DNA from: a virus
IMG/VR virus record: IMGVR_UViG_3300045988_084534
Span: 32,001-96,000 of that record
Length of the DNA stretch: 64,000 nt
Reading direction: 5' to 3' (one strand)
Shown: piece after piece, positions 1 through 64,000 of the stretch
Numbering within the stretch: position 1 is the stretch's first letter
How the letters are laid out: each line of letters begins with the position of its first letter
Position numbers and translations under genes: made by a program
The notes under the pieces: model-generated
What the model was told of the DNA's origin: nothing
Databases searched by the model: none
What the model saw: only the letters and a program-made list of their open reading frames with translations

Positions 1-2
1 AA

Positions 3-395
3 ATGAAGGAAATTAAGAAAGAAAACAAACTATATCTAAATGATTACGACATCAATGTTAGCCCATATTTGACATATGCTGAGATTCAGACGATTGCCAA
101 CAAGGTCAAGGCGCTGGATTCTTGGGCAGAGCGTGAAGAAACGATTGATATGTATGTGCTATATTTTGCCACTGATATTGGCAAGGCAAATATTGATAAT
201 TACAATCACGATACATGGCTAAAATCTGGTATCATTGATGCCGTCAAGAGTTGTATTAAGAATCTTGAGCAAATTACAGAAGCAATCAAATATGAGGAAA
301 GCCCGATGCGCATTCTAATGCAGATTTCTAAGGAAATGCCGGAATTTAGCAAGAAGCTGGATGAGGTGCTTAAAGATGCCCCAAGCAAAAAATGA
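3..395 (+). CDS. hypothetical phage protein
   Basis: 130-aa ORF (ATG at 3), co-oriented and tightly packed with the tail genes. No diagnostic motif recognised. Its position upstream of the tape measure gene is where tail chaperones usually sit, but that argument is positional only. Confidence 0.5.
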   Translation: MKEIKKENKLYLNDYDINVSPYLTYAEIQTIANKVKALDSWAEREETIDMYVLYFATDIGKANIDNYNHDTWLKSGIIDAVKSCIKNLEQITEAIKYEESPMRILMQISKEMPEFSKKLDEVLKDAPSKK

Positions 396-930
396 GGAAG
401 AGCTAAGAAAGGCGCTAAGGCCAGCCATTCAAAAGGCGTGTAATTATGTCATCCAAAAGATATGGAATGAAAACAGGGAAATTGTGCGTGTTGTAGTATA
501 TGAAGCTGGTATACCAGAAGAATATAATAGAACTATGGGATTTTTGAATGCGTGGGAATATACCCAAGAATCACATAATCCGACAAACAAAGATGGCTAT
601 GCTAAATTTTATTACAAGCCAAACGAAATGAATGTTGGTAGTACGAATTATGGCGCTTCTGACTATGCTCAACATATTGGCGTATCTGGTGAATATCAAG
701 GTAAGGATGCAAGATATTATCTAGCTGACATTATATATCATATGAACGGATGCAAAGGCGCGGGTGATGCGTTTGGCGATGGATATTGGCGCAAAGCTAG
801 AAACGCATGGATTGAACTCAACAAGCGCATAGGTAGGCGCAAAATAAAGCAATGGTTCAAAGAGGGCTTTGAGAAAGCTGGTCTTACTGTAAAAATGCAC
901 AATGAGCCTATTAAAGTGACGGAGAGTTAG
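361..930 (+). CDS. hypothetical phage protein
   Basis: 189-aa ORF overlapping the previous ORF by 35 nt in another frame (second ATG at 376). The next gene starts 1 nt after its TAG stop. Confidence 0.5.
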   Translation: MRCLKMPQAKNEEELRKALRPAIQKACNYVIQKIWNENREIVRVVVYEAGIPEEYNRTMGFLNAWEYTQESHNPTNKDGYAKFYYKPNEMNVGSTNYGASDYAQHIGVSGEYQGKDARYYLADIIYHMNGCKGAGDAFGDGYWRKARNAWIELNKRIGRRKIKQWFKEGFEKAGLTVKMHNEPIKVTES

Positions 931-931
931 T

Positions 932-1435
932 ATGATTATATGTGGTATTGATGCAAGCACCTCTTGCACTGGATGGAGCATTTTCAAAGATGACAAATTG
1001 ATTACATATGGTGCGATTAAGCCGCATGGTGAAGATTGGCGCGGCAGAGTTATGGATTTAACTATGGCGCTTTCAGAGATATTCAAAATCCATAGACCAA
1101 ATATTATATATATGGAAGATGTGCCAATGAAAAAAGGCTCTTTGACCATTGAAAAGCTAGGAGCGGTTCAAGGTGTTGTATTGGCATTATGTGCGGCATG
1201 TAAAATCAAGCCATGCTTCTTGTTGCCAAGTAAATGGCGTAGCGACCTTAATCTTTTTGATGGAACTAGAGCTGGTCTACAAAGAGATGTTCTGAAGAAA
1301 AAAGCCATAGAGATGGTGAATGAGGAATTTGGATTAAATTTAACATGGGTTGCTCCAAGTAGCAAAAAAAACGACGATGATATAGCAGAGTCCATTTTGA
1401 TTGCTTACTCACAGATAAAACAAAGGGGAGTGTGA
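932..1435 (+). CDS. RuvC-like Holliday junction resolvase
   Basis: 167 aa. N-terminal 'ICGIDASTSCTGWSIF' is a RuvC-type first catalytic Asp motif. Also 'IIYMEDV' and the C-terminal acidic 'NDDDIAESILIAY'. Confidence 0.7.
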   Translation: MIICGIDASTSCTGWSIFKDDKLITYGAIKPHGEDWRGRVMDLTMALSEIFKIHRPNIIYMEDVPMKKGSLTIEKLGAVQGVVLALCAACKIKPCFLLPSKWRSDLNLFDGTRAGLQRDVLKKKAIEMVNEEFGLNLTWVAPSSKKNDDDIAESILIAYSQIKQRGV

Positions 1436-1438
1436 TGA

Positions 1439-1730
1439 ATGGCAAAAACAAACAGTAATTACTCCATCATTGCTGATGTTGAGCTTGAGCTAAAAAATGC
1501 GCAAAAACAATTAAACGAGTTTAGGAAAGATAATAAATTAAATCTTGACTTAAATGTTAAAGGTTCTAAAAGTTTATCTGACGCAGATGGTAAAGTAAAA
1601 AAATTAGATGATTCTACCAGAGACCTAGTTTTTACATATCAGCAATTTAGACAGGTGCTAGATTCTGTTGTTGATGTTACTGGCAAAATGGTGGAACAAG
1701 TCAAGACGCTGGATGCGGCACAGACAGAGT
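1439..1730 (+). CDS. tail tape measure protein, exon 1 of 5
   Basis: ATG at 1439 right after the resolvase gene. Translation '...VKTLDAAQTE' continues in exon 2. The exon ends after U of GAGU, which can pair with GCUC (1740-1743) as a G.U-closed P1. Confidence 0.7.
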
Positions 1731-2997
1731 TAATCTTTAGCTCGCTTTCGTTGTAAAACGATTGAAAAATAACCCATTGAATTGCTGGAAACCCCTTAGA
1801 GCTGTCATGCTAAAGCGGAGAGATGAAATACGCTCAAACGTAAATGCTTGAAAAGTTGATAGATTGGGCAATCAGCAGCTAAGACCCGAATAGGGTAAAG
1901 TTCAACGACTATCCCGTAAGGGAGTACACTACAAGCGATTGGTAGTGGAAGTGGTGGGTATCCTAATAGGATAAAGATATAGTCTGGTCTTATAAGAAAT
2001 TATAAGCGCGTAAGCGAATGTAGGAGTAGCGTCCTTTTAATGTAATGATAAGACAAATATTCATAAGGAGGTGAATATGTGTATAGAAGAAAAATAGATT
2101 ATAATTTAGTAAAATCTGAGTTTGATGAGCGTGGATACGAATTATTATCTACAGAATATGTGAATAATGTTACGAAATTGCAATATGTTTGCCCAAAACA
2201 CAGAAACAAAGGTATTTTAGAAACTACATTTGCTAATTTTACAAAGGGAAAAGGATGCCCATATTGTGCAAATAGAGTAAAAAAGACACAAGAAGAATAT
2301 GAGGCAGAGTTAGCAATAAAAAAGCCAACAATTAAAGTAATTGGGAAATATATAAATCTTAAAACAAAGATAGAACATGAATGTGTTGTCTGTGGCTATC
2401 GTTGGGATGTATTGCCAGATAATATGCTACATATGTCAAACGGTTGTCCTAAATGCGGGAAAAGAGCACCATTGAATCAAAATGAGTTAATAAATAGGAT
2501 TGCTAAAATAGATGATTCTATTGAGGTTGTTGGAGAATATTATAATACTGCAACGAAAATGTCTTTTAGGTGTAAGAAATGTGGAAATGTTTGGGAGGCT
2601 AAACCAAATAATATATTGAATGGCAAAGGATGTCCAAATTGCAAATCGTCTAAAGGAGAAAAAGAGGTTGCACGCATTCTTGATGAACTCGATGTATTGT
2701 ATAAACCACAATTTAAGTTTCAGGATTGTAAAGATGAATTGCCACTTCCATTTGACTTTTATCTTCCAGATTATAATATTTGCATAGAATATGATGGTGG
2801 ACAACATTATAAGCCATGCACATTCGGTGGTATTTCTAAAGAGCAAGCAAGAGTGAATTTTGAGCTTGCTAAGAAACATGATAGAATCAAAGATGCGTAT
2901 TGCAAACAACACAACATAAAATTAGTAAGAATCCCGTATTGGGAATATAAAAATATAAGAAATATATTATCATTACATTTACATTAAACACAAAACG
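1731..2997 (+). mobile_element. group I intron (TMP intron 1) carrying a Vsr-like/zinc-ribbon endonuclease ORF
   Basis: Starts UAAUC after the exon U and ends in G (..AAAACG). GNRA hairpin cgtt-gtaa-aacg follows the guide sequence. Core 'gaattgctggaaacccc' (1779-), 'gattgggcaatcagcagc' (1862-), P7 strands 'gttcaacgactatcc' (1900-) and 'agatatagtc' (~1976-). A 9-bp stem (2039-2047 with 2971-2979) closes the ORF loop. Removal restores the TMP frame. Confidence 0.75.
2079..2987 (+). CDS. intron-encoded homing endonuclease, PD-(D/E)XK Vsr-like (EDxHD-type) with three Cys4 zinc-ribbon modules
   Basis: GTG start 6 nt after AAGGAGGTG. Three repeats of 'C..C/H...(W)...GCP.C'. The C-terminal 'PFDFYLPDYNICIEYDGGQHY...IKLVRIPY' resembles Vsr/EDxHD-type nucleases. 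Confidence 0.65.
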   Translation: MYRRKIDYNLVKSEFDERGYELLSTEYVNNVTKLQYVCPKHRNKGILETTFANFTKGKGCPYCANRVKKTQEEYEAELAIKKPTIKVIGKYINLKTKIEHECVVCGYRWDVLPDNMLHMSNGCPKCGKRAPLNQNELINRIAKIDDSIEVVGEYYNTATKMSFRCKKCGNVWEAKPNNILNGKGCPNCKSSKGEKEVARILDELDVLYKPQFKFQDCKDELPLPFDFYLPDYNICIEYDGGQHYKPCTFGGISKEQARVNFELAKKHDRIKDAYCKQHNIKLVRIPYWEYKNIRNILSLHLH

Positions 2998-3086
2998 TTA
3001 AGAAGGTCTCTGACCTGTCTGGTAAAGCATTAGACGCTTATCAAGACAAATTATCAAAAGCCGGTAAGACGGTAGGACGAACTGGT
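2998..3086 (+). CDS. tail tape measure protein, exon 2 of 5
   Basis: Reads (F)KKVSDLSGKALDAYQDKLSKAGKTVGRTG in the frame set by exon 1 (1 nt + 2 nt codon). Ends after ACUGGU, which pairs perfectly with GCCAGU (3104-3109). Confidence 0.7.
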
Positions 3087-3423
3087 AAACCAAATCGGTC
3101 TGAGCCAGTATGTACAGATGGTAAATGTGCATAAGGAACAGCCCCTAAACCCTTGAAAGCCTCAAGAGCCTTATCACTACAACATGAGGATGAGATATGC
3201 CTGAGTGTGAATGATTCATTAGTAATGAACAATTAGTGCGAAAGCAGAAAGACGATAAGGATGATTCCATGGGCGAAAGACCTAAAGAATCTGTCATAAA
3301 TAATGTATGATAAAAGGGCAGATTGGGCGCGAAGCCGTGATGAGCGGTGTGTCAACAGAATATACAGGGCGGCCCTCCAAATATATAGGGTGAAGAATTA
3401 TTCGGGAAGGGATTGAAAACCTC

Positions 3424-3452
3424 TTGACAAATTATCTAAGATGTGCTATTGT
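3424..3452 (+). promoter_or_regulatory. sigma70/sigmaA-type promoter inside TMP intron 2
   Basis: TTGACA (3424-3429), 17-nt spacer, TGc-TATTGT extended -10 (3444-3452). Followed by GAGG (3476-3479) 8 nt before the ATG at 3488. Confidence 0.55.
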
Positions 3453-3487
3453 ATAGATACAATAAATAAAGAAACGAGGTATCTATT

Positions 3488-3703
3488 ATGTTCTTGTCTG
3501 TTATGACCTTTATTATCATTGGCCCGATGCTTGTTATCTCTGGGATTGTCGCGCTGATTAAGGAGCTTTCAAACAGCGGGAAAGGCGATAATCAGAGTCA
3601 GTCGAATCAGAATAAATATAACATTCGCTATGAAACGCCGGAAGAAGAAGAGCGGCGAATCAATGAATGGGGTTATGATGATGAAAGGTGGGGCAGATTG
3701 TGA
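3488..3703 (+). CDS. intron-borne small membrane protein (one N-terminal TM helix, acidic/basic tail)
   Basis: 71 aa: 'MFLSVMTFIIIGPMLVISGIVALI' followed by a hydrophilic tail. It has its own promoter and RBS. No nuclease motif. Confidence 0.55.
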   Translation: MFLSVMTFIIIGPMLVISGIVALIKELSNSGKGDNQSQSNQNKYNIRYETPEEEERRINEWGYDDERWGRL

Positions 3704-3784
3704 TTTTTGTATATATCTGGTTTGCTATTATGATTGTATTTACCATTCTTTGTGTATTTGATTTTAGATAATTTGTAATCACTG

Positions 3785-3997
3785 TCAGAAATGATTTCTG
3801 CTGCATCGCAGTTCAGAAAATCAGGTTTCAATGATGAAGATGCGGCGACATTAGCCAAGGTTGCGGCGCAGTATCAGAACGTAGCCGACACAGCGGTATC
3901 AGCAGAAGATGCAGCAGCTTCTATTACTTCTCAGATTCGTGCATTTGGTGAAGATGCGGCATTTGCTACTACTGTAATTGATGCTTACAACGAGGTT
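3785..3997 (+). CDS. tail tape measure protein, exon 3 of 5
   Basis: SEMISAASQFRKSGFNDEDAATLAKVAAQYQNVAD...VIDAYNEV is typical of the TMP conserved core. Ends after GAGGUU, which pairs with GACCUC (4008-4013). Confidence 0.75.
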
Positions 3998-5245
3998 TAA
4001 TTTTGTAGACCTCTATAAACAGGGTGAATTGCTGGAAACCTAAACTCATATAGAGCATGGTAATCAGCAGCCAAGATTGAGATGAAATGCTCAATAAGGT
4101 TCAGAGACTATCGAAAGCATAATAAATAAAAGTGGGAATATACCACTTGAAGTGAGTAGAGTACACAGTAGTGCTAACTGTGGAAGTGCCCTGCCCTCAT
4201 ATTATATGAGGTGATGATATAGTCCATTCCTATGAGAAATCATAGGCGAGAACTCTATAATAGGTATAATATTTGAAAGAAAAGAAGTTTTGTGTATATG
4301 TGCATATGTTTCCAAATGGGAAAAGATACATTGGTATAACCAGCAAGCGCCCAAATGACAGATGGGAGAGAGGTAGTGGGTATCGTGATAGCTTACCAAT
4401 GCGTAATGCAATAAATAAATATGGATGGGATAATATAGAGCACATAATACTATTTGATGGATTGACACAAGAAGAGGCTTGCAAAAAGGAAGTTGAACTT
4501 ATAGAGAAATATAAAACAAACATTCATAAATACGGCAATCAATATGGATACAACTTAACTGATGGAGGCGAAGGCACTACTGGGCATAAGGTGTCAGAAG
4601 AAAGAAAAGAAATTATGCGCCAACTAAAATTGGGTAAAGTTGGAAAGGATTGTCCAAATTCTCGCCCGATTGTTTGTGATGGGGTTGAGTATGAGAGTTT
4701 AACTGACTTTAAGAATAAGAATAATCATCCAAAAGGCAATATCGCAGCTTGGTTAAATGGTACAGTAGGAATGCCAGAATATTGGTATAATAAACGACTA
4801 CATTATAAAGATTTGGGATTCGATGTTGTTAAATTAGCAGACAATAAAAACCGTGCTAAAAAAGTTGTTGCAGATGGAATTATGTTTGATACGTTAGAAG
4901 ATTGTGCTAATTATTTTGGAGTAGATGCACCAAGGATATGTAATTATCTAAATGGTAAAAATGCTACACCAGACAGAATCATAAATGCAGGACTTAGATA
5001 TGAAGATGAAGATGTGCATGAATTTAAAAGGCAAACTAAAAGAAGTAAGAATAAAATAAAATGTGAAATAGATGGCATTCAATTTAATACACAAGCAGAC
5101 TTAGCGAAATATATAAAAGAAAATAAGGCGACTTTATGGGCTTGGTTTGCTGGGAAAAATCCAATGCCAGAGAAATATGTAAAGAGAGGAATAAAAATTA
5201 TAGAGTAATCTCGGCTCAACTTAGCAAATTGAGTCAAATATCAAG
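3998..5245 (+). mobile_element. group I intron (TMP intron 3) carrying a GIY-YIG endonuclease ORF
   Basis: Starts UAAUU and ends in G (..AUCAAG). P10 is UUUGU/GCAAA. Core 'gaattgctggaaacc' (4026-), P7 strands 'ggttcagagactatcg' and 'gatgatatagtcc', and P9-like hairpin cctatga-gaaa-tcatagg. Confidence 0.75.
4273..5208 (+). CDS. intron-encoded GIY-YIG homing endonuclease
   Basis: 311 aa. N-terminal 'FCVYVHMFPNGKRYIGITSKRPNDRWERGSGY...NAINKYGWDNIEH' is a GIY-(10)-YIG module with the conserved R and N. Long basic C-terminal DNA-binding region. The TTG start is uncertain. Confidence 0.7.
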   Translation: MKEKKFCVYVHMFPNGKRYIGITSKRPNDRWERGSGYRDSLPMRNAINKYGWDNIEHIILFDGLTQEEACKKEVELIEKYKTNIHKYGNQYGYNLTDGGEGTTGHKVSEERKEIMRQLKLGKVGKDCPNSRPIVCDGVEYESLTDFKNKNNHPKGNIAAWLNGTVGMPEYWYNKRLHYKDLGFDVVKLADNKNRAKKVVADGIMFDTLEDCANYFGVDAPRICNYLNGKNATPDRIINAGLRYEDEDVHEFKRQTKRSKNKIKCEIDGIQFNTQADLAKYIKENKATLWAWFAGKNPMPEKYVKRGIKIIE

Positions 5246-5709
5246 GCAAACAATTTTAGTGTAGGCACTAATGATTTAGCAAGTGCCATGGAAGTTGCGT
5301 CTAGTGGGCTTGCAACATATGGGAATGAATTTTCTGAGGTACTAGGATTAGTAACAGCAGGCACAGAAATTATGCAAGGGAGATCATTGCAGGTTGCACG
5401 CGGGTTATCAACGATTGCCTCCCGCATTGCAAAAAATCAAGATGCCCTTGCAGAATATGGAATAGCAGTTCAAGATGCCAATGGCAATCTAAAGAGCACA
5501 TATGATGTTCTTGCAGAATTAAAGCCAAAATGGGATCAAATGACCGATGCTCAAAGAGTAGCATTGGGTGACACTCTTGCTGGAACCAATCAATACAAAG
5601 TCCTTGCCGCCGTACTCCAGAATTTTGAGCACGCAACAGCGGCGACTGAAACAGCCCTTAATTCCGCTGGCTCTGCGGCACAGGAAAACGCGAAGTACCT
5701 AGAGAGCCT
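5246..5709 (+). CDS. tail tape measure protein, exon 4 of 5
   Basis: ANNFSVGTNDLASAMEVASSGL...GRSLQVARGLSTIASRI...AKYLES(L) continues the TMP core. Ends after GAGCCU, which pairs with GGGUUC (5720-5725). Confidence 0.75.
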
Positions 5710-6033
5710 TAACAAAATGGGGTTCTATAAACAAGTCTAATTGCGGGAACACCCTTAGAGCCTTATCAACCAAGTTTTAATAGGAATATTAAGATGGCGA
5801 GGTTAGTGACCGAGGTATGGTAAAATTGATAAGGATTGGGCAACCAGACGCAACCAAGCGTCCAGAACGGACGAAGGCTCATCGACCATCCCTTAATATG
5901 GGAGTAGGAGAAAGTGCTAGTCTCCGAAATGGCTTGACTTGCATAAGCAAGTATGATATGGTCAGTTCTCATATGAAAATATGAGCGGTAGATGTCTACG
6001 ACTAAGATTTAGCACATCTTAGTGAACATAAAG
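5710..6033 (+). mobile_element. group I intron (TMP intron 4), ORF-less
   Basis: 324 nt. Starts UAACA and ends in G (..CAUAAAG). Core 'taattgcgggaacacccttagagccttatcaacc' (5738-), 'gattgggcaaccagacgc', and P7-like 'catcgaccatccc' / 'gtgctagtctcc'. Removal joins CU+C (Leu) and restores the frame. Confidence 0.7.
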
Positions 6034-9000
6034 CGAAGCCCGCGAACAATCCATCAAAGCAGAATTTGAGGATTTTGCAAATCGCGTATTATCCAAAGAA
6101 GTAGTAGCAGGATTTTATGATGCTACTGAAGCGGCATTACAATTTATTAACACAGATTTTGGTGCAGCCACCACGAGAATCATAGGCACAACAACGGCTA
6201 TTACAAGTCTGGTTGGTATTCTTGGCACAATGGGCGCAAAATTGGTGCTTGTTGGTAAACAGCTACAGGCGGCTGGTGCGGCTAATGGCGTTCTTGGATT
6301 CCTTACTACGCCTAAGACACTGCTTATTATAGCTGGCGTGGTAGCCGCTATTGCTGGCTTAGTTGAGGTTATTAAGTCGGTTGAAAAAGCTCAATATGAG
6401 GCAAATCATGCTTTTGAGATAGCAAATCAAAAATTATCTGAGACACAAAACGAAATTAAGTCTACTGAGGAAAATTTACAAAGTTATAAAAATTCTCTTA
6501 AAGAACTTAATGATGTGGCTGAAAAAGATAGAGGTCTTGCTTGGCAACAAGAACGTGCTGAAATTGAATTAAATATTCAAAGTACAGAGACATACTTAAA
6601 GCTGTTAGAGCAAAAAGCCAAGTTAGAAGCGCAAACGGCGTATGAATCTAAGTTGCCAACTGGTTATACACTTGCAGGCAACCTAAACGAAAATAAATAT
6701 AAGACCGAAGATTATTTTGGCGACTATTTTGCACCTGGCAATTCCCAAGTACAGTTGTCTATGGAGCAAGCTGGTGTTATAACGGCTGTGTATGACAGCG
6801 AATACGAGGCATTATCTAACATCGTTTTAGCACTTGCAAATGCTACAGATGAGCGCTATAGATACATCGAGGCAGAAGATTTAGCTCAACTTGAAGGCAA
6901 ATCAACTGAAGAACAAATTCAGATTATGACTGATTTGTTAGGTAATTTGGGAATCAAGTTGTCCGCTACCACTGAAACGGCTACGCAATCTTTTGCCGCA
7001 ATGGATAATCTTGCCAATAAATCTGGAGAACTTTCAACTAAAGAGAAAGATTTGGCGCAACGATACTTAGACCTGTATCGAAATATTGTTATCCTTGGTG
7101 TGGCAACCGATGAACAAACAAACAGCTATATTCAACTATTGGCTAGAATGTCTGCATTTGACTTGGAGACGGCTAGCACAACAGAAAAGATTAGTTGGTT
7201 AGCAAATGCTTTTGGTATAACAGCTAGTGAATCTGCAAATCTATTATATGCAACTGGTCAATTATCTCTGATTCAGGCTCAAGCTGCACGCGACATGGTA
7301 CAACTTTCTAACGGTATGTGGGCTGCTAAATCTGCGTGTAAACAACTTGACGATGGGACATGGGAATTAAAAGAAAATTTAGACGAAACCGACGATTCAG
7401 CAGAAGACTTGTCCGATTCTCTCAATGCCTATCAAAAATCCATCAAGCAAGTAACCGATGATGAAAAAGCATTTGTCAATTCGCTATTTGATATGAATGG
7501 CAATTTGACCAAAGCGGCTCAACAAGCTCTTACCGCTGATAGTGCTATGGCGAGTTATGCACAGAAAATCCTAGAGGCTCAACAAGCACAAACGCAGTCT
7601 GATTATTCTAATTTAATACTTCAAATTGGTAAGGTTGGAGAAGCAGCTTACGTTAGTAGTAATAGATTACAGTCTTTGATTGCTAGCATTCCGGGCGTTA
7701 CTTCTAGTACATGGTCTGCTGAAAATCAGGAATCTGTGATGCGCCGATTGTTTAACAAGCAAACGGGCAAGAACTGGAAACAAGACGCGGCAGCATATAG
7801 TGAATGGTCATCGAATTATTTGTTAAATTTGAGCCAAAAAAAATATGAAGAACGCTTAAAAGAGCTACAAAATCAAGCAAATGCTATATCTTCATTTGTT
7901 CCATCTACAGGTGGCGGAGGTGGCTCATCTTCTACAACATCTCAAAAATCCCCGGCTCAAATTGCGGCAGAAGCGGCAACGAAAGCGGCTAAGTATAGAC
8001 TAGATGCCTTACAAGATGAGCTTGATGCGCTCAACGATGAAAAATCGGCACTAGAAGATGAAATTCAGCGAATCCAAGATGAGGTCAAGGCTGAATATCA
8101 GGCTGAGATTGATATTCTCAACGATAAGAAAGAGGCTATCCAAGAGGCATATGAGGCATGGGAAGAAGATGCTGATGCTGTACTTGATAGACTCAAAGCA
8201 GAAAAGGACGCTATTCAAGCAGTCATTGACGCTATTGACAAAGAGAAAGAACAACTTGAAGCGGCGACCGCCTATGCTACTGAATATGCCTCTAGGCAGA
8301 TTGATGAAATTGACGCGCGGCTAGATGAGCTAGATGCCCGTGAAGCCGAAATCAATAAAAAATATGATGACGAGCTAGACAAGCTAAAAGCGACCAATAA
8401 AGAGCTGGACAAGCAAATTGAGCGCGAGAAGCTGCTACAAAATCTAGCATCTGCTAAAAATAAGAAAAAGCGGGTATATTCGGCGCAACAGGGTTATATC
8501 CTAGTTGATGATATTGCCGCAATTTCTAAAGCACAGGCAGAGCTTGATAAATTTGACCGTCAGCAAAAACAATCTCTTGAGAAACAGGAGATTGAAAATA
8601 AACGCAAACAAGAGCTGTTAGCATCTGGTGTCGAGGCTGAACGCGCGGCATTAGAAGAGCAGAAAAAGCTCTGGGAAGAATATAGTAAAAAATGGTCTAG
8701 TATTGTTTCTGACTATGAGTTCAAGCAAAATAGACTAGCTTATATTCAGCGATATGGTAAGGCTATTGAGCAACAGAACTGGCAACAGCGCAATAGAACG
8801 GTTGACCAAGCTACCAAAGAATACGCTGATATTATGGCGCGGCTATTGGCTGAACAAGAGCGGATGGCGGCTAAAGAGGCTGAAATTGCGGCTCAAGAGG
8901 CGGCAATGGACGAAGCCAGAATTGCCAATCAGAAAGCAACTGCCGCTATTGAAAAGCAAATCAGCGACCTACAAGATGAAATGGTGGCGGCTCAAGAAGC

Positions 9001-9652
9001 CAGAACTCGCAAGCAAGTAGAATCTCTAAATGCACTGGCTGATGCTATCGAGGACGCTCAAAGGCGTGTTAATCAAGCGCAGAAAGATTATGACTCCGCA
9101 CAAGAAGATGAGGGCGCATATGATGTAGATAAGCCGCGTGTTCTAAAGCAAGTGGGCGGCAAAGCTCCCGATGATGCCAAGGTAGGCGATTATATTGCTA
9201 CGGCAGATGGCATTTATCATATTACTGGCGGATACGCTGGACATTGGAAGAGTAGACGAGTGAGCGGTACTGAGGGGCGTTCCGACTTAAATAATGCGAG
9301 AGCAGCGGCTAATTGGCTAGTTAAAAATGGCTATTTGACCGCTGGCGAATTTGGCTATAGGAGCGGAACAACATCTGCCACACCGGGCTTACATATGCTC
9401 GGTGAAAATGGCCCAGAGCTAGGCGTGTTAAGTCGCGGCGATGGGGTCATCCCAGCCGATATAACCAGAAACCTGATGAACATAGGCAAGAATCCAGAGA
9501 AATTTGCAAATGCCGCTGTTGCCAGAAATGGCGGCGATATTATCATGCAAGGCGTTACTTTGGCATTCCCCAATGTGCGTGATGGCAGTGATGCCGCAAC
9601 ATTCACTAAGAATTTTGTCAACTTGGCGCATCAATATGCCTATAAGCGATAA
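6034..9652 (+). CDS. tail tape measure protein, exon 5 of 5
   Basis: Reads (L)EAREQSIKAEFEDFANRVL..., then TM segments (GAKLVLVGKQ...IIAGVVAAIAGL), long coiled-coil E/K/A/Q-rich regions, a GGGGGSSS linker and the C-terminal 'GLHMLGENGPELGVL'. The five exons total 4,677 nt, i.e. 1,558 aa plus stop. Confidence 0.8.
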
Positions 9653-9658
9653 ATTGAA

Positions 9659-9689
9659 TAAGAGGGGTTGGGCATCCCGCCCCTCTTAT
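9659..9689 (+). terminator. hairpin after the tape measure gene (weak rho-independent terminator)
   Basis: taagagggg-(12 nt)-cccctctta, a 9-bp GC-rich stem, followed by an A/T-rich tract without a clean U-run. Confidence 0.4.
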
Positions 9690-9715
9690 ATATTAAAACA
9701 AGGAGGCAATGATAT

Positions 9716-9958
9716 ATGACATCTGCAAAAGATTTACTAGATGCTATAAATTTGCTGATAGATAAAAAGCTAGAAAAAACGGCGCAAATATATACCTGTA
9801 TCGTTACCTCTGTGAACACGACCACAAAAAAATGTACAGTTACAATGGGCGGTGTTAGCATCAATGTGCAATATTACGGGAATGCGCCGACACCGGGAAA
9901 AGCATATCGTGTATTTGTACCACAGGGCAATACCAGTGATGCTTTTATTATCAATTAA
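9716..9958 (+). CDS. hypothetical small tail-module protein
   Basis: 80-aa ORF. AAGGAGG lies 7 nt upstream of the ATG. Confidence 0.55.
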   Translation: MTSAKDLLDAINLLIDKKLEKTAQIYTCIVTSVNTTTKKCTVTMGGVSINVQYYGNAPTPGKAYRVFVPQGNTSDAFIIN

Positions 9959-9972
9959 GGAGGCGCAATATA

Positions 9973-11079
9973 TTGGCATTAACTATACCAACATTAAATC
10001 AGGTTGCCGCATTTGATGCGGGGTATCCGCAGACATTTACATTCAATGTTATTGGCGGCGACCAAGTAACGGGCAGTATATTGACCATTAAAACAAATGA
10101 TGCGGCGGCAACCACAGTTTCTACGATTGAAACCACGTCATTTGATTATATAGTAACATTGCCAGCGGGTAGATTGACCAATGGCACATATTATCAGGCA
10201 TATATTCAGACTAAGAACGCGGCGGGTGATACATCCGACCCGTCCAACATCATCCAGTTCTATTGCTATACAACGCCTGTCTTTGAGTTCGACCCAGCCG
10301 TTGTTACAGTAGGCAATTCTAGCGCGTCATTTAATGTGACATATGATCAGCTTCAGAAAGAGCCGCTTGTTCAATATAGATTCTATCTATATAATCAGGC
10401 TGGTATTAGAATTTCAGACAGTGGCGTGATTTACACAAATAGTACAGATGTGCCGTTTAGCGGCTCATATCTATTCACAGGATTTTCTAATAATACAACA
10501 TATCAGATTGAATGTGTGGGCGTTACATCTGGTAATACATCTATCACTACGGGGCGTTCTACATTTACTGTATCATATGAATCGCCATCTGTCTACTCAG
10601 ATTTTATAGTCACTAATAACTGCGAAGGCGGCTATATGACCATAACATCTAATGTTGTCGGCATTGATGGTACAGTATTCCCAGAGCCGCCAAAATATGT
10701 AGATGACCCATATTCAACACAGGTAGTTCCAAAGAAAGAGTTGGATGTTACAGATAGTGACTCATATGTCGTATGGGATACTGGATATATCGTTACGGAC
10801 AATTATGCTCTTGGTGCGTGGATTAGAAACCCCAATCCAAACAGTATGCTAATAGAGCTAAAGAATAATGACGGCGATATGGTGCAATTATGGTATATGA
10901 CTAATGATGAAAAATCATGGATGGAACTATATGTAACACCAAGCGGCGATTTATGGAAATATGAAATTAAGAGCGCAGAAATCGCCGCACCGTCACATGA
11001 TGAACAGCTATTTATCAAGCTGATATGTGAGAACAACCTATACGATATTAGTATAACTAATAGGGGGGCAGTGGTATGA
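9973..11079 (+). CDS. tail/baseplate structural protein (beta-rich, FN3/Ig-like repeats suspected)
   Basis: 368 aa. TTG start 8 nt after AAGGAGG. T/S/N/Y-rich beta-type composition. Located downstream of the TMP. Confidence 0.5.
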   Translation: MALTIPTLNQVAAFDAGYPQTFTFNVIGGDQVTGSILTIKTNDAAATTVSTIETTSFDYIVTLPAGRLTNGTYYQAYIQTKNAAGDTSDPSNIIQFYCYTTPVFEFDPAVVTVGNSSASFNVTYDQLQKEPLVQYRFYLYNQAGIRISDSGVIYTNSTDVPFSGSYLFTGFSNNTTYQIECVGVTSGNTSITTGRSTFTVSYESPSVYSDFIVTNNCEGGYMTITSNVVGIDGTVFPEPPKYVDDPYSTQVVPKKELDVTDSDSYVVWDTGYIVTDNYALGAWIRNPNPNSMLIELKNNDGDMVQLWYMTNDEKSWMELYVTPSGDLWKYEIKSAEIAAPSHDEQLFIKLICENNLYDISITNRGAVV

Positions 11080-11987
11080 TTGGTATTCTAGGATATAATT
11101 TTTGTCGTGATGAAGATTGCCTAAATCCATATCCTACTCATGCTAATACGGTGCAATTTACTAGAGCGAGCAATGCTGTTTATGGGCATCTTAATATCAC
11201 ATCGAATATAGCCAATCCATATCCTGACGAAAATCCACCAACAGCATGGGATTTTAATACCATCATCAATATTGATTTTGATGGGGATGTATCTGGCGGC
11301 TCGTCTGAAGGCGTAGAGGATATTATTGCTGTAAGAATCAAGCGGCGCATTCATGGTGAATTTGATTGGATGACAATTAAGGAATTTACAATCACCAGTT
11401 CAGACCAGCTCAAATTTACCACTACAGATAATCTTGGGCTGAATTTCACCACATATGATTATGCTTTTGTTCCCGTTACGAATCAGGGTGAGGGCAATTA
11501 TATTATTGCTGAAAGCAAGCTGTCAGAATTTGATGGTGTATTCATTTGTGACCAAGAGACCATCCATAAATTTGAGGCGGGTGTTGAATATGGCACTAAT
11601 GATTATGTCCAGAAAATCGGCACGTTTGAGCCATATGGCAGGCAATATCCAGTTGTTATTAGTAATGGTCTAATCAATTATCAGACTGGTTCATTGACTG
11701 GCACAATTCTACCAGTTGATTATACATCCAATGGTAGGCTCAATCGCCAAGAAATGGTTGAAATTAAAAAGACGCTGGCGGCATTCATGACCAATAAGAA
11801 GCCAAAAATCATCAAGGATTTTAATGGCAACGCATGGCTCATTTATATTATTGATAATGTGTCTATTGATTACAAGAACAATTGGGGAATGGGCATTGCC
11901 GACATTACAGCCACATGGATTGAAACGGGTGATGTAAATAACAAGAGCGACCTGTATAAAAACGGATTAATTCCAACGGAGGTATAA
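11076..11987 (+). CDS. tail/baseplate structural protein
   Basis: 303 aa. Start overlaps the previous stop (ATGA). Called by position in the tail module only. Confidence 0.5.
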   Translation: MIGILGYNFCRDEDCLNPYPTHANTVQFTRASNAVYGHLNITSNIANPYPDENPPTAWDFNTIINIDFDGDVSGGSSEGVEDIIAVRIKRRIHGEFDWMTIKEFTITSSDQLKFTTTDNLGLNFTTYDYAFVPVTNQGEGNYIIAESKLSEFDGVFICDQETIHKFEAGVEYGTNDYVQKIGTFEPYGRQYPVVISNGLINYQTGSLTGTILPVDYTSNGRLNRQEMVEIKKTLAAFMTNKKPKIIKDFNGNAWLIYIIDNVSIDYKNNWGMGIADITATWIETGDVNNKSDLYKNGLIPTEV

Positions 11988-11988
11988 T

Positions 11989-13443
11989 ATGGCATATAAT
12001 GTTGTAACCTCTGATTTAGATATTATCCGGCAACAGAGCATCAAGAAAATAATTCGGCTATATATACTAGATTTTAACTATGCTCGTGTTGCTGAAATCA
12101 GCGGTAATATGTTGGCTATGAATGTATCTATTGATTCAGAGTCAGATTTGCGCCGTAGCTGTAGCATTGAGCTTGTAGTAGTAGATGATTCATATAATGT
12201 AGCCGCTGGTGGACGTATATGGTTAGACAAATATATCCAACCATATATTGGCTATGAGAACATTCATACTGGTGAAGTACAGTGGTATAATCAGGGCATA
12301 TATTTAATCAATGCTCCAAGCTGGCAATATGACGCTGAAACAAAGGTGCTCTCTTTTGCTGGGCTTGATTTGATGAGCAAATTGACGGGTTTGCGCAATG
12401 GGCAGCTAGAGGGCTTGACATATAGTATCCCAGCAGGACAAAATGTGCGCAATGTTATCATTGACACGATTAAATTGGCTGGATTCAATAATTATATTGT
12501 ATCAGAATGTAGAAGCAAGAACGGCGCAATCGTGCTTACTCCATATAATATAGAAATATCGGCAGGCGGCACAGTATATGATATTTTGAGCGAATTGCGC
12601 GACATTATGCCCAATTATGAGATATTCTTTGATGTTGACGGCGTGTTTATTTATCAACCAATTCCAACTGGACAGAATGTTCCTGTTAAAATTGATGACA
12701 CAATGTTAAAAAATGTGCTGCTCAATGAAGCCGTAGATACAGATTTTGAGACAGTTAAGAACTATATTGAGGTATATGGGCAAACATATGACCCCGATTA
12801 TTATTCGGCTACGACCACATATTCAGGCGGCGTATTGAATCTAACCGTGTCCAGCTTGTCTACAGCAGCGGCTAGTGTTCCAAATGGTATATTGATTGGA
12901 TTTACAGCGCCACAAGATATTAACGGCGCAATCAATGTTAAATTAAACAATCTGACATCTGCAATGCCGCTAATTGACCAATATGGTGAATCGACATATA
13001 GTCTTGTATCAGGTGGCTATTACATTATCCAATGGAATTATACAGATGCGTCAACATCGCCATACTATTATATTGGCAAGCAACAAATCAGCGCCATAGC
13101 AAAAGACGATAATCCAGATAGCCCATTTTATATTAGTGGTTCAGTCGGCATGATTAGAGAGGTACTGTCTGGAGGCGAATATGATAATATTATCACAGAT
13201 TCATTAGCCCAGCAACAGGCAGATTATTCTTTGTGGCAAAAGACCCGATTACAGGATTCTATTGCATTAAGCATTACGCCTGTACCATGGCTTGATGTCA
13301 ATGATATTATCGGGCATAAGGCTGTTGGCGCATCAGAAGCAAAAAAATATATAGTGAAAAACATATCAACGGATTATGGGCAGGTCGATGGTATGCAGAC
13401 AATCACGGCTATTACCTATTATCCGTTATATCCAGATATTTAA
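11989..13443 (+). CDS. tail-tip/baseplate protein (prophage-tail/Tal-like N-terminal region suspected)
   Basis: 484 aa. The N-terminal pattern 'RSCSIELVVVDD...IQPYIGY...QGIYLINAPSWQYDAETKVLSFAGLDLMSKL' resembles tail-associated (Tal/prophage-tail) proteins. This rests on recollection, not on a search. Confidence 0.45.
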   Translation: MAYNVVTSDLDIIRQQSIKKIIRLYILDFNYARVAEISGNMLAMNVSIDSESDLRRSCSIELVVVDDSYNVAAGGRIWLDKYIQPYIGYENIHTGEVQWYNQGIYLINAPSWQYDAETKVLSFAGLDLMSKLTGLRNGQLEGLTYSIPAGQNVRNVIIDTIKLAGFNNYIVSECRSKNGAIVLTPYNIEISAGGTVYDILSELRDIMPNYEIFFDVDGVFIYQPIPTGQNVPVKIDDTMLKNVLLNEAVDTDFETVKNYIEVYGQTYDPDYYSATTTYSGGVLNLTVSSLSTAAASVPNGILIGFTAPQDINGAINVKLNNLTSAMPLIDQYGESTYSLVSGGYYIIQWNYTDASTSPYYYIGKQQISAIAKDDNPDSPFYISGSVGMIREVLSGGEYDNIITDSLAQQQADYSLWQKTRLQDSIALSITPVPWLDVNDIIGHKAVGASEAKKYIVKNISTDYGQVDGMQTITAITYYPLYPDI

Positions 13444-13459
13444 TAAGGAGGGAATATAA

Positions 13460-13786
13460 GTGAGTACGGTTTTCCCCTCGGAAATTCAAACTTTTCCAAC
13501 AATGCAAGATATGAGCGCCAGTGATGCCGCGCTGGTTAAGCAATATCAAGAGTTAATGAAGCAAGGCAGAATCAATTCTGCTAGAGATGTATTGGCGCAA
13601 ATCAGCAATTATCAGAATAAGCTAGTGACCGCAGAATTACTCAATACAATGAACGATACCATTGTGGCGCTAGAAGGATATTATACAACGAGATTTAGCC
13701 CAGCATATGTTGTATCTGCCACACAGCCAGCTAAACAGGATGTCGGTGATTTCTGGTTTAAGGTCAATAAGGAGACAAGTGTCTGA
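13460..13786 (+). CDS. hypothetical tail-module protein
   Basis: 108 aa. GTG start after AAGGAGGG. Confidence 0.5.
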   Translation: MSTVFPSEIQTFPTMQDMSASDAALVKQYQELMKQGRINSARDVLAQISNYQNKLVTAELLNTMNDTIVALEGYYTTRFSPAYVVSATQPAKQDVGDFWFKVNKETSV

Positions 13787-14094
13787 TGAAATATCAAGAT
13801 ATACATAGAAGTGATGCGGCAATTTGGGCACAATATAAACAATATATTGACGAAGGAAAATATACTGAGGCTGCTAGTTTGATTGATGGGCTTGATGATA
13901 AGGCGCTCATTGCTAATGTATTTAATTACATGACAGGGCAAGATGGCGATTATAGTAAACCCAATCTCAAGACGCTACAAGAGCACCAAAGTAGCACATT
14001 CAAGCAAGACAGGATTCAAGTTGCTACTGAGCCGCCAGCCAATATGAAAGCAGGGGATGTATATTTTCATTTCGACAGAGAAATAAGAGGGTGA
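13786..14094 (+). CDS. hypothetical tail-module protein
   Basis: 102 aa. ATGA start/stop overlap with the previous gene. Its C-terminus ('AGDVYFHF') resembles the previous protein's ('VGDFWFKV'). Confidence 0.5.
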   Translation: MKYQDIHRSDAAIWAQYKQYIDEGKYTEAASLIDGLDDKALIANVFNYMTGQDGDYSKPNLKTLQEHQSSTFKQDRIQVATEPPANMKAGDVYFHFDREIRG

Positions 14095-14098
14095 ATAT

Positions 14099-14407
14099 AT
14101 GGCGACAACAAAACAAATTACAATGACAGAATATAATGGCACGGATTATGACGTGATATTGCCAAAATCTGTATATACAGTGACTGGCACGTTATTAGGT
14201 ACGGGATGGTCGAACAATCAGCAAACAATCAATATCCCGCAGGTTATGGCTGATAGTGCAGTTATCGTATCCTCTACACCTGCTGATGCTGACAAGTATA
14301 CCAATTCTGGCATTCTATGCACGGCTCAGGGTGATGGTACATTGACATTTACAAGAAAGAGGGCGGCAACATCCGCCAATATTGGAGTTAATATTTTCAT
14401 TCTTTAA
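14099..14407 (+). CDS. hypothetical tail-module protein
   Basis: 102-aa ORF, tightly packed. Confidence 0.5.
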   Translation: MATTKQITMTEYNGTDYDVILPKSVYTVTGTLLGTGWSNNQQTINIPQVMADSAVIVSSTPADADKYTNSGILCTAQGDGTLTFTRKRAATSANIGVNIFIL

Positions 14408-14422
14408 TAAGGAGGCGATGTC

Positions 14423-15298
14423 ATGTTAATGAATGTTCGCCCATCTTATCCAGAATTAGAGTATATCAATATTATTGACATCACGCCAGAAGATAGAACA
14501 TTTACAAGTGATATAGGTATAAGAAGCGTAAGTACATGGGGGCCTCTATATTATGAGGGTGAAGCATATCCACAAAAAGATACAGCGACATATTATCCGA
14601 GCGGACACACACCTCCGGGATATATAAGGTATGGTTTCAGAAATTTTACTGTTCATCCAATATCACAAGCCGAATTAACTGTTGCTGGCACTGAATCAGA
14701 GCAGACATTTCAGCCAAGCAACAATGATGCTTTCTTATATAACAAAGTGACCGTTACTCCAAATCTATTACAGTCAAAACCACCAGTTACGCCATCTGCG
14801 ACATCTCAACCTGTTACACCAGATAGTGGATATTATGCGTTGAATAGTGTTACCGTTAAGGGCTTGCCACTTGAAACAAAGAATGTTCCAAGCATTACGC
14901 AAAACGACCAAGTTTTTACGCCATCTAGCGGATATTATGGCTTTAAGCAAATCAATGTTCCAGCTAGTACCACATTGAAGATGTTGACCGTTACGCGCAA
15001 TAGACCAGATAATATTCCAAATACTGTGGGATTTTCAACGATATATACAATATCTATTTTGACCACTAATAGCATGGGATATACAGAGTATCAGAACGGA
15101 GTAAATATGATAACGGGCAGTTCTAGTCTAGGTGGTGTGGCAACAATTATTTGGGGTTATGGTGGAGATAGTATGCTTCAACAAGTGGTCAATTTCAATG
15201 AATTGGTAACTGTGACTAGTTCAACTATCAACATAAATATAAGTCAATTTGATCTTCGGTTCTCTGGCGAATATCAAGTGTTTATAACGGGGGCGTAA
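14423..15298 (+). CDS. fibre/receptor-binding-module protein with 'TP-SGYYG-x-VTV' repeats
   Basis: 291 aa. Repeats include 'VTPDSGYYALNSVTVKG' and 'FTPSSGYYGFKQINVPA'. Paralogous to 15301-16182 and 18577-19335. Confidence 0.55.
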   Translation: MLMNVRPSYPELEYINIIDITPEDRTFTSDIGIRSVSTWGPLYYEGEAYPQKDTATYYPSGHTPPGYIRYGFRNFTVHPISQAELTVAGTESEQTFQPSNNDAFLYNKVTVTPNLLQSKPPVTPSATSQPVTPDSGYYALNSVTVKGLPLETKNVPSITQNDQVFTPSSGYYGFKQINVPASTTLKMLTVTRNRPDNIPNTVGFSTIYTISILTTNSMGYTEYQNGVNMITGSSSLGGVATIIWGYGGDSMLQQVVNFNELVTVTSSTININISQFDLRFSGEYQVFITGA

Positions 15299-15300
15299 AT

Positions 15301-16182
15301 ATGATTATTAACAAAAGCCCCAAGGAACTGCTTGGGTTACAAGAGAAAACAATGGAATATGGTGAACATATAACCCCAGATGCAGGTTATATGGGTTTTA
15401 GCAAGGTCACTATCAAAGGAATAACAAAGAGCGACGAATATGTTACGCCGGGAACGACTGAAATCGTGCTAACTACGCCAAGTGGCGGCGCAGATACGAT
15501 TGGCAGTGTGACAGTAAATGGAGTAAAGACGGATACGCTTACTGTATCCCCTAGTCAACAGACACAGGAATTTACGCCAACAGCGCCGTCATCAGGATAT
15601 GATAAGGTGGTTGTTAAAGCTGCTCCAAAATCTATTCTATTTGCCAATCCACAAGAATCCGATGTAACATACACAAAGAATGTCGGCGATTATGGTATTG
15701 GCAGCTTGCTTGTAAAATCTGCGGCGCTACAAGAGAGGACGATATATCCTTCAACATCACCGCAGACCATTAAGCCGGAATCTGGATATTATGGTATTAG
15801 CAAAGTGACTATCAAAGGCGGCACGACCTTAAAAAGCTATGAAAGGATATATCGTGGAGCTGGCGATTATTCTTATTGGGATGCTAATGTACCAATAAAT
15901 GAATTTATAGCAAATCCTACTTGTATTATAGTGTATGCTATCAACGATATGGACGCAGAGGGTGATGTCTATAATCTATTTTCATTAACGGCATATCAAT
16001 CCAATGGACGAATGTATGTAGATGATGGATATATGAGAACAAGGACTGCAAGCATTGCTGATATGTCATATACAACGATTGGCAATAATAGGATGGGCTT
16101 TAATCTGCCTATATATAATAGTAATGATAGAGCGCTATATAAATCTGGGATGTTTTATTTCATTGGTATTTATGGTACATAA
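15301..16182 (+). CDS. fibre/receptor-binding-module protein with 'TP-SGYYG-x-VTV' repeats
   Basis: 293 aa. Repeats include 'ITPDAGYMGFSKVTIKG', 'PSSGYDKVVVKA' and 'IKPESGYYGISKVTIKG'. Confidence 0.55.
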   Translation: MIINKSPKELLGLQEKTMEYGEHITPDAGYMGFSKVTIKGITKSDEYVTPGTTEIVLTTPSGGADTIGSVTVNGVKTDTLTVSPSQQTQEFTPTAPSSGYDKVVVKAAPKSILFANPQESDVTYTKNVGDYGIGSLLVKSAALQERTIYPSTSPQTIKPESGYYGISKVTIKGGTTLKSYERIYRGAGDYSYWDANVPINEFIANPTCIIVYAINDMDAEGDVYNLFSLTAYQSNGRMYVDDGYMRTRTASIADMSYTTIGNNRMGFNLPIYNSNDRALYKSGMFYFIGIYGT

Positions 16183-16203
16183 AAGGATAAGGAGGGAAAA
16201 TAC

Positions 16204-16406
16204 ATGACAAATATTGAATTGGCAAAAAAGCACGAAGATGTAGCTAAGAAATATAAGACAGTATATATGTGGGGCTGTTTTGGTCATCCAGTGACCGAGG
16301 CGATTATCAGAGAAAAGGCGGCGCAATATCCTAGTTGGTATACAGCGGCAAAGCAGAGAGAACTAAGAAAGCTGGTCGGCAAGGGATATTTTGCATTTGA
16401 CTGTGT
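16204..16406 (+). CDS. NlpC/P60-like cysteine-peptidase lysin, exon 1 (3' boundary provisional)
   Basis: '...VYMWGCFGHPVT...GKGYFAFDCV' contains the candidate catalytic Cys. The frame stops 28 nt later, while the rest of the domain lies at 18.06-18.56 kb. The best P1 is UGUGU/GCGCA. Confidence 0.5.
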
Positions 16407-18084
16407 AAATCTCACTGACTTTAGTGCGCAATAATAGTAATGTTATTGTGTGTTTATTTGAATTGCTGGAAACCCCTTAGAGACATATCAACCACAACGT
16501 AGCTATGAAATATGGGCAAGCGTGATGGTTTGAAAATGATATAGATTGGGCAATCAGCAGCGAAGCTCCGAATAGGAGAACGTTCAACGACTATCCTGTT
16601 AGAGGGAGTACAACGCAAACGATTGGCGTTGGAAGCGGATAAGACCCTATTATATAGGGTGATGATATAGTCTCATCTCATATGAAAGTATGAGGAAAAT
16701 TGTTTGAGTTCACTTATAATACTATAAAAGCAAGGAGGTGGGTATGTGGACAAAAACAGACAACATTACAAGATGTCATTGCTTAAATGGTGTGAATCGA
16801 ATAATAGTAATTTGGTTTACGAATGGGATGAAGCAAATGAAATGGCTATGAACGAGATTGGGTCAAGTAGTGGAATAAAAGTGAAATGGATATGCTCTAG
16901 GTGTGGTTTTCATTTTGAGCAAAGACCTTCAGATAGGGTGAGGGGGCATGGTTGTCCAAAGTGTGCTAGAAAATCTCATTCAAGCGTCCCCGAAACGATA
17001 TGTTATTTGGCTATCAAGCAGTATTTTTCAGATGCGATACATGGATATAAAACCGATTGGCTTGGACGTAAAGAATTGGACATCTTTATCCCATCTATTA
17101 GTGTTGGCATTGAATATGATGGAAATTCTTGGCATAATAAATCCAGAAAACGAACAGATAATGACAAGACGTGGCTATGCGCCCAGCATAATATCTTGAT
17201 CTATCGTATAAGAGAAAACGGATGCGAACCAATGGACGACGAGTCAAATAATATTTATTACAAGCCAAGCAAACAATACAATGCTCTTAAGTATTCTATT
17301 ATAGATGTACTAATGAGGCTTGGACATAATAATGTTGCTTTTGATGACTGGGAGTCGCTTATTAATAAGTCTAAATGTGAATTTTCCAGTATTGAAAGAA
17401 GTAAATCTATTGGTGTAATAAATCCAGAATTTAGTGCAAAATGGGATTACGACAAAAATTATCCTTTAACGCCATATGATATATTGGCTCATTCCAATCA
17501 TAAAGTATGGTTAAGATGTGATAAAGGACATTTGTATAAAAGAGCGCCAAACTATTCAAATCAAAAAGAATGCCCCATATGTATAAATAAAATTGTGCTT
17601 GAGGGCTATAATGATTTGGCAACAATAAGACCAGATTTGGCGTTGGATTGGAATTATGATAGAAATGGCGAATTAAAGCCAACGGAAATAACGTTCGGTT
17701 CTAATCGACGTATTTGGTGGAAATGCCATGCTTGCGGAAACGAATTTCAATCATCTCCAAATGCTAGAAAAGATAATATGGGACATTGTTCAAAATGTGT
17801 GTTCACCAATGGCAATGAAACATTATCAAAAAACAAAGCGGTTAATAATAGTCTTGCTGAGTTTTATCCAGAAATCGCAAAAGAATGGGATTATAACAAT
17901 AATGAAAGAACGCCAGACAATGTTGCAAGGATGTCTGGATTGGAAGCGTGGTGGATTTGTTCAAACGGTCATTCTTGGAAGGCTAGTGTTCATAGTCGAA
18001 CGCATGATGGGAAAAAGTGTCCATATTGTAAACAAACTCAAACAATAAACTGCTAGGCGTAGTGAACCTAGTTGAAAGAAAATG
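16407..18084 (+). mobile_element. group I intron in the lysin gene carrying a Vsr-like/DUF4379-type endonuclease ORF (ends +/- ~20 nt)
   Basis: The core is near-identical to TMP intron 1: 'gaattgctggaaaccccttagag' (16460-), 'gattgggcaatcagcagc' (16544-), 'gttcaacgactatcc' (16582-), 'gatgatatagtct' (~16663). A 12-bp stem (16699-16710 with 18035-18046) closes the ORF loop. Ends in G (..GAAAAUG). P10 is CUUUA/UAAAG. Confidence 0.65.
16746..18056 (+). CDS. intron-encoded homing endonuclease, PD-(D/E)XK Vsr-like domain plus four zinc-ribbon (DUF4379-like) modules
   Basis: 436 aa. GTG start after AAGGAGGTGGG. Nuclease motif 'ELDIFIPSISVGIEYDGNSWHN'. Repeats 'W(D/N)Y..N....P..I...S...(V/I)WW.C..GH.(W/F)......R.....CP.C'. 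Confidence 0.65.
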   Translation: MDKNRQHYKMSLLKWCESNNSNLVYEWDEANEMAMNEIGSSSGIKVKWICSRCGFHFEQRPSDRVRGHGCPKCARKSHSSVPETICYLAIKQYFSDAIHGYKTDWLGRKELDIFIPSISVGIEYDGNSWHNKSRKRTDNDKTWLCAQHNILIYRIRENGCEPMDDESNNIYYKPSKQYNALKYSIIDVLMRLGHNNVAFDDWESLINKSKCEFSSIERSKSIGVINPEFSAKWDYDKNYPLTPYDILAHSNHKVWLRCDKGHLYKRAPNYSNQKECPICINKIVLEGYNDLATIRPDLALDWNYDRNGELKPTEITFGSNRRIWWKCHACGNEFQSSPNARKDNMGHCSKCVFTNGNETLSKNKAVNNSLAEFYPEIAKEWDYNNNERTPDNVARMSGLEAWWICSNGHSWKASVHSRTHDGKKCPYCKQTQTINC

Positions 18085-18565
18085 TAAAGGAATTTTATGG
18101 GGCTGGAATGGTAATGCTAGGTCATATACAGGCGGCGCAAGATATGCTAGTAATGGCGTACCAGATGTTAGCGCAGATGGCATGATTGGCAAATGTAAGA
18201 ATGTATCAACCACTGGCTGGGATAAGCTGGAAATTGGCGAAGGGCTATGGATGCCCGGACACTGGGGTCTATATATTGGCAATGGTCTAGCAGTAGAATG
18301 CACGCCTATTTGGAAGAATGGTGTGCAAATCACGGCTGTTGGCAACATTGGTAATAAAGCAGGATATAATAGCCGCAAATGGACTAAACATGGAAAATTA
18401 CCATATATTACCTATGTTCAGCCAGAGCCAGATACAGATGATAAGCATGAGGCGAATAAAGCCAAAGTAAAGGCGCGATTCGGCTTTACAGACAGCACTA
18501 TTAAATGGCTTGATTCTTATAAATATAATAAAGACATCATGGACAAGCTGGCTAATAAAGGCTAA
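18085..18565 (+). CDS. NlpC/P60-like cysteine-peptidase lysin, exon 2 (5' boundary provisional)
   Basis: 'KGILWGWNGNARSYTGGARYASNGVPDVSADGMI...GLWMPGHWGLYIGNGLAVECTP' contains the His-containing half of an NlpC/P60-type fold. The frame is compatible with exon 1 (GU+U gives Val). Confidence 0.5.
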
Positions 18566-18576
18566 GAGGTGAATCT

Positions 18577-19335
18577 ATGATTATCAATGCAAATCAAGGT
18601 GGTGGCGGTAATCTACAAGAAAAGACCGCCACCCCATCTACTGCACAACAGATTATTACCCCAGATAGTCAATATGATGGCTTGAGCAAGGTGACTATTG
18701 CGCCTACGCCGCTAGAGGAAAAAACCGTAAAATCATCAACAGCGCAACAGACAATCACACCAACATCGCCTAATATCGGATTTAGTAGTATTACTGTCGA
18801 GCCTAATCTATTACAAACAAAATCTGTGACATTGCCTACTAGCCAGCCGATTCAACCAGATACTGGATATTATGGATTATCGGGAGTCAATGTATTAGCG
18901 CCACTATATCCATTAAACGTAACACCCACATCAACACAGCAAACATTTAATGTTCCTAGTGGATATTATGGGCATGGTACTGTTACTGTTGGAGCAGCAC
19001 CGCAGAATACGGGTTGGTATAAATATTTAACTCTGACAAACACAACCTCTTTATCTATATCGAATCCGGGAATTGATGAAATTCTTATCTGTATGATAAT
19101 GTCACAAGGAACAAATTTACAATATAACTATATTAAAAGTCTACAAATTGTCGGAGACCAATTCTGGAAGGGAGTTTCTGGCAGTGGAGAATTTATTAAC
19201 AGTTCGGATTTTTCTGGTGGTAGTATTTCTATCAATAGTTCAACAATTTCTATTATATTACCACAATATAACGGCACACAATTATATTTTAATGACTCAT
19301 ATTGTATAACATTTAGCGGAACTAAGATACCATAA
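18577..19335 (+). CDS. fibre/receptor-binding-module protein with 'TP-SGYYG-x-VTV' repeats
   Basis: 252 aa. Repeats include 'ITPDSQYDGLSKVTIAP', 'ITPTSPNIGFSSITVEP', 'IQPDTGYYGLSGVNV' and 'NVPSGYYGHGTVTV'. Confidence 0.55.
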   Translation: MIINANQGGGGNLQEKTATPSTAQQIITPDSQYDGLSKVTIAPTPLEEKTVKSSTAQQTITPTSPNIGFSSITVEPNLLQTKSVTLPTSQPIQPDTGYYGLSGVNVLAPLYPLNVTPTSTQQTFNVPSGYYGHGTVTVGAAPQNTGWYKYLTLTNTTSLSISNPGIDEILICMIMSQGTNLQYNYIKSLQIVGDQFWKGVSGSGEFINSSDFSGGSISINSSTISIILPQYNGTQLYFNDSYCITFSGTKIP

Positions 19336-19357
19336 TTGATAAAGGAGGTCGGTAGAG

Positions 19358-20068
19358 GTGAATATAACATTAACGGGCACAAAAGTCAAGCTCGATAATC
19401 GCACATTAGCATTTGAGGGCAATAATGGCGTTGATGATATTATTGTCACTGTGGACACTGACCCGTCATGGACATATAAACTAGACATTGATTACGCAAA
19501 TGAGAATTGTTGTTGCGGCGACGAGCATTATAATATCATTCAGCTAAATAGAGAGGGTGATGTGTGCTCGGTTACGCTAACAATGGGTATGTTGCCGCAT
19601 AATGGCAGATATATCATGCAGTTGCGCGGAATCAATGAGGACGGACGGGTGTATCACAGTGATTTATTTGAAGTATGGGTAAAGAAATCAATCAACCCGT
19701 GGAAAATATATACGCCTGTTCCAAGCGAATTTTTACAAATTGAACAAAATATTACAGAGGCGAATCAGCATCCTCCTTATCCAGACCCCAATGGTTCAGG
19801 CTACTGGATGATATGGAATACTGAGAAGCGGCAATACGAGCTTAGTGATATTCCTATAACAGGTGGGAGTGGCGATAAAACTTTTACGTTCGCCCAAGTA
19901 ACAGCATCGGATACATGGGTTATTCATCACGGATTAAATAAGCATCCGTCTGTAACCGTGGTAGATTCAGGGAACAATGTTGTCTTGGGCGCAGTGGAAT
20001 ATGTTGATTTGAATAATTGTATATGTAAATTCAACGCGCCTTTTTCTGGTAAGGCGTATTTGAATTAA
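19358..20068 (+). CDS. hypothetical fibre-module protein
   Basis: 236 aa. GTG start after AAGGAGG. Confidence 0.5.
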   Translation: MNITLTGTKVKLDNRTLAFEGNNGVDDIIVTVDTDPSWTYKLDIDYANENCCCGDEHYNIIQLNREGDVCSVTLTMGMLPHNGRYIMQLRGINEDGRVYHSDLFEVWVKKSINPWKIYTPVPSEFLQIEQNITEANQHPPYPDPNGSGYWMIWNTEKRQYELSDIPITGGSGDKTFTFAQVTASDTWVIHHGLNKHPSVTVVDSGNNVVLGAVEYVDLNNCICKFNAPFSGKAYLN

Positions 20069-20088
20069 ATAAGGAGGAAGTATAAATT

Positions 20089-21837
20089 ATGGCTACAAAG
20101 AAAATTCTAGCAAATTTAGACCTTGTGCAAAATGAGTTACAAAATGCCGTGATTCAGGTGTTAGCTAGTGACCCTGCTACTGGCAAATTAGGGCAAATTT
20201 ATTACAATAGCGCAAGTAAGGCGCTCATGCAATATGATGGTGCAAAGTGGAATAGGGTTGGTGTTGTATATCAGCAAGAATCAACCACTGGCGCTGTTAT
20301 TACAGGACTTGATGATGCTGGCAATGTTACCACTACTAATGTAACCGGCTTAACTCTTGCTGATTATACACCTGTTGAGGGTGGCTATGTCAGCACAAAT
20401 ATGAGTCTAGAGGACGCGCTTAACGCTCTTGATACAGCCGTTAAGAATGCCGTAGCTGGTGGTGGTGAAGAGAACCAGAACGCATGGTCTAAAATTTCTA
20501 TTCCGGCTCAGAGTAAGGCTGATACGGCAGTTGCTGGTCAGCTTGAGGATACAACGCTAAGCTCTGATGCTAAAGTTGATACGTTCACAATCAAGACTGG
20601 GAATAAGTGGATTGATGTCAATGGCTCTGGCAAAACGGTTAATATTGGGCATAGCCTATCTGGCGCAACGGCTGGTGTATATGGCGCATCAAATACTGTT
20701 GCCAAAATTACGGTTGATAAAGCTGGTCATGTGACCGAAGTAAATAACGTAGAAATCACCCCAGAGGCTATTGGAGCGGCTACTACAGCAGAGGTAGAGG
20801 CAGCACAGAATGCGGCTACTGCGGCACAAGCAAGCGCAGATGCAAAGGTGGCTTCTGTCACTGCTACTGAAAATGGCGGCATTGATATTGGCGGCACTAA
20901 GACAGCTCCTACTGTTGGTATCAAGCTAGACCCAACACAGGGAAATGCGGCTACTCTAGGAGCGGCTGGTTTAATGGTCACGATCCCAGAAGTAAATATT
21001 CCTGATTATACCATTGTCAAGCTAGGCACAGCAACAGAGGGCTATATTGCCACATACCAGCTTCAGAAAGATGGCGTTCAGGCTGGTGTAAATATTGATA
21101 TTCCAAAGGATTATCTAGTCAAATCGGCTGAAATCAAAACATCTACAGGTGAGGGCGACCCATCTGGTCTACCTGAAGGCTCTAAATATATTGATTTTGT
21201 CATCAATACTAAGGTCGGCACAGGTGAAGAAAGCCATATTTACCTAGACGTTCAGAGCCTAGTTGACGCTTATACAGCTGGCAATGGCATCGAGATTAGT
21301 GAAGCTAATGTTGTCTCAGCAAAGGTCGTTGCGGCTAATGGTCTGTCTGTTGATACAGATGGCATTAAGATGGGTGTGGCTTCTACTACTGAGGCAGGTG
21401 CAATGAGCGCGACTGACAAGACCAAGCTAGATGGTATTGATACTGGCGCTACTGCCAACACCATCACCCTGAATGGCACAGCGACTAAAACTCCTAGCTT
21501 CTATGCACCTACTACGGCTGGTACTAAGGGGCAACAGCTAGTATCTAATGGCACAGACGCACCTGTATGGCAGGATATGCCAACCAACCTCAAGAAATAT
21601 ACGGCAACTAATGGTGCTATTACGGCGGCTGGTGGTGCATTCTCTTGGACTATTGCTGCCGCTACTCATGGCGTTTCTAGCCCTATCACAGTACAGGTAT
21701 ATGAGGTGGCAACTGGCGGCATGGTGCTAACAGATGTTGGCGTTGCCGCAAATGGCGATGTGACTATTGGTATTAACGACACTGCGTCTGTTGGCACATT
21801 GACTGCTGGTACATATCGCGTAGTTATTATCGGATAA
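20089..21837 (+). CDS. tail fibre protein
   Basis: 582 aa. A/G/T/V-rich with low-complexity fibre-like repeats ('AGAMSATDKTKLDGIDTGA' is a typical fibre motif). AAGGAGG RBS. Confidence 0.6.
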   Translation: MATKKILANLDLVQNELQNAVIQVLASDPATGKLGQIYYNSASKALMQYDGAKWNRVGVVYQQESTTGAVITGLDDAGNVTTTNVTGLTLADYTPVEGGYVSTNMSLEDALNALDTAVKNAVAGGGEENQNAWSKISIPAQSKADTAVAGQLEDTTLSSDAKVDTFTIKTGNKWIDVNGSGKTVNIGHSLSGATAGVYGASNTVAKITVDKAGHVTEVNNVEITPEAIGAATTAEVEAAQNAATAAQASADAKVASVTATENGGIDIGGTKTAPTVGIKLDPTQGNAATLGAAGLMVTIPEVNIPDYTIVKLGTATEGYIATYQLQKDGVQAGVNIDIPKDYLVKSAEIKTSTGEGDPSGLPEGSKYIDFVINTKVGTGEESHIYLDVQSLVDAYTAGNGIEISEANVVSAKVVAANGLSVDTDGIKMGVASTTEAGAMSATDKTKLDGIDTGATANTITLNGTATKTPSFYAPTTAGTKGQQLVSNGTDAPVWQDMPTNLKKYTATNGAITAAGGAFSWTIAAATHGVSSPITVQVYEVATGGMVLTDVGVAANGDVTIGINDTASVGTLTAGTYRVVIIG

Positions 21838-21855
21838 TATAAGGAATCTAATTAA

Positions 21856-21893
21856 ATATCCCCATGATTGGGATATTGTGGGGATATATTTTT
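21856..21893 (+). terminator. rho-independent terminator after the fibre gene
   Basis: atatcccca-(14 nt)-tggggatat followed by ATTTTT. An alternative upstream pairing (aatatccc/gggatatt) is possible. Confidence 0.55.
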
Positions 21894-21909
21894 AGAAAGG
21901 AGGAATTTT

Positions 21910-22197
21910 ATGAAGGAGACATGGGTATGGAATAAAGCTATCCCGCAACGAGATACAAACTATAGTATTGGTTTTATTTCAAATGGTAAAAATTTTAACA
22001 CGATATATTTTTATGCTGATATAACAAGCAGTATGTCATATGATAGTGTAACGGTTGTAACTGGTACAGAAAATATGAGTCATTGGACGAATGAAGCATA
22101 TCGAACCGTTACATTTTCAACCTCGCCAACAGGCGACCTATTAACATACCTACAAGCTAATGCCACAAAACAATCTGCGGGGGGGGTATTGGCTTGA
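21910..22197 (+). CDS. hypothetical protein
   Basis: The ATG at 21910 is preceded by AAGGAGGAA. The ORF-track start at 21868 lies inside the terminator and is unlikely. Confidence 0.5.
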   Translation: MKETWVWNKAIPQRDTNYSIGFISNGKNFNTIYFYADITSSMSYDSVTVVTGTENMSHWTNEAYRTVTFSTSPTGDLLTYLQANATKQSAGGVLA

Positions 22198-23252
22198 AGA
22201 ATCTATCATCGTATAATCAAGATGTATCTGTACCTCGTAAAAAAGATGTTGATGCAAAACAAGATAAAATAACTGTCAACGGAATCGTCCAAGGAGATGG
22301 CAACGGCAATTTTTCTGCGGCGCAAACGGTCAATGGCGAGACCATCGAATTAAACGCCACCGCTGTTGGGCTTGGAAATGTTGATAACACGAGCGATGCC
22401 AATAAGCCGATCAGCACAGCGACACAAGAGGCATTGGACGGCAAACAGGACAAAATCACCGCCTCCGGCATTCTCAAGGGCGATGGTGCTGGTGGTGTAT
22501 CAGCGGCTGTTGCCAATACGGATTATGCTACTTGCACGAATTTGAGGAATGGTAGTGCTGAAGGTAGCATAAGAACTATAAGTGCAACAGAGGAAAGCTC
22601 GACATATACTATAGGAGGATATGCATTAGCGGAAGGATATGATACACGTTCGTCTGGAAACTATAGTCATGCTGAAGGATTTAAAACAAATGCTTCTGGA
22701 GAATATAGTCATGCCGAAGCATATAGAACAAAGGCTTCTGGTGCACAGAGTCACGCAGAAGGATCTTGGACACAAGCCTTGGATAGCAGCAGCCACTCAG
22801 AAGGGAATCGCACAATAGCTTCCGCTGAATTTAGCCATGCAGAAGGAGATAGTACAAAAGCTCAAGGTAAAACTTCTCATTCCGAAGGAACAGGAACAAT
22901 AGCTAATCATCTCTCTCAACATGTTCAAGGTGAATACAATATTCCTGACGCTTCTACTACTGTTGCTACAGAGCGTGGTAATTACGCCCATATTGTGGGT
23001 AACGGCACATCTTCTGCAAGTTCCAACGCCCACACTCTTGATTGGTCAGGTAATGCTTGGTTTGCTGGTGATGTATATGTGGGCAGCACAAGCGGCACGA
23101 ATAAAGATGATGGAAGCAAAAAGCTGATAAAAGAGGGCGATGCTGGATTATTGCCTACCGTTACGACCGCTGACAACGGGAAATTCCTGCGAGTAGTCAA
23201 TGGCGCGTGGGCGGCGGCTACGGTCGATAATGCGAATGGAGGTGCATTCTGA
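22194..23252 (+). CDS. tail fibre protein with 'GLGNVDNTSD..KPIS' motif and YadA-head-like 'SHAEG' repeats
   Basis: 352 aa. 'VGLGNVDNTSDANKPISTATQEALDGKQDKI' is a widespread phage fibre motif. It also has 7 tandem ~14-aa repeats (YSHAEGFKTNASGE / YSHAEAYRTKASGA / ...). Confidence 0.6.
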   Translation: MKNLSSYNQDVSVPRKKDVDAKQDKITVNGIVQGDGNGNFSAAQTVNGETIELNATAVGLGNVDNTSDANKPISTATQEALDGKQDKITASGILKGDGAGGVSAAVANTDYATCTNLRNGSAEGSIRTISATEESSTYTIGGYALAEGYDTRSSGNYSHAEGFKTNASGEYSHAEAYRTKASGAQSHAEGSWTQALDSSSHSEGNRTIASAEFSHAEGDSTKAQGKTSHSEGTGTIANHLSQHVQGEYNIPDASTTVATERGNYAHIVGNGTSSASSNAHTLDWSGNAWFAGDVYVGSTSGTNKDDGSKKLIKEGDAGLLPTVTTADNGKFLRVVNGAWAAATVDNANGGAF

Positions 23253-24661
23253 TGGCAGCACCTGAACCTTCCTCCATCATTGAATATCTGACAAACAGCA
23301 CTGACCTGACAAAGGTCGCAGATGCAATCCGCGCGAAGGGCGGTACAACCGAACAGCTTATCTACCCGGACGGCTTTGTAACGGCGATTGAGGATATTCC
23401 GACTGGCGGCACGCCATCTGAACCGCCTGCGGAGGCGGACATCAACTTTTACGATTACGACGGCACATTACTCTACGCGTGGACGCTCGCCGAGCTGGCG
23501 GGCAAGACGGCGCTGCCAGACCTGCCGACACGCACGGGGCTGATTTGTCAGGGCTGGAACTGGACGCTGGAAAACATTAAGGCGCAGGGGACACCGATCA
23601 ATGTCGGCGCGAATTACATCACGGACGACGGCGCGACGCGATTTTATCTGGACATCCCGGAGGGCGGCGTGCTGACGATGCCGCTGATGATCGCACAATC
23701 GGTATCAGGAGGCGTGACGATCTCATGGGGCGATGGACAGACGGAAACCATCTCCGGCACGGGAAATGTACAGACCTCGCACACCTATGCAACGCCCGGC
23801 AAGTACACACTCAGTCTCCTGCCAGCAGAGGGCTGTGAAATCAATTTTGGGCATTCTGTTGCCGAGCAGAACGTATTCGGAAGCATCAGCAACAATAATC
23901 TTGCACTGCAAGCAAATGTGAAAAAAGTGGAGCTAGGGCGTGGATTTTCAGGACTTCGCGCATTCTCGCTCCAGAATATGCGGGCGGTAACGTGCATCTC
24001 AATGCCTGCCGGAATTACATCCATGAATAGCGCCTGTGTTGCACAGTGTGAAGCGCTGAAAGCGATCGCGCTGCCAAAAAACCTTACTACACTGGGCGGA
24101 TCGGTGCTTACTTCGTGCACAAGCCTTGCCGTCGTTGCGGCATCGGACAGCACATATCCAGCGAATAACTTTTTGAGAGGTGCTTACGCCGCTCATAAGC
24201 TCATATTCCGCAAAGCGCTGAAAAGTATCGGAAACCTTGCGTTCCAGAACTGCTATGCTTTGTCTGCGGTGTATGGGATCGGCAACGTCACAAGCATGGG
24301 GAACAATGCTTTCCAAAACTGCCGGAACTTGTGCAATGATCTGCCTGCTCTAAAAATCACAAGCGTTCCGGCGAGTTGCTTCAGTGGATGCTATTCCCTC
24401 AGCAGACTGAGATTCACAGGGGCAATTACCAACATTGCGGCAGGTGCATTCACGAACTGTTATGGCATTATGCTCTACGACTTTACGGGATGTACCGCCG
24501 TGCCGACATTGGCGAACACCAACGCGTTCACGGGTATCAATGCAAATTGTAAAATCCAAGTTCCGGCGTCGTTGGTGGACGAATGGAAAGCCGCCACGAA
24601 CTGGGCGACGTATGCAGACTACATCGTGGGTATCGCGCAAGGTGGAGGGAGTGCAAATTAA
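23252..24661 (+). CDS. BspA-type leucine-rich-repeat (LRR_5-like) protein, probable receptor-binding/adhesin cargo
   Basis: 469 aa. Repeats of '...I..I(G/A)..AF..C..L..(I/V)..P..(V/I)T.I...' (for example 'SIGNLAFQNCYALSAV', 'SMGNNAFQNCRNL', 'NIAAGAFTNCYGI'). The GC content is markedly higher than in the flanks. Confidence 0.6.
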   Translation: MAAPEPSSIIEYLTNSTDLTKVADAIRAKGGTTEQLIYPDGFVTAIEDIPTGGTPSEPPAEADINFYDYDGTLLYAWTLAELAGKTALPDLPTRTGLICQGWNWTLENIKAQGTPINVGANYITDDGATRFYLDIPEGGVLTMPLMIAQSVSGGVTISWGDGQTETISGTGNVQTSHTYATPGKYTLSLLPAEGCEINFGHSVAEQNVFGSISNNNLALQANVKKVELGRGFSGLRAFSLQNMRAVTCISMPAGITSMNSACVAQCEALKAIALPKNLTTLGGSVLTSCTSLAVVAASDSTYPANNFLRGAYAAHKLIFRKALKSIGNLAFQNCYALSAVYGIGNVTSMGNNAFQNCRNLCNDLPALKITSVPASCFSGCYSLSRLRFTGAITNIAAGAFTNCYGIMLYDFTGCTAVPTLANTNAFTGINANCKIQVPASLVDEWKAATNWATYADYIVGIAQGGGSAN

Positions 24662-25018
24662 ATGATAATCAGAGAACACTACAAAACGCGCAGTGACGGC
24701 GTGGAGCTGTATAGGACGTATTCGGACGCAGGTTATCTCATCCGGCAGGTGGAAACCGGCGCGGAATACTCCGAGGCGATTGATATTGCGGACGCGCCAT
24801 ATACCTACACGGAAACGGACAAGCCGGATGTGAGCGGCATTGAGCCGATCCCCGCAGAGCGCGGCATGGAGTACACCTATGGGCAGTATTACGCCGACCC
24901 GGAGGACGGCGCGCTGTACCTCTGCGGAGTGCCCGGACAGGAGAGCACAGGGACGGTCGTGCTGGACTATCTGCCGCATGAGCTAGTTGGACAATATTTC
25001 GAGGCGGTGAAGCAATGA
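24662..25018 (+). CDS. hypothetical protein (high-GC cassette)
   Basis: 118 aa. Its start abuts the previous stop. It shares the GC-rich composition of 23252-24661. Confidence 0.5.
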   Translation: MIIREHYKTRSDGVELYRTYSDAGYLIRQVETGAEYSEAIDIADAPYTYTETDKPDVSGIEPIPAERGMEYTYGQYYADPEDGALYLCGVPGQESTGTVVLDYLPHELVGQYFEAVKQ

Positions 25019-25488
25019 ATATACTTGGAGTAAACGGAAAGCCTGTTGTGGTGGGCGGTAAGGTCATTTTGCCGCCGAGTGGCGTGGACGTGAGATTGAA
25101 TGCTATTACACCTGAAAGATACCAGTATGTTGAAGATGAGAATAAAGCCACTTTAGATTTGAGTGGATTGATTACGGGCAACTATTTTATATGCTTTTTT
25201 AGTTTTGAAGGAATACAAAGAATCAATGGGAAATCCGTGGAAATCACTATTTCATTTCAATCTATGGGTTCTAATTTTATGGGTGGCGCTATTCGTGGAA
25301 CAGGTGTGTTTTTCTATCGTGATGGTTCTAATGGAGCTGCATCGATAAACGCTTACTTGGAAAGCGGCAGCGATCATGTTTATGATATTTCTAACGACTT
25401 TACAACGTTGTTAGATTCTGAAGGTTATATCATGGCAAATTGTAGGATAGATCAAGTGAATGCTTCTTATGTAGTCAGTTGGAACTAA
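25015..25488 (+). CDS. hypothetical protein
   Basis: 157 aa. ATGA overlap with the previous gene. Confidence 0.5.
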   Translation: MNILGVNGKPVVVGGKVILPPSGVDVRLNAITPERYQYVEDENKATLDLSGLITGNYFICFFSFEGIQRINGKSVEITISFQSMGSNFMGGAIRGTGVFFYRDGSNGAASINAYLESGSDHVYDISNDFTTLLDSEGYIMANCRIDQVNASYVVSWN

Positions 25489-25512
25489 TAGTGGAGAGGA
25501 AGGTAATATAAT

Positions 25513-25836
25513 ATGTCTACAACACAAATTATTAACATTATTGTAGCAGTTCTTAGTGGACTAGCGGCTTGTATTCCACTAGTAGTTAAGCTAGTAGAAT
25601 ATGTAAAGAAAGCCACCCAAGAAAAGAATTGGGCTGGGCTACTTGGACTAGTTATGAAGTTAATTGCTCAAGCAGAGCAGAAATTTACTGATGGCGCGAC
25701 CCGTAAAGAATGGGTTATGGCTATGGTTCAGACAAGCGCAGAATATGTAAATTATCCATTAGATACTCAAGCTCTAAGCAATATGATTGATGAGCTAGTC
25801 AAGTTGACCAACAAAGTTAATGTTGACAAGAAATGA
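25513..25836 (+). CDS. holin-like protein (LL-H-family-like architecture)
   Basis: 107 aa. One N-terminal TM helix ('IINIIVAVLSGLAACIPLVV') is followed by an amphipathic soluble tail, as in LL-H-type holins. Confidence 0.5.
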   Translation: MSTTQIINIIVAVLSGLAACIPLVVKLVEYVKKATQEKNWAGLLGLVMKLIAQAEQKFTDGATRKEWVMAMVQTSAEYVNYPLDTQALSNMIDELVKLTNKVNVDKK

Positions 25837-26087
25837 GTAAATTAAATTATAAGCGAAAATGGCAAAAAGGGCAGATGGCTCGGACGTTAGTAATATACTG
25901 CGTCCGAGCTATTACCTTAGTGGCAGTATGGGCAGTAGCCGTCAAAACATATGCCGTCATTAGATATGGCGCAACGGATATTAGCGACGTGCTGATTTAT
26001 GTTGCATCGGCATTTGGCGGAGAATTGCTCTTACTAGCTTTTAAGCGCGTATTTGCCAAAAAGAATGAAAATACAGATATAGAATAG
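25833..26087 (+). CDS. two-TM membrane protein (holin/antiholin candidate)
   Basis: 84 aa. Two hydrophobic helices ('LVIYCVRAITLVAVWAVAV', 'VLIYVASAFGGELLLLAF') and a charged C-terminus. Confidence 0.5.
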   Translation: MSKLNYKRKWQKGQMARTLVIYCVRAITLVAVWAVAVKTYAVIRYGATDISDVLIYVASAFGGELLLLAFKRVFAKKNENTDIE

Positions 26088-26099
26088 AAAGGATAATGT

Positions 26100-26288
26100 A
26101 TGATAACCCTATATCGCCCAGCAGGATATGATAATCCAAGAGCGCCAGAATTTATAGGACGCTCTATTGATACTAAACCAACTGATGTAGAAAACGGCGC
26201 AAGCTACATTGAACTAGATACTGGACGCGTATACCGTTATGACAAGGAAAACAACTTATGGATTGAGGGAAAGGAACAGCGCCAATGA
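26100..26288 (+). CDS. small protein paralogous to the N-terminus of the following fibre protein
   Basis: 62 aa. 'MITLYRPAGYD...NGASYIELDTGRVYRYDKENNLWIE' parallels 'MITLTRPAYYD...NGDEYYEIDTAKFFRYNETSHEWIE' at 26285-. Confidence 0.5.
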   Translation: MITLYRPAGYDNPRAPEFIGRSIDTKPTDVENGASYIELDTGRVYRYDKENNLWIEGKEQRQ

Positions 26289-28177
26289 TTACATTAACCA
26301 GACCGGCTTATTACGACAAGTATAGATATGCCCAATATTGTGGATTAGAGAAAGATGACAAATCAACAATATCAGCAAACAATGGCGACGAATATTATGA
26401 AATAGATACGGCTAAATTTTTTAGATATAATGAAACAAGCCATGAATGGATAGAGCAACCAAGTGATGCCGCACCTATTGATACTGGTTTGCCGCCTATG
26501 ACCAGTGAGACAGTAGGGCATTTTCTTAGTAATGATGGTTCTGTGACAAAATGGCAACCAATAGCATCTAAGAATTTTGTGATTGGGCTTACTGAACACG
26601 TTGACAATGGTACATATACTGCGGATAAGACATGGGTCGAAATTAAGACGGCTTATGATGAATTACAGAATATAGTCATTAGGCATGATAGTGCAGAAAT
26701 GCCATTGATGAACGTGCAACTAGCAAATAATGGCGATGCGACATTCTTATTTGGTCATGTTGAGATACAAACTGGCGGTCAGCGCATTGTGACACGAGGC
26801 ATTCAATATAGTCATATAGGCGCAACAGATACATGGAGCGACTATGATATGGAGGCTGATTTATCTGAATATCTGCCATTAGCTGGCGGCAATATGCAAG
26901 GCGCATTGACTTTGGCTGGCGCTCCAACAGAAGATAATCATGCCGCAAATAAAGAATATGTGGATAAGCGCAATCTTGAAGTAAAGTTCACACAAGACGC
27001 CACTGCTGGTATTACTACACCTACTGAAATTCGTGAAATTACACAAGCGGTTATAAATAATCGTACTGTTACGGCTACTCTTGATGGTGATACATATATG
27101 CTCATGTCGGCATCTGCGGCTGATGCTTCATTTGTTAGAACTGAGGGCAATACAGTAAGCGTATTAAGATATAATATAGATGATGCTGGTTGGGCAAAAG
27201 AACAAACCACCCTGTTAGATACAAAGGGTGGCACAATGACTGGCAATATTGATATGGCGGCACATAGTATTATCAATGTGCAGAAAATTCATATTGACGG
27301 GCAAGCTAATTTGTATCTTGGCTCTGTTGCTGAAAAGGCTGGAACAACCGGCGCTCGTTTGACAGGAGCGATAAGTGGTGGTGCGGCATTCGTTAAGCCA
27401 GACAAGCAATCTGAGTATGTGCCTGTATCAGTTGGCGCACCAACTGCATCTGAGCACGCTGTCAACTTAGGGCATTTAACACAGCCACTATTAGCAGATG
27501 CGCCAGCTTCAGACGAATGTATATCCAACAAGAAATATGTTGATGACCAAGTGGCTACAAGAGTTCCATTAGTAACAGCCAATCAAGGTCAAATTAAGGC
27601 GTATGTGCAAAATGGCACTAAGCCTGATGTATGCCTAGTATCAGATGGTGGAACGGCTCTGTGTATTGCTCGATATACAGCCAAAGGACACCTGATTGAC
27701 CAGACTGCACCCACAGAGAACAATCACTTGACTAATAAGCAGTATGTAGACACAAAGGTGGCTCAGACAGGTGGTAACATATCTGGCGACTTAATGATTG
27801 GCGGTTCATTAACAATCAACGGAATTGGCTCAATGATGGGTACGCCCACACAGAATGTTGACATTGTGAATAAGGGCTACTTAGATTCATCTATAAGTGA
27901 TGTTATAAGAAAATCTAGCGTTACGGTAGGCGCAAATTCTAGTGTAAATGTTCCTTTGTCAAACGGCGCATATTTACTTACTGTATCAGATGATATGCAC
28001 GGTGGTCTAGTATTTGTATCTGTTTATCCTTCAGGCGAAACAATAAATGGTCTAGTTAATTTGAATAATTGGAAATGTGAAAGAATTAGTAGTGGTAGTG
28101 GCGTGACGTTGACAAATAGCGCCACATCCGATATGACGGTATATATTACCTCTATTGGAGAAGGAACATATAGATGA
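26285..28177 (+). CDS. tail fibre / receptor-binding protein
   Basis: 630 aa. Recurring 'A(P/T)TE(D/N)NH(A/L)(A/T)NK(E/Q)YVD' motifs (three copies) are typical of fibre shafts. ATGA overlap with the previous ORF. Confidence 0.6.
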   Translation: MITLTRPAYYDKYRYAQYCGLEKDDKSTISANNGDEYYEIDTAKFFRYNETSHEWIEQPSDAAPIDTGLPPMTSETVGHFLSNDGSVTKWQPIASKNFVIGLTEHVDNGTYTADKTWVEIKTAYDELQNIVIRHDSAEMPLMNVQLANNGDATFLFGHVEIQTGGQRIVTRGIQYSHIGATDTWSDYDMEADLSEYLPLAGGNMQGALTLAGAPTEDNHAANKEYVDKRNLEVKFTQDATAGITTPTEIREITQAVINNRTVTATLDGDTYMLMSASAADASFVRTEGNTVSVLRYNIDDAGWAKEQTTLLDTKGGTMTGNIDMAAHSIINVQKIHIDGQANLYLGSVAEKAGTTGARLTGAISGGAAFVKPDKQSEYVPVSVGAPTASEHAVNLGHLTQPLLADAPASDECISNKKYVDDQVATRVPLVTANQGQIKAYVQNGTKPDVCLVSDGGTALCIARYTAKGHLIDQTAPTENNHLTNKQYVDTKVAQTGGNISGDLMIGGSLTINGIGSMMGTPTQNVDIVNKGYLDSSISDVIRKSSVTVGANSSVNVPLSNGAYLLTVSDDMHGGLVFVSVYPSGETINGLVNLNNWKCERISSGSGVTLTNSATSDMTVYITSIGEGTYR

Positions 28178-28186
28178 AAGGAATGA

Positions 28187-28723
28187 TTGAATATGGCTAA
28201 TTTTTGTGGTGGCATTCGCTTAGGCGATGGACTCAAGATTATTAACGGGGTGATTTGTGATGCAAATGCAACAACTGTTGATAGAAGTAAAGCAGTATCT
28301 ACTTGCGGTCAACTCTGGGATGGCGCATTATTTACCGTGGTTAAAGTTGGCGGCGCTGGTTATATCACTCTACATGGTTCGGAAGGCGAAGAAATTGGTG
28401 CGCCTATTGTGGGTCGTGGGAATTGCGGCGTTGGTCTTGATGGACGTTTTTTCAAGGTAGTAAAGGGCGCTGTTACGCTACAAGAGGGCTTCCTACTTAC
28501 TGTTGATGTAACACCAAAGGATGCTATTATCACCGTGACTGATGTTGATGGTGAAGTGATTGACCCAGTTAGTGGCAATGCCAAGCAATTCTTACTAAAG
28601 GGCATTGGCGACACATATACTGTTACAGCTACTAGAGAAGGATATACTACTGAAGCCAAACAAGTCAAGAATACAGGCGACCAGACGTTTACTATTGTAA
28701 TGAAAGAAGCTACTGGCGACTAA
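28187..28723 (+). CDS. hypothetical protein with C-terminal beta-sandwich (PEGA/CarboxypepD_reg-like) region
   Basis: 178 aa. 'LTVDVTPKDAIITVTDVDGEVI...TYTVTATREGYTTEAKQV' has a PEGA-like pattern. Confidence 0.45.
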   Translation: MNMANFCGGIRLGDGLKIINGVICDANATTVDRSKAVSTCGQLWDGALFTVVKVGGAGYITLHGSEGEEIGAPIVGRGNCGVGLDGRFFKVVKGAVTLQEGFLLTVDVTPKDAIITVTDVDGEVIDPVSGNAKQFLLKGIGDTYTVTATREGYTTEAKQVKNTGDQTFTIVMKEATGD

Positions 28724-28733
28724 TATAAATTTA

Positions 28734-28783
28734 TAGGGAACATGAAATAGATAATTATATCTACCATGTTCCCTATTTTTTTT
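28734..28783. terminator. bidirectional hairpin terminator at the convergence of the + and - modules
   Basis: tagggaacatg-(20 nt, itself tagata-atta-tatcta)-catgttcccta, followed by T8 on the + strand. It sits between the last + gene (ends 28723) and the last - gene (ends 28783). Confidence 0.7.
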
Positions 28784-28974
28784 CACTGCCTATCTCTTAG
28801 CCCTTGCTCATATCCAGATTCATATGCGGCATCAGCATTCCTAGCATCCTTATTGTGTTTATTGGCAATAAGCTCCAATAGATTACCAGTCGTGCCATCT
28901 TGGGTCATATAGATAGTATCGCCCCATTCATCATCTAGCTCATACCAATCACCGATTCTTCTAAATTTCCACAT
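28783..28974 (-). CDS. hypothetical protein
   Basis: 63-aa ORF at the end of the minus-strand operon. Confidence 0.45.
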   Translation of the reverse strand: MWKFRRIGDWYELDDEWGDTIYMTQDGTTGNLLELIANKHNKDARNADAAYESGYEQGLRDRQ

Positions 28975-28976
28975 TA

Positions 28977-29207
28977 CTAATCATCCTCTTCATCCATTTC
29001 ATCATAGGCTGTCATATATCCTATGTCATATCCCATACCATAATTATCTACACAAATAGTCAATAAATCATACCACATAGCAACTGTATCTTCTGTTGTT
29101 GTCATAGACGTTTCGATAATAGGCTCATCATGTGGGTTGGTCAGGTCAATAAGTTCAATCCATGAGTCATTATCCGTGATATGTAGAGTAGGGATAATCA
29201 TAATCAA
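28977..29207 (-). CDS. hypothetical acidic protein
   Basis: 76 aa. The TTG start overlaps the dUTPase stop (TTGA). An alternative ATG lies at 29201. Confidence 0.45.
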   Translation of the reverse strand: MIMIIPTLHITDNDSWIELIDLTNPHDEPIIETSMTTTEDTVAMWYDLLTICVDNYGMGYDIGYMTAYDEMDEEDD

Positions 29208-29662
29208 GTACCAGTAGAGCCAAAGCCGTTTGAGCCGCGCTCAGTAGAATCTAGCTCATCTACTTCAATGATTTCTATATCATAATAATTTAGTAGAGTA
29301 AATTGGGCGATTCTATCACCTTGACGGACAATTCGTGGCGTATCGCTATCATTATATAGAGGCACTAGCCATTCGCCTGTATACTGCTCATCAATCACGG
29401 CTACACAGTTAGCTGGTCTTAGCCCCTGTTTAGTAGCAAGCCCAGAGCGGGCAAATACAGCCGCCCAATAGCCATGAGGGATATTAGTGGCAAATCCGGC
29501 TGGGATTTTTACTGTACTATGAGGCTCAATGACCACTGTATCAAAATACATAGATTGAACATCGGCATAAATATCGAAGCAAGCATCTGTGGGATGACTT
29601 TTTTGTGGTAGTTTGGCGGTATTTGATAGTCGCTTAATTTTTAATTCAAGCATTGGCATCAT
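29204..29662 (-). CDS. dut: dUTP diphosphatase (trimeric dUTPase)
   Basis: All five dUTPase motifs are present: 'ACFDIYA', 'ARSGLA', 'AVIDEQYTGEW', 'GDRIAQ' and 'RGSNGFGSTG'. Confidence 0.9.
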   Translation of the reverse strand: MMPMLELKIKRLSNTAKLPQKSHPTDACFDIYADVQSMYFDTVVIEPHSTVKIPAGFATNIPHGYWAAVFARSGLATKQGLRPANCVAVIDEQYTGEWLVPLYNDSDTPRIVRQGDRIAQFTLLNYYDIEIIEVDELDSTERGSNGFGSTGT

Positions 29663-30263
29663 ATCCTCTCTGTGTCAATTCCATGAACATTGGTAATTTT
29701 TCAATTGCATCACATAGACAAGCCCAGTCAGGTAGGGCATGATTGCGGCGCTGTTGATAAATTGTCTTGAGTTGTCTATAATTAGTGGTCATTGCAGCTG
29801 TAAGCTCAAAACCGCTGGGAATATTATATAGCATTTCAAGCCGCGCCTCTTTAATCATATCATCAAAGACAGAAATGCCCATTTTCTTTAGTTTAACAAG
29901 TCGATTATATTCAGCAATCTTTTCATTTAGAATATCAATAGCTCTAGGGTCTACATAGCGATTACACTGCATTCTTGGGTTCATATTTTGAAGTTTGTGC
30001 ATTGTAGAGCATGAAGATACAAAATCTAACCAGTGGTAGCGCTCAAATTCGACCCATGCTTTCTCGCTAATTGTTAGGTCAAACTGGACAATAATACCAG
30101 TCAAGAATTGGTCATGTCCAGTACCAGTAGGGCAAGTAGAGCAAGCCTTAATGCCATCTGTGAGGTCGGCGGTCAAGCCGTCAAGCTCAACCGCCTTTGG
30201 ATACTTAGCCGCCCTAATCGCCTCATCTAGTCCATATACACGAACATTAGATACATTAGGCAA
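29646..30263 (-). CDS. ThyX-like (flavin-dependent thymidylate synthase fold) protein with degenerate RHR motif
   Basis: 205 aa. 'GHDQFLTGIIVQFDLTISEKAWVEFERYHWLDFVSSCSTMH' aligns by eye to the ThyX 'GH.S.lEH..ftF.i.giSR....qlvRHR..S...qSqRY' block, but RHR becomes RYH and the Ser/Arg are not conserved. 'NYRQLKTIYQQRRNHALPDW' resembles the 'N.R.l.hf...R' block. Confidence 0.4.
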   Translation of the reverse strand: MPNVSNVRVYGLDEAIRAAKYPKAVELDGLTADLTDGIKACSTCPTGTGHDQFLTGIIVQFDLTISEKAWVEFERYHWLDFVSSCSTMHKLQNMNPRMQCNRYVDPRAIDILNEKIAEYNRLVKLKKMGISVFDDMIKEARLEMLYNIPSGFELTAAMTTNYRQLKTIYQQRRNHALPDWACLCDAIEKLPMFMELTQRGYDANA

Positions 30264-30539
30264 TTAGTAGTCCTCCTCCTCCATGATTTCATCGGTCACA
30301 TCCACTACTTCAACATCGACAAGTGTCAGATTTGACCCATCTTCAATCATATCGTATGTAACACGCACTACCTCACAGCACATCTCTGGCATATCAGTGT
30401 CGTCATGTTCATTGGTCGGTAGCCACACATATTCGCCAACACGCGGAATAATCATACGGGCGGCATGGGTGTATTCAAATGTATGCTCAGGACGGCACTC
30501 CACTGAGCCGTCAACAAAATATCTTAGCTTAAATGTCAT
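30264..30539 (-). CDS. hypothetical protein ('VWLP' paralogue 1)
   Basis: The ATG at 30539 is 8 nt after GGGAGGA. The ORF-track start at 30590 would overlap the upstream gene. Contains 'GEYVWLPTNEHDD'. Confidence 0.5.
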   Translation of the reverse strand: MTFKLRYFVDGSVECRPEHTFEYTHAARMIIPRVGEYVWLPTNEHDDTDMPEMCCEVVRVTYDMIEDGSNLTLVDVEVVDVTDEIMEEEDY

Positions 30540-30543
30540 ATTT

Positions 30544-30768
30544 TTAATCCTCCCAATTATATGGCTTGCAGAAATAGCTAATCTCATCACCTGAGATATA
30601 TTTCTGCATAATCACATACATCTCTCTATCTTCATCTTTGCCATCTAGTGGTAGCCACACTAGGTCGCCTTTGCACGGTTCTGACATAAAGTCAAATTCA
30701 TCACATGAGCAAATCCAGTCCTCATTGCCTGGCTTACCTAGATAAAAATTGATACGATTTTCTGTCAT
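30544..30768 (-). CDS. hypothetical protein ('VWLP' paralogue 2)
   Basis: 74 aa. Contains 'GDLVWLPLDGKDED'. Confidence 0.5.
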   Translation of the reverse strand: MTENRINFYLGKPGNEDWICSCDEFDFMSEPCKGDLVWLPLDGKDEDREMYVIMQKYISGDEISYFCKPYNWED

Positions 30769-30784
30769 TTTAGTTTACCTTCCC

Positions 30785-33309
30785 TTATTCACATTTTGTC
30801 CAGCCACATGACTTACAAATTTTGCAACCGCCCTCAAACATAACGGGTTCACCGCATTCAGGGCATACCTCTGTTGAAATTGTGGCTAGTGCATTGCTCA
30901 ACTTTTTAATGCTGTCTGTTGCTTTATTAGTAGCCTCTCTTAGATTCTTAGTCACATTAACCACATCATCCTCTTTATCATCTAGTTCACTCTGCATCTC
31001 ATTATACATATCTACTAGAGCATTACCAATAGCCATAGGACAACAAGACCCCTTACTGGTATCATGGTGAGTTGCCTTGCGAGTAGCATAAGATGGGCAT
31101 ACACCAGTTGAATCAAGCTGGTCTTTGATGGTCATAATATCCACACCAGCGCGGCATAGTAGACTGACCATGCGGCTTAGACCTGTCATGAAATTTGCAC
31201 AATTTCCAGTAATAAAGATTTTACCATTACGACGCAACACAAGCAAACCGCTTGGAACTGTAAAACAATAAGATTTGCCGTCGATTGGTTTATAATCTTC
31301 AATAGTTGCAGTTGATAAGCCATGTACGTTTTGGGTTGTCCAACGCACTCTATAACTATCTTGAATATTTTGTGTTCCGTTGTTCAATGAAATTGTAGCT
31401 CTAAAACCAAGCCTTGTCAATGCAAACTGGATAAAATCAGCTTCGTGCTTTTTTGACGTATAATAAGAACCAAGTCGGTTTCCTTCGCCAACAGAGCCAT
31501 CCCAATATACACACTCATCCACAATACATTTTAATTGCTCATCATTACAAGCATACCATTTTGGTGTAAATTGCTTGTCAATAAACCATTGTTTAACACT
31601 TGGAATTGGATGAATATAAAACACGGTATATTCGGTATTGTTGATGTTTTTTTCAGTCCATCCAATATCACAATTTGTTAGTAGTTGACGAATACGAATT
31701 TTCTTTCTATCTTTTTTTACGTTAATAACAATTTTATTTCCATCAAATGTACCATCCGCATAAATTGCAACAAGTAGTCTAATTATCTCATTACTAAGCG
31801 GAATACCATTTGTATTCATAGAGAAGGTGGTTGGAATATGACGATTTTTAGAACCAGCCATGAAATCTTTTACAGTAATAATTTCATGGGTTAATTTGCT
31901 TCTAATTCCAGACATATATTTTGCATAATTTTTATACAAATACATTCTATGATCTTCTGAAAGAACCATATCCAATCCAGTTGTATTGTGGAAATATTTC
32001 ATATTCTCAACATTGTCATTAACAACGTAAGAAATTGGATAGGTTAAAGAAGCCGTTCCATCTTCATTGTACTGCAACACTTGTTCATACTCATCCATAT
32101 TATATTCGCTAATTTTTTTCCACTCGATACCATTAAAATATTCAGTATCTTTGTCTACGCATCCACCAGTCGAGCCTTTATTGAAATATACCTCTTGTAG
32201 ATTGCCGTCAATGGGGTCAAAGAATGCTAGAACATGAAGTGAGCCGCATCCTGTCTGGATTTTGCGCTTTTTGCCAATCAGGTCATTGCTTGGTTCAATG
32301 ATTGAGCCGCGAGGTAGAATGGGGGATGTGGATTCAGGCTTGGTTTCATTATCTTTCTTATTGTCAGTAAGCAAGATTCCCTGACGGATTGCATTAGGTC
32401 TAAAGATTGTACATCCCTTAATGCCTAGCTTCCAGCACTGCATATAGATGTCCTTGACTTCATCAAACGATGCTTCAGTAGGCACATTGATTGTCTTGCT
32501 AACGCTCATGTCGGTATATTTGCTGATAATAGCAAGCATAGCTACATGGTCATCGACAGACATATTAAGCGCAGTTGGGAAAATATCATGCTCGTCAAAA
32601 TCAAGTTGCTCACCCTTATCCTTTAGCTTATGATAGAGATAATAAGCATAATCCATCATCTTGACGATTTTTACGTCCTTATCGTCCTGACCCCCAATTT
32701 TTACCTTGCGGTCATAGCTAAGAGAGAAGATTGGCTCAATGCCACTAGAGCAGTTGTTACCAAATACCATAGAGATCGTGCCGCACGGTGCAACCGCTTG
32801 AATCTTGGCGTTACGAATACCATATTCAGCCATCTCGGCAATGACATCATGTTCTAGCACAGATTTGACATATGTGTTATCTGCGTGTTTATCTGGCTCA
32901 CATAGAGGGAAACAGCCCTTTTCTTTAGCAAGCTGAACTGACGCATAATATTCTGCATTAGTAATCATCTGCATTAGAGATTCAACATAATCTCTTGCTT
33001 CCTGACTATCATACTTCATGCCAAGCATAGCCAGCATATCTGCTAAACCAGTAATGCCAATACCAATGGTGCGCATACTCTTCTGATAATTTTCGTAAAT
33101 CTTGTCAGGGAATTTATTTACATCAATAATATCATCAAGCATACGGACTGCAATAGAGATTGTATTTCTTAGAGCATCAGTATCAAGATGTGCTTGCTTG
33201 GTAAATGGATTCTTTACAAAATTGTGTAGGAACAATGAGCCAAGATTACAAGCACCGCCATATTGCGATGGGTCTGTTGCATTGATTGTTCCTGCTAGAT
33301 ATTCAGCGC
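30785..33309 (-). CDS. nrdJ: class II (B12-dependent) ribonucleotide reductase, exon 2 (contains an intein)
   Basis: Begins (C)AEYLAGTINATDPSQYGGACNLGSLFLHNF. Contains 'MRTIGIGITGLADML' and 'GCTIFR'. C-terminal zinc ribbon 'CPECGEPVMFEGGCKICKSCGW'. An upstream in-frame TGA at 33310-33312 shows the ORF cannot simply continue. Confidence 0.8.
31202..32161 (-). mobile_element. LAGLIDADG intein (320 aa) within nrdJ
   Basis: The extein context 'FNKGSTGG|C...ITGN|CANFMTGLSRMVSLL' restores the conserved RNR 'GGCANF' block. The intein has an N-terminal Cys, block B 'LSEDHR', two LAGLIDADG motifs ('LLVAIYADGTF', 'VYWDGSVGEG') and a C-terminal 'GN' followed by +1 Cys. Confidence 0.8.
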
Positions 33310-33479
33310 CTCACACAATGCGTATCAAATACAGTTCGCATCGTGCGCTAGACTATCGCATCCCCTTGGGGTCTCCTCGCTTAGTCGTTCAGGCTGGCAT
33401 TACCCTTGCCCCCTGTAGCTGTGTATTCAGCGTCCAAGTCAATCAGAGGAGATTTTACATCCGCACGTTTATATGGCTA
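33310..33479 (-). mobile_element. compact ORF-less group I intron in nrdJ
   Basis: 170 nt. 5' exon ..CCGU, intron UAGCC...GUGUGAG, 3' exon GCGCUG. P1 is CCGU/GCGG. P3 is UCUCCUC/GAGGAGA. P7 is GACUA/UAGUC, flanking the P8 hairpin CCCC-AA-GGGG. P9 is AUGCG/CGCAU. Splicing recreates 'CSNP-C-AEY'. Confidence 0.75.
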
Positions 33480-34302
33480 ACGGATTACTACAAACAATTC
33501 TTTCTACATACCATGCAGGATTGCGATTATTGGCATTATCCTCATAGAATACGCCCGGTTCACCATTATCATATGCCATCTGCATGATTTCGTTCCAAAT
33601 ATCACGAGCTGGCACTAGCTTGGTAAATTGCTTATCCCACTTATCTGGCGGCAGTTTATTGCCCTTCTCGTCATAGATAGGCCAATGTAGTTTAACTTGA
33701 CCATTCTCAATGACAAGATTCATAAAAGCATCATCTACAACAACAGATAGGTTGAAATGATTTAGCCGTCCTTCTGTAGCTGATTTAGCATGAATAAATT
33801 CAAGAATGTCAGGATGATATACACTGAGCATACCCATGTTTGCACCGCGCCTTGAACCTTGCTGCACAGTAGCCGTCTGAGCATTAAATACATCCATGAA
33901 ACTAACTGGACCAGATGCAATAGCATCATTACGGGTTCTATAACCATTAGGCGCTAGATTGCTAAAAGCATAACCAATTCCGCCACCAGCTTTATGTGTC
34001 ATAGCGCCTAGCTTAACCGCATTAAAAATCTGCTCCATGCTATTACCAATAATAGGTGCTACAAAGCAGTTATTGAGAGTTAGCTTTTCGCCAATACCGG
34101 CATTGCTCATGGTGCGTCCAGCAGGGAAGAAATAGCCTTCTTTCATAATACTGAAGAATCTATCTGCCCATTTAGGCGCGTTCCAATTTCCTTCGGCGGA
34201 TGCTACAAAATCAGCTACACGCCATAGCTGGTTATCATATGACTCACCGTCCTTTTGGTATCTATCTTTCCAGATAGATTCATATACCTCATTTACAAAC
34301 AA
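33480..34302 (-). CDS. nrdJ: class II ribonucleotide reductase, exon 1
   Basis: TTG start 8 nt after GGAGG. Contains 'NNCFVAPI', 'GGGIGYAFSNL' and 'SRRGANMGML', and ends '...ERIVCSNP' plus the first base of the Cys codon. Read-through gives a stop after 3 codons. Confidence 0.8.
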
Positions 34303-34317
34303 TAAATCATCCTCCTT

Positions 34318-34500
34318 TTAATTCTCCTTAACATGAATAACAATATTTGACTTATTGGTATCCATATCAATTACTGTATTAATATGGTCAATATCATATA
34401 GCTGATTTCCAATGTGGATGCGAACTCGACTATCCATATCACATCCATCTAGCATAGCGGCATACTCCATTATATATCTAATAATATCCGTTGCCAGCAT
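34318..34500 (-). CDS. hypothetical protein
   Basis: 60 aa. AAGGAGG RBS, with the promoter at 34524-34552 upstream. Confidence 0.5.
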   Translation of the reverse strand: MLATDIIRYIMEYAAMLDGCDMDSRVRIHIGNQLYDIDHINTVIDMDTNKSNIVIHVKEN

Positions 34501-34523
34501 ATATAATTACCTCCTTGTCATAT

Positions 34524-34552
34524 ATATTATCACGATTCAGTTGATTTGTCAA
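34524..34552 (-). promoter_or_regulatory. sigmaA-type promoter
   Basis: Minus strand: TTGACA-17 nt-(TGa)TAATAT. Confidence 0.55.
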
Positions 34553-34727
34553 GAGGCTTTTTTAAGCCTTCGACATAGTGATAAATAGAATTGGCACAAT
34601 CTGAGCATACGTCCTCAACAACTTTAAAATATTCAGCTTTTACGCAATCATTGTCAATGCTAACAGAATATCTGTCTTTAATGCTTATAATCTCTTTACC
34701 ACATAAATCACATAGCCATTTGGTCAT
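34530..34727 (-). CDS. zinc-ribbon protein
   Basis: 65 aa, with 'CDLCGKE...CSDCAN'. Confidence 0.5.
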   Translation of the reverse strand: MTKWLCDLCGKEIISIKDRYSVSIDNDCVKAEYFKVVEDVCSDCANSIYHYVEGLKKPLDKSTES

Positions 34728-34921
34728 TCTTCATTCTCCTTGTCAAGCAATTTCTTTAATTTCTTTAGACATTCTGGACAGAGCCAAAATTCAGCTTTAC
34801 TATAATATGAACCAGTATATCCAAGCTCATTTGTGCCGCATACTGAGCATATTCTGGTTGGCTTCTTAATTGTAGCTCTTGACTCATAGTCTTTTTCAAT
34901 AAAGCCCCAAGCGGTATTCAT
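34724..34921 (-). CDS. zinc-ribbon protein
   Basis: 65 aa, with 'CSVCGTN...CPECLKK'. Confidence 0.5.
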   Translation of the reverse strand: MNTAWGFIEKDYESRATIKKPTRICSVCGTNELGYTGSYYSKAEFWLCPECLKKLKKLLDKENEE

Positions 34922-34933
34922 CTCACATTCTCC

Positions 34934-35323
34934 TTATCTATCAGTTTGTCTATGAGCTTCAATGTGCTCATCATAATCACTCCTAAATTTATTTACAGTA
35001 TCAACAAGCTCATTGATTTTACTAATTAAGTCCTCAACCTGAACACCCCATTGCGGCTTAGTCAATTTTTCAATCTTCTTCTTTTCTTGCTTAGTGAAAT
35101 ACCCGAATGTATATTTACCAATTCTGCTAAAATGGCGAGGAATGTTAGAACACACAAAATCGAAAGTCATTGTTACTTCTTTCCCGTCTTTCTTGACAAT
35201 CCCTTTCAAAATCAAAGCGTGTTCGTGACAAACCTCTCTCCAATAGATTTTCCAGTAGTCTACATATCCAATCCATCCATCCAACGTTTCAACATAATCC
35301 CCTACATGAAATTCATAGTTCAT
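34934..35323 (-). CDS. hypothetical protein
   Basis: 129-aa ORF in operon context. Confidence 0.5.
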   Translation of the reverse strand: MNYEFHVGDYVETLDGWIGYVDYWKIYWREVCHEHALILKGIVKKDGKEVTMTFDFVCSNIPRHFSRIGKYTFGYFTKQEKKKIEKLTKPQWGVQVEDLISKINELVDTVNKFRSDYDEHIEAHRQTDR

Positions 35324-35644
35324 TTAATCAACATCCTCATCTTCACATCTTTCACCAAGACCACCTAAAATCATAGCATAAATTTCTAAGAATTTATTGG
35401 TAATACCAGTAGTAATCTTAGCCATATTAGCCATTGTTCCATCATCCTTTGACCAATCCCAGCCATGCCATGCACATTCACTCTGCCAATAGTCAAGATA
35501 GAAAATCCTGTCATCATAGAGCTTTTCGATAATTGGCTTTAGATCAAGTAGATTATCGTGCACACCTGTCATAGTAACAGGCTTGTAACCATTATCGTTA
35601 ATCATCTTGTTAATTTTATCAGCAGAATAAGTAAACGGGTTCAT
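35324..35644 (-). CDS. hypothetical protein
   Basis: 106-aa ORF abutting its neighbours. Confidence 0.5.
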   Translation of the reverse strand: MNPFTYSADKINKMINDNGYKPVTMTGVHDNLLDLKPIIEKLYDDRIFYLDYWQSECAWHGWDWSKDDGTMANMAKITTGITNKFLEIYAMILGGLGERCEDEDVD

Positions 35645-36457
35645 TTAATCATCATCTCCTTTAGACCATCTGTTGTTATATTTAGTAATTTGATAATTTA
35701 CTTGATTTTCAATATTTTTATTTTCGCAATCAATATCTTCTGGATAATTTAAGTAGGCAAATTCCCCATGCTCGTGATATGCAGCAATATCGTAGGCGTG
35801 TGCAGCTTCCTCTGGCGTTTCCCATCTACCAAGATAAACATTTTTCCCTTTTATCCTACAAAATGCAGAATACTTTTCGTCTGTTTTAGATACTCCCTTT
35901 AAGCCGATTTTATTTCTTTTATTTGGAGCAATATTTATATTGTTTTGTCGCGGAGTGCATTTCCTCATATTTTCTCTGCGATTATCGCCTTTATTTAGAT
36001 TTCTATGATCGTAATACGCCCCAAATAAAAACCTATGTAATCGCATACGCATTCGTTTGCCATCCGACAAATACCAATATCCAGAATCTTTTTCTTTTCC
36101 AATATGTGCAAATTTTAATCTATCAAGATTATCCGCATCAACAATAGTGTAATCGGACATATCATCGAGATAAATTTTTACATAATCTCCTTCTATTTCA
36201 TAATGATTAAAAGGTTTCTTTCTTGCTTTAGAAATATATTCGCTTCTGGCGCATCCGCATGATTTGCAACTTCCACTTCTTAATAATGCAAGCGTAAGAG
36301 TCCTAATTGTTTTATTTTCGCAATCGCATTGACAAATAACTCTGCGTTGGTAGCATTTCTTATTCCTTGTTTTAGAAAAATATTCTTTTGGCTCTGTTTC
36401 GTCTATGACTGTCCAGTGTGAATATTTATTGCCTATGACATCAAGTTTTTCAGCCAA
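35645..36457 (-). CDS. free-standing HNH homing endonuclease with AP2-type DNA-binding domain
   Basis: 270 aa. TTG start after AAGGAGA. 'MRLHRFLFGAYYDHRNLNKGDNRRENMRKCTPRQNN' is HNH-like. 'GLKGVSKTDEKYSAFCRIKGKNVYLGRWETPEEAAHAYDIAAYHEHGEFAYLNYP' is a typical AP2 domain. It overlaps the helicase 3' end by 25 nt. Confidence 0.7.
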   Translation of the reverse strand: MAEKLDVIGNKYSHWTVIDETEPKEYFSKTRNKKCYQRRVICQCDCENKTIRTLTLALLRSGSCKSCGCARSEYISKARKKPFNHYEIEGDYVKIYLDDMSDYTIVDADNLDRLKFAHIGKEKDSGYWYLSDGKRMRMRLHRFLFGAYYDHRNLNKGDNRRENMRKCTPRQNNINIAPNKRNKIGLKGVSKTDEKYSAFCRIKGKNVYLGRWETPEEAAHAYDIAAYHEHGEFAYLNYPEDIDCENKNIENQVNYQITKYNNRWSKGDDD

Positions 36458-38580
36458 GTATTTCTCTCCTTTTCTTCTTGTATTTTTATGCCATCTTTAA
36501 CACAATCAATATCTGCGATTAAAACAAGGTTTTTTTGCGCTCTTGAAACTGCCGTATATAATAAGTTTCGTGTTAATAATCTTGCATGGGATTTATCTGC
36601 AACTACAATTACGGCTTTAGCTTGACAACCCTGTGATGAATGCGTAGAAATTGCATATGCTAATAGCATATTCTTGATATGCGCTTTATCCACTATGCAA
36701 TCGCCGCAATCATACCGCACAATCATATATGGCTCTTTTTCATCAGGCACAATTTCCATTACTGTACCAATATCGCCATTAGCTACAAAAGCCGTATCAT
36801 CATCAACAAGCGGCATAGCATATTCATTCTTTTTATTGATTACCTTATCACCCACTTTGAAATAGATAGGCGTATCATTGACTGTATGCCCAACCTTGCT
36901 TAATTCATTTGGATTGAATTTGGCTTGAATCGCCGCATTGATAGCCAATGAGCCAACATCGCCCTTATTGAATGGAGATAGAATCAGTACATCATCCTTA
37001 CTATATCCATCCGCTAAGAGCCGCGCATATTCTTGCTCAATTTGATTGATTACTAATGTATCAGTTTTAATGAACTTATAATCTGTGAAAGTATCTGTCA
37101 GATGGTCATTTACTCCATTTCGTACATCAGTAGCTATGGTAATAATGCCAGATGTGTTATATCTGAACACCTTAGTTAAGTTGCATACAGGCACGATGCC
37201 GCTATCAAGCATATCCTCAACAATATTGCCGCAAGCAATAGATGCAAGCTGAGATGGGTCAGCTATGAAGATTATCTTGGTACGGTCTGTTACCTTATCA
37301 AATAGCATTGATAGCAAATGGACGCTAACCATACCCATCTCGTCAATTAACACATAATCGCCCAGATTGCCATCACAAGTTAAGAACATATGAATTGTAC
37401 TTGCTTCACGTCCTGTTGCTTCTCTTAGCCTCTTTGCCGCGATTCCAGTTGGGGATAATAGGGTATAAGTATAATTATTGGCTTCTAGCATCTCAATGAT
37501 TGCCTTGGTTGTTTGGCTCTTGCCCGTTCCGGCGCTTCCCGTCAGCATCATCACATCCTGCTTACAAGCCATCTCAAGAATCTGTGCCTGTTCATCTGTC
37601 AGCTCTAAGCCGTCTACGTTTGTAAACTTCTGCCAATCCATAGGATAATAATGTGGATTGGCTATTTTTTTCTTGATAACATCAGCGATATGCTGTTCAG
37701 CATTATATGTGGTTTGTAGAGCTGTATTTTGGCTAGGAGCGTCATAATGTACTTGCGCTGATTTAGTCACAACATCGAGGAGGCTACGAATACACTGAGG
37801 CGCGCGGCGTTTGACTATATCGAATAATGCCTTAGCTTGCATCCTTGTATTGCCGTTCAGCTCATTATGCTTTAAGGCATAAATAGTAGCCGCCTCGCAT
37901 CGTTCATAGCTATCAAGCCATTTTCTTGTTTTCTTAATTATCGCCTTATCAGCTCTATCAAATGACCACTCAAGCAAGTTAATCATAACAGAATATGGAT
38001 TGGTATTTATATCCTTGCTAAATCCATATACATTTTTATATGTTGCGGCGATTTTGTTTATATCCTCATCATGCTCAATACCCCAAGCATATGTTTCGCC
38101 CATAAATTCAACGCGCTTATTGATTGTCTTGATTTTATCAATATATCTTGGTAATAGCACCTTACCTACACCACGAATTTTTTTATAGTCCAGCTTGTCG
38201 GCTTCACCATTTAGTACCATACTGACAAAATGAGGATATGCGGCATGACATGATTCAGCTTGCCCATTGGTCATTAAGCTGCGTAGCGTCTGCAATTCGG
38301 CTTTTTCGGTCAAGTTGAATTTGCCATCTTTAGCCACAAATCCAGCAAAGCCAATGAATTTATAGCTGTATTTGTATTTATCGTCCACACATGGCTCTAT
38401 GATACAATCAATGGATTGCCCCATCTTTAGGTCTGCTATACCAGTTCCTTTTAGGCTGATTGTGCCATATTTAGGATGGGTTTCTATTGTTTCATCCTTA
38501 GTGCTGCATGATATAATTGAGAAATTGGATTCAGGGTTGTTGAATATCATGCGCATGGGAGTTAATTTTACTGTTTGCAT
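36433..38580 (-). CDS. RecD-like SF1 DNA helicase
   Basis: 715 aa. Walker A 'LTGSAGTGKSQT', Walker B 'YVLIDEMGMV', and C-terminal 'AYAISTHSSQGCQAKAVIVV...LLYTAVSRAQKNLVLI' (motifs V/VI). Confidence 0.8.
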   Translation of the reverse strand: MQTVKLTPMRMIFNNPESNFSIISCSTKDETIETHPKYGTISLKGTGIADLKMGQSIDCIIEPCVDDKYKYSYKFIGFAGFVAKDGKFNLTEKAELQTLRSLMTNGQAESCHAAYPHFVSMVLNGEADKLDYKKIRGVGKVLLPRYIDKIKTINKRVEFMGETYAWGIEHDEDINKIAATYKNVYGFSKDINTNPYSVMINLLEWSFDRADKAIIKKTRKWLDSYERCEAATIYALKHNELNGNTRMQAKALFDIVKRRAPQCIRSLLDVVTKSAQVHYDAPSQNTALQTTYNAEQHIADVIKKKIANPHYYPMDWQKFTNVDGLELTDEQAQILEMACKQDVMMLTGSAGTGKSQTTKAIIEMLEANNYTYTLLSPTGIAAKRLREATGREASTIHMFLTCDGNLGDYVLIDEMGMVSVHLLSMLFDKVTDRTKIIFIADPSQLASIACGNIVEDMLDSGIVPVCNLTKVFRYNTSGIITIATDVRNGVNDHLTDTFTDYKFIKTDTLVINQIEQEYARLLADGYSKDDVLILSPFNKGDVGSLAINAAIQAKFNPNELSKVGHTVNDTPIYFKVGDKVINKKNEYAMPLVDDDTAFVANGDIGTVMEIVPDEKEPYMIVRYDCGDCIVDKAHIKNMLLAYAISTHSSQGCQAKAVIVVADKSHARLLTRNLLYTAVSRAQKNLVLIADIDCVKDGIKIQEEKERNTWLKNLMS

Positions 38581-38581
38581 A

Positions 38582-39277
38582 TTATCCCTTATATTTGAAC
38601 AATTTTTCTACTTTCTTTGGTTGATTGGATTTATTGTAGTCAAGTGTTCTCGTTAATTCTTGCGACCAAATACATTCAAAATCATCTGGCGAAGATTCCT
38701 CGCTGATATATACATTACATCTCTTAGATAGCTGACACATATAATCCCAAAATTCATTCGTGTCAAATTGCCCAACTGTATATCCTGTCGTATTAGCATA
38801 AGGCGGATCACAATATACAACTGCGCCATCTGGAATTTCTACGTCATGGTAGTCAAGGCAAGTAAATGTAGCAGATTGTACTCCGGGTAAATCTTTAAGC
38901 AAACTGCGTTCTGCTCTTGCACAATAATTATCACCTCTCTTATTGCTTGCCAGACCGCCCCACCATTTGCCGCCAAATGAGCAACCAAAGCCAACAAATC
39001 CAGTCAATGCAGGATTTTCGTCCATATTAGCTTTAACACGATAATCTTCTTCTTTAGTTACAACATCAGGCGGCATCCAACCATTTTGTAATGCTTGCCA
39101 CATAGCAATAAGATATGGATGTTTGTCATTGAGAATTTTAACATCTGCTTGCACTTTTGATTCAATAGCGCATGAACCACAGAACAGACTTACAAACGAT
39201 GTGTTTTTACCGATAGCTGAATTTAATACCTCTGCAATTTGTTTAGAAATGCGGCTTTTGCCACCCATATATCGCAT
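38582..39277 (-). CDS. dam: DNA adenine methyltransferase (Dam family)
   Basis: 231 aa. 'MRYMGGKSR', SAM-binding motif 'FCGSCAIE' and catalytic 'YCDPPYANTTGY'. Confidence 0.8.
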   Translation of the reverse strand: MRYMGGKSRISKQIAEVLNSAIGKNTSFVSLFCGSCAIESKVQADVKILNDKHPYLIAMWQALQNGWMPPDVVTKEEDYRVKANMDENPALTGFVGFGCSFGGKWWGGLASNKRGDNYCARAERSLLKDLPGVQSATFTCLDYHDVEIPDGAVVYCDPPYANTTGYTVGQFDTNEFWDYMCQLSKRCNVYISEESSPDDFECIWSQELTRTLDYNKSNQPKKVEKLFKYKG

Positions 39278-39537
39278 TATTTATCCTCCTCAATTAGTAA
39301 CATATCCCACTCATCAATAATCATCTTCATCAATGCAGTTGCACCCCAAGCTGGTTCAAATCCGTGGTTATATGCGTAATAGATGTGTGCCACATTGATA
39401 AATGTAATCCAACGATACTTGCTTGCTGCCACCTTAAATTCGTTATTACCTGTTATGCTTACATTTGCTTTTAATAAGCTATTGCAGATATGACATACAG
39501 CATCAAGCCATGCTTCATAGGTCAATACGTCTTGCAT
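39277..39537 (-). CDS. hypothetical protein
   Basis: 86-aa ORF abutting its neighbours. Confidence 0.5.
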   Translation of the reverse strand: MQDVLTYEAWLDAVCHICNSLLKANVSITGNNEFKVAASKYRWITFINVAHIYYAYNHGFEPAWGATALMKMIIDEWDMLLIEEDK

Positions 39538-39786
39538 TTATGATTCCCTCCAAGCGTCATAGATTTCAATGGCTGGTTCATAGCCTTCAGTGCTGATAAT
39601 AAGCTCCCGATGAAGGTCGAGACTCAAATTGACAAGTTGCTTCAAAGAATTGATATGAATATACGTTCTGATATTTTTGCACTTATCCTGCTTTTCATCC
39701 AATTCATATTCATTGAGCACGGGATAATTCTTTCTAAGGTCATTAAGCGTGGGGTAATAGTCAGTTTGATGAATCCAGATTTTCAT
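39538..39786 (-). CDS. hypothetical protein
   Basis: 82 aa. CAGGAGG RBS, downstream of the promoter at 39820-39848. Confidence 0.5.
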   Translation of the reverse strand: MKIWIHQTDYYPTLNDLRKNYPVLNEYELDEKQDKCKNIRTYIHINSLKQLVNLSLDLHRELIISTEGYEPAIEIYDAWRES

Positions 39787-39819
39787 AATTAAAACAACCT
39801 CCTGTTCTTTGATAAATCA

Positions 39820-39848
39820 AGTATATCATAGAATCAGGAGGTTGTCAA
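39820..39848 (-). promoter_or_regulatory. sigmaA-type promoter
   Basis: Minus strand: TTGACA-17 nt-(TGa)TATACT. Confidence 0.6.
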
Positions 39849-39861
39849 TACCCTATTTTAA

Positions 39862-40116
39862 TTATTTTTCAATCATTTTCTTTAATTCTGCAAATAGCTC
39901 TCTACCGCAAATAGGGCAAGTAGAATCAATGTCAACTACATATTTTTCATCTACCATTAAGCCGCAATTTGGGCATTTAATAGGCGCATATTTTAGTGGA
40001 TGTTCAGTCCGTTTGCGGCGATTTCTTTCTGCTCTGCTCAATTTCTTCCTTCTCCTTATATTTTGCTCTGTATTCATTTCGCTTGGTTTCATCACCATCA
40101 TTCCACCATTTGACAT
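39862..40116 (-). CDS. basic zinc-ribbon protein overlapping the 3' end of the PP-loop gene
   Basis: 84 aa (start uncertain, internal Met candidates exist). 'RRRKKLSRAERNRRKR' plus 'CPNCG...CPICG'. It overlaps 40004-40116 in another frame. Confidence 0.4.
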   Translation of the reverse strand: MSNGGMMVMKPSEMNTEQNIRRRKKLSRAERNRRKRTEHPLKYAPIKCPNCGLMVDEKYVVDIDSTCPICGRELFAELKKMIEK

Positions 40117-41101
40117 TGATATAATCTAATACCTTAGCCATACCAAGTCCCTTATCAGGAATCCACATGCCAGTTTGTTCATCATATTTGCCACCGCGCA
40201 TACAATAATCATAAAGTTGTGGGTGGGTTTGAGCAAGAATTTGAAATTTATTAGGATGCTCAAGATGACAGCCATAACCGCAGAACACGCACCCAGTTCG
40301 CTTCTGTTTGGTTGTTGTATACACGCCACCCTCACATACAATATCCCCGTACACGGCGGAACAATATGGCACATTGAACTTTAGCAAATATTTAAGTACG
40401 TCGGATTTAGACCAAAAGGAGAGTGGCTTTGAAGAAGGTCTATCACCATCAAAAGCATTACATCCTGTCCGCAACCAAGCAGTCTTTCTTGTGGTTGACT
40501 CTTGAGCCATCGTTCCAATAAAAGGATGGTAGTTAGTCTGTTTCTCATAAATTTTTGCCGGGTGCTTTTTCATAATGTAACAACACTGGTTTGCTAATGG
40601 TATGTCACCATTTGTTAGATATTTCCATTTAATATTTCCCTGTCGAAAAGGATTTATCGTTCCGTCTGGATTAACGCCGTTCATTTTGTCGATACCGTAT
40701 TGACTGCCGTTTTTTGCTGAATATACAGCATAAGACAACTCCTTACTAATCAATGGGTATCCATACCGTGTGATAACTTCGGGAAATGTAATATGCTCAT
40801 ACTGCCGAGATTTACGGTTATATACAGACGGCTTGAGGACGATAACATTTGACTTACTCATAATGAACTCACGCAGTTCAGGATATTCCAAACCAGTATC
40901 GCAATATACGTCCACCACATCAGGATATATGCGATGCACAAGATGGCTCAGTACGGTGCTATCTACACCACCACTATTACTGATATACACCTTCCCATCC
41001 CAATGTTCATACCATTCAATAATTCTAGCCGTACTAATTTGGATTTTTTCTTCAAGAGATTTAGATTGCAGCTCTTTCAAATCTTCCTTTGTATGGTTCA
41101 T
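40004..41101 (-). CDS. PAPS-reductase-family PP-loop ATP pyrophosphatase (DndC-like)
   Basis: 365 aa. PP-loop 'ISNSGGVDSTVLSHL' and a Cys cluster 'TGCVFCGYGCHLE'. The start overlaps the stop of the upstream desulfurase gene by 4 nt. Confidence 0.7.
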   Translation of the reverse strand: MNHTKEDLKELQSKSLEEKIQISTARIIEWYEHWDGKVYISNSGGVDSTVLSHLVHRIYPDVVDVYCDTGLEYPELREFIMSKSNVIVLKPSVYNRKSRQYEHITFPEVITRYGYPLISKELSYAVYSAKNGSQYGIDKMNGVNPDGTINPFRQGNIKWKYLTNGDIPLANQCCYIMKKHPAKIYEKQTNYHPFIGTMAQESTTRKTAWLRTGCNAFDGDRPSSKPLSFWSKSDVLKYLLKFNVPYCSAVYGDIVCEGGVYTTTKQKRTGCVFCGYGCHLEHPNKFQILAQTHPQLYDYCMRGGKYDEQTGMWIPDKGLGMAKVLDYINVKWWNDGDETKRNEYRAKYKEKEEIEQSRKKSPQTD

Positions 41102-42195
41102 CTTACGAATTTCTCCTTATACTCAACCACAGCATTTATAAATGCATCAATATCACGTTCTGTTGTTTCATCACCAAATGACACTCTAACAACACGGCTT
41201 GCCTCATCATTGGTTAAGCCGCAAGCATTGAGCACTCTAAAATCATGTAGACTAGAACAAGCAGAGCCGCCAATTCCAATATATATCTGCTTAGATGCTA
41301 GATACTGTTGCAAGCTATCAGCGTTAATATCATCAAATATAATGGCATTGATAGCAAATACGCTATGTGCTGGTTCATTTGCATCTGACTTATCTGGTTT
41401 TAACACATTATTGATAACAGCTCCATGAATATCATTATCAGTGAATTTATCAAGCATATATCGGTATAGCTCATATGCTCTTGCCTCATGTTTCTCTGCG
41501 TTCTTACAAGTATCCTCAGTAGCATCAGCCATAGCCATAGCACCAGCTAGATTAGGTGTGCCATGCAGTTTGAAATCGCCTAGCCATTTGTCTAGTCTAT
41601 CTGAAATCCAAGCACATCCAATACCAAGCTCCGTTGCAATCTTATGCCCAGAAAAACAATAAAAATCGCACCAATCATCAATGTTTGGTTCAATGGGTGT
41701 GTGTCCAACTTGAGCCGTTCCATCACAGATATAAAACCCATTATGCTTATGAACAAGCTCTCCAATCTGCTTAGTTGGAAAAATTTCACCTGTGATATTT
41801 TGAACGGCTTGCCATAATACAAATAGCGTATCAAATCTGCTTGAAAATTCATCATGAATAGACAACGACTTGTCCAATAAGCCTACATTATTAACCACGC
41901 CTGTTTCATATTTAAAGAAGCTATCATGTTCATAAGCAGAGCAAATGACACTATAAAAAGAAGCAGTCTGGCTTCTAATAGCATTCATCAAATTCTCAAT
42001 CAACTGGCTACTTGTGCCGCCAAATACAACCTTACCACTCTTTGCGCCAATAGCTGCCTTTACTCTATTTGCACAATCATCAAGCAATTTCTGTTCCTTA
42101 TAGGCATAGTTGGCATTAGGATTAAGAAATTGACCATATTTACTACATGGATATTTGATGAATGGATTAGTTGCGGCGTAATCAAGATAAATCAA
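41098..42195 (-). CDS. cysteine desulfurase (NifS/IscS/DndA-type class V aminotransferase)
   Basis: 365 aa. PLP-lysine motif 'FSGHKI' and active-site Cys loop 'GIGGSACSS'. Confidence 0.75.
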   Translation of the reverse strand: MIYLDYAATNPFIKYPCSKYGQFLNPNANYAYKEQKLLDDCANRVKAAIGAKSGKVVFGGTSSQLIENLMNAIRSQTASFYSVICSAYEHDSFFKYETGVVNNVGLLDKSLSIHDEFSSRFDTLFVLWQAVQNITGEIFPTKQIGELVHKHNGFYICDGTAQVGHTPIEPNIDDWCDFYCFSGHKIATELGIGCAWISDRLDKWLGDFKLHGTPNLAGAMAMADATEDTCKNAEKHEARAYELYRYMLDKFTDNDIHGAVINNVLKPDKSDANEPAHSVFAINAIIFDDINADSLQQYLASKQIYIGIGGSACSSLHDFRVLNACGLTNDEASRVVRVSFGDETTERDIDAFINAVVEYKEKFVR

Positions 42196-43820
42196 TTAAA
42201 ATATTCACTCCAATCATATTCATTTTCTTTTGGTTTATCAATAATTTCATATCTCTCAATAATGGCTTGAGGCTTAATCTGTCCATTATATTCATTCAAT
42301 CCAAGCGATACTACTACTTCTATGGATTTGCCTTGAGCAGATTCAAATTGACTTGCTTCTTCATTACTAACAAAGAATTTGATGAACTCAATGTCGTCCT
42401 GAACTAGCTTAACGGTAGTTGAACGATTACGATATACATAAATCTGCGGAGATGTTAAAGTACAATGGAATAACGGCTTGCTTACATCTTTAGCCCATAG
42501 GATATTATTTTCTACACACACATTTGCAAGATTGCGTGTGATATTATTAGGCTCGATTTGAGTCGCTACTTCAATATCTGGCTCTACGTCCAAATCAAGT
42601 CCATCTAAGAATCGCGCAAATCGCTTGAGGTTTGATTTCTTGACGGTGATACCAGCTGCGGCATCATGCCCTTGACATTTAGCTAATCCTGATTCATTGA
42701 TAATCTCAAGTAAATCAATGGGGCTACGCATCGAGCCAGACCATGTTGTGCTATTTAGCTCTCTCAGCAGGAATGTAGGCTTATTATATTTACCACAGAA
42801 TTTATTGGCTACAAGCCCTAAATAGGATTTATTCTCAGGTTCGCCAAAGCCTATAATAACCTTATGAGATGTGTCAAGCCCATCTGACAGCTTATCTACG
42901 ACCTTCTTGACTTGATAATCCTGCTTGGACTTGACGGCTTTCATAGCCTTTATAGCGGCTTCTGGCTCAATTTTGCCAATCAGCGTATCAAAGAATAACC
43001 GCTTAGTAGACTGGTCATCGCTACGAGCCAGCGCATTAGCAAGAGGCGCAATGCCAAATGCCACACCCTCTGGATTAACGCCACGATTGCAACAATGCTC
43101 TAAGCAGTATTTAATAAATGGATTGGTTGGATTCGTCAAGCCGTCATATACATATTTGCGGTTCTCAAGTGAACGTAAGCTGCAAATATCAGATATTAGA
43201 CTAACTGCCACTAGGTCTTTGAAAGATTGATTTGAGCCAAGCGCACAAGCAAATTTTTCTACAACGCCTGTACCACTAATATCTATATTACAAGTATATG
43301 TGACCTTAACACCATTATAGATGCGTTCAACTAGCTCAAGTTGGTCATCTGGCATTGGTGGAATAATAACACTATTATATGGATTGACTACAACGGCGTA
43401 TTTATTTTCCCTTTTTGCAACAAATTCAATGATATGGTGGTCTAAGATAATAACCTTGATACCATGTTCATATAGTTCTCTACAAGCATCAACCTCATTC
43501 GACCCAGCATCAGGGATAATAAGCGTCTTTACATTTGCGGCAATAATATCAGATAATAGGTCACTACAACCATGCTGTTTGCCGGTGTGAAAAAACATAA
43601 TCGGCTCGATGCTTGGATGATATTCTTTACATAGCATGTAGGCAATAGCAGCCGAACAAGCCCCATCGAGGTCGGAATCAACAACAATGCCAATATTACC
43701 AGTAATATGATTAAACATATCAACAGCTACATCCATATTCTTATACATATCAGGCGATTGATATTCAATACTATCTGGATTTAGATATGCGTCAACATCA
43801 GTTAATTGGCAAGCGGCCAA
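42192..43820 (-). CDS. DHH-family phosphoesterase, RecJ-like exonuclease
   Basis: 542 aa. 'VVDSDLDGACSAA' (DHH motif I/II region), 'PDAGSN' and 'ILDHHI'. TTG start 5 nt after AAGGGA. Confidence 0.65.
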   Translation of the reverse strand: MAACQLTDVDAYLNPDSIEYQSPDMYKNMDVAVDMFNHITGNIGIVVDSDLDGACSAAIAYMLCKEYHPSIEPIMFFHTGKQHGCSDLLSDIIAANVKTLIIPDAGSNEVDACRELYEHGIKVIILDHHIIEFVAKRENKYAVVVNPYNSVIIPPMPDDQLELVERIYNGVKVTYTCNIDISGTGVVEKFACALGSNQSFKDLVAVSLISDICSLRSLENRKYVYDGLTNPTNPFIKYCLEHCCNRGVNPEGVAFGIAPLANALARSDDQSTKRLFFDTLIGKIEPEAAIKAMKAVKSKQDYQVKKVVDKLSDGLDTSHKVIIGFGEPENKSYLGLVANKFCGKYNKPTFLLRELNSTTWSGSMRSPIDLLEIINESGLAKCQGHDAAAGITVKKSNLKRFARFLDGLDLDVEPDIEVATQIEPNNITRNLANVCVENNILWAKDVSKPLFHCTLTSPQIYVYRNRSTTVKLVQDDIEFIKFFVSNEEASQFESAQGKSIEVVVSLGLNEYNGQIKPQAIIERYEIIDKPKENEYDWSEYFN

Positions 43821-43822
43821 AT

Positions 43823-43855
43823 ATTCCCTTAAAAATGTGGCTTCATTAAGGGAAT
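43823..43855 (-). promoter_or_regulatory. intergenic hairpin whose 3' arm contains the RBS of the RecJ-like gene
   Basis: Minus strand: attccctta-(loop)-taagggaat immediately before the TTG start. Confidence 0.3.
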
Positions 43856-43872
43856 CTAGTAGTGGATGAATC

Positions 43873-44109
43873 TTAATCTAAATCACCATCCTTTTTTGGC
43901 AAGTTGATGTATGCCCACTGGTCATCATCATATATTGTAGATTGATCGTAATCATATAAGCATTCCCATACATCACAATTATATTCATCTACAACCCTTT
44001 TCATAATAAACATGACTTCTTCTGGATATGTTTCTCCGCATTTACACGCTACCAAAACAGGAATATTATATGGTGGCAATCCCTCACTTGTCCTATTCCA
44101 TTCAATCAT
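43873..44109 (-). CDS. DUF551-like protein
   Basis: 78 aa: 'MIEWNRTSEGLPP...WAYINLPKKD'. Confidence 0.55.
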   Translation of the reverse strand: MIEWNRTSEGLPPYNIPVLVACKCGETYPEEVMFIMKRVVDEYNCDVWECLYDYDQSTIYDDDQWAYINLPKKDGDLD

Positions 44110-44111
44110 AT

Positions 44112-44378
44112 TTATTCACCATCCTTTTCTGGCAGATTGAAATAAGCCCACCAATCATTAGAAAAATATATTGTCCCAATGCTGCCATTTTTGTCTTGCC
44201 AATCCATCTTTTCTTCAATTTCATTCGTGCCTGTATATGGGTCATAAACCGTGACATCAACCTTTACATATCTGCTTTGCTTAATATAATGTTGCCCACT
44301 GCGCGGTCTATATGTAAGTACCCATTCATCTATTGGCGGTAAATCAGATACACCTATAACTCTATGCCATTCAATCAT
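44112..44378 (-). CDS. DUF551-like protein
   Basis: 88 aa: 'MIEWHRVIGVSDLPP...WWAYFNLPEKD'. Tandem paralogue of 43873-44109. Confidence 0.55.
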   Translation of the reverse strand: MIEWHRVIGVSDLPPIDEWVLTYRPRSGQHYIKQSRYVKVDVTVYDPYTGTNEIEEKMDWQDKNGSIGTIYFSNDWWAYFNLPEKDGE

Positions 44379-44740
44379 TCTTTTTCTCCTCCAATCTTAA
44401 ACGACCTACCTTTCTTAGCTCTAAGATAGCCAGAGCGATATGCCAAAGCAATAGCTTTAACTGTCTCATCTGCATTGAACATAGTATGGTCATGATAGTA
44501 ACATCCATACTTTAGAACATCTGCTTTGTACAATTTCGGCTCGAGCATCTTGTAGATTTCGTCATCGGTCATATCAGGGATTTCTTCATATGGCATAATA
44601 ACACTTTCCGGCATGATGATACGATAACCGTTGCCAATCTCAACATAATATCCACCAAATGCCTTGCCTCCAATACGGCCAAGCAGCAAATTTGGCGAAC
44701 TCTTAAGGACCACCATATCTCTTATTTTGAATTTACTCAT
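44375..44740 (-). CDS. hypothetical protein
   Basis: 121-aa ORF. Confidence 0.5.
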   Translation of the reverse strand: MSKFKIRDMVVLKSSPNLLLGRIGGKAFGGYYVEIGNGYRIIMPESVIMPYEEIPDMTDDEIYKMLEPKLYKADVLKYGCYYHDHTMFNADETVKAIALAYRSGYLRAKKGRSFKIGGEKE

Positions 44741-44747
44741 AATAAAA

Positions 44748-45362
44748 TCAACCTCCTCGATTTAACATTGCTTTTTCTTTTGCGCTCAATCGCCATGTTG
44801 GTGTATATTCAGTGCAAAGATGCGTTCCCTTGATTTTCTTAACGTATATTAACTTAATCTCTGTATCTAACCTCTTTGATTTATTTTGCATACCATTATG
44901 TGTCTTTGTACTACCCTTTGTTTGTCCTACATATTCCCAATTATCAGCTTTATACATACATCCTTTTCTTGTTTCGTTCTCAATGACAAATGTTTCAAAT
45001 CCATGAACACGCACATGATACTGCGCTTCCCAATCTGCGGCGATTTGTTTGCGCCACATAGCTAAAATTTGCGTACCAAGATTAGGCAAGTTCTTTTCCA
45101 ACCGAAATACAGTATTGTTAATAATTGAGTTAAGCGCGACCCTCTTATTTTCTTTTGTCAAGCCGAAATAATCATCTCTGGCTTTTACAGCATATACAGC
45201 AGATGCACCAGAAATAATCCCAACTGTCTCGCCATCCAATTTTATAAGATAATGAATTTGCTGACCAAATGTGCCATGATTCGGTATATAATGTCTATCT
45301 CTAATTTCTTGATATTCTGGATTACTACGTTTACATCTTATCAGCTCTACATTATATTTCAT
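44748..45362 (-). CDS. DUF4338 (Druantia DruA-like domain) protein
   Basis: 204 aa. 'RHYIP..G..GQQIHYLIKLDGETVGIIS....Y.VKARDDYFG', 'NNTVFRLEKNLPNLGTQIL', 'ETFV' and 'GCMYKADNWEYVGQTKG' match my recollection of the DUF4338 consensus (HYLG...RD..iGW...NsRFLi...NLaS..L...ETFVd...GtcYkAaNW..vG.T.G). Confidence 0.5.
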   Translation of the reverse strand: MKYNVELIRCKRSNPEYQEIRDRHYIPNHGTFGQQIHYLIKLDGETVGIISGASAVYAVKARDDYFGLTKENKRVALNSIINNTVFRLEKNLPNLGTQILAMWRKQIAADWEAQYHVRVHGFETFVIENETRKGCMYKADNWEYVGQTKGSTKTHNGMQNKSKRLDTEIKLIYVKKIKGTHLCTEYTPTWRLSAKEKAMLNRGG

Positions 45363-45400
45363 AAATAATAAAAATCAACCTCCTTATTATTGATATAGTG

Positions 45401-45429
45401 ATTATATCATAAAGGAGGCTGATTGTCAA
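45401..45429 (-). promoter_or_regulatory. consensus sigmaA-type promoter upstream of the DUF4338-like gene
   Basis: Minus strand: TTGACA-17 nt-(TGa)TATAAT. Confidence 0.65.
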
Positions 45430-45437
45430 GAACTATA

Positions 45438-46490
45438 TTAAATTTTTACCCTACTTTCCCATAATTTCATTGCTTGCTTATATGGTATATCCATCATATT
45501 GCATTTATACATATTATATCCTTGATTATTATATACTATGCCGACTGAAAAATATGGCTTTAGCTTAGCCGCCAATTTCTTCATCTTAACCACAAAGAAC
45601 TTAAATTCATCATCACCTACTTGCTTATAGTCGCTATCCAGACATAATACCACATCATTCACACCTAGCTCTAGCAATAGCTGTATATGTTGTTTGCTTA
45701 TATTAGAGCCAAAGACGGCTAGAGCATTATACAAATTGTAGCTTGGCGCTTTTAGCACTGACTTTTCACTCTCAAATAGCACTACTTGATGTGATTTTTC
45801 AATAGCATCTTTATTTTGGTCATATCCATACATGACTTGTGACGTTGCCAGCTTTAGCACCTGTCCATCCAGCGTACATATTGGTCTATATTTGCCCTTA
45901 GCTACATCTTGTTCTCTTGTATATCTCCCTCTTACGCCTACTAGCTGTCCATTAAATAGGACAGGTATGGATATACACGCCTGACGCGCATACCAGCCTA
46001 TACCAAATTTATCAAGTATATCCGCTGAAATTCCATAATCCAGCCATTCTTGCGGATATAAATGGTCAAACAGAGATAATATGGACTTGTCATATGTCAA
46101 GAGCTTATCTGGCTCTGGCTCGGCATTAGGTAAAAATTGGCGCAATTCAGCCCAATTATCAAGTTGTTCATTTTGCTCTATTTGCCCTACTTGTAGATGC
46201 AGGACTGAGCAGATATATGACACAGCTTGATTGAAGTCAAGATGCTTGACGTGCTGAACTAGAGATATGACATCACCTGAAAAGCCGCAGCTCCAACAGT
46301 GGAATGAGCCAGATTCCATATAATACCATAATTTGGGTTTATGCTTATCCCAATCAGAACCCCAATGACAAATTGAGCCGAATATCAGATTATTGCTATC
46401 AGCCTTCATCAATGGCGCACCCATAGCATCCATTAGCTCTATAATGCGGTCTTCAGTTAGTTGCGATTTGAGAGATGTGATGTCAATCAT
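45438..46490 (-). CDS. DnaG-like DNA primase (CHC2 zinc finger + TOPRIM)
   Basis: 350 aa. 'CHWGSDWDKHKPKLWYYMESGSFHCWSCGFSGDVISLV', and TOPRIM 'VVLFESEKSVL' / 'VVLCLDSDY'. Confidence 0.75.
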   Translation of the reverse strand: MIDITSLKSQLTEDRIIELMDAMGAPLMKADSNNLIFGSICHWGSDWDKHKPKLWYYMESGSFHCWSCGFSGDVISLVQHVKHLDFNQAVSYICSVLHLQVGQIEQNEQLDNWAELRQFLPNAEPEPDKLLTYDKSILSLFDHLYPQEWLDYGISADILDKFGIGWYARQACISIPVLFNGQLVGVRGRYTREQDVAKGKYRPICTLDGQVLKLATSQVMYGYDQNKDAIEKSHQVVLFESEKSVLKAPSYNLYNALAVFGSNISKQHIQLLLELGVNDVVLCLDSDYKQVGDDEFKFFVVKMKKLAAKLKPYFSVGIVYNNQGYNMYKCNMMDIPYKQAMKLWESRVKI

Positions 46491-46756
46491 ATTTCATAGG
46501 GTTCACTTTCCCATCTAGCACCACAGGTGTAGCAACTGTAACAATCCACTTGCATATAGCGAAATTTGAACGAACCCTCTGCATAATTCCTACAAGTCAA
46601 AGCCTCGGATAATCCTTTATTTAGAATTCCCTCTTTGAAATATTCAAGAAAGTTTTTTGTTTCCCCACAGCAGGGACAAACATCACAACCCACATTAGCT
46701 AATTTCTTTCTTTGAGCATCATTTAGAGCGTCGTAATTGCTTCTAGTAATTTTCAT
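46487..46756 (-). CDS. Cys-rich zinc-binding protein
   Basis: 89 aa, with 'CDVCPCCG' and 'CYSCYTCG'. Confidence 0.5.
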   Translation of the reverse strand: MKITRSNYDALNDAQRKKLANVGCDVCPCCGETKNFLEYFKEGILNKGLSEALTCRNYAEGSFKFRYMQVDCYSCYTCGARWESEPYEI

Positions 46757-46965
46757 TTATGTCTCCTTTTGACAATGATTGGAATTTCTCCTCGTCTATC
46801 TTTCCATTCCCAATAATAATCACTGTCATTTATAGTGGCGACAAGAAAATCCATAGCATCTGCAAGTTCACCGGCATAGCAATAGTATGCTCCACCATAA
46901 TCTCCTCCATGTTGAACGGCAGCTTCAATAACGTTGTTTAATGCTTTAAGTTGTTTATCGTTCAT
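46753..46965 (-). CDS. hypothetical protein
   Basis: 70-aa ORF with overlapping start and stop. Confidence 0.5.
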   Translation of the reverse strand: MNDKQLKALNNVIEAAVQHGGDYGGAYYCYAGELADAMDFLVATINDSDYYWEWKDRRGEIPIIVKRRHK

Positions 46966-47161
46966 TTATATTCTCCTTATACCACAATACAATTTCCTCT
47001 GGCACATATCTCTGTACCACTTTAACAAACGGCGCTTCATCATCGTGTAGTCCAATCACAATATCGTAGTCTTGATAATATGGCACATCAGCCAATAGTT
47101 TAGCTGCATTTACGGCAATATCCTGTGCACATAGTTGTAACTTTTTTACTCTATCAATCAT
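46955..47161 (-). CDS. hypothetical protein
   Basis: 68-aa ORF. Confidence 0.5.
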   Translation of the reverse strand: MIDRVKKLQLCAQDIAVNAAKLLADVPYYQDYDIVIGLHDDEAPFVKVVQRYVPEEIVLWYKENINER

Positions 47162-48630
47162 TTAGCATACACCAACCTTGTTCTTTGAAGATTATAGGGA
47201 TTATCAAATTTTGTGGTTACAAAACAATCCTTTGTTCGACCTGTATTCAAATCAAGATGAAAATATATCTTAATTCCTTGTTCAACTTGTGAAAAGCGCA
47301 TTTTATAGACGGATAAGCACCTGTTTGGCTTTACCTTATCAGGATATTTTTCCATCATCATATCAGCTATCTCTTGCTCTTTACGGCGCAATGGCATGAT
47401 TACGCCAGCCACATCAGCCTTGTTTTGAATGGCTCTTGAACCAGCCGCAACGCCACTATCCATAATCTCCTGCGTCATAGCATTAGCGTTTACCTGAGTA
47501 AATGTCAAGACGGCTATATTATATTCAACAGCTAAATCCTTGAGCTTGCTTGCTATACCAGATAGCACCTGATCTGAACGAGTAGATACACCATTCTTTT
47601 TAGCTAAGTCGCTTGATACAGATGAGGATTCAACGATATAATCATAACATAGAAAGCCTACTTGCTTATTGACTACATAATCCTTTACATAGGATTCAAT
47701 TAGGTCAACAGTATAATTAGGCATTGTAACAATATATAGCTTAGATTCATGCAGAATTTTAATAGCCTCATCTACACGTTCTTCTTCGCCTTCCTCGTAC
47801 CGCCCATTTAGGATGCTAAAGCATGGTACGCCGCTAATTGTAGCCACAATCTTAGGCGTAATTTCAGTATCACCAGCCATCTCAAATTGGAGATATAGAC
47901 CAGCCTTATGCTGATAGCATGGATTATCTACATATTGCTCCTTATCTATATCATAGATTCTAGGACAGCATACTTGCACAAGATTGGCTAAGCCAAGAGT
48001 TGACTTGCCTACGCCTGAGCCGACTGAATAAATAGATAGTTGCCCCGGAATCCAGCCTCTAGCCGCTGTGTTTAGATATTCACTAAAGGTTGTTGCGCCA
48101 AATAGCGGTTCTGCCTTGAAGCCCTCTTTAACTGCCTCAAATCCATCACCGGCTTTTAGTTCATCTATATCTTTGTCTTTATAGAATTGCTTCTTTATAG
48201 CTATCTGCTGTGCATCAAAATATTGTACTATATCTTCTATGTTTGCTTTATCATCTTGCTCAAATTTGTCTACGTTGTAGCCAGCCGTCTTATATGAACG
48301 GAGTAACGTTGCGCGGCGTACATTGTTGTAATAGACCTCAAAATTACCTACATTAGCAAGTTGCTTGACTGTATCAATGAAATCGTCTAGCTGATTTAGC
48401 TTGAATATATCCTCTACTTGCTTATTGTTCTTACATAGTATATAGAGGTCTAGTGCAGATATAGATTCAGCTCCACGTTTAGCTAAAGCAACACAACCCT
48501 GCCACAATCTGAGATGAAAATCGACCGTGAAATCATCTCTGCTTAGGGGGTACTTATCAGAAATAGCAAGAGAGGGCTTGATTAGCAAACAACCCAATAG
48601 CAACCTAACAGAATTTTGGTCATAGAGCAA
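47158..48630 (-). CDS. DnaB-like replicative helicase
   Basis: 490 aa. TTG start after GGAGGA. Walker A 'SVGSGVGKSTLGL' and the RecA-like C-terminal domain 'CYDYIVES...LTFTQVN'. Confidence 0.7.
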   Translation of the reverse strand: MLYDQNSVRLLLGCLLIKPSLAISDKYPLSRDDFTVDFHLRLWQGCVALAKRGAESISALDLYILCKNNKQVEDIFKLNQLDDFIDTVKQLANVGNFEVYYNNVRRATLLRSYKTAGYNVDKFEQDDKANIEDIVQYFDAQQIAIKKQFYKDKDIDELKAGDGFEAVKEGFKAEPLFGATTFSEYLNTAARGWIPGQLSIYSVGSGVGKSTLGLANLVQVCCPRIYDIDKEQYVDNPCYQHKAGLYLQFEMAGDTEITPKIVATISGVPCFSILNGRYEEGEEERVDEAIKILHESKLYIVTMPNYTVDLIESYVKDYVVNKQVGFLCYDYIVESSSVSSDLAKKNGVSTRSDQVLSGIASKLKDLAVEYNIAVLTFTQVNANAMTQEIMDSGVAAGSRAIQNKADVAGVIMPLRRKEQEIADMMMEKYPDKVKPNRCLSVYKMRFSQVEQGIKIYFHLDLNTGRTKDCFVTTKFDNPYNLQRTRLVYAK

Positions 48631-48693
48631 TGATTATTCCTCCACTATACCTTTGATTTCTTTTACCTTTTCAATATATTCTTTGAAGCTAAA

Positions 48694-48999
48694 TCATTTA
48701 TCTTTCATTAGATGTCCAACTTTATCAATCGTGTTGTGATCATCTATATGGACTCGCACATATTTACCCTTTAGGTCTTCCCATTTATCAACCTCAAGCG
48801 TTTTCATCAACTCAATAATAGCACCATATCCATCAGATGAACCGTAATGTCCAGCTTCATTACACCAATGGTCAAGGCAGTAACCACCCATACCACCACC
48901 CCAACCAGCACCTTCAACAAAAATATAGGCCGTTAGACAGCCATGATCTTCACCTAATTTAGTATCTGTAATTTTAGCATTTAGCGTTTCGTTTCTCAT
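48694..48999 (-). CDS. hypothetical protein
   Basis: 101 aa, with Gly/Trp-rich 'GAGWGGGMGGYCLDHW'. Confidence 0.5.
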   Translation of the reverse strand: MRNETLNAKITDTKLGEDHGCLTAYIFVEGAGWGGGMGGYCLDHWCNEAGHYGSSDGYGAIIELMKTLEVDKWEDLKGKYVRVHIDDHNTIDKVGHLMKDK

Positions 49000-49005
49000 A
49001 CTACC

Positions 49006-49110
49006 TTATTCCTCCTTGCTTAATACGTCTAATTCACAGAATGTGCCTTGCCAATGCGGGCAATCTGTATCAGGAGCGGTGCATTTAGCACCATCTTTAT
49101 ATGGACACAT
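49006..49110 (-). CDS. small Cys-rich protein
   Basis: The ATG at 49110 (TAATATG arrangement with the upstream stop) gives 'MCPYKDGAKCTAPDTDCPHWQGTFCELD...'. The longer ORF-track start would overlap the upstream gene. Confidence 0.35.
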   Translation of the reverse strand: MCPYKDGAKCTAPDTDCPHWQGTFCELDVLSKEE

Positions 49111-49111
49111 A

Positions 49112-49375
49112 TTAACTATACACCTCATCAAAATATATCCACTGCCCACATTCATGACAGTATCTAAAATCAGAGTTGATTGGCTCTCCACAAGCAGGAC
49201 AACGACCCTCCCAATTATGAAAATCAGCCCAATATGTTTTTTCTGCCTTTCGCGGTATCTGTTTCTTCAGCGCTTTAATAATGGTATCCATATACGGCTC
49301 AATATCGCCTGTATCAAGCATACCGCTTGTTAAAGCATCAAGAGCTTCATCGTATTCATTGACATATTGTTTCAT
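49112..49375 (-). CDS. zinc-ribbon protein
   Basis: 87 aa, with 'CPACGEP...CHECGQ'. Confidence 0.5.
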   Translation of the reverse strand: MKQYVNEYDEALDALTSGMLDTGDIEPYMDTIIKALKKQIPRKAEKTYWADFHNWEGRCPACGEPINSDFRYCHECGQWIYFDEVYS

Positions 49376-49869
49376 AATCTAGCATTCTCCGGCAGTTTAA
49401 TTCTAATCCAGCAATCAGAGCTATCTACAAGCCGCTCTTCACCCGTGTCACTATCTACCCATTCATGTTCATCACAACGATATTCGCACATATGGCATAG
49501 CGGATATAGATATTCTCCATCTTCTGTGCAATGTGCAACCAATACTTCTTCAAAATCATTTGGCAGTTCGTCGTTTAATACTTTATTCCATTTCATTATT
49601 TCTGGTTCCTCCTTATCAATATTATCCCAATCAATCATCTGTCCACAACTGTGGCAATATGTATCCTTAATCCTACCATAATCATGCTCTATGCCCATAT
49701 CGCAATTAGGACAGGCCCATCCCTCTGCATCTTCTTCTTTACGATAATAGGGTTTATCTGGTAACTGCTTATTAAGGGCATCTACGATAGCACAAAGCAC
49801 CTCTGGATCAGATTCATACATGATATTTGAGAACACCCATCTTAGTGCCTCATTATAATCATATTCCAT
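49372..49869 (-). CDS. zinc-ribbon + DUF551-like fusion protein
   Basis: 165 aa. 'CPNCDMG...CHSCGQ' followed by 'IMKWNKVLNDELP...WIRIKLPEN'. Confidence 0.5.
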   Translation of the reverse strand: MEYDYNEALRWVFSNIMYESDPEVLCAIVDALNKQLPDKPYYRKEEDAEGWACPNCDMGIEHDYGRIKDTYCHSCGQMIDWDNIDKEEPEIMKWNKVLNDELPNDFEEVLVAHCTEDGEYLYPLCHMCEYRCDEHEWVDSDTGEERLVDSSDCWIRIKLPENARL

Positions 49870-49872
49870 TTC

Positions 49873-50094
49873 TTATTCCTCCGGCAATTCAATATATGCC
49901 CAACGGTCAATATCTGATGCGCCAATATATTCTGTCCCGCCATCATAATATTCCCAGCATCCGTTTTCACTATATTTCATAACATAAACAAAATTTTCGT
50001 TGTATTGGTCATAATAATTTGGCATCGCAACAAACACAGGTTTTTTAATTGGAGGCAATTCGTCACTCACTTTATGCCATTTCATCATCATCAA
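49873..50094 (-). CDS. DUF551-like protein
   Basis: 73 aa: 'MKWHKVSDELPP...RWAYIELPEE'. Confidence 0.55.
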   Translation of the reverse strand: MMMMKWHKVSDELPPIKKPVFVAMPNYYDQYNENFVYVMKYSENGCWEYYDGGTEYIGASDIDRWAYIELPEE

Positions 50095-50347
50095 TCTCCT
50101 TCACAACCATATTATCTTTATCAACTCTAAAGTCAGCAACTCTAAAACAATGAAAATCAGAGCAACATCCACAGCCATCAGCTATTTTTTGATGCTCTTG
50201 GTCATCATGTAATCCACACCCAACTAGCCCACTACAAACAATATCTCCGTCTTTATTAAAGAAAAATTCATGATGGGCATACATACAGAAATCACAACAA
50301 GCAAATTTTAGACATTCTTCAGAGCATCCAATCATTTTATGCTTCAT
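50072..50347 (-). CDS. Cys/His-rich protein
   Basis: 91 aa with 13 Cys. Confidence 0.5.
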   Translation of the reverse strand: MKHKMIGCSEECLKFACCDFCMYAHHEFFFNKDGDIVCSGLVGCGLHDDQEHQKIADGCGCCSDFHCFRVADFRVDKDNMVVKEIDDDEMA

Positions 50348-50826
50348 CCAAATACATCCTCCTCATCATTTCTTTTCACAATCGTCTCAATCCCATCTTC
50401 AGCTTGCCATTGCTGTATATTTTGTCTTACCTGATTTAGCCAAGTATAATATTTTTTACATTCATCGTATTTATACTTGACTAGTCCGAGCGGCGATTTA
50501 GATATATCCAATCCTTGCTCTTTATTGATATATCTGATAGTATAAGCAATGCCTCCATATGTCATATCAGGGTTATCGCTCATTAGCTTCGCAAGTTGTA
50601 TGCCTACAAGTCGCATATTGGCATCAGGGGCGATTTGGTGTATATAATCCAGCAATTTGCGCCTATCATCTTTTGATTCTGTCTTTGGCTTGGCAGTATG
50701 AGCATTGATATAATCCTGCTTACATTGCTCACAGCAAAAATAGAATTTAGGCTTATATTCGATTGCATTTTGTTTTGGCGTTGATTTACCACATTGACGG
50801 CATTTAATTGTAGGTGGCTTTCTCAT
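50344..50826 (-). CDS. hypothetical protein with N-terminal zinc ribbon
   Basis: 160 aa, with 'CRQCGKS...CCEQC'. Confidence 0.5.
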   Translation of the reverse strand: MRKPPTIKCRQCGKSTPKQNAIEYKPKFYFCCEQCKQDYINAHTAKPKTESKDDRRKLLDYIHQIAPDANMRLVGIQLAKLMSDNPDMTYGGIAYTIRYINKEQGLDISKSPLGLVKYKYDECKKYYTWLNQVRQNIQQWQAEDGIETIVKRNDEEDVFG

Positions 50827-50975
50827 TCGCTCACCACTCTTGCCGCGTCTACTCTAAGGTCAATACGACGAGCTTTAGCAATCGCCTCATCAAAAGAATC
50901 GGCTTCAACGTAAATGTACGTTTTCTTATTGCCATTGATATAGTCATAATACCACGCTTCCCATTTCATCATCAT
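50823..50975 (-). CDS. small hypothetical protein (not in ORF track)
   Basis: Reads 'MMMKWEAWYYDYINGNKKTYIYVEADSFDEAIAKARRIDLRVDAARVVSE'. GGAGG lies upstream, the promoter is at 51000-51028, and the stop overlaps the next start (ATGA). Confidence 0.45.
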   Translation of the reverse strand: MMMKWEAWYYDYINGNKKTYIYVEADSFDEAIAKARRIDLRVDAARVVSE

Positions 50976-50999
50976 TACCTCCATCTCTTTGATAATCTA

Positions 51000-51028
51000 A
51001 GTATAGCATATATTGATTGATTTGTCAA
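51000..51028 (-). promoter_or_regulatory. sigmaA-type promoter
   Basis: Minus strand: TTGACA-17 nt-(TGc)TATACT. Confidence 0.6.
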
Positions 51029-51654
51029 GAGGAAATTATCTCATATTCTAACATCCACTTATCAATTTCTTCTTGACTCATAGCCGCATCTGTTCTCTTA
51101 CAATCAACCACGCTAAGACCGCTAGGATGCGTTATGACTCGATTTTGCTCTATGCTATATCCTACATCATATTCAAGCCGCAATCGGCATATACAGCCCT
51201 CACAGCCGTCAGGACGCTTGATATTGAATACCCTAGGCGAATCGCCGCATATATTTAAGAACCGGCTCGAATCAATCCATTGTCCATCCATTTCTATGTT
51301 CATGCTATCAGGCGCATTATCTTCAACGATACGGCAATATTGTACATTATAATACAATGATTTTTTCCATTCATTGATATTGCCTGATACCAATAGCCTA
51401 GTAGGCATATCAGATTTTTTCATTGTATAATAATGTTTGTTTTTGACATATATATAGCTGTCTATTCGTGGATGGATATATTGCACCATATTGAGTAATG
51501 ATTTGATTTGCGCCTCATTCCATTTGCGACTCAATGTTTGGCTCATGGTAAGGCATTGATTATTGGTGATGACGCTGAATCTGGTTTTCATATGGGTCTG
51601 ATATAGGTCAATTCGCAGCTCTTGCAGTTGAGCTACACATAGAAATCTATTCAA
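51025..51654 (-). CDS. hypothetical protein
   Basis: 209 aa. TTG start after GAGGTGA. Confidence 0.5.
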   Translation of the reverse strand: MNRFLCVAQLQELRIDLYQTHMKTRFSVITNNQCLTMSQTLSRKWNEAQIKSLLNMVQYIHPRIDSYIYVKNKHYYTMKKSDMPTRLLVSGNINEWKKSLYYNVQYCRIVEDNAPDSMNIEMDGQWIDSSRFLNICGDSPRVFNIKRPDGCEGCICRLRLEYDVGYSIEQNRVITHPSGLSVVDCKRTDAAMSQEEIDKWMLEYEIISS

Positions 51655-51673
51655 GCATCATCACCTCACAGAT

Positions 51674-51702
51674 ATTATATAATAAAAAGGCGGGATTGTC
51701 AA
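51674..51702 (-). promoter_or_regulatory. consensus sigmaA-type promoter
   Basis: Minus strand: TTGACA-17 nt-TATAAT. Confidence 0.6.
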
Positions 51703-51713
51703 GCCCCGCCTTT
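51684..51713 (-). terminator. rho-independent terminator after the SSB-like gene
   Basis: Minus strand: AAAGGCGGG-gcttgacaat-CCCGCCTTT followed by TT. The loop contains the -35 box of the next promoter. Confidence 0.6.
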
Positions 51714-51720
51714 AATATTT

Positions 51721-52353
51721 TTATAGATTGAATGGATTATCGTCAGAATCATCCCACGGATTTTCTGATTCAGCAGGAGTTGGCGTATCAGTAGGCGTTG
51801 TATTGAATACATCACCAAAATCAGGAATTGGGTCATTGGCAGGAGCGGTTGTTGTTTTGGTGGTGGTTAGTCTCTTAATCTCTCTGATTGTGAAATCACC
51901 ACTACGAATCTTGTCTGCACTGTGGAACATATCTGGCTTGCAACTAACGGCAACCTTACCATTCTGTCCTACAAATTCCTCCTCACGGAATGTTGCACCA
52001 ACCAGCTTCTTTACAAACTGCTGTTCATGCTCCTCATCCCAAACAAATCCCTTGTTACTATTCTGAACAGCGGTTACAAACTGCTTAAAGAATGGAAGGG
52101 CGCGTTCGTTATTTTCATCATAGGACTTAGAGAATCTGCCGCCCCACTTTTTATTCTCGTTTGTGTTTGACTTATACCGCTCATTATAATAATCCTTATA
52201 TTCGCCCTCTGCGATGTCATAGTAGAAATCTAGCCGGTTATACTCAGGCACATCGACAACCTCCAAGATGCGAAGGACGTAGCCTCCGACTGGCAGTCTC
52301 TTATAACTACCGCTTCCTGCTTCCTTAACCTTACTTAGATCAACTTTCTTCAT
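51721..52353 (-). CDS. SSB-like protein (DUF669-type) with acidic C-terminal tip
   Basis: 210 aa. The N-terminal pattern 'YKRLPVGGYVLRILEV' is DUF669-like. The C-terminal 'WDDSDDNPFNL' resembles the SSB protein-interaction tail. It lies next to the Sak4-like ATPase. Confidence 0.5.
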   Translation of the reverse strand: MKKVDLSKVKEAGSGSYKRLPVGGYVLRILEVVDVPEYNRLDFYYDIAEGEYKDYYNERYKSNTNENKKWGGRFSKSYDENNERALPFFKQFVTAVQNSNKGFVWDEEHEQQFVKKLVGATFREEEFVGQNGKVAVSCKPDMFHSADKIRSGDFTIREIKRLTTTKTTTAPANDPIPDFGDVFNTTPTDTPTPAESENPWDDSDDNPFNL

Positions 52354-52421
52354 AATTCTTTACCTTTCTGAAATTTAATGAATTTTATTTATATCTTACT
52401 CAGCTTTTTTAGCTGTAGTAA

Positions 52422-53054
52422 TTAGAAATCTTTCAGCGCATCAATGACCAGTATAATGTCATTAGGAATTTCATCCTTTTCAAACGCGCCTCTTGGTGTC
52501 TTAGCGGTGCTATTCTTGGCTCTTGTTTCAAACACATATTCGCCATTCTCATTGATTCGAGATAGTAGCACAGTGGTCATCTTGCTCTCAAGACAAATCT
52601 TGTTGAGCTTGCGCCCATTAGTAAGCATACAGGTAAATCCGTCATCACTGGTCTGAGTATGACCAATGAGAATCACAGTCAGATCGTCACGCATCTTATT
52701 AGAGAAATCAACAATGCTATATACGCTCTGTGCTAAGTCCATCCATTTGTCATATGCCTTTTCCTTGGCTCGGCGCATCTCATCTGCTACCATACATCCA
52801 TTTAATGTATCAATCACAAGATACTTAATCTGCTTCTGCTTATCATTGATTTGCTGCATCAGACTATAAATAGAATTGGGGTCATCACATACAAAATAGT
52901 TCTTATTTGCCTTATTGTACTGATTACGCCATCCTTTCCAACTTAGTCCCTTACCATCCGCATCAATATAGAATGTCAGCTTTGGGTCAAGATGTTCTAG
53001 GCTAGTTGTCTTACCAGAACCGCTTGCTCCAAGAATCATAATTGCCTTACTCAT
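52422..53054 (-). CDS. Sak4-like RecA-family ATPase (AAA_24-type)
   Basis: 210 aa. Walker A 'ILGASGSGKTTS' and Walker B 'LVIDTLN'. Confidence 0.55.
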   Translation of the reverse strand: MSKAIMILGASGSGKTTSLEHLDPKLTFYIDADGKGLSWKGWRNQYNKANKNYFVCDDPNSIYSLMQQINDKQKQIKYLVIDTLNGCMVADEMRRAKEKAYDKWMDLAQSVYSIVDFSNKMRDDLTVILIGHTQTSDDGFTCMLTNGRKLNKICLESKMTTVLLSRINENGEYVFETRAKNSTAKTPRGAFEKDEIPNDIILVIDALKDF

Positions 53055-53062
53055 TTACTTAC

Positions 53063-53263
53063 TTAATCCTCCTCTAATTTTACACAATATTCTGATTCAT
53101 AAAATATACAATCTTCACAATTAAATGTATTGTAGCAACACTCTTTGCAATTCTTTGGCACATCATATCCCATATCACTATACCAATCATATTGACTATC
53201 AAGCGCAATCGGGCAATGCCCGGTCACACATTCATTTGCACAGAATCCTTTACATTTCTTCAT
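53063..53263 (-). CDS. Cys-rich small protein
   Basis: 66 aa with 11 Cys. Confidence 0.45.
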   Translation of the reverse strand: MKKCKGFCANECVTGHCPIALDSQYDWYSDMGYDVPKNCKECCYNTFNCEDCIFYESEYCVKLEED

Positions 53264-54711
53264 GCTTCTTCCACACTTTCATCTCCTGATACGTTTCAGA
53301 TAATGTCACCCATTCGCCATTTTCGTCTTTTTTCATTTTGTTTTTCTCTTGCAATACTACCCTTGCTACATCACCCTTTTGTAATTGATGGTTCGTCCAG
53401 AATTTCTTACTAGCTCTATATGTGCGTTCTGCCCCATAACAAATATTGTATAGTGTGCAATAAACCGTACCGTATCCTGTTGTCTTGACATCTAGCACTA
53501 ACCAGTCATTAGAGTCTGAATTGGGGTCACTGCAATCTACATATCCTAATAGCTCAATCTGCCATTTCAGCTTATCAGCAATAGTTGTCTTAGGCATTTT
53601 CATTGAGCGCAGGATTGATAAGATGATGCCGCGATTATCAAGCTGACTAGCTGTTTTCTCTGTTAGCTTACCAGTATACGGCGTAAGCATATCTACATTA
53701 TAACCCATTTTAGCCCATTTGTCAAGTTTAATTGTCTTACATTTTGAAAAATTTTTATATATATCAATGCCAATTAGCAATGCTTTAGCAGAACCATAGC
53801 AATCAAGATAGCCCAACTTAATCAATTTATCAAGTTGCGAATAACCGCATTTTAGATTGGGCAAATCATCAAGTAAATCGAGGAATGATGGATATGGCTT
53901 TTCTTTACCAATCAATTCTATCTCATTCTTGATTTCGTTATCTACACCCTTGATTTCATTCTTAACCTTAGATTGACCTCTGCCTGTTAAGAAATCGTTA
54001 AGACGCTTATTGGCTTCATCAATATAATATTGCTTATCAAGATAATCTGGTACTTTTACGCCTATGACGTTCTCGTTATAGATAAAGCATCTATCAGCAG
54101 TTCCAGCCATCTTTTCAGGATTGCCACCATCTTTTACCTTGAATACACCAGCATCCGATTCTCTTGTAGATGCAAATACGCGTAATACGCGCTCTCTTAA
54201 AACCGTGTCGCCGTGCATAGAATGGACATATGAACCGCCTATTTTGACAATCTTCTGAAATTCAATCAGGTCATTACAGTTGTTGATTGTATCTTCAATG
54301 GGTGTACCTGAGATGAAATAAGAATTGAGGGCTTTGTTAAGAATAGGCAGGTCATAATCAACCTTGCTCAATTTCTTTACATACGCGCCTTTGCTTTTCG
54401 GACCATCCTCTTCAACTAAGATATAGTTATTTACATCCTTTTGCCAGATAGCTGAAGCATAATCAAATTCAAGAGATAGCCGCACCCTCTTTTCCCAATC
54501 GTGCATGATTTGCTCAACAATCGGTTCATTTGCTTCATCCTCAAAATAGACATATACACCATCTGTGTTAGACTGAATCAATTTACAGTATGGCTCAATT
54601 TTCTCAATCAAGTCAAGCAACAATAGCTGACCTGTTACACAGACACACCGGCACATTCTTGGATCGTATAGTGGATTGTGTTCATCACCAGATGCCCCGT
54701 AAGTCGAATTT
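53250..54711 (-). CDS. family B DNA polymerase, exon 2
   Basis: Begins (L)NSTYGASGDEHNPLYD, completing motif B 'K...NS.YG'. Contains 'IQSNTDGVYV' (motif C-like). An upstream in-frame TAA lies 2 codons before the junction. Confidence 0.8.
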
Positions 54712-54817
54712 CCTTAATACCCATGATTTACCATTTACATGAGAGTAGACTATATCATCAAGTTCACCGCTTCCATCGTCGTGCCAATAGACGATGTACT
54801 CCCGTAAGGGATAGTCG

Positions 54818-55321
54818 TTACACTTTATTCTTATAGTAATCGGCGCATTTTCTTTGGGTTTTATTTTTCTGTTGCTCTTGAATGGTTATCCACCTGCAAT
54901 TATCAGGTTCATAATTTCCATCATTGTTTATTCTATCTATGGTTAATCCTTCACGATAACCAGATATTCTTGACCACTCGTAGAAATTTTCAAATTTATA
55001 CCATTCTTTACAAATTGAAATTCCTCTACCGCCATATCTTTGATAATGTTTGTCATTTGGATTATTTACTCTATTTTTCATAGATGCCCAAACATGATAT
55101 AGCTTGGTTTTAGATTGATTATGAGTAATAATGGCGTGATCAAATTGCAAGCAACCGCAACTTTTAACAGTTCCATTTTTAAGACAATCTGATCTAACTT
55201 TACATTTATTACCACATTCGCATACACAGTTCCAGTAACTATGCTTTTTATCCATATGCGAAAAATCTTGTACTGTCAATCTTCCAAAAACCTGTCCAGA
55301 AATATCAATTCGTTTCCCCAA
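54818..55321 (-). CDS. intron-encoded HNH homing endonuclease
   Basis: 167 aa. 'YHVWASMKNRVNNPNDKHYQRYGGRGISICKEW' and 'GLTIDRINNDGNYEPDNCRWIT' are typical of phage HNH homing endonucleases. TTG start. Confidence 0.7.
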   Translation of the reverse strand: MGKRIDISGQVFGRLTVQDFSHMDKKHSYWNCVCECGNKCKVRSDCLKNGTVKSCGCLQFDHAIITHNQSKTKLYHVWASMKNRVNNPNDKHYQRYGGRGISICKEWYKFENFYEWSRISGYREGLTIDRINNDGNYEPDNCRWITIQEQQKNKTQRKCADYYKNKV

Positions 55322-55401
55322 AACATTTACACCGACTTTCCAAAAATCTTAGCACGGGATTGCCCTAAAATAGTGGAGGGTGTTCCCCGTTAGCACTTAT
55401 T

Positions 55402-55430
55402 ATTATATCACATTTTCAATAAAATGTCAA
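55402..55430 (-). promoter_or_regulatory. consensus sigmaA-type promoter inside the polB intron
   Basis: Minus strand: TTGACA-17 nt-(TGa)TATAAT, ~80 nt upstream of the HNH ORF. Confidence 0.6.
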
Positions 55431-55490
55431 TACTTTTAAGCACACCTTTGGCAAAGTTCAATGAATTTTTTAATTGACCCCAATTCGTTA

Positions 55491-56464
55491 AGGACAATTT
55501 TATACGGCTTCTGCATTGGATTCTTTTCTTTCTTTAGCTTTAGGCGCGTATCTCTAATCTGCCTATACAAATCAGGGTCTTTAACATTACGACTGAGCAA
55601 TCCATACTCAATCATAATGGATGGGTATAGAGATGCCACGTCAGCACATAGAATCTTGCCTTTGTATTGGAAATTATCGATGCACCCATGTATGCCGCCC
55701 CAACCAATGACATGTGGAATACCGGCTATTGTGGTATATAACGATTTATCTACTCTATGATTCTTTGGGTCTTGAAACCATTCTAGCACATATCTATATT
55801 TATCCAGAATCAATGTATCAGGATAAATAATGTCAAATTCATCATCGTGCTTTTGCTTGACTGCACCTAGAATTTTAGCGACAAGCTGCGCCTTTGTTCT
55901 ATTGAAATCCTCAAGCGGTAAATTGAACGCCTCAATCAATGATGCTTGGCTATCAAATTCCTCATGCTTTGCGTCGAACACCTCAATGGTCTGCTCAACA
56001 TCATGGGTACAGTAATATATTGTCTGCTCAAGTTCATCTCTAGTCAACGGATGGTCAATAGTAAAATCAATATCAGACTCTTTGATTTGCTGACCCATAA
56101 AACCCTCAAATTGCTTAAGGCTATGGAATTTATCACTAATGTCAAAATTAAGCAAAGGATATTGCTCTTTTTGTTCCTTGGTTAAAATTTGATGCTCTTT
56201 CAATCCTTTGTTAATTAGAGCATCGTTCACTTCATATGCGTTTTTGCCACACAATAGTGATTTAAGCAACGGCGCATCATAATTTCTTGAATTATAGCCA
56301 ACCCATATATAGCCTAGCTTATTACATTTTTCATATACTTGCCGCAATCGGTCTACATCATTATGTATGATACATTTACGCTTTGAGGTGTAGTCGATTA
56401 GCACAACTAACCAATCGTATCTAAACACCTCAAAGTCATAGAACATTAGTTTATAGTTCATCAC
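55491..56464 (-). CDS. family B DNA polymerase, exon 1
   Basis: Exo motifs 'FYDFEVF', 'GYNSRNYDAPLL' and 'YCTHDVEQT'. Pol motif A 'LCADVASLYPSIM'. Ends '...PYKIV(L)' within motif B. Confidence 0.8.
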
Positions 56465-56479
56465 TTCATCAACTCAAAT

Positions 56480-56832
56480 CTACTCTTTTTCAAATTCTGG
56501 ACAAATCTCTCGCAGATGTTTGGAGCAATAATAATAGTAATTGTATAATGAGCCACTAAATGGATACACTCCTACTTTTGCAAAATTCTTATGTTCTTCA
56601 TCGTTCGCTAATCGAGCCATTCTGCAATATTTGTAATCCTTGCACCATGCTCCAACCGTGCAATTTTCTACTTTTGCGTTGATTTCGTCGGTCAATTTTT
56701 TAATATCATCGTTGAGTTGATTGATTGTATCGTTATATGCGTCGGATAGCAACTTATATTCGTTTCTTTCTTCGTTGCTTTTTTAAGCGCCAACTCAAGC
56801 TCTGAGATTTTACGCTTACCAAAAATATCCAT
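56480..56832 (-). CDS. hypothetical protein, reading frame broken at an A6 run
   Basis: The ATG at 56832 has a strong AGGAGG RBS and reads 18 codons to CTT-AAA-AAA. The long ORF (56480-56752) is in the -1 frame and lacks its own RBS. One extra A, or a -1 slip, fuses them. Confidence 0.45.
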
Positions 56833-56836
56833 CTTT

Positions 56837-57386
56837 TTATTCCTCCTCATATTTCTTTTTTAATCTATCAAGTTCCGCTAATTCTTTCTGTTTTAACGCT
56901 TCTGCCTTCTTCGCGGCTTCTCTTTCTCTTTGTGGTGCAGCAAGCATCCAATTAAATTCTTTCTGTGCGTTTTTGGCTGTTTCGCGCATCTCAAGGTACT
57001 GATATAACAAATCTTGGGCAATTTTTTCTGCCTTCTTACGATCAAATCTGTCCTGATTTACCGTTACTTTAATCCAGTCCCACCAACCACCACAATCAAT
57101 GTAGTTTGACTGGACATCCCCAGAATATACAGAATATCTATCAGGCTCATTCAGCATGTTCCACGAGCCATTGTTATACCTGAATGTGACTTTATGGCTA
57201 TATGGAGGATGAACGTCCGATACGTCATCTTTTCCGTCAAGACAATTTACATACAAAACATATGGTGCATAGTATTTATCTTTTTTTTAAGATACACCAT
57301 TTTTCTGCCTCATCCTTATTCGTGAAATAACCTAAAATATCCCAATCACTATAATATCCTTGAACTACCAAATAAATTTTGGACAT
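56837..57386 (-). CDS. hypothetical protein, reading frame broken at an A8 run
   Basis: The ATG at 57386 (AAGGAGGAA RBS) reads 'MSKIYLVVQGYYSDWDILGYFTNKDEAEKWCILKK' into an A8 run (57281-57288). The long ORF (56837-57256) continues in the +1 frame. One fewer A fuses them. Confidence 0.45.
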
Positions 57387-57399
57387 ATTTTATTCCTCC

Positions 57400-58062
57400 T
57401 TATTCATGCTTCATCGGGCATACACACCCATCACCATTTTCAGCCGTTACATAAATCGGGCTGATACTATTTGTCGCATATGCCTTACAATCAGGCAGAC
57501 ATTCCATAGCATTAAGTAGATACTGAGGATTGACCCAAAGATTCAATTCCTCATTAAGTAGATAATCAGCTACCTTCTCAAGATTATTCTTTTCTTTGAT
57601 TTTATGCGTTTTGATGAACACTTTGAGTTCACCAATATCAGGCAGTTTGATTTCTTTAGAACCGTCCATAGGTTTAACAATCTGCTCAAATTGCATTTCC
57701 TGTCCATGATATTTTTCATCAATCTCAGGCAGGAGTGTCTTTTCATTGAATCTAACCGCTACAAAAGAATCACATACACAATACAACGTCGAGCCATCTA
57801 TTGTTTGATTGGTGAACATACCTTCAATAACAGGTATCTTGAGCGATTTAGCATTTTTAATGATACGATTAGCCGCAGTTATAATTGACTTAGTTCCAGA
57901 TTTCTTTGACTGTTCAATGAGCATATCCGCTTCAAGTTGTTTCAGTGTGATATTCATATCCTTGGCAATTAGATACAACCCGGCAGTATCGCAAGAAACG
58001 CACCATGATTTAATAGTATTGTATAGCTTTTTAGTGGTCATAATAACAACCGCCCCTTTCAT
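57400..58062 (-). CDS. hypothetical protein
   Basis: 220 aa, downstream of the promoter at 58074-58102. An alternative ATG lies at 58041. Confidence 0.5.
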   Translation of the reverse strand: MKGAVVIMTTKKLYNTIKSWCVSCDTAGLYLIAKDMNITLKQLEADMLIEQSKKSGTKSIITAANRIIKNAKSLKIPVIEGMFTNQTIDGSTLYCVCDSFVAVRFNEKTLLPEIDEKYHGQEMQFEQIVKPMDGSKEIKLPDIGELKVFIKTHKIKEKNNLEKVADYLLNEELNLWVNPQYLLNAMECLPDCKAYATNSISPIYVTAENGDGCVCPMKHE

Positions 58063-58073
58063 TTGATACTTGG

Positions 58074-58102
58074 ATTATATCATAGATTGGAGCGGTTGTC
58101 AA
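58074..58102 (-). promoter_or_regulatory. consensus sigmaA-type promoter
   Basis: Minus strand: TTGACA-17 nt-(TGa)TATAAT. Confidence 0.65.
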
Positions 58103-58112
58103 TAGGGTTTAT

Positions 58113-58316
58113 TTAATTTTTTTCTATTGATTCACCAACAATTTCAAATAAATGCGGGAACTCAGGAAGCAATATAATATTTCGTCCGAGTAGAGTAAGA
58201 CGCAAAACCTTCATCCACGCTTCGGCATCTTTACTCCTTATACCGTCTTTGAATCTAACAATATATGTGCCACCATCTTGTAGAGATTTAACGGTTCTAA
58301 TTTCTTCATTATTCAT
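58113..58316 (-). CDS. hypothetical protein
   Basis: The ATG at 58316 overlaps the upstream stop (ATGA). 67 aa. Confidence 0.5.
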   Translation of the reverse strand: MNNEEIRTVKSLQDGGTYIVRFKDGIRSKDAEAWMKVLRLTLLGRNIILLPEFPHLFEIVGESIEKN

Positions 58317-59713
58317 ATGAATACCTTCTGATTTTGCTGAGTACATATTACTCTACTTGATTTACCTTGTTTAATTAGCTCATCTTGTAGAGTATTGGCA
58401 AACTCTACTTTACTTGAAAATTCACTATGTACTAAGCATAGTTTATCATAATCTATATTCTGGTAATATTGCATTAGTTGGTTATAATTAGCATGAGATG
58501 AAAATGTATTTAAACAATATATCTGAGCATTGTTCTGAATCATCTCACCATCAAGCATGATTTCTTTTGCACCATGCTTAATTTCATATGCAAGCGTATT
58601 AGGACTAGCATATCCAGAGAATAGCACAGCATTGCGGCTATTAGGCAAGATATATTTGAGATGCGCCAAAGCCCGTCCAGCGTTCAGCATGCCGCTACTA
58701 GCCACTATAATGGCTCGTTCATTTGATTGCTGAATAGCTTGACTTTCTTCCCACGATTCAATTAGCCGTAGATTCAACTTATCTTCATAATCTAGTTGCT
58801 CTGACCATGCCCTATAGATACGACAAGCAAGCGGCGAATCAAGATAAACAGGAATCATCTGTCCATCAATCTTGTGCTCTGTAGATCGGGTGCGCCATAG
58901 AACATCAAGAATATCCTCTACACGTTGTAGACTAAAAGCTGGCATCAGTATACGATTATATTGGCATATAGCGGCATTGATAATCTGTTCATCATACCAT
59001 CGGTCTTTCTTCATGCTATAGCATCTAGTCTGGTCACTATATGTGCATTCTCCAACCACAACATTACATCTTGGCAATGACTCGATTGGTGGTACAGATA
59101 CGCTCTTGGCTTCTGTATTGAAATCACCAGTAAAACCAATTCGCTTGATGCTGTAGCCCTGTTTAATTTCCAACACAGCTTGAGCCGAATGGATGATATG
59201 TCCAGCATGATAATATGTCAGCTTTGCACCGCCTACAATGGTCGTAGGAACTCCAAACGGTACTTCAACAATCCATTGCATTACTTTATCAATATCAGTC
59301 TCAGTAGCCAATGACGGCGCTTTGATTCCATGCTTATTCTGCATCTTTAAGCTATCCTGCGCCATGATTTTAATGCAATCATCCATCATTATCTTGAGAA
59401 TAGGAATTGAGCCTTGAGGGATATAAATATATGCTTGCATACCCATAGCAACAGCGGCAAGCAACCCAAGACAATGGTCAGCGTGTAGATGGGATATGAT
59501 AACGCCATGCACCGTCTTTGGCTTGATTTTCTTCATTTGGTCACGATTGGCGCGATAATCAGCTACTAGATTATTGGTCTGGATTAGACCCATATCAACA
59601 GCTAATTTGATATTATCGAATCGAACAATCGTGCATGAGCCAGTTACAGATGCAGAATTACCGCCAATAAAATGCAGATATGGCTTGGATGTACCAGATG
59701 ATTTAGCTGACAT
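58313..59713 (-). CDS. metallo-beta-lactamase / beta-CASP family nuclease
   Basis: 'VIISHLHADHCLG' is the HxHxDH motif. 'GDFNT' and the C-terminal 'FSSHAN' are beta-CASP motifs. The ATG at 59713 lies 8 nt after GAGGAG. Confidence 0.7.
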   Translation of the reverse strand: MSAKSSGTSKPYLHFIGGNSASVTGSCTIVRFDNIKLAVDMGLIQTNNLVADYRANRDQMKKIKPKTVHGVIISHLHADHCLGLLAAVAMGMQAYIYIPQGSIPILKIMMDDCIKIMAQDSLKMQNKHGIKAPSLATETDIDKVMQWIVEVPFGVPTTIVGGAKLTYYHAGHIIHSAQAVLEIKQGYSIKRIGFTGDFNTEAKSVSVPPIESLPRCNVVVGECTYSDQTRCYSMKKDRWYDEQIINAAICQYNRILMPAFSLQRVEDILDVLWRTRSTEHKIDGQMIPVYLDSPLACRIYRAWSEQLDYEDKLNLRLIESWEESQAIQQSNERAIIVASSGMLNAGRALAHLKYILPNSRNAVLFSGYASPNTLAYEIKHGAKEIMLDGEMIQNNAQIYCLNTFSSHANYNQLMQYYQNIDYDKLCLVHSEFSSKVEFANTLQDELIKQGKSSRVICTQQNQKVFI

Positions 59714-60023
59714 TAGCCGACTCCTCATCCTTTTTACCAGTAGGCATATACGCCCATGCTACTACGTCATCCCAATCGCCGCGATTATCTAAGTATGTTC
59801 CACTATATTCAGTATGTCTATCTATCATACAAATATCTTGCCATACATCACCGCTTTTACCCAATACTAGAATCTTTCTATTGTTATCTGGCAATTCACA
59901 GTTAAACATATAAAGAGGATATTCATATTCGGCTAAACCCCATTCGGCAAATTCTTCAATTTCTTCCTCAGTAGGTGGTCTAGTCACAACCTCATGCCAT
60001 ACAATTTTTTCAATCCATTCCAT
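59703..60023 (-). CDS. DUF551-like protein
   Basis: The ATG at 60023 overlaps the upstream stop (TAATG). Reads 'MEWIEKIVWHEVVTRPP...VVAWAYMP'. Confidence 0.5.
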   Translation of the reverse strand: MEWIEKIVWHEVVTRPPTEEEIEEFAEWGLAEYEYPLYMFNCELPDNNRKILVLGKSGDVWQDICMIDRHTEYSGTYLDNRGDWDDVVAWAYMPTGKKDEESANVS

Positions 60024-60220
60024 TAAGCTGACTTGCCCTCCTTCCTCATCTTTAGTACATTTCTCAGTACACAATCCATACAATTCAAATCAGCATCATT
60101 CCACATCTTATCTCTCTGTGCTGTCATGCGCGGATCGATTTTTACATATTTATCACAATCAGATTGATAATCACAACGGTTACAAGGAATTTCATACAAT
60201 TTTTGAGGTCTACGGCTCAT
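60023..60220 (-). CDS. hypothetical Cys-containing protein
   Basis: 65-aa ORF. Confidence 0.45.
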   Translation of the reverse strand: MSRRPQKLYEIPCNRCDYQSDCDKYVKIDPRMTAQRDKMWNDADLNCMDCVLRNVLKMRKEGKSA

Positions 60221-60492
60221 TCATATTCCTCCTCATATTCAGGCTCAGAATCAACTTGGAATCCAATAGCTTGCGTCATTTGTGAACTGGGTTTAATTGT
60301 TTCAGCGGCAGCTTGTGCCTCTCTCTGGTCAAGCTCTAGGTCAATCTGCATACGACCAATCTTAGCATTGATGGCTGACTGCACCAAATCAATAATTGAG
60401 TTACACAGAGGCAACAGATAACTTACAAACAGCACTGCGCCTCCTGCAATCCATAGTGGCGTTAGGTCGTTCTTTTTATTTATATGAAACAA
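60217..60492 (-). CDS. small membrane protein
   Basis: 91 aa. TM helix 'LWIAGGAVLFVSYLLPL'. The start codon is uncertain. Confidence 0.45.
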   Translation of the reverse strand: MFHINKKNDLTPLWIAGGAVLFVSYLLPLCNSIIDLVQSAINAKIGRMQIDLELDQREAQAAAETIKPSSQMTQAIGFQVDSEPEYEEEYE

Positions 60493-60564
60493 CCTCCTCT
60501 ATCATTGTTGTCTAAAAATATAAGAATTAGGAATAACACAAGTGTGACAAAAAGTTTAATAGAA

Positions 60565-60780
60565 TCATTCATTTTCTCTCATTTTCACTCTGACATCTGC
60601 TTCAGCCACCTTTGCTTTAATTAGTTCTTTAATTGCTTTAGCAGATGTGATGTTGGCAATTTGCTTATCAATGGAATAAATACAGGCGTTCCATCCAGCC
60701 ATTAGCCCCTTATCAAACCATTCTTTGAATTTTGCATCAAGATTCTCTTTCAGAAAATCATGCAGTTCTTCATTAGACAT
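60565..60780 (-). CDS. hypothetical protein
   Basis: The ATG at 60780 overlaps the upstream stop (ATGTCTAA). 71 aa. Confidence 0.5.
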   Translation of the reverse strand: MSNEELHDFLKENLDAKFKEWFDKGLMAGWNACIYSIDKQIANITSAKAIKELIKAKVAEADVRVKMRENE

Positions 60781-61069
60781 AATAATCTCCTGTATAAATA
60801 TCGCAATTTGGACAGTATGTTTCTGTGACTGTTTCATAATATGGCGGCTCATCTACCTCGCCATGATATTCTTTATGAGTATATGTTTCCAGTTTACAAC
60901 CACAAGTTGTGCATCGCCCCATATCATCAAGAGCAATTTGAGAATGAACAGCAAGCGGCAGGCATTTTAGTGACGCTAAATATAACAGACAATCAGCCGC
61001 AATATCCTCATCAACGCCATTGTAATGCTCTACAACGGCCTCTACAACCTCATCGTGCATATCTGTCAT
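60773..61069 (-). CDS. zinc-ribbon protein
   Basis: 98 aa, with 'CTTCGC...CPNCD'. Confidence 0.5.
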   Translation of the reverse strand: MTDMHDEVVEAVVEHYNGVDEDIAADCLLYLASLKCLPLAVHSQIALDDMGRCTTCGCKLETYTHKEYHGEVDEPPYYETVTETYCPNCDIYTGDYYV

Positions 61070-61617
61070 TACGATACTAGCTCCAGCTTTTCAAGACGCA
61101 CAACGAATTCAATATCCGTTTTTTCATGTCTTACAAGAGCGACCCGTACATTCTTATTGATAGTTCTATCAAGGTGATCTCCTACATACAGTACCTCATA
61201 TCTCCACAATTTATCTGGAAGGACACCAGAAAAAGCAGTAGACATAGTTCTCATAATGTCATAAGTGGTAACCTCAGCAGTGTCAAAGAAATCACAGAGC
61301 TTATTTGGGTTATAAAAATCAGTAAATACGAATTTAACCTTATCTCCAACCTTAATTTCTCTTGGCTTCTTTGCTTCAGCCATTCTTTCCTTCAGCTCAT
61401 CAATGCCGACCTGTAGCCGCCAATCATCGTCAGGATGACAACGAGCCTCAACCTTTTTACCATCCTTACTCGTCATCGTCATGCGATTGCCCTCAATATG
61501 TAGATCATAATCGCCTTCTAGCCACTTAGGTGCTAGATTCTTTTCATAGAATTTATGTTCAAAATTCATCTTGTCTTTATTTTCCTTTATTGCTTTCTCA
61601 ATTTCTTCCTCAAACAT
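61069..61617 (-). CDS. hypothetical protein
   Basis: 182-aa ORF. Confidence 0.5.
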   Translation of the reverse strand: MFEEEIEKAIKENKDKMNFEHKFYEKNLAPKWLEGDYDLHIEGNRMTMTSKDGKKVEARCHPDDDWRLQVGIDELKERMAEAKKPREIKVGDKVKFVFTDFYNPNKLCDFFDTAEVTTYDIMRTMSTAFSGVLPDKLWRYEVLYVGDHLDRTINKNVRVALVRHEKTDIEFVVRLEKLELVS

Positions 61618-61751
61618 ATAAAATACGCTTGAGTTATCGTCCTACTTGCAAAGCCACAGATGGACATATGAGAAATATACCCATGTTTTTGCTGGCTTCC
61701 CATTATGAATAAATTGTGTACCCGTTTTAATCATTTTTGCATCCTCCTCAA

Positions 61752-62588
61752 TTAAAAATTAACAACGCTCATTGCATTTACTGCTCTCTGTTCAGTTCTC
61801 TTAACGTACCTAGATGTGATCTGGATTCCAGAATGTCCCATTGCCTTACTAATGACCTCAATAGGCACATCAGCTTCAGACATCATAGTAGCAAATGTAC
61901 GGCGCATCGTATGATTACTAACATGTAATTCCTCCCAATTCTCAATACCAGCTTTTCTAGCACATACCTTGAGCATTGCACTGGTATTCTTACCATCCAT
62001 TTTATTGCCACGATTACCAACGAACAAATATTCACAGCCATCCTTGCGCTCATTGGTAATATAGCTATCAATCAGCTTAATCGTTTCATCAGCCAGACCA
62101 ACTAGTCTATCTTTATCGCCCTTACCACGGATGACCAGTACATTATTACTACGGCTTTCATACTGTTCAAGCGTGATATTAGCAAGCTCATGGATACGCA
62201 AGCCGGTCTGAGCAAGCATCATGATAATCGCCTTATTGCGCTCATTGGTCGCAGCATATATCATCGACCTTACCTGTTCACCATTAAGAGCCGACTGTTC
62301 ACGATTCTTAATCTGCGGCGCTTCAAGCATCTCAGCCGGATTGCGACTAATGAACTCGTTCCTATAAAGGAATTTGAAATATTCACGAACCGCAGATGTT
62401 CTCTGAGCAACAGATGCAGAGCTAAGATTGCTCATGCTGGACTGCCACAATTCAAGGTCAATCGGCTTGATTTCGGCTTCAGGCTTATTGACATAATCCA
62501 AGCAATTCTCAATCGCCTTGGTGTATTCATGAATAGTACCTTCACTACGGTGCTTTGCTCTCAAACTCATAACAAACAGTTCATTCAT
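61752..62588 (-). CDS. tyrosine recombinase (XerC/D-phage integrase family)
   Basis: The ATG at 62588 lies 7 nt after GAAGGAG. The ORF-track start lies upstream of the predicted TSS. Catalytic residues are in 'TGLRIHELANI', 'HTMRRTFAT' and 'GHSGIQITSRYV'. Confidence 0.8.
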   Translation of the reverse strand: MNELFVMSLRAKHRSEGTIHEYTKAIENCLDYVNKPEAEIKPIDLELWQSSMSNLSSASVAQRTSAVREYFKFLYRNEFISRNPAEMLEAPQIKNREQSALNGEQVRSMIYAATNERNKAIIMMLAQTGLRIHELANITLEQYESRSNNVLVIRGKGDKDRLVGLADETIKLIDSYITNERKDGCEYLFVGNRGNKMDGKNTSAMLKVCARKAGIENWEELHVSNHTMRRTFATMMSEADVPIEVISKAMGHSGIQITSRYVKRTEQRAVNAMSVVNF

Positions 62589-62617
62589 ATCATTCAGCTC
62601 CTTCAGTTGATGGTTTA

Positions 62618-62646
62618 AGTATAACACCATAGTGAAGATTTGTCAA
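62618..62646 (-). promoter_or_regulatory. sigmaA-type promoter of the recombinase gene
   Basis: Minus strand: TTGACA-17 nt-(TGt)TATACT. Confidence 0.6.
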
Positions 62647-62658
62647 GAGTTATTTTTT

Positions 62659-62889
62659 TTATTTTGGGAATGCCTCACATACTCTTACGCCGTCAGCATA
62701 TAAATACCACTTGCCACTCTCCGCATCTTGCTTGAAATCGTAATGCGTAGTAATTTTCATTGCTATGTCAATGTCATGCTGTGTAATTGTAATTGGTTTA
62801 ATTTCATGACTAAAGCAATTATGTGATTCAGCAACTAACTTGTCGCCATTGTAAAATTTAACAATGCCTGTTTCTGCTACATATCGCAT
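62659..62889 (-). CDS. hypothetical protein
   Basis: 76-aa ORF. Confidence 0.5.
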   Translation of the reverse strand: MRYVAETGIVKFYNGDKLVAESHNCFSHEIKPITITQHDIDIAMKITTHYDFKQDAESGKWYLYADGVRVCEAFPK

Positions 62890-62960
62890 TTCACCACCTC
62901 ATTTCTTTTAGAAAAATCCCTACAATCTTTCGACCATAGGGATTTTAACAGGAGGATTAT

Positions 62961-63236
62961 TTACTCATTGATTTCTGCCTTTAGTGTGCTTGTCGGCTTA
63001 AATGTCAGAGCATACTTGGCAGGAACTTCAATGGTTTCACCAGTCTGTGGATTACGAGCCGTTCTTGCATCACGCAGCTTGGTTGTGAACTTGCCAAAGC
63101 CATGAATCACAACATCCTCATGCTGGACTAGGCTATGCTTGATATAGTCAATGAACGTGTCTACGATCTCAGTTGTGTCCTTAATCGTATTTTCTGTGCT
63201 ATCTGCCACAAACTTGACGATTTCTTTCTTGGTCAT
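62961..63236 (-). CDS. HU/IHF-family DNA-binding protein
   Basis: 91 aa, with 'HGFGKFTTKLRDARTARNPQTGETIEVPAKYALTFKP'. Confidence 0.9.
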   Translation of the reverse strand: MTKKEIVKFVADSTENTIKDTTEIVDTFIDYIKHSLVQHEDVVIHGFGKFTTKLRDARTARNPQTGETIEVPAKYALTFKPTSTLKAEINE

Positions 63237-63358
63237 AAATTCCTTTTAGTTTCCTTTCAGTTTCTAATAAAATTTTATTAAAACAAGTCGCAATGTTCAT
63301 GCGCATATTGACTTGATAATGGTACTGGTTATTATCTATGTACACTCAATTTCATATA

Positions 63359-63610
63359 TCACTTAATACGTTTAGGACGCTTCCTATTAAGAAACACTTT
63401 TCTTCGATTAGACAACCACTTAATCTGTTCTTTAGTCAGTTCCTCACTTAAATCTACAAAACAAACTTTAGGATAAACACTATTCATCCAATTAGAAAGT
63501 TCATAAAGGTCTTTGAATGTTCTAGCAAACTTACCTTTAAATTTCCTATTGAAATGGTCAACTGTACCAATTCTAACACAAGTTACTTTAATCATCTTAA
63601 TCTCCTCCAA
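63359..63610 (-). CDS. small basic protein
   Basis: 83 aa. GGAGGAG RBS and the C-terminal 'RRKVFLNRKRPKRIK'. Confidence 0.5.
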   Translation of the reverse strand: MEEIKMIKVTCVRIGTVDHFNRKFKGKFARTFKDLYELSNWMNSVYPKVCFVDLSEELTKEQIKWLSNRRKVFLNRKRPKRIK

Positions 63611-63855
63611 TAAGTCATTTCATCTACACAGTAAGCAGAGGTGTTTACTCTTACTCCTTCGCACATCCTAACAATTTGTGCCCCTCGTAATCTAATGATT
63701 ACACTTTCTCAACCCTCGATTACTCTGACTTACCCAACACCCTCTTATCATTAAGCAAGTTTACATCGTAGTTGTTGGGTGCCTGAATGACTAGGCATTA
63801 CATAAGACTCATATTGGGCGTGCTTACTACACTTGATATTGAAATCTAGCCCCTC

Positions 63856-63939
63856 TGGTGCGGGATAGGGAACTCGAATCCCTACGCCTTGCGGCAACAG
63901 ATTTTAAGTCTATCGTGGCTGCCATTACACCAATCCCGC
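63856..63939 (-). tRNA. tRNA-Leu (anticodon UAA), type II with long variable arm, CCA encoded
   Basis: Hand-folded. Acceptor GCGGGAT/ATCCCGC. Anticodon arm ATAGA-CTTAAAA-TCTGT (anticodon TAA). Variable arm GCCGCAAGGC. T arm AGGGA-TTCGAGT-TCCCT. Discriminator A plus CCA. Confidence 0.8.
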
Positions 63940-64000
63940 ATATTCAATCTCAAGCCGACTTCCTACCTCATAGCTATTTCTAGCATCGGCTCGTGAATGA

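What the first reader, a model, noticed from the sequence alone, without database searches (positions are those of the whole stretch)
1439..9652. Tape measure gene split into five exons by four group I introns
Five same-strand fragments translate consecutively into one TP901/SPP1-type tape measure core. The fragments are 1439-1730, 2998-3086, 3785-3997, 5246-5709 and 6034-9652. The joined reading is ...AAQTE-F-KKVSDLSGKALDAYQDKLSKAGKTVGRTG / SEMISAASQFRKSGF...VIDAYNEV / ANNFSVGTNDLASAMEV...AKYLES-L / EAREQSIKAEFEDF...

Each gap has group I hallmarks:
- It begins after a U that forms a G.U-closed P1 with a guide sequence ~10 nt downstream (GAGU/GCUC, ACUGGU/GCCAGU, GAGGUU/GACCUC, GAGCCU/GGGUUC).
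- It ends in G.
- It contains group I core strands of the (A/C)GACUA...UAUAGUC type.
- Its removal restores the frame exactly: 292+89+213+464+3619 nt = 1,559 codons.

Introns in phage structural genes are uncommon, and four in one tail gene within ~1.4 kb of coding sequence is exceptional.
Basis: partly seen in the sequence, partly recalled or inferred. Interest (0 to 1): 0.8.

Follow-up and report, generated by a model that had tools for sequence, protein, structure and literature searches.

The report
Four self-splicing introns in tail gene
A phage tail-length (tape measure) gene is cut into five pieces by four self-splicing group I introns, which is a record-level count for a known phenomenon; one of the introns carries a small membrane-protein gene instead of the usual homing nuclease.

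Summary
Joining 1439-1730, 2998-3086, 3785-3997, 5246-5709 and 6034-9652 gives an open 1,558-codon frame. Its N-terminus matches the TP901-type tape-measure models in one unbroken stretch across all four junctions. It also aligns without gaps to uninterrupted homologues, and intron-less alleles exist at DNA level for each site.

- Introns 1 and 3 pass Rfam RF00028 (98.6 and 82.7 bits).
- Intron 4 scores 40 bits, below the 50-bit cutoff. A homologous intron at the same site shows 15 compensatory pairs.
- Intron 2 gets no Rfam hit. It has a U.G-closed P1, a 5-bp P10, a terminal G, and helices supported by 19 compensatory pairs in 28 relatives. P3 and P4 are invariant, so they remain untested.

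Introns 1 and 3 carry homing-endonuclease genes and intron 4 has no ORF. Intron 2 carries a conserved promoter and a 71-aa membrane-protein ORF under purifying selection.

Group I introns in tape-measure genes were described in 2008 (at most two per gene). The papers I could search report at most three introns per phage gene. Uncultured relatives also carry four, at nine or more sites. Verdict: real, a new member of a known kind, with an unusual cargo intron.

The parts
1439..1730 (+). TMP exon 1 (292 nt). ATG at 1439 with a GGGGAG ribosome-binding site upstream.
   Evidence: 31 related loci read through this junction without an intron.
1731..2997 (+). Intron 1 (1,267 nt), group I of IA2-like layout. 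The core lies in the first ~276 nt. The last exon base U1730 pairs with G in P1 (GAGU|UAA / UUAGCUC). The last intron base is G2997.
   Evidence: RF00028 at 98.6 bits, E 2.9e-24, model 1-253. The same site is occupied in L008, L019 and L021 (RF00028 88.6 bits).
2079..2987 (+). Intron-1 ORF (302 aa), a homing-endonuclease-like protein. It has three treble-clef zinc-finger repeats and a C-terminal Vsr-like nuclease domain. It sits in the loop of a 13-bp helix, 2039-2051 x 2967-2979.
   Evidence: Pfam CapR 1.8e-22 and DUF4379 7.9e-14. PHROG 559 at 1.3e-79. AlphaFold pLDDT 91.5. Foldseek match to Vsr 1cw0/1vsr with probability 1.0 and TM 0.52. Bracketing helix.
2998..3086 (+). TMP exon 2 (89 nt). 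No start codon or ribosome-binding site of its own.
3087..3784 (+). Intron 2 (698 nt), a divergent group I-like ribozyme with its core at 3087-3421.
- P1: 3081-3086 x 3104-3109, closed by U.G.
- P10: 3099-3103 (UCUGA) x 3785-3789 (UCAGA).
- P7: 3358-3362 (GAAUA) x 3399-3403 (UAUUC).
- P8: 3372-3376 x 3387-3391.
- Terminal base G3784.
   Evidence: No RF00028 hit. 28 distinct homologues at the same TMP site show 98.4% of cells paired, 19 pairs with compensatory change, and 0 of 500 shuffles reaching that. P1/P10. An empty site exists in L052.
3424..3452 (+). Sigma-70-type promoter inside intron 2: TTGACA, 17 nt, TGcTATTGT (extended -10).
   Evidence: Joint-top score (10 of 12) and the only such match with a TG-extended -10 in the 5-kb scan. 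Conserved in the aligned relatives.
3488..3703 (+). Intron-2 cargo ORF (71 aa). It has an N-terminal transmembrane helix, an acidic linker and a C-terminal ..EWGY..RWG motif. It is not a homing endonuclease. It lies in the loop of a 16-bp helix, 3427-3442 x 3761-3776.
   Evidence: No hit passing Pfam or NCBIfam at E<=0.01. One marginal PHROG match of unknown function, phrog_26573, E 0.0044. A counterpart of 62-110 aa was found in 25 of the 27 related loci where the intron end could be located; the ORF called in L030 is different and lacks the motif. dN/dS is 0.11-0.42. Bracketing helix. 14 clusters with E<=0.001, about 10 of them small proteins, among 1.84 billion representatives.
3785..3997 (+). 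TMP exon 3 (213 nt).
   Evidence: Gene callers start homologous ORFs at the Met equivalent to 3791.
3998..5245 (+). Intron 3 (1,248 nt), group I of IA2-like layout.
- P1: GAGGUU / GACCUC, closed by U.G.
- P10: UUUGU (4002-4006) x GCAAA (5246-5250).
- Terminal base G5245.
   Evidence: RF00028 at 82.7 bits, E 1.6e-19. The same site is occupied in L008, L019, L020, L021, L026 and L036, including ORF-less forms of about 311 nt (L008, L019, L021, L026) and a 366-nt partial deletion (L036). 25 intron-less alleles.
4273..5208 (+). Intron-3 ORF (311 aa), an I-TevI-like GIY-YIG homing endonuclease. It sits in the loop of the P9.1-type hairpin 4252-4261 x 5197-5206.
   Evidence: I-TevI DNA-binding domain at 33.1 bits (cutoff 27). 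GIY-YIG at 22.3 bits (cutoff 22.6). TIGR01453 at 51 bits (cutoff 56). PHROG 314 at 9e-29. Loop position shown by alignment with ORF-less variants.
5246..5709 (+). TMP exon 4 (464 nt).
5710..6033 (+). Intron 4 (324 nt), an ORF-less group I intron.
- P1: AGAGCCU / GGGUUCU, closed by U.G.
- P7: GACCAU / AUGGUC.
- Terminal base G6033.
   Evidence: RF00028 at 40 bits, below the 50-bit cutoff, with E 5.5e-9 in a 351-nt search and model 1-253. A homologous intron at the same site in L052 shows 15 compensatory pairs. 22 intron-less alleles.
6034..9652 (+). TMP exon 5 (3,619 nt including the stop). It encodes transmembrane, coiled-coil and C-terminal regions.

Best explanation
The window comes from an uncultured siphophage of about 90-100 kb that infects Clostridia and is distantly SPbeta-like. 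Its 1,558-aa TP901-type tape-measure gene is interrupted by four group I introns within the first 1,058 coding nucleotides.

Mechanism (inferred from the established group I pathway):
- On the late transcript each intron folds.
- Its internal guide sequence pairs with the end of the upstream exon (P1, with a U.G wobble at the cleavage site).
- A free guanosine attacks there.
- The freed exon 3'-OH then attacks after the intron's terminal G. In introns 2 and 3 the downstream exon is held by a 5-bp P10.

All four introns must be removed from one RNA to give full-length protein. Unspliced RNA meets a stop 0-15 codons into each intron.

How the introns persist or spread:
- Introns 1 and 3 carry homing endonucleases, a zinc-finger/Vsr-like type and a GIY-YIG I-TevI-like type. 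These presumably cut intron-less alleles during co-infection and copy the intron in.
- Intron 4 is an ORF-less derivative; a relative at the same site has an ORF.
- Intron 2 has no endonuclease. It carries its own promoter and a small membrane-protein gene.

In the three ORF-bearing introns the ORF lies in the loop of a long peripheral hairpin. This places the 3' splice site next to the core.

Shown: exact junctions, ribozyme cores, presence/absence polymorphism, and ORF identities. Inferred: splicing itself, homing, and expression of the cargo.
For: Junctions:
- Open spliced frame.
- Single-stretch matches to PF10145 and TIGR01760 across all junctions.
- Gap-free alignment to uninterrupted homologues at each junction.
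- DNA-level empty sites: J1 in 31 loci, J3 in 25, J4 in 22, and J2 in L052.
- The closest cultured phages (Enterocloster PMBT24 and the CB473/CB457 phages) have the region as a single tblastn piece over aa 1-393.

Ribozymes:
- RF00028 scores of 98.6, 82.7 and 40 bits.
- Intron 4 against L052 shows 15 compensatory pairs.
- Intron 2 shows 98.4% pairing and 19 compensatory pairs, whereas slid controls give 0-3.
- P1, P10 and the terminal G.
- A related ribozyme at another TMP site (L030, L041) has the canonical GACUA/UAGUC and shares the P4-P6 region with intron 2 (nhmmer E 3.7e-14; RF00028 37 bits).

Mobility signature:
- The same sites are occupied or empty in different relatives.
- ORF-less and partly deleted versions of intron 3 exist.
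- The intron-2 core is 80-95% identical across relatives, against 59-80% for the flanking exons.

Endonucleases.
Against: - There is no RNA-level evidence.
- Intron 2 is not recognised by RF00028, and intron 4 falls below its gathering score.
- The P3 and P4 strands of intron 2 are invariant in all relatives. The core pseudoknot is therefore untested, and two P4 registers are possible.
- No P10 of 3 bp or more was found for intron 4.
- In three relatives in the structure alignment (L001, L006, L029), and in L022 by the alignment, the base before intron 2 is C rather than U.
- The GIY-YIG and TIGR01453 scores sit just under the curated cutoffs.
Confidence: 0.88

Rival explanations
1. Introns 1, 3 and 4 are group I introns, but the 698-nt insert at 3087-3784 is something else. 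It could be a degenerate ex-intron that needs a protein or trans-acting helper, or a different kind of structured RNA element carrying a promoter-driven gene.
For: - No RF00028 hit even in a 731-nt search at E<=10.
- P3 and P4 are invariant and so unverified.
- There is no P7.1/P7.2, the P7 sequence is unusual (GAAUA/UAUUC), and there is no endonuclease.
- Some relatives have C-G rather than U.G at the cleavage site.
Against: - A continuous guide, UCUGA-GCCAGU, is complementary to the ligated exons, with the U.G wobble exactly at the junction.
- P1 covaries with the exon: ACUGGU/GCCAGU against ACCGGU/GCCGGU.
- The terminal G is present in every relative where the intron end could be located.
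- The helix order fits the group I topology.
- The J8/7-P7' strand GAAGAAUUAUUC parallels GAAGAAAUAGUC in a related canonical intron.
- The TMP frame is restored exactly.
Confidence: 0.08
2. The gene is not spliced. The fragments are either translated separately and assemble as a split tape measure, or the gene is a decaying pseudogene in a defective prophage.
For: Public gene calls treat the fragments as separate ORFs, for example P0001-P0010 starting at the Met of exon 3. The source is a metagenomic sequence of unknown viability.
Against: - Exons 2, 4 and 5 lack start codons or ribosome-binding sites at their 5' ends, and exons 2 and 5 begin mid-codon.
- Junctions are precise to the nucleotide and flanked by intact ribozyme cores.
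- Dozens of independent, near-genome-length viral contigs keep the same arrangement with intact frames.
- Exons remain highly conserved against uninterrupted homologues.
Confidence: 0.03
3. The interruptions are an assembly artefact: homing-endonuclease cassettes chimerically assembled into the gene.
For: None specific. The window is of unknown provenance.
Against: The same introns occur at the same sites in many independent contigs from different samples and sources, including IMG/VR, ENA and Logan.
Confidence: 0.01

Closest known systems
TMP-IVS1, -IVS2 and -IVS3 group I introns in tape-measure genes of Bacillus cereus-group prophages (Tourasse & Kolsto 2008, PMC2504315)
   Same: - Group I (IA1/IA2) introns inside the conserved part of a siphophage tape-measure gene.
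- Several insertion sites.
- Presence/absence varies between related phages.
- P1/P10 is adapted to each site.
- Some copies lack a complete endonuclease gene.
   Different: - That work reports three sites and, as I read the text, at most two introns in one gene (E33L).
- Here there are four in one gene and at least nine sites across the clade.
- The host lineage differs (Clostridia gut phages).
- One intron here carries a promoter-driven membrane-protein gene.
Multi-intron phage genes: Staphylococcus phage Twort orf142 (three introns; Landthaler & Shub 1999, seen as a reference in PMC11878797), and Bastillevirinae DNA polymerase and terminase genes (up to three; PMC11878797)
   Same: Several self-splicing group I introns, with or without endonuclease ORFs, packed into one phage gene.
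   Different: Those reports give a maximum of three per gene. Here there are four, in a tail structural gene rather than a replication, packaging or unknown gene.
Phage T4 td intron with I-TevI
   Same: Intron 3 is a group I intron with a GIY-YIG endonuclease that has an I-TevI-type DNA-binding domain.
   Different: The ORF here sits in a P9.1-type terminal hairpin downstream of the core. From my own knowledge, I-TevI lies in the P6 loop. Sequence similarity is only at family level, and the scores are near the cutoffs.
Streptococcus thermophilus phage lysin-gene intron and its deletion derivatives (Foley et al. 2000, seen as a reference in PMC11878797)
   Same: At the intron-3 site, relatives show a series running from the full ORF through partial ORF remnants to an ORF-less form.
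   Different: A different gene and a different phage group.
Vsr-like 'EDxHD' homing endonucleases such as I-Bth0305I of Bacillus phage 0305phi8-36 (recalled from memory, not checked here)
   Same: The intron-1 ORF has a C-terminal domain with a Vsr-like fold. Its invariant residues are D226, E237, D239, H243 and D268.
   Different: No sequence-level match to any PDB chain. The N-terminal DNA-binding part is made of CapR/DUF4379 zinc-finger repeats. Membership of the family was not established.

Membership tests
Group I intron (Rfam RF00028) | Covariance-model score at or above the gathering threshold (50 bits) | tested here: inconclusive
   - Intron 1: 98.6 bits, met.
- Intron 3: 82.7 bits, met.
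- Intron 4: 40 bits, full-length model, E 5.5e-9 in a 351-nt search, not met.
- Intron 2: no hit, not met.
Group I intron | The 5' splice site follows a U that forms a U.G wobble in P1 with an internal guide sequence | tested here: met
   Met for all four introns. For intron 2, P1 covaries with the exon in relatives.
Group I intron | The last intron nucleotide is G (omega-G) | tested here: met
   G2997, G3784, G5245 and G6033. For intron 2, a G precedes UCAGA in every relative where the intron end could be located.
Group I intron | P10 pairing between the guide sequence and the start of the 3' exon (common but not universal) | tested here: inconclusive
   - Intron 2: UCUGA x UCAGA, 5 bp, contiguous with P1.
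- Intron 3: UUUGU x GCAAA, 5 bp (read).
- Intron 1: a candidate that overlaps the P1 extension.
- Intron 4: none of 3 bp or more found.
Group I intron | Conserved core helices P3-P9, including the P3/P7 pseudoknot | tested here: inconclusive
   - Introns 1 and 3: aligned to the full model.
- Intron 4: P4-P7.2 supported by 15 compensatory pairs, and P3, P8 and P9 covary by eye.
- Intron 2: P1, P2, the P5 extension, P6, P7 and P8 supported by 19 compensatory pairs. P3 and P4 never vary, so they are neither supported nor refuted.
Group I intron | Precise absence from homologous genes (an empty site with continuous reading frame) | tested here: met
Group I intron | Guanosine-dependent self-splicing of the RNA | not testable with these tools
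   Needs in-vitro transcription and splicing, or cDNA.
TP901-type phage tape measure protein (PF10145 / TIGR01760) | A profile match above the curated cutoff, continuous over the core domain | tested here: met
   Obtained only after conceptual splicing. PF10145: 80.3 bits (cutoff 33.2), profile 2-201 of 201. TIGR01760: 91.2 bits (cutoff 28.8).
GIY-YIG homing endonuclease, I-TevI type (intron-3 ORF) | A GIY-YIG catalytic domain plus an I-TevI DNA-binding domain | tested here: inconclusive
   - PF20987: 33.1 bits, above the cutoff of 27.
- PF01541: 22.3 bits, just under the cutoff of 22.6.
- TIGR01453: 51 bits, under the cutoff of 56.
- PHROG 314 'homing endonuclease': 9e-29.
Vsr-like / PD-(D/E)XK-type homing endonuclease (intron-1 ORF) | A nuclease fold with conserved acidic and His catalytic residues | tested here: inconclusive
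   - Model pLDDT 91.5.
- Foldseek match to Vsr 1cw0/1vsr: probability 1.0, TM 0.51-0.52, but E 0.015.
- Invariant residues D226, E237, D239, H243 and D268.
- No Pfam nuclease domain above cutoff.
- PHROG 559 at 1.3e-79, annotated 'HNH endonuclease'.

The most novel reading that the evidence does not exclude
Intron 2 represents a distinct, endonuclease-less group I lineage that curated RNA models miss and that has become a gene carrier. Inside the tape-measure gene it holds a self-contained expression cassette: a conserved extended -10 promoter, a ribosome-binding site, and a 62-110-aa membrane protein with a C-terminal [DE]WG[YFL] motif. The cassette is under purifying selection and could be expressed independently of late transcription.

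A speculative function is superinfection exclusion or another membrane-level activity linked to tape-measure-mediated DNA entry. That could explain why an intron with no homing enzyme is fixed across a diverged phage clade.
Probability: 0.4. Interest if true: 0.7.

Novelty: new member of a known kind. Interest (0 to 1): 0.55.

Why it matters
- **Annotation.** Standard gene callers split this tape-measure gene into fragments, and public protein sets contain dozens of such truncated 'proteins' from relatives.
- **Hot spot.** The conserved N-terminal tape-measure domain is an intron hot spot. At least nine insertion sites fall within about 260 codons across one phage clade, and up to four are occupied at once. 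This makes it a natural system for studying homing-site choice, intron gain and loss, and how much splicing burden a low-copy structural gene tolerates.
- **Detection limits.** Covariance-model screening alone misses half of the introns here at the curated threshold.
- **Cargo.** The promoter-plus-membrane-protein cargo in intron 2, if functional, would be an unusual non-endonuclease passenger in a phage group I intron.

Tried and rejected
- Megablast of the 8.2-kb region against GenBank phages found no close relative, only a 124-nt intron-core match.
- Rfam at permissive E-values on intron 2 gave only chance-level snoRNA/sRNA hits.
- My first intron-2 model paired GCCC (3141-3144) with GGGC (3367-3370) as P3, and CCCUU with AAGGG as P4. 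Comparison with a related canonical intron in L030 and L041 instead favours P3 = CCCU (3150-3153) x AGGG (3366-3369). It leaves P4 ambiguous between GCC/GGC and GCCC (3141-3144) x GGGC (3316-3319). All these strands are invariant, so covariation cannot decide.
- A second pattern scan from the 3' half of intron 2 returned the same contigs, so no more diverged members were gained.
- A pattern scan with the intron-4 P4 motif found only unrelated group I introns in other genes.
- A PDB sequence search with the intron-1 ORF gave only spurious TRPV6 hits.
- A profile search with the cargo protein over 1.84 billion representatives found only about 10 small relatives, with no annotation.
- RNAalifold pairs the 5' exon end GAGCCUU with AAGGCUC near J6/7 of intron 4. 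I did not pursue this.

Full report
**1. The observation**

Each proposed intron begins after a U and ends in G. The intron lengths are 1,267, 698, 1,248 and 324 nt.

On unspliced RNA the frame meets a stop within 0-15 codons of each 5' splice site.

The first 560 residues of the spliced product give one continuous match to Pfam PF10145 (aa 114-311; profile 2-201 of 201; 80.3 bits). They also give one to NCBIfam TIGR01760 (aa 83-369; 91.2 bits). Together these cover all four junctions, at aa 97/98, 127, 198 and 352/353.

**2. Comparison with homologues**

A search with the spliced N-terminus found 91 relatives. BLASTP shows that many database 'proteins' start exactly at the Met just after junction 2. 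Others end within a few residues of junction 3, junction 4, or other fixed positions. This is what gene callers produce when they meet an intron.

Homologues that do run through a junction align without a gap and with near-identical local sequence:
- TEFKKVSDLSG at J1
- ARTGSEMVEAA at J2
- DAYNEVANNFSVGTNDL at J3
- YMESLEAKxxALKAEFEDF at J4

At DNA level, intron-less alleles exist in 31 loci for J1, 25 for J3 and 22 for J4. For J2 there is one in L052, reading GCACGAACTACC|AGTCAAATGGTA.

The closest cultured phages are Enterocloster phages PMBT24, CB473P1-3 and CB457P1-2. They encode the region as a single tblastn piece over aa 1-393 at about 35% identity. SPbeta YomI is the next group.

Neighbouring genes in related contigs hit SPbeta virion families YonB, YomX, YomW and YomU. 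The window is therefore from an uncultured, distantly SPbeta-like siphophage of Clostridia.

**3. Introns 1, 3 and 4**

- Rfam RF00028 matches 1721-2006 (98.6 bits) and 3988-4246 (82.7 bits) at its gathering threshold. The model's P1 places the exon's last U exactly at 1730 and 3997.
- Intron 4 was missed in the 64-kb and 5-kb scans. It scores 40 bits over the full model in a 351-nt scan (E 5.5e-9), again with the U at 5709. That is below the curated 50-bit cutoff.
- I therefore looked for independent support for intron 4. Contig L052 has a homologous intron at the same site (GGAGAGCCT|TAACAAAATGGGG). RNAalifold on the pair finds 15 base pairs kept through changes on both sides, in P4, P5, P6 and P7.1. 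P3, P8 and P9 also covary by eye.
- The L052 copy continues into an ORF, whereas the window copy has none.

**4. Intron 2**

No Rfam family matches 3087-3784, even at E<=10 in a 731-nt scan. The first ~335 nt are nevertheless strongly conserved in 37 IMG/VR contigs plus two ENA contigs, always at the same tape-measure site.

The guide-sequence logic is textbook:
- Exon ACUGGU (3081-3086) pairs with GCCAGU (3104-3109), with U3086.G3104 at the cleavage site.
- The five bases immediately 5' of that, UCUGA (3099-3103), pair with the first five bases of exon 3, UCAGA.
- P1 covaries with the exon in relatives: ACUGGU/GCCAGU against ACCGGU/GCCGGU.

I wrote a group I-type structure (P1, P2, P3, P4, an extended P5 domain, P6/P6a, P7, P8) and counted it on 28 distinct sequences:
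- 98.4% of cells pair.
- 19 pairs change on both sides, and 0 of 500 shuffles reach this.
- Slid controls give 0-3 such pairs.
- P7 (GAAUA/UAUUC) changes to GAGUA/UACUC in six sequences.
- P3 and P4 never vary, so the core pseudoknot is untested.

A related ribozyme sits at another tape-measure site, near aa 251, in L030 and L041. It shares the P4-P6 region with intron 2 (nhmmer E 3.7e-14). It has the canonical J6/7-P7 (AAACGACUAU) and J8/7-P7' (GAAGAAAUAGUC), and it scores 37 bits on RF00028. By homology this favours P3 = CCCU (3150-3153) x AGGG (3366-3369) in intron 2, and it leaves the P4 register ambiguous.

My reading is that intron 2 is a divergent group I intron lacking P7.1/P7.2. I put about 85-90% on that. 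Membership of the curated family was tested and not met, while the functional features I could test were met.

Three relatives in the structure alignment (L001, L006, L029) have C instead of U before the intron. L022 does too, by the alignment.

**5. What the introns carry**

- **Intron 1** encodes a 302-aa protein with three CapR/DUF4379 treble-clef zinc-finger repeats. It matches PHROG 559 at 1.3e-79. The family is very large, with 3,479 database hits at E<=1e-10. The C-terminal domain of its AlphaFold model (pLDDT 91.5) resembles Vsr endonuclease. The Foldseek probability is 1.0 and the TM-score 0.52, although the E-value is weak at 0.015.
- **Intron 3** encodes an I-TevI-like GIY-YIG protein, with scores straddling the curated cutoffs.
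- **Intron 4** has no credible ORF.
- **Intron 2** has no endonuclease. It carries a sigma-70-type promoter with a TG-extended -10 (3424-3452). This is the joint-top-scoring match and the only 10/12 match with a TG in the 5-kb scan, and it is conserved in relatives. A ribosome-binding site and a 71-aa ORF follow.

The intron-2 product has an N-terminal transmembrane helix and a C-terminal EWGY...RWG motif. Twenty-five of the 27 related loci where the intron end could be located have a 62-110-aa counterpart with the same architecture, although the sequences diverge strongly. Pairwise dN/dS is 0.11-0.42. It has no hit passing Pfam or NCBIfam at E<=0.01, only a marginal PHROG match of unknown function (E 0.0044), and only about ten related small-protein clusters among 1.84 billion representatives.

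**6. Architecture**

In all three ORF-bearing introns a long helix brackets the ORF:
- 13 bp at 2039-2051 x 2967-2979
- 16 bp at 3427-3442 x 3761-3776
- 10 bp at 4252-4261 x 5197-5206

For intron 3, alignment with ORF-less (about 311 nt in L008, L019, L021, L026) and partly deleted (L036) versions shows that the ORF occupies the loop of a P9.1-type hairpin. The last codons of the endonuclease form the 3' strand of the stem. This explains how a 3' splice site about 1 kb downstream is brought back to the core.

**7. Population picture**

Related contigs show a patchwork:
- J1 is occupied in L008, L019, L021, L033 and L034.
- J3 is occupied in L008, L019, L020, L021, L026 and L036.
- J4 is occupied in L052.
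- Further group I introns occur after aa 232, after aa 246 (RF00028 63-64.5 bits), and near aa 251.
- One occurs after aa 311 in L009, with P1 CUGGU/GCCAG.
- One occurs 7 nt downstream of J4 in L053, with P1 GAAGCU/GGCUUC.

That makes at least nine sites in about 260 codons. L008, L019 and L021 also have four introns, at J1, J2, J3 and aa 246.

The intron-2 core is 80-95% identical between the window and relatives, while the flanking exons are 59-80% identical. This fits either horizontal spread or strong constraint on the ribozyme.

**8. What is known**

Tourasse and Kolsto (2008, PMC2504315) described IA1/IA2 group I introns at three sites in tape-measure genes of Bacillus cereus-group prophages. 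They reported site-specific P1/P10 adaptation and endonuclease-less copies. As I read their text, at most two introns occur in one gene.

Three introns per gene are reported for Twort orf142 and for Bastillevirinae polymerase and terminase genes (PMC11878797). My searches of the held literature found no phage gene with four. That library is incomplete, so this is an absence of evidence only.

**9. Verdict**

The finding is a new member of a known kind. Its points of interest are:
- the number of introns;
- the density of insertion sites across the clade;
- the failure of the standard model on two of the four introns;
- the cargo cassette in intron 2.

Splicing, homing and cargo expression are inferred, not shown.

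Noticed in passing
window 16204-18565 (+): exon 16204-16406, intron about 16407-18084, exon about 18085-18565: A fifth group I intron (RF00028 93.9 bits at 16397-16694) splits a putative cell-wall hydrolase-like gene right after an FAFDCV motif. It carries a 436-aa ORF (16746-18056) with four DUF4379 zinc-finger repeats, akin to the intron-1 endonuclease. The 3' splice site at 18084 is inferred from frame, a terminal G, and a CUUUA x UAAAG P10. Other in-frame G positions are possible.
   Followed up: partly
window 53250-56464 (-): A family-B-like DNA polymerase gene appears split into 56464-55436 and 54656-53250. A 167-aa ORF (55321-54818, with an NNDGNYEPDNCRW motif and no Pfam hit) lies between them. 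It is followed by the group I-like strands CGACUAUC (54817) and GAUAUAGUC (54756). RF00028 scores only 14.9 bits there. This is probably a sixth intron, with the ORF interrupting the core.
   Followed up: partly
window 3424-3703 (+), and the same element in L001-L039: Intron 2 carries a conserved promoter and a small membrane-protein gene instead of a homing endonuclease. The ORF region is far more diverged between relatives than the ribozyme, yet dN/dS is 0.1-0.4.
   Followed up: partly
L008, L019, L021, L036, L012, L042, L030, L041, L009, L053 (tape-measure genes of relatives): Additional group I intron sites that are unoccupied in the window: after aa 232, 246, about 251, 311, and 7 nt downstream of J4. 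L008, L019 and L021 carry four introns at a partly different set of sites.
   Followed up: partly
L001:7419/7420, L006, L022, L029: In these relatives the base before intron 2 is C (Gly codon GGC). This gives a C-G pair instead of the near-universal U.G at the cleavage site, and the guide's last base changes from U to A. Whether these copies still splice is unknown.
   Followed up: no
window 5704-5710 with 5874-5880: RNAalifold pairs the end of exon 4 plus the first intron base (GAGCCUU) with AAGGCUC at the P6/J6-7 boundary of intron 4. The pairing is conserved in L052. It could be an alternative structure competing with P1.
   Followed up: no
window 932-1435 (+): A RuvC-like Holliday-junction resolvase gene (Pfam RuvC, 28 bits) lies directly upstream of the tape-measure gene. 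The same position holds a weak RuvC hit in relative L053, which is unusual inside a tail-gene block.
   Followed up: no
window 63859-63939 (-): A tRNA gene with a long variable arm (RF00005, 49.4 bits). The anticodon loop reads CUUAAAA, so it is probably tRNA-Leu(UAA).
   Followed up: no

Follow-up and report, generated by a model that had tools for sequence, protein, structure and literature searches.

A group I intron in a phage tape-measure gene carrying a predicted promoter-driven cassette of small membrane proteins

The tape-measure gene of a roughly 100-kb gut siphophage related to Enterocloster phages contains on its + strand a 698-nt element at bases 3087-3784 that is, on the evidence of helix covariation and exon colinearity, a group I intron of the self-splicing type. 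Its position was read from the sequence and from a comparison of relatives, and all coordinates refer to the window, the 64,000-nucleotide stretch that was analysed (positions 32,001 to 96,000 of IMG/VR record IMGVR_UViG_3300045988_084534). A sequence-only reading of the window had already proposed that the intron's cargo is no homing endonuclease but a small membrane protein with its own promoter, and this is borne out by about 60 variants of the intron at the same site, by the covariation of its helices, by the dN/dS of the main cargo gene and by the conservation of the promoter. For the account as a whole, a tape-measure group I intron with a promoter-driven membrane-protein cassette together with the expression logic and function proposed below, we estimate a probability of about 0.65.

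Splice junctions and ribozyme core

Both junctions can be read in the sequence as the 6-bp P1 and the contiguous 5-bp P10 (UCUGA/UCAGA) that had been proposed earlier (Table 1), with the splice-site wobble U3086.G3104 closing P1. Among 57 distinct relatives, the third P1 pair is C-G in 51, U-A in 4, A-U in 1 and G-C in 1, with zero mismatches, and G/UCRGA is conserved at the 3' splice junction (the slash marks the splice site). Joining the exons at 3086/3785, as predicted, keeps the frame (..GRTG/SEMISAAS..), and the spliced protein is colinear with the tape-measure protein of Enterocloster phage PMBT24, an intronless homologue that aligns free of gaps over the junction. No RBS was found in the sequence upstream of ATG 3791, in the downstream tape-measure part. 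On the basis of P1 covariation and the gapless PMBT24 alignment, the P1 pairing at the junction exceeds what chance would give, and the intron 3087-3784 is predicted to be spliced out. The 5' splice site pair is U.G in 50 of the 57 relatives and C-G in 7; active group I introns rarely have a C in place of U here.

The ribozyme, from P1 to P9, occupies the first ~340 nt of the intron, and its 78 proposed pairs were counted over the 57 distinct relatives, with slid partners and 500 shuffles as controls. Paired cells amount to 96.3% (25-43% with partners slid), 34 pairs have changed on both sides (2-8 with partners slid), and the covariation score of 0.273, compared with at most 0.059 for slid partners, was reached by none of the 500 shuffles. 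The P3-P7 pseudoknot and P8 show compensatory changes in each of the three helices. In P3, GCCC/GGGC is replaced by GCUC/GAGC in 7 of 57 relatives with zero mismatches. In P7, 100% of cells pair across the 57 relatives, the pair 3356:3404 being U-A in 47 and C-G in 10, and the pair 3360:3401 being A-U in 42, G-C in 14 and C-G in 1. The bulge at 3357 adjoins the invariant G3358-C3403, our candidate for the G-binding pair, in an arrangement that presumably resembles C262/A263/G264 of Tetrahymena. P4 is invariant, which leaves covariation silent on it. The P5 region departs from the norm: a branched extension stands in place of P5, and J4/6 measures 7 nt; an alternative P5 pairing, GCCU[C]AA (3159-3165) with UUGGGC (3323-3328), has both strands invariant and would make a pseudoknot with P4. 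Two local hairpins were considered and rejected: CUUGA/UCAAG (3152-3167), in which position 3163 varies freely among relatives, and GGC/GCC (3326-3336), where relatives change GCCG...CGGU to GUCC...GGAU, favouring P6a.

The Rfam group I model RF00028 gave no match to the intron at its gathering threshold, nor at E<=10 in 2950-3900, and the other three tape-measure introns score 98.6, 82.7 and 40 bits with it. Since RF00028 is a single model that does not define the class, the failed match was not taken as excluding group I membership, and in view of it the intron was established by comparative analysis.

The original placement put the cargo in a P8-type loop flanked by the P7 strands, which the covariation contradicts: both P7 strands and P8 map upstream of the cargo, which lies instead in the loop of a 16-bp closing stem ending 8 nt before the 3' splice site. 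In most variants this stem is 9-18 bp with differing sequences; one divergent clade has only ~6 bp.

Table 1. Positions of the intron's helices, junction elements, predicted promoter and cargo genes in the window
Feature	Position	Strand	Basis or remark
P1, 5' exon strand ACUGGU	3081-3086	+	pairs with GCCAGU 3104-3109; 5' splice site after U3086
Internal guide sequence: P10 strand UCUGA (3099-3103), then P1 strand GCCAGU (3104-3109)	3099-3109	+	read from sequence; guide region kept in relatives
P2 hairpin, loop GAUGGUAAA	3110-3132 (3110-3116/3126-3132)	+	both-side changes in 5 of 7 pairs
P3, 5' strand GCCCC	3141-3145	+	pairs with 3366-3370
P4-P6 domain	3146-3355	+	peripheral helices covary; RNAalifold
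P4 (CCCUU/AAGGG)	3150-3154/3314-3318	+	recovered by RNAalifold; invariant in relatives
Helix a of branched P5-like extension	3169-3175/3254-3260	+	99.7% paired; recovered by RNAalifold
Helix b of P5-like extension	3182-3208	+	peripheral helices covary
Optional hairpin of P5-like extension	3215-3229	+	peripheral helices covary
GNRA hairpin of P5-like extension	3237-3246	+	GNRA hairpins recovered by RNAalifold
Helix g, enclosing second GNRA hairpin (3271-3282)	3263-3267/3287-3291	+	GNRA hairpins recovered by RNAalifold
Optional hairpin after helix g	3293-3311	+	peripheral helices covary
P6/P6a	3326-3353	+	covaries; recovered by RNAalifold
P7, 5' strand C[A]GAAUA	3356-3362	+	C3356 pairs with G3404; A3357 bulged
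P3, 3' strand AGGGC	3366-3370	+	pairs with 3141-3145
P8 hairpin	3372-3391 (3372-3376/3387-3391)	+	both-side changes in 2 pairs; 92% of cells pair
P7, 3' strand UAUUCG, preceded by J8/7 GAAGAAU	3399-3404	+	covariation
P9 hairpin, loop AUUGAAAAC	3407-3425 (3407-3411/3421-3425)	+	compensatory changes in 5 of 5 pairs; 100% of cells pair
Predicted sigma-A/sigma-70-type promoter	3424-3452	+	-35 TTGACA 3424-3429, 17-nt spacer, -10 TATTGT 3447-3452
Closing stem, 5' strand ACAAAUUAUCUAAGAU, P9.1-like	3427-3442	+	16 bp with 3761-3776; as DNA, the promoter spacer
Leader hairpin, AUAGAUAC (3453-3460) with GUAUCUAU (3479-3486)	3453-3486	+	MFE -5.8 kcal/mol, z = -2.1
Cargo gene 1, 71-aa protein, N-terminal TM helix, charged tail ending ..RRINEWGYDDERWGRL	3488-3703	+	homologues, dN/dS, AlphaFold2
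Cargo gene 2, 23-aa hydrophobic peptide MIFVYIWFAIMIVFTILCVFDFR	3700-3771 (GTG 3700 to TAA 3771)	+	homologous micro-ORFs; start codon inferred
Closing stem, 3' strand AUUUUAGAUAAUUUGU	3761-3776	+	pairs with 3427-3442; overlaps end of cargo gene 2
3' tail AAUCACUG up to terminal G (omega G 3784)	3777-3784	+	sequence; 3' splice site directly after G3784
P10, 3' exon strand UCAGA	3785-3789	+	pairs with UCUGA 3099-3103, contiguous with P1 guide; tape-measure coding restarts (SEMISAAS..)

Cargo genes and their candidate functions

The first cargo gene answers to its initial description as a 71-aa ORF with one N-terminal TM helix, a charged tail and no nuclease motif: AlphaFold2 predicts a helix over residues 2-30 at pLDDT 84-92 followed by a low-confidence tail, and no match was found in Pfam, PHROG or PDB sequence searches. 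It has 26 homologue clusters at 59-93% identity, keeps a conserved length within its family and is under purifying selection, with a dN/dS of about 0.26 (0.19-0.30). It is not the intron's only ORF, as had been supposed, given that a second, 23-aa ORF, conserved in relatives, begins with a GTG overlapping the stop of gene 1 (GTGA) and is preceded by a Shine-Dalgarno sequence (AGGTGGGG) at 3686-3693. Homologues of this peptide persist in relatives despite DNA divergence, for example MIFVVLWFIIMTAFVIACIKKD in L001. The tail motif reads N[ED]WGY. Constraints on the RNA, from the closing stem and from the Shine-Dalgarno sequence that serves the following ORF, can account for some of the conservation at the C terminus.

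Small membrane proteins are the cargo in every one of the same-site variants that were surveyed (about 60, with 63 distinct cargo segments): each intron encodes one to three of them and none an endonuclease, and among the cargo segments whose 3' splice site could be mapped reliably, no ORF exceeds 138 aa. The proteins carry 1-4 TM segments, the hydrophobic micro-ORFs being 23 aa here and 22-33 aa in relatives. In all 12 of the cargo proteins tested, no K or R precedes the TM segment and 1-5 occur in the following 15 residues; we infer an N-out orientation in the host membrane, which leaves the charged tail on the cytoplasmic side. Family searches with the window cargo and the cargos of 10 representative relatives gave no match to nuclease families. 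Nor did the cargo match toxin families or the exclusion families Ltp, Sie2009, Imm and HK97 gp15 in Pfam, PHROG or PDB.

Our best guess for the function of the cargo, made from sequence comparison and held at clearly less than even odds, is superinfection exclusion or inter-phage competition. The proteins may take part in conflicts between phages or with the host, and the likeliest way is a block on genome entry by superinfecting relatives, a step that tape-measure proteins are known to help determine. The clade would then retain the intron through selection on its cargo and not through homing. The functional link between cargo and tape measure is one of guilt by association, and a predicted cytoplasmic tail is not an obvious topology for blocking entry from outside.

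Two other functions seem unlikely to us. If the cargo genes encoded holin/antiholin-like proteins of lysis timing that lie in the intron by happenstance, their small size, 1-4 TM segments and highly charged C-terminal tails would fit the generic description of holins, the two or three different proteins of some introns would be like holin/antiholin pairs, and it would be in keeping that no clear holin was seen among the scanned ORFs near the endolysin-like gene at 18062-18565. However, no holin family rose above noise (the best was Phage_holin_3_6 at E=0.08, in one relative), the cargo genes do not adjoin a lysin, they have a host-type promoter and not a place in a late lysis cassette, and such extreme diversity and variable copy number in close relatives would be unusual for an essential lysis gene.

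The other is a membrane toxin or host-takeover factor (a type I toxin-like protein, a cell-division inhibitor or an envelope modifier) serving either the phage or the intron as an addiction module, which we also give only a slim chance. Short hydrophobic peptides and tail-anchored proteins with their own promoter would suit it, type I toxins, among them BsrG and YonT, are known from SPbeta-type phages, and the cargo gives weak, repeated matches to YxzE-like 'putative bacteriocin' proteins (E 0.015-0.03, below the cut-off). Yet no toxin family is matched, the proteins exceed typical type I toxins in length, and no antisense promoter is conserved: the sole candidate on the minus strand, 3788-3761, takes the splice-site sequence as its -35, and it was rejected as the promoter of a type I antitoxin because its -10, inspected by eye, is not kept in the 3' ends of relatives.

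Promoter, leader hairpin and proposed expression

The TTGACA-17-TGcTATTGT promoter and GAGG RBS of the sequence-only reading were found as stated. The predicted promoter is the top promoter match in 1400-6400 (10/12), with TGTG at 3442-3445, whose second TG lies at 3444-3445, and a predicted transcription start near A3459, and the RBS at 3476-3479 stands 8 nt ahead of the ATG of the 71-aa ORF. Its elements are essentially invariant in 51 distinct variants, where TTGAC is kept in 100%, TG in 98% and the six positions of the -10 as T 100%, A 100%, T 92%, any base, any base and T 100%; the sequence of the spacer varies and its 17-nt length is fixed.

The leader between promoter and cargo can fold into a hairpin whose 5' strand spans the predicted transcription start and whose 3' strand covers the last GAGG base and fills the spacer from RBS to AUG. 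Variants have hairpins of unrelated sequence in the same place (median z -2.5 over 35 distinct leaders), and in 27 of the 35 the first paired base lies 0-2 nt past the -10 box. In the window the hairpin is weak (-5.8 kcal/mol) and only one GAGG base is covered. Pairing of a leader hairpin with the RBS region and the presence of up to three cargo genes in relatives were both absent from the earlier reading. No terminator was found for the cargo unit.

The TTG of the -35 doubles as the P9 3' strand and the spacer as the 5' strand of the closing stem, so that part of their conservation could act as RNA. Taken to its end, this would mean a promoter-like element conserved only as RNA, with the cargo translated, if at all, from late pre-mRNA or the excised intron, a reading that we consider quite improbable. 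TTGACA is invariant even in divergent variants with an additional 10-13 nt between P9 and the hexamer, and the fixed spacing, together with a -10 in which T, A and the final T are at 100% while the two positions before the final T vary, is the information profile of a promoter and not of a helix. A leader hairpin placed right at the predicted start would, moreover, be pointless without a promoter there.

Weakest of all, and largely refuted, is the view that there is no intron, with a tape measure truly made of two genes and small genes between them, or that the ORF is the remnant of a decayed homing endonuclease: gene callers do split the tape measure into an N-terminal fragment of 142 aa and a C-terminal part of 1420-1530 aa, and Rfam makes no intron call at this site, but the group I core covaries strongly, P1 and P10 fall exactly at an in-frame junction, an intronless homologue runs colinear with the spliced product, no RBS precedes the downstream part, and the conserved length, purifying selection, TM helix and lack of any nuclease motif or family match speak against a remnant.

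For the promoter-driven cassette, we propose that expression would depend on which transcript is made. Late read-through transcripts of the tape-measure operon would carry the entire intron; in them the closing stem would form and bring the 3' splice site to the core, and the leader hairpin would pair with the region from RBS to AUG and so keep ribosomes out of the intron while it splices. Host RNA polymerase starting at the internal promoter would begin within the 5' strand of the hairpin, giving shorter transcripts that also lack the ribozyme; as these could not form the hairpin, the membrane proteins would be translated from them, the 23-aa peptide probably by translational coupling to the 71-aa gene.

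Distribution among relatives and comparison with known systems

In a search that was blind to the intron, it was present in all 22 of the tape-measure relatives with at least 71% identity and enough upstream DNA. Every context of a cargo homologue that was examined sits within the same tape-measure intron, and the type A profile matches only 14 representatives among 1.84 billion proteins. Identity to the window has a median of 89% in the ribozyme and 86% in the promoter, compared with 59% and 69% in the two flanking exons and 49% in the cargo; ribozyme and promoter are thereby conserved above the exons, and the cargo is unalignable across relatives. The conservation of the ribozyme above the exons is compatible with horizontal spread. 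Relatives with the cargo intron usually have no other tape-measure introns, and in the window HNH and GIY-YIG enzymes are encoded by neighbouring introns of the same tape-measure gene. No phage GenBank record with the cargo intron turned up in either close or distant DNA searches. A 21-nt core motif gave 71 metagenome matches, 13 of which were discarded as chance matches in GC-rich contigs. There was only 1 match in 185,579 species genomes, and the phage, which encodes a tyrosine recombinase, was not seen as a prophage.

The usual view of group I introns in phages is that of selfish elements, kept going by the homing activity of an encoded endonuclease or decaying once that enzyme is lost. The present lineage has no endonuclease and is nevertheless found in every close relative sampled, with a ribozyme and promoter conserved above the surrounding essential gene and a fast-turnover set of membrane proteins as its payload. 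A tentative reading, which we find rather doubtful in its full form, is that the intron serves as a clade-fixed expression platform: ribozyme, promoter and leader would be a constant chassis, the loop would hold exchangeable, fast-diversifying membrane proteins for tape-measure-linked exclusion or inter-phage competition, and the cargo, not a homing endonuclease, would maintain and perhaps spread the intron. Should this be true, group I introns in viruses would have a second evolutionary strategy, and a payload that is useful to the phage would show that introns can be turned by domestication into safe insertion sites and expression platforms for accessory genes within essential, highly expressed genes. 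A catalogue of introns confined to nuclease-annotated ORFs of at least 120 aa would overlook introns with a membrane-protein cargo altogether (PMC11835236).

The closest parallel is the I-TevI intron of T4, which has an internal promoter just upstream of the ORF and a hairpin that sequesters the RBS only in read-through transcripts, since the transcript from the internal promoter starts too far downstream to form it (PMC2988022). Both are self-splicing group I introns in an essential phage gene, with an ORF looped out of the ribozyme, a cargo 3' end that overlaps intron structure, an internal promoter and an RBS hairpin. They differ in that the cargo here is one to three small membrane proteins and not a GIY-YIG or HNH homing endonuclease, that the intron is fixed in its clade and not sporadic, and that its ribozyme is not recognised by the Rfam group I model. 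The promoter here is also of the host sigma-A type and not a phage middle/late promoter, so that the timing is probably reversed relative to T4, with the cargo early and the host gene late. In the td intron of T4, splicing has been shown to drop when the hairpin is opened. The internal host-type promoter and the RBS hairpin limited to read-through transcripts would make this a second example of the I-TevI principle, in a phage of a Gram-positive gut host.

The cargo had also been called moron-like. It resembles morons and exclusion proteins (HK97 gp15, T4 Imm and Sp, lactococcal Sie2009 and S. thermophilus Ltp) in being small, membrane-anchored and accessory, with its own promoter among late structural genes. 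It shares no sequence similarity with them, however, and an intron places it within a gene, not between genes. Its own promoter agrees with the label, but the definition of a moron (promoter-gene-terminator, in a prophage) is at odds with the missing terminator, the position inside a gene and a phage not seen as a prophage, and we find that the term fits loosely.

Cargo other than a classical homing endonuclease is known from further group I introns. IStrons such as CdISt1 of Clostridioides difficile are group I introns fused to IS200/IS605 genes, in which the ribozyme makes the insertion phenotypically silent. They too are group I ribozymes of Clostridia, but their TnpA/TnpB serve the mobility of the IStron, whereas the cargo described here has no recognisable DNA-acting domain and the element occupies a single conserved site in one phage gene. 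The group I intron mL2449 of fungal mitochondrial rnl stably houses Rps3, a non-endonuclease gene, and is retained for that reason. Stable housing of such a gene is common to both; Rps3 is conserved, housekeeping and organellar, in contrast to the hypervariable, accessory, promoter-driven cargo of the phage intron. Finally, the ORF-less psbA introns of cyanophages, which free-standing endonucleases mobilise in trans ('collaborative homing'), also have no endonuclease of their own and are nonetheless widespread; we know of no endonuclease targeting the site of the tape-measure intron, which, unlike the psbA introns, is not empty.

Splice junctions and ribozyme core

The Rfam group I model gave no match to 3087-3784, even at E<=10, and the intron nature of this interruption of the tape-measure gene therefore needed to be established by other means. 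The 5' exon ends with ..ACUGGU at 3086, six bases that pair with GCCAGU to form P1 with U3086.G3104 as the splice-site wobble, and UCUGA, directly 5' of the P1 guide, pairs with the UCAGA that opens the 3' exon; the last intron base is G3784. Removal of the intron joins the reading frames as ..KTVGRTG/SEMISAASQF.., and the spliced protein aligns to the intronless tape-measure protein of PMBT24 as one colinear block, gapless at ..GRTG/SEMI.. (..ARTADEMV.. in PMBT24) and at the other three junctions. No RBS stands before ATG 3791, which makes separate translation of the downstream part unlikely. The sequence-only reading had proposed a 6-bp P1 and a contiguous 5-bp P10 (UCUGA/UCAGA), and these stand: both are present in the sequence, the junction is colinear with PMBT24, and the third P1 pair occurs among relatives as four pair types with zero mismatches. 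U.G is near-universal at the 5' splice site of group I introns; in seven of 57 distinct relatives this U is replaced by C and the pair becomes C-G, namely in the loci L012, L023, L040, L062, L068, L076 and L093 (column 10 of alignment A2), a synonymous GGT-to-GGC change in the exon.

In A2, which comprises 57 distinct copies of the 5' part of the intron, compensatory changes guided the drawing of helices by eye, and the pairs were counted afterwards. Standard pairs fill 96.3% of cells across 78 pairs, a share inflated because the structure was derived from the same sequences; after a shift of the 3' partners by 1-3 columns the share is 25-43%. Changes on both sides, a count less affected by this, are seen in 34 pairs versus 2-8 after the shift. 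The covariation score stands at 0.273 versus at most 0.059, and none of 500 shuffles reached the observed values. P3 and P7 cross to form the pseudoknot that is a hallmark of group I introns, and within P7 the pair 3360:3401 appears as A-U, G-C and C-G and the pair 3356:3404 as C-G and U-A. In its C, bulged A and G-C layout and its flanks UCAACAGAAUAUAC and AAGAAUUAUUCG, P7 resembles the Tetrahymena G-binding site and the classical R and S elements. Covariation is no test of the invariant P4. A simple P5 is replaced by a branched array of covarying helices that includes two with GNRA loops at their tips, and the RNAalifold picture agrees for the P4-P6 domain, whose atypical form is probably why the Rfam model fails. 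By these comparisons 3087-3784 is established as a group I intron in its defining structural features, canonical P5 excepted, with catalysis predicted.

Features of the window (minus, minus strand)
Feature	Position	Observation
Tail tape-measure gene	1439-9652	Pfam PhageMin_Tail; four interruptions
First intron	1731-2997	group I; Rfam match 1721-2006, then HNH/CapR-type endonuclease ORF 2079-2987
Membrane-cargo intron	3087-3784
P1	3081-3086/3104-3109
P10	3099-3103/3785-3789	UCUGA/UCAGA
P2	3110-3116/3126-3132	five covarying pairs
P3	3141-3145/3366-3370	GCCC/GGGC to GCUC/GAGC in 7 relatives
P4	3150-3154/3314-3318	CCCUU/AAGGG, invariant in relatives
P6/P6a	3326-3353	after 7-nt junction
P7	C3356, G3358..A3362/U3399..G3404	A3357 bulged; covarying pairs
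P8	3372-3376/3387-3391
P9	3407-3411/3421-3425	5/5 pairs covary
Closing stem	3427-3442/3761-3776	ACAAAUUAUCUAAGAU/AUUUUAGAUAAUUUGU
Leader hairpin	3453-3460/3479-3486	AUAGAUAC/GUAUCUAU
71-aa ORF	3488-3703
Second cargo ORF	from GTG 3700	preceded by AGGTGGGG
Third intron	3998-5245	group I; Rfam match 3988-4246, then GIY-YIG/I-TevI-like ORF 4273-5208
Fourth intron	~5717-6040	ORF-less; match ~5700-5985, Rfam 40 bits versus gathering score 50
Group I intron	16397-16694	Rfam, 93.9 bits; then HNH-like ORF 16746-18056
Endolysin-like domain protein	18062-18565	adjoins the HNH-like ORF
Ribonucleotide reductase large subunit	30785-33235 and 33469-34302	two ORFs
HNH endonuclease ORF	35645-36457, minus	near the reductase ORFs
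DruA (Druantia) domain protein	44748-45362, minus	E = 2e-21; early or replication region
Tyrosine recombinase	61752-62630, minus	Phage_integrase family, E = 1e-32; early or replication region
tRNA gene	63859-63939, minus	long variable arm; Rfam 49.4 bits

Cargo placement and predicted expression signals

The 5' strand of the closing stem directly follows P9, and eight further bases separate its 3' strand from the terminal G. This places the cargo in the loop of a peripheral stem on the 3' side (P9.1-like), and not, as had been read from the sequence alone, in a P8-type loop between the P7 strands. Most variants have a closing stem of 9-18 bp in sequences quite unlike one another (for example ACAUUUAUUUA/UAAAUAAAUGU, UUUAAUCUUUU/AAAAGAUUAAA and AUUUGUCUCAAUCU/GGAUUGGGACAAAU).

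The predicted promoter (TTGACA-17-TATTGT with an upstream TG) and GAGG RBS attributed to the 71-aa ORF are present before it, and the hexamers are near-invariant among 51 distinct sequences aligned on TTGACA. In this set TTGAC is present in 100% and A as the sixth base in 96%, the TG two bases upstream of the -10 box is 98% conserved, and the box itself reads T 100%, A 100%, T 92%, N, N, T 100%; the 17-nt spacer is variable, in covariation with the closing stem's 3' strand. As judged from the alignment, the sites are conserved in the manner of a sigma-A/sigma-70 promoter that has an extended -10 box and not in that of a helix.

Directly after the -10 box a predicted leader hairpin begins, the 3' strand of which overlaps the last part of the Shine-Dalgarno sequence and spans the bases between it and the AUG. 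It is modest in the window (-5.8 kcal/mol, z -2.1), and other variants have hairpins of unrelated sequence in the same place (GUGGUAUU/GAUAUCAC, UUAACC/GGUUAA, GAAUCAACC/GGUUGAUU and ACACUC/GAGUGU), with a median z of -2.5 over 35 distinct leaders and the first paired base 0-2 nt past the -10 box in 27 of them. A start ~7 nt past the box, near A3459, would fall inside the 5' strand, so that promoter-derived RNA could not form the hairpin; read-through pre-mRNA would be able to. In T4 such a hairpin bars ribosomes from the intron, and efficient td splicing depends on it (PMC2988022). The P9.1 loop of the group I intron at 3087-3784 would most likely act as an expression cassette: the host polymerase would transcribe the cargo from the internal promoter, and the cargo would be translationally silent in the late pre-mRNA, which must splice.

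Cargo proteins and their turnover

The single N-terminal TM helix and charged tail described for the 71-aa protein were borne out by AlphaFold2 with the family alignment, which gave one confident helix (residues 2-30, pLDDT 84-92) and a low-confidence tail. The nuclease motif reported as absent is indeed missing: the protein has no family match in Pfam, PHROG or PDB, and no endonuclease occurs among 63 distinct cargo segments from intron copies with both ends located. Its 26 homologue clusters (59-93% identity, 66-96 aa) are unnamed and without Pfam domains, and in all genomic contexts examined the cargo lies between a ~142-aa N-terminal tape-measure fragment and a C-terminal part of 1100-1530 aa, with the SPbeta-like tail genes YomU, YomW, YomX and YomN and a RuvC-like gene upstream. 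Purifying selection acts on the 71-aa ORF (Nei-Gojobori dN/dS 0.19-0.30 against relatives, median 0.26 over 40 pairs). It is not the sole ORF, as had been thought: a second overlaps its stop codon as GTGA and encodes MIFVYIWFAIMIVFTILCVFDFR, and a similar peptide is kept despite diverged DNA in the relatives' loci L001 (MIFVVLWFIIMTAFVIACIKKD) and L041 (..FIIFWFVYIIWLIYACWKD). Two relatives have TGG where the 71-aa gene has its TGA stop, and the 96-aa products (P0002 and P0003) read on into a hydrophobic extension in a frame that differs from that of the 23-aa micro-ORF.

Across homologous introns the cargo is always one to three small membrane proteins, encoded in tandem by often overlapping genes; the proteins are ~60-138 aa, each starting with 1-4 hydrophobic segments and ending in a charged tail, and introns with a reliably mapped 3' splice site are 590-1078 nt long. 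K/R is absent ahead of the first TM segment in all 12 cargo proteins tested, and the 15 residues that follow this segment include 1-5; by the positive-inside rule the N terminus is predicted to lie outside and the tail in the cytoplasm (N-out, C-in). The two recurrent tail motifs, ..RRINEWG[YL]DD[ED]RWG[KR]L and ..AQ[DE]KYDN[DE]WGYI[KR], have only N[ED]WGY in common (hhalign probability 41%). A profile of the first found only 14 representatives in 1.84 billion proteins, ~10 of them the same kind of small protein; the second found 48 clusters, and both contexts examined were the same tape-measure intron. RNA constraints may be partly responsible for this C-terminal conservation, since the last ORF ends in codons that belong to the closing stem, and the ..RWG.. 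codons double as the Shine-Dalgarno sequence for the ORF that follows.

Scans for exact matches to conserved stretches of the intron found 18 viral contigs, 71 metagenome stretches and one MAG contig; 13 of the 71 stretches were rejected as chance matches in GC-rich DNA. An intron-blind search of IMG/VR, using only the exon 3-4 protein, returned 26 loci (71-86% identity), with the ribozyme core in 22/22 having enough upstream DNA and the intron 3' end visible in three truncated loci. The intron motif occurred in one contig among 185,579 species genomes, and DNA searches found no copy in GenBank phage records. Median identity to the window is 59% for the 5' exon, 89% for the ribozyme, 86% for the promoter, 49% (unalignable) for the cargo, 64% for the last 30 nt of the intron and 69% for the 3' exon; ribozyme and promoter, the chassis of the intron, are thus better conserved than the essential gene around them, and the payload turns over. 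Very strong ribozyme constraint and recent horizontal spread of an endonuclease-less chassis would each explain this.

Cargo function and other interruptions

Our preferred reading is that the cargo acts at the membrane in conflict between phages or between phage and host, with superinfection exclusion as the likeliest form (probability about 35%), because the cargo proteins are small, tail-anchored membrane proteins under a host-type promoter, diversify rapidly and change in copy number among otherwise similar phages, and are physically tied to the tape-measure gene. In HK97 gp15 exclusion, sensitivity is determined by the tape-measure protein. This protein has the same part in the Ltp exclusion system. 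Holin- or antiholin-like control of lysis timing is a distinctly less probable role for these proteins, as is that of a membrane toxin or host-takeover factor. It is unlikely that the signals form a pseudo-promoter conserved as RNA only, as their conservation profile is promoter-like and divergent variants retain the TTGACA hexamer where 10-13 extra bases part it from P9. That the element is not an intron, or holds a decayed endonuclease, is very improbable and largely excluded by the comparative data.

Non-endonuclease cargo in group I introns is already known from IStrons and mitochondrial rps3, and promoter and hairpin control from T4. The sequence-only reading had considered an intron as vehicle for a membrane protein uncharacterised, and we likewise found no description of one for phage group I introns in the literature. 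A recent intron database is confined to ORFs of at least 120 aa with nuclease annotation (PMC11835236) and would miss such introns.

The two endonuclease introns and the ORF-less intron of the tape-measure gene are missing from relatives whose full contexts were read. Two relatives' loci, L056 and L070, have a second intron downstream of the membrane-cargo intron, with an endonuclease-like ORF of ~271 aa. The closest isolated relatives of the window phage are Enterocloster bolteae phages; in the published annotation of phage CB457P1 an unrelated 157-aa ORF splits the tape-measure gene, and PMBT24 is reported to be virulent (PMC11035940). Elsewhere in the window, a lysis or tail gene at 16397-18565 is probably also split, and the two-ORF reductase with its nearby HNH ORF suggests further intron or intein-type interruptions.

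Follow-up and report, generated by a model that had tools for sequence, protein, structure and literature searches.

The window, a stretch of viral DNA of 64,000 nucleotides (positions 32,001 to 96,000 of IMG/VR record IMGVR_UViG_3300045988_084534), carries on its minus strand a class II ribonucleotide reductase (RNR) gene with two insertions, which our data support as a group I intron and as an intein. The gene is laid out as follows (in all motifs below, a slash marks an insertion site or junction):

30785..34302, minus strand: whole class II ribonucleotide reductase (nrdJ-type) gene, intron and intein included
34311..34317, minus strand: Shine-Dalgarno sequence AAGGAGG, read from the sequence, 8 nt upstream of the TTG start at 34302
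33480..34302, minus strand: exon 1, made up of 274 codons and the T that opens the thiyl-radical Cys codon
33310..33479, minus strand: ORF-less group I intron, 170 nt, beginning UAGCC and ending ...GUGUGAG, terminal (omega) G at 33310
30785..33309, minus strand: exon 2, from the GC of the Cys codon to the stop codon at 30785-30787
31202..32161, minus strand: 320-aa intein coding sequence, CVDKDTEY...KIFITGN (Cys1 ... Thr-Gly-Asn320), with Cys (CANF) as the +1 residue
31382..31804, minus strand: LAGLIDADG endonuclease domain of the intein, about residues 120-260, with LVAIYADG (D136) and VYWDG (D221)
30788..31201, minus strand: C-extein, comprising the remaining TSCPD domain, a linker and the C-terminal CxxC...CxxC tail

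When the exons are joined without 33479..33310 (170 nt), the CDS stays in frame over 3348 nt and encodes 1115 aa, with the exon-junction peptide ...VCSNP/CAEYLAG and the predicted spliced-RNA junction AAUCCGU/GCGCUGAA. Taking the insert out of the 1115-aa product yields a 795-aa class II RNR, in which the predicted ligated-extein junction peptide contains NKGSTGGCANFMTGL. The preliminary description had placed the intron at 33310-33479, splitting 'CSNP/C', and the 320-aa intein at 31202-32161, in 'GSTGG/CANF', and had expected an enzyme of about 795 aa. All of these coordinates check out on the minus strand, removal of the two elements joins CSNP/CAEY in frame and rejoins GSTGG/CANF, both in agreement with empty alleles, and the expected length is recovered.

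The spliced, intein-free protein scored 527.6 bits against TIGR02504 (NrdJ_Z, cutoff 399.95) in an NCBIfam profile search, NF006417 aligned to it end to end, and uninterrupted phage class II RNRs align to it in one piece with 99-100% coverage. Alignment to Thermotoga maritima NrdJ (1XJE) matched LSACFV/LNNCFV, TNPCGE/SNPCAE and EACNLGS/GACNLGS (T. maritima/phage), with the radical Cys, the redox Cys pair, the Asn and the Glu all in place; the thiyl-radical Cys was assigned from TNPCGE in this alignment. The TSCPD Pfam match (residues 623-721) is continuous only once the intein is removed. The predicted spliced product is thus supported as a class II (adenosylcobalamin-type) RNR. A megablast search of the gene against 50,697 phage records gave no match. 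Both elements had been described as active-site-proximal, which stands for the intron, as it splits the thiyl-radical Cys codon, and is unsupported for the intein, whose site within the C-terminal TSCPD domain falls outside query residues 76-587, the only part covered by the solved NrdJ structures found by sequence.

The intron follows the first base of the codon for the thiyl-radical Cys (CCG U/GC) and contains an in-frame UAA after three intron codons. Its helices could be placed as follows:

33459..33486, minus strand: P1 hairpin, 5' exon AUCCGU (33486-33481) with the internal guide GCGGAU (33464-33459), U.G at the splice site
33467-33465 (CGU), minus strand: P10, with the first three bases of exon 2 (GCG)
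33372..33452, minus strand: P3, 33452-33446 with 33378-33372, enclosing P4, P5 and P6
33438-33435 with 33415-33412, minus strand: P4
33431-33428 with 33421-33418, minus strand: P5
33411-33408 with 33394-33391, minus strand: P6
33350..33388, minus strand: P7, 33388 and 33386-33382 with 33355-33350, C at 33387 bulged out, pseudoknotted with P3
33371-33369 with 33364-33362, minus strand: P8, enclosed by P7; J8/7 is AUGCGA
33314..33345, minus strand: P9 hairpin, CACGAUGCG...CGCAUUGUG

In a core alignment of 46 sequences, 99.0% of the cells were paired, versus 83.6% in shuffles (0 of 500 as good) and 39-49% in slid controls (37-49% over both alignments), and double changes were found in 18 of 27 pairs. 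Among 20 full-length relatives at the RNR site, the figures were 99.2% and 20 of 42 pairs. For the 46-sequence and 20-relative sets, respectively, double changes affected 7/7 and 6/7 pairs of P3, 3/3 and 4/4 of P5, and 5/6 and 3/5 of P6, and P8 was also rich in them. The 20 relatives all keep the splice-site U.G and conserve the ending ...GUGUGAG; the P1 pair at the wobble base of the Pro codon covaries (GC 17, AU 2, UA 1), and two of the three P10 pairs show double changes. Both alignments are biased towards the core of the window intron, because the sequence patterns that collected them were taken from it. Since P7 is invariant in the pattern-selected set, its support consists of one covarying outer pair (GC 17, AU 3 in the 20 relatives) and identity to canonical introns, its strands matching P7 of the window's RF00028 introns. 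The same 170-nt element is present in two other contigs (L014 and L016), and the substitutions among the three copies are compensatory or lie in loops; in P9, one pair reads C-G in the window, U.G in L016 and U-A in L014, and the 20 relatives have different stems. A minimum free energy fold recovered P1, P3, P5, P8 and P9. A covariance model of the compact family scored the intron at 108.9 bits (E 2e-20), a match by construction and no independent evidence, since the intron is among the 46 building sequences. The presence of every defining helix and its covariation in relatives support 33310..33479 as a group I intron, as originally proposed, though RF00028 fails to recognize it.

This failure was consistent: RF00028 gave no match at the intron site (33100-33700) even at E<=10, a whole-window Rfam search at gathering score gave no group I match there, RF00028 at gathering score gave none at 10 loci with 26 pattern matches of the compact family, and Rfam searches of seven RNR loci found no intron. 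A single RF00028 model cannot capture the diversity of group I introns (PMC6125680), so that the missing match represents a detection failure rather than a structural one. Other candidates for the 170-nt element were rejected: a RAGATH-1 hammerhead match at 33100-33700 was at chance level (E 6.5) and lacks the CUGAUGA core, a group II intron would be far longer and contain a domain V, and translational bypass does not fit 170 nt with a structured ribozyme core.

The intron belongs to a compact family (167-190 nt) that occupies this same Cys codon in many RNR genes of phages; in viral metagenomes, one exact 17-mer of the family occurs in 59 contigs and a wider core pattern in more than 120, and the cultured Roseobacter phage CRP-118 carries an unannotated member. 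In this family P4-P6 is reduced to three short hairpins. Covariance model R1, run over the window, found no second compact copy. The Pro codon CCG was seen only together with the intron, and a search of viral and metagenome contigs for ligated exons with this intron-linked codon, either as a trace of spliced RNA or as an intron-less CCG allele, found none. The element could tentatively be assigned, at somewhat less than even odds, to an undescribed and very compact class of group I introns specific to phage RNRs at the first base of the codon for the thiyl-radical Cys; a literature search for the 'smallest group I intron' or an account of this family returned nothing. The window intron lacks P2, P7.1/7.2 and an ORF, and with P2 and peripheral stabilizing domains missing, its splicing might be poor or depend on a protein cofactor. 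Should these RNAs splice themselves unaided by protein, they would rank as the smallest group I ribozymes in nature, and a natural, covariation-supported core of about 170 nt would, if active, be a handy minimal ribozyme for RNA research.

Ten sister contigs (L001-L010, 87-92% aa identity) encode the RNR as one uninterrupted ORF with both sites empty. Their intron-less alleles read WYVERIVCSNPCAEYLAGTINATD and their intein-less alleles FNKGSTGG/CANFMTGL without interruption (L001 having a GGTGGATGTGCTAAT-type site), and across both junctions these peptides are the same as in the predicted spliced products. Both insertions are therefore exact, as empty alleles of the same gene read through without a break. 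The site GS[TAN]GG/C... without the 320 aa was found in these ten and in L012, L013, L017 and L021-L023. The combination of intron and intein recurs within the phage clade in L015, L019 and L020. RNR alleles in one phage population include empty, intron A, intein and combinations of these, as well as a different, endonuclease-bearing intron 2 nt away and a third intron. The gene shares with one otherwise unrelated RNR a recombination tract of 440 nt that has the intein site at its centre, with break-points around nt 1768-2207 of the extein CDS. The locus thus displays homing-element dynamics inside one phage population.

The intein has a GC content of 32.7%, versus 41-42% in the exteins. It has 69 homologues, and the full-length ones are spread over no fewer than seven unrelated extein contexts, namely IstB/DnaC-like, DnaA-like, terminase, RtcB, PhoH, ABC and metallophosphatase proteins, where they mostly interrupt the Walker A motif, G/[CS]GK[ST]. 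These full-length relatives start with CVDxDTEY and end with FITGN followed by C, S or T, and every homologue in which the C-terminal junction is present has C, S or T at +1. H71 (51 sequences), C299 and N320 are invariant in the family, C1, D136 and D221 almost so, and block B reads S68-E-D-H71. The AF2 model (pLDDT 92.7, pTM 0.92) predicts a HINT fold; two LAGLIDADG helices, each with an acidic residue, point to a putative homing endonuclease. Foldseek searches with this model gave the inteins TliVMA, PhoVMA, PI-PfuI and PI-SceI as best PDB matches (E 1e-14 to 1e-8); the top 16 matches were all inteins, and the homing endonucleases I-DmoI (E 2e-6) and I-Tsp061I matched in the range 2e-6 to 3e-6. 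Sequence searches detected little of this: the sole Pfam match was LAGLIDADG_3, weak at 18.8 versus a cutoff of 22.5 bits, no intein or Hint model of Pfam or NCBIfam matched the insert, and a phmmer search of the PDB with the intein sequence gave no match. The empty sites, the catalytic residues C1, H71, N320 and +1 Cys, the relatives in unrelated hosts and the modelled fold together support a LAGLIDADG intein, the identity first suggested for the insert.

The penultimate His (block G position 6) is replaced by Gly319, which is nearly invariant in the family (T-G-N), and alignment to block F indicates that the F:13 His is also absent. Comparison with block F of Ssp DnaB suggests that C299 is the Cys of block F position 4. 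Class 3 inteins lack a Cys1 or Ser1 nucleophile and use Cys F:4 as the branch point (PMC4031507); this class was considered for the Cys at F:4 and the Thr at G:5 and rejected, as Cys1 is present and nearly invariant. With Cys1, an invariant F:4 Cys, G:5 Thr and G:6 Gly, the family may use a mechanism between class 1 and class 3, a weaker possibility than that of a new compact intron class.

Taken together, the gene probably encodes a functional class II RNR whose expression would require two independent self-removal steps, a reading to which we give a probability of roughly 0.88 from the sequence evidence. We infer both the occurrence of RNA splicing and protein splicing and the chemistry of the two. 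At the RNA level, the pre-mRNA would carry a minimal 170-nt group I ribozyme, in which the guide GCGGAU would pair with exon AUCCGU to form P1 and the U.G wobble would mark the 5' splice site, to be attacked by exogenous guanosine bound in P7. P10 (GCG with CGU) would then align the 3' exon for ligation after the terminal G at 33310, and the UAA three codons into the intron could keep ribosomes out of the ribozyme. At the protein level, the 1115-aa product would hold a class-1-type intein of 320 aa in its C-terminal TSCPD domain; a thioester at Cys1 would pass the N-extein to Cys+1, Asn320 would cyclize, and GSTGG-CANF would be rejoined to give the 795-aa enzyme. The two elements would be selfish homing elements, the intein supplying its own LAGLIDADG endonuclease and the intron probably being an ORF-less derivative of a family whose other members have their P8 occupied by an endonuclease ORF.

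Alternatively, both insertions could be dead relics in an RNR pseudogene, with the phage using host dNTP synthesis. Since sister phages without the insertions exist, the population can do without the invaded allele; standard models recognize neither element, and the intron has lost its endonuclease ORF. However, neither reading frame is broken over the 3348 nt, the RNR keeps all its catalytic residues, the three intron copies differ only by compensatory or loop changes, the intein retains C1, H71, N320, the +1 Cys and both LAGLIDADG acidic residues, and the same architecture recurs in independent genomes, so decay appears very improbable. Less probable again is that the 320-aa insert is a permanent, endonuclease-like accessory domain of the RNR that is never excised. 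This would fit the lack of a curated intein match and the missing penultimate His, but homologues do not carry the insert as a normal domain, a case that the preliminary description had named as a refutation: ten near-identical RNRs lack exactly these 320 aa. Moreover, its full-length relatives are lodged within Walker A loops or other motifs of a range of unrelated essential proteins, always with C1, the terminal Asn and then C, S or T, and the predicted fold is HINT plus LAGLIDADG. The penultimate His assists splicing without being obligatory, and splicing without it is documented (Chen et al. 2000 and the Ssp DnaE cases, as cited in PMC4031507).

The least probable of these alternatives is an RNR in pieces, in which the 170-nt element stays unspliced and two polypeptides are translated separately, as for NrdA of Aeromonas phage Aeh1. 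Split RNRs that function without splicing are documented (PMC3653736, PMC3045599), and the GenBank record of Roseobacter phage CRP-118 enters the homologous case as two RNR CDSs. Against this, the radical Cys, the catalytic Glu and one redox Cys are all encoded in the segment C-A-E-Y...GGACNLGS, which follows the intron but precedes the first possible start of the downstream ORF (TTG 33235). Separate translation would therefore lose this segment, yet it is conserved in frame. The element also possesses a complete covarying ribozyme core and an exon-pairing guide. A functional RNR gene relieved of both elements by self-splicing is therefore the reading we prefer.

Because the standard models (Rfam RF00028; intein models of Pfam and NCBIfam) miss both elements, annotation pipelines will report a broken or split RNR, which has already happened for phage CRP-118. 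Introns and inteins in phage genomes are thus under-counted by such pipelines.

Three canonical group I introns matched by RF00028 lie in the same window:

1721-2006: canonical group I intron
3988-4246: canonical group I intron
16397-16694: canonical group I intron

The RNR intron resembles them in P7 and J8/7 (ACGACUA ... GAUAGUC), helix order, the 5' U.G and the terminal G. It differs in lacking P2 and P7.1/P7.2, in its length (170 nt versus about 260-300 nt) and in its P4-P6, GAUUGACUUGG...ACARGG. The group I intron of Azoarcus tRNA-Ile is about 205 nt long. Small bacterial introns of this type share with the compact family a catalytic core that is minimal and has no large peripheral domains, whereas the predicted introns of the compact family are even shorter, at 167-190 nt, and lie in protein-coding genes of phages. 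The GISSD alignments span 205-374 nt for IA3 and 203-392 nt for IB4 (PMC6125680).

The intein shares with PI-PfuI (1DQ3), PI-SceI (1VDE), TliVMA and PhoVMA (7QSU, 7QST) a HINT domain interrupted by a two-motif LAGLIDADG domain, with Foldseek TM scores of about 0.6-0.67 and a sequence identity of only 8-14% to these endonuclease-bearing inteins. It differs from them in the penultimate Gly instead of His, the Cys at F:4, the compact 320 aa and the TSCPD site; PI-PfuI is likewise hosted by a class II RNR.

Phage RNR genes that combine an intron with an intein have been known since 1998, and the present gene is a further case. The nrdE of Bacillus subtilis phage SPbeta (SPbetac2) contains a group I intron together with an intein (Lazarevic et al. 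1998, 'Lightning strikes twice', as cited in PMC3653736), and as far as that citation describes it, it is likewise an RNR catalytic-subunit gene invaded at the RNA and protein levels in conserved segments. SPbeta, however, encodes a class Ib NrdE, whereas the present gene is of class II NrdJ type with an ORF-less intron of only 170 nt. In Brochothrix phage A9, nrdE holds three introns along with an endonuclease encoded by an intein, and the nrdE of Staphylococcus phage Twort carries two group I introns (PMC3653736). These also place several self-splicing elements near functionally important residues of a phage RNR gene, but they are class Ib genes of SPO1-like myoviruses with introns of conventional size. 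The combination claimed for the present gene is indeed there, and calling it unusual is tempered by SPbeta nrdE, A9 nrdE and its recurrence within the clade. High densities of group I introns and inteins are also found in the Delta and Zeta groups of crAss-like phages (PMC7886860), and the window carries four introns and one intein in 64 kb. The likeness lies in the heavy colonization of core genes of metagenomic phages by both kinds of element; a tape-measure-like gene argues for a long-tailed phage here.

Two long ORFs lie on the minus strand in the ribonucleotide reductase (RNR) region. The first (34302..33469) terminates in RIVCSNPLAI and a stop codon, and the second (33235..30785) has a frame that stays open further upstream. 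Joining 33480 to 33309 on the minus strand removes 170 nt and yields an in-frame CDS of 3348 nt (1115 aa) with the junction CSNP/CAEYLAG (slashes mark insertion points throughout), in which the Cys codon is divided T/GC. The TTG start at 34302 has a strong Shine–Dalgarno sequence (AAGGAGG) 8 nt upstream, and 795 aa remain when the 320-aa block is subtracted. This minus-strand reading reproduced all the numbers of the preliminary description, which had claimed both an intron and an intein in this phage gene. The features of the locus are:

30785..34302, minus strand: class II RNR gene
33479..33310, minus strand: 170-nt intron
32161..31202, minus strand: intein within exon 2, 320 aa, from CVDKDTEY to KIFITGN, then Cys
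29646-30263, minus strand: ThyX-type thymidylate synthase just downstream of the RNR gene, by translation reading alone
29204-29662, minus strand: dUTPase just downstream of the RNR gene, by translation reading alone

The last two, beside the RNR gene, appear to be an ordinary nucleotide-metabolism cluster. The class II identity was borne out, as the intein-free product scored 527.6 bits with the NrdJ_Z equivalog TIGR02504 (cutoff 399.95) and its NF006417 alignment spans residues 13-794. Pfam identified Ribonuc_red_lgN, a barrel domain (residues 78-576) that runs uninterrupted over the intron junction, and a TSCPD domain whose match is unbroken (residues 623-721) only once the 320 aa are taken out. 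Against 50,697 phage records, tblastn gave one-piece alignments to uninterrupted class II RNRs (99-100% coverage, identity <=36%); megablast of the gene found no match, and therefore the phage itself is absent from that collection. T. maritima NrdJ (1XJE), when aligned to the product, locates the catalytic Asn and Glu, the redox Cys pair and the radical Cys (TNPCGE versus SNPCAE), so the codon interrupted by the intron is that of the thiyl-radical cysteine. The insertions had both been called active-site-proximal, which holds for the intron but cannot at present be said of the intein, because the solved structure retrieved by sequence spans no more than query residues 76-587 and the intein site is at 657/658, in the TSCPD domain.

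Rfam returned no match at 33310-33479, even at E<=10. Nevertheless, a group I core was found by eye: P1 (AUCCGU with GCGGAU, the splice-site pair being U.G), P10 (GCG with CGU), P3 (UCUCCUC with GAGGAGA), short P4, P5 and P6 helices, P7 (ACGACUA with UAGUCU, its strands the same as in the window's Rfam-positive introns), P8, P9 and the terminal G. The minimum-free-energy fold independently yielded P1, P3, P5, P8 and P9. Covariation in relatives backs the pairing, although P7 is little informative because it is largely invariant. The core pattern GAACGACTA-N12-42-GCGATAGTC matched >120 viral contigs, frequently two to three times each, and when the window core and 45 diverse relatives were aligned with MAFFT, 99.0% of cells were paired, versus 83.6% in shuffles and 39-49% with partners slid 1-3 columns; double changes occurred in 18 of 27 pairs, and none of 500 shuffles reached the observed values. 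A second pattern, GCGATAGTCYAGCGCAC, matched 59 contigs and marks a subfamily that, across diverse RNR genes, invariably interrupts the same Cys codon behind its first base (AAUCCNU/...G/G[CU]-xxx-GAR), some members having an ORF in P8 and the ORF-less ones measuring 167-190 nt. When 20 full-length ORF-less members were aligned with their exon flanks (both alignments having been assembled with patterns derived from the window intron), 99.2% of cells were paired, with double changes in 20 of 42 pairs. The splice-site U.G was invariant (20/20), and the P1 pair facing the Pro wobble base covaried (GC 17, AU 2, UA 1), as did two of the three P10 pairs and the outer P7 pair beside the bulged base (GC 17, AU 3). 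All 20 had a P9 hairpin, each with a different stem sequence, and at one P9 pair the window's own intron varies from copy to copy, with C-G in the window, U.G in L016 and U-A in L014.

Allele states were read by tblastn of the extein in 23 RNR loci from an IMG/VR scan:

L001-L010 (87-92% amino acid identity; contigs of 12-90 kb, nine of ten from one sample): single uninterrupted RNR ORF
L016: 170-nt intron only, same as the window's
L014: 170-nt intron plus a ~865-nt group I intron with an HNH_3 ORF at KAGG/GIGY
L011, L018: different 903-nt group I intron with a LAGLIDADG_2 ORF (93.6 bits), 2 nt downstream, after TGU
L015, L019, L020: larger 903-nt-type intron plus the same intein at the same site

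In alleles that lack the intron the sequence is WYVERIVCSNPCAEYLAGTINATD, which matches the predicted ligated exons of the window exactly, and the intein-less ones read FNKGSTGG/CANFMTGL; thus both elements are exact, optional and polymorphic within one phage population. This pattern is the signature of homing elements, as opposed to ordinary domains or spacers. The 903-nt intron (L011, 3826-4728), whose guide GCAGGG pairs with CCCUGU, follows UGU of the Cys codon (also in L015, L018, L019 and L020); its position is near-identical to that of the 170-nt intron, and the two are mutually exclusive. KAGG/GIGY (L014, 3319-4183; extein residues 107/108) is a third intron site of the gene, with a canonical group I intron. 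L017, L022 and L023 encode RNRs only ~43% identical to the window protein, without nucleotide similarity to its gene outside a 440-nt tract (positions 4651-5090 versus extein CDS nt 1768-2207) of 91% nucleotide identity, with 100% amino acid identity over residues ~617-696 and 98% over 697-736. The tract centres on the intein insertion site (nt 1971), now empty in all three, and resembles the product of co-conversion or recombination around a homing site.

The 320-aa insert matched no curated intein model, nothing in a PDB sequence search, and LAGLIDADG_3 only below cutoff (18.8 bits). In a large protein collection, however, it had 69 homologues, the majority covering 100%, whose projected ends all begin CVDxDTEY and finish FITGN, then C, S or T. 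In P0003-P0063 the usual site is G/[CS]GK[ST], the Walker A loop of phage-type ATPases (IstB/DnaC-like, DnaA-like, terminase, ABC and helicase proteins), and further hosts are RtcB, metallophosphatases and PhoH; two other homologues (P0001, P0002) occupy the same site in TSCPD domains of other RNRs. P-loops begin with a glycine-rich half that the RNR site GSTGG/C resembles, which may explain how a P-loop intein invaded an RNR. Among 51 aligned sequences, no variation is seen at H71 (block B S-x-x-H), C299 or N320, and C1, D136, D221, T318 and G319 are nearly invariant. AlphaFold2 gives a confident model (pLDDT 92.7, pTM 0.92), which among PDB entries is most similar to the endonuclease-bearing inteins TliVMA, PhoVMA, PI-PfuI and PI-SceI (E 1e-14 to 1e-8), followed by I-DmoI for the central domain. 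GC content is 32.7% in the intein versus 41-42% in the exteins. With Cys1 the intein is by definition class 1, since classes 2 and 3 have no Cys1/Ser1 nucleophile (PMC4031507). All family members end in Thr-Gly-Asn, with Gly instead of the penultimate His and, by our block F alignment, an invariant Cys at F:4; splicing without this His is documented (references in PMC4031507).

That the insert is a permanent domain is contradicted by the empty sites in relatives and by the spread of the family over unrelated proteins, and the LAGLIDADG intein proposed from sequence alone is supported. A pseudogene is likewise contradicted: the frames are intact, the catalytic residues are conserved and there are compensatory substitutions. 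Were the two ORFs instead an unspliced enzyme made in pieces, it would lose the segment with the radical Cys, the catalytic Glu and one redox Cys, since the downstream ORF has its first start codon only after that segment. From the anatomy and its comparative support we infer both splicing reactions, and place the probability that both are functional self-splicing elements at roughly 0.88.

In the mechanism we propose, the pre-mRNA would fold into a minimal group I core, guanosine would attack after U-1, and exon ligation would follow after G170, while a UAA three codons into the intron would keep ribosomes off the ribozyme. The 1115-aa precursor would then expel the intein via Cys1, Cys+1 and Asn320, restoring the TSCPD domain and a 795-aa NrdJ-type enzyme. 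The intein could home through its own predicted LAGLIDADG nuclease; the ORF-less intron would be unable to home by itself and is probably kept by descent or recombination. Its presence may also abolish the site targeted by the endonuclease-bearing intron found 2 nt away. CCG, the Pro codon that is paired to the guide, occurs only where the intron is present, intron-less alleles having CCA or CCC, and the CCG ligated-exon sequence was found in none of the viral or metagenome collections.

A covariance model of the compact family gives the window element 108.9 bits, which is not independent evidence because the window sequence is in the seed, and finds no second copy within the 64-kb window. The cultured marine podovirus Roseobacter phage CRP-118 (OR420741.1) has a 172-nt member at ~35056-35227, in the same Cys codon, flanked by two CDSs (gp44, gp45) both labelled 'ribonucleotide reductase' in GenBank, with no intron annotated. 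A wider compact family in L024-L143, with the consensus CUGAUUGACUUGGA...ACARGG...GAACGACUAAG...AUGCGAUAGUC, is present in two to three copies in each of many viral contigs and escapes Rfam at gathering score. RF00028 at that score had no match in ten loci holding 26 pattern matches, in agreement with the published view that group I introns are too diverse for a single model (PMC6125680). In that paper the shortest lengths spanned by two GISSD subgroup alignments are 203-205 nt, which makes members of 167-190 nt unusually small. That they form a new minimal group I class is a tentative proposal, somewhat less probable than even. Our search, outside subscription literature and subgroup-specific intron models, found no published description of either the intron or the intein family.

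Other features in the window are:

1721-2006, 3988-4246 and 16397-16694, plus strand: three canonical group I introns (RF00028, 83-99 bits)
2079-2987 (HNH), 4273-5208 (GIY-YIG-type) and 16746-18056 (HNH), plus strand: homing-endonuclease ORFs after the three introns
63859-63939, minus strand: tRNA gene (RF00005, 49.4 bits)

The first two of these introns appear to divide a tape-measure-like gene (1439-1720, ~3791-3987, 5288 onwards). Including the RNR intron, the 64 kb hold four introns and one intein. RNR is the most often intron-interrupted gene of phage nucleotide metabolism (PMC3653736), and crAss-like metagenomic phages rich in introns and inteins are on record (PMC7886860). An intron and an intein do share this gene, but the combination is less unusual than initially thought, since nrdE of Brochothrix phage A9 has three introns and an intein (PMC3653736), and the arrangement is already of a known kind. 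What goes beyond that kind is an intein family missed by curated models, together with a compact, Rfam-invisible, site-specific family of 167-190-nt introns.
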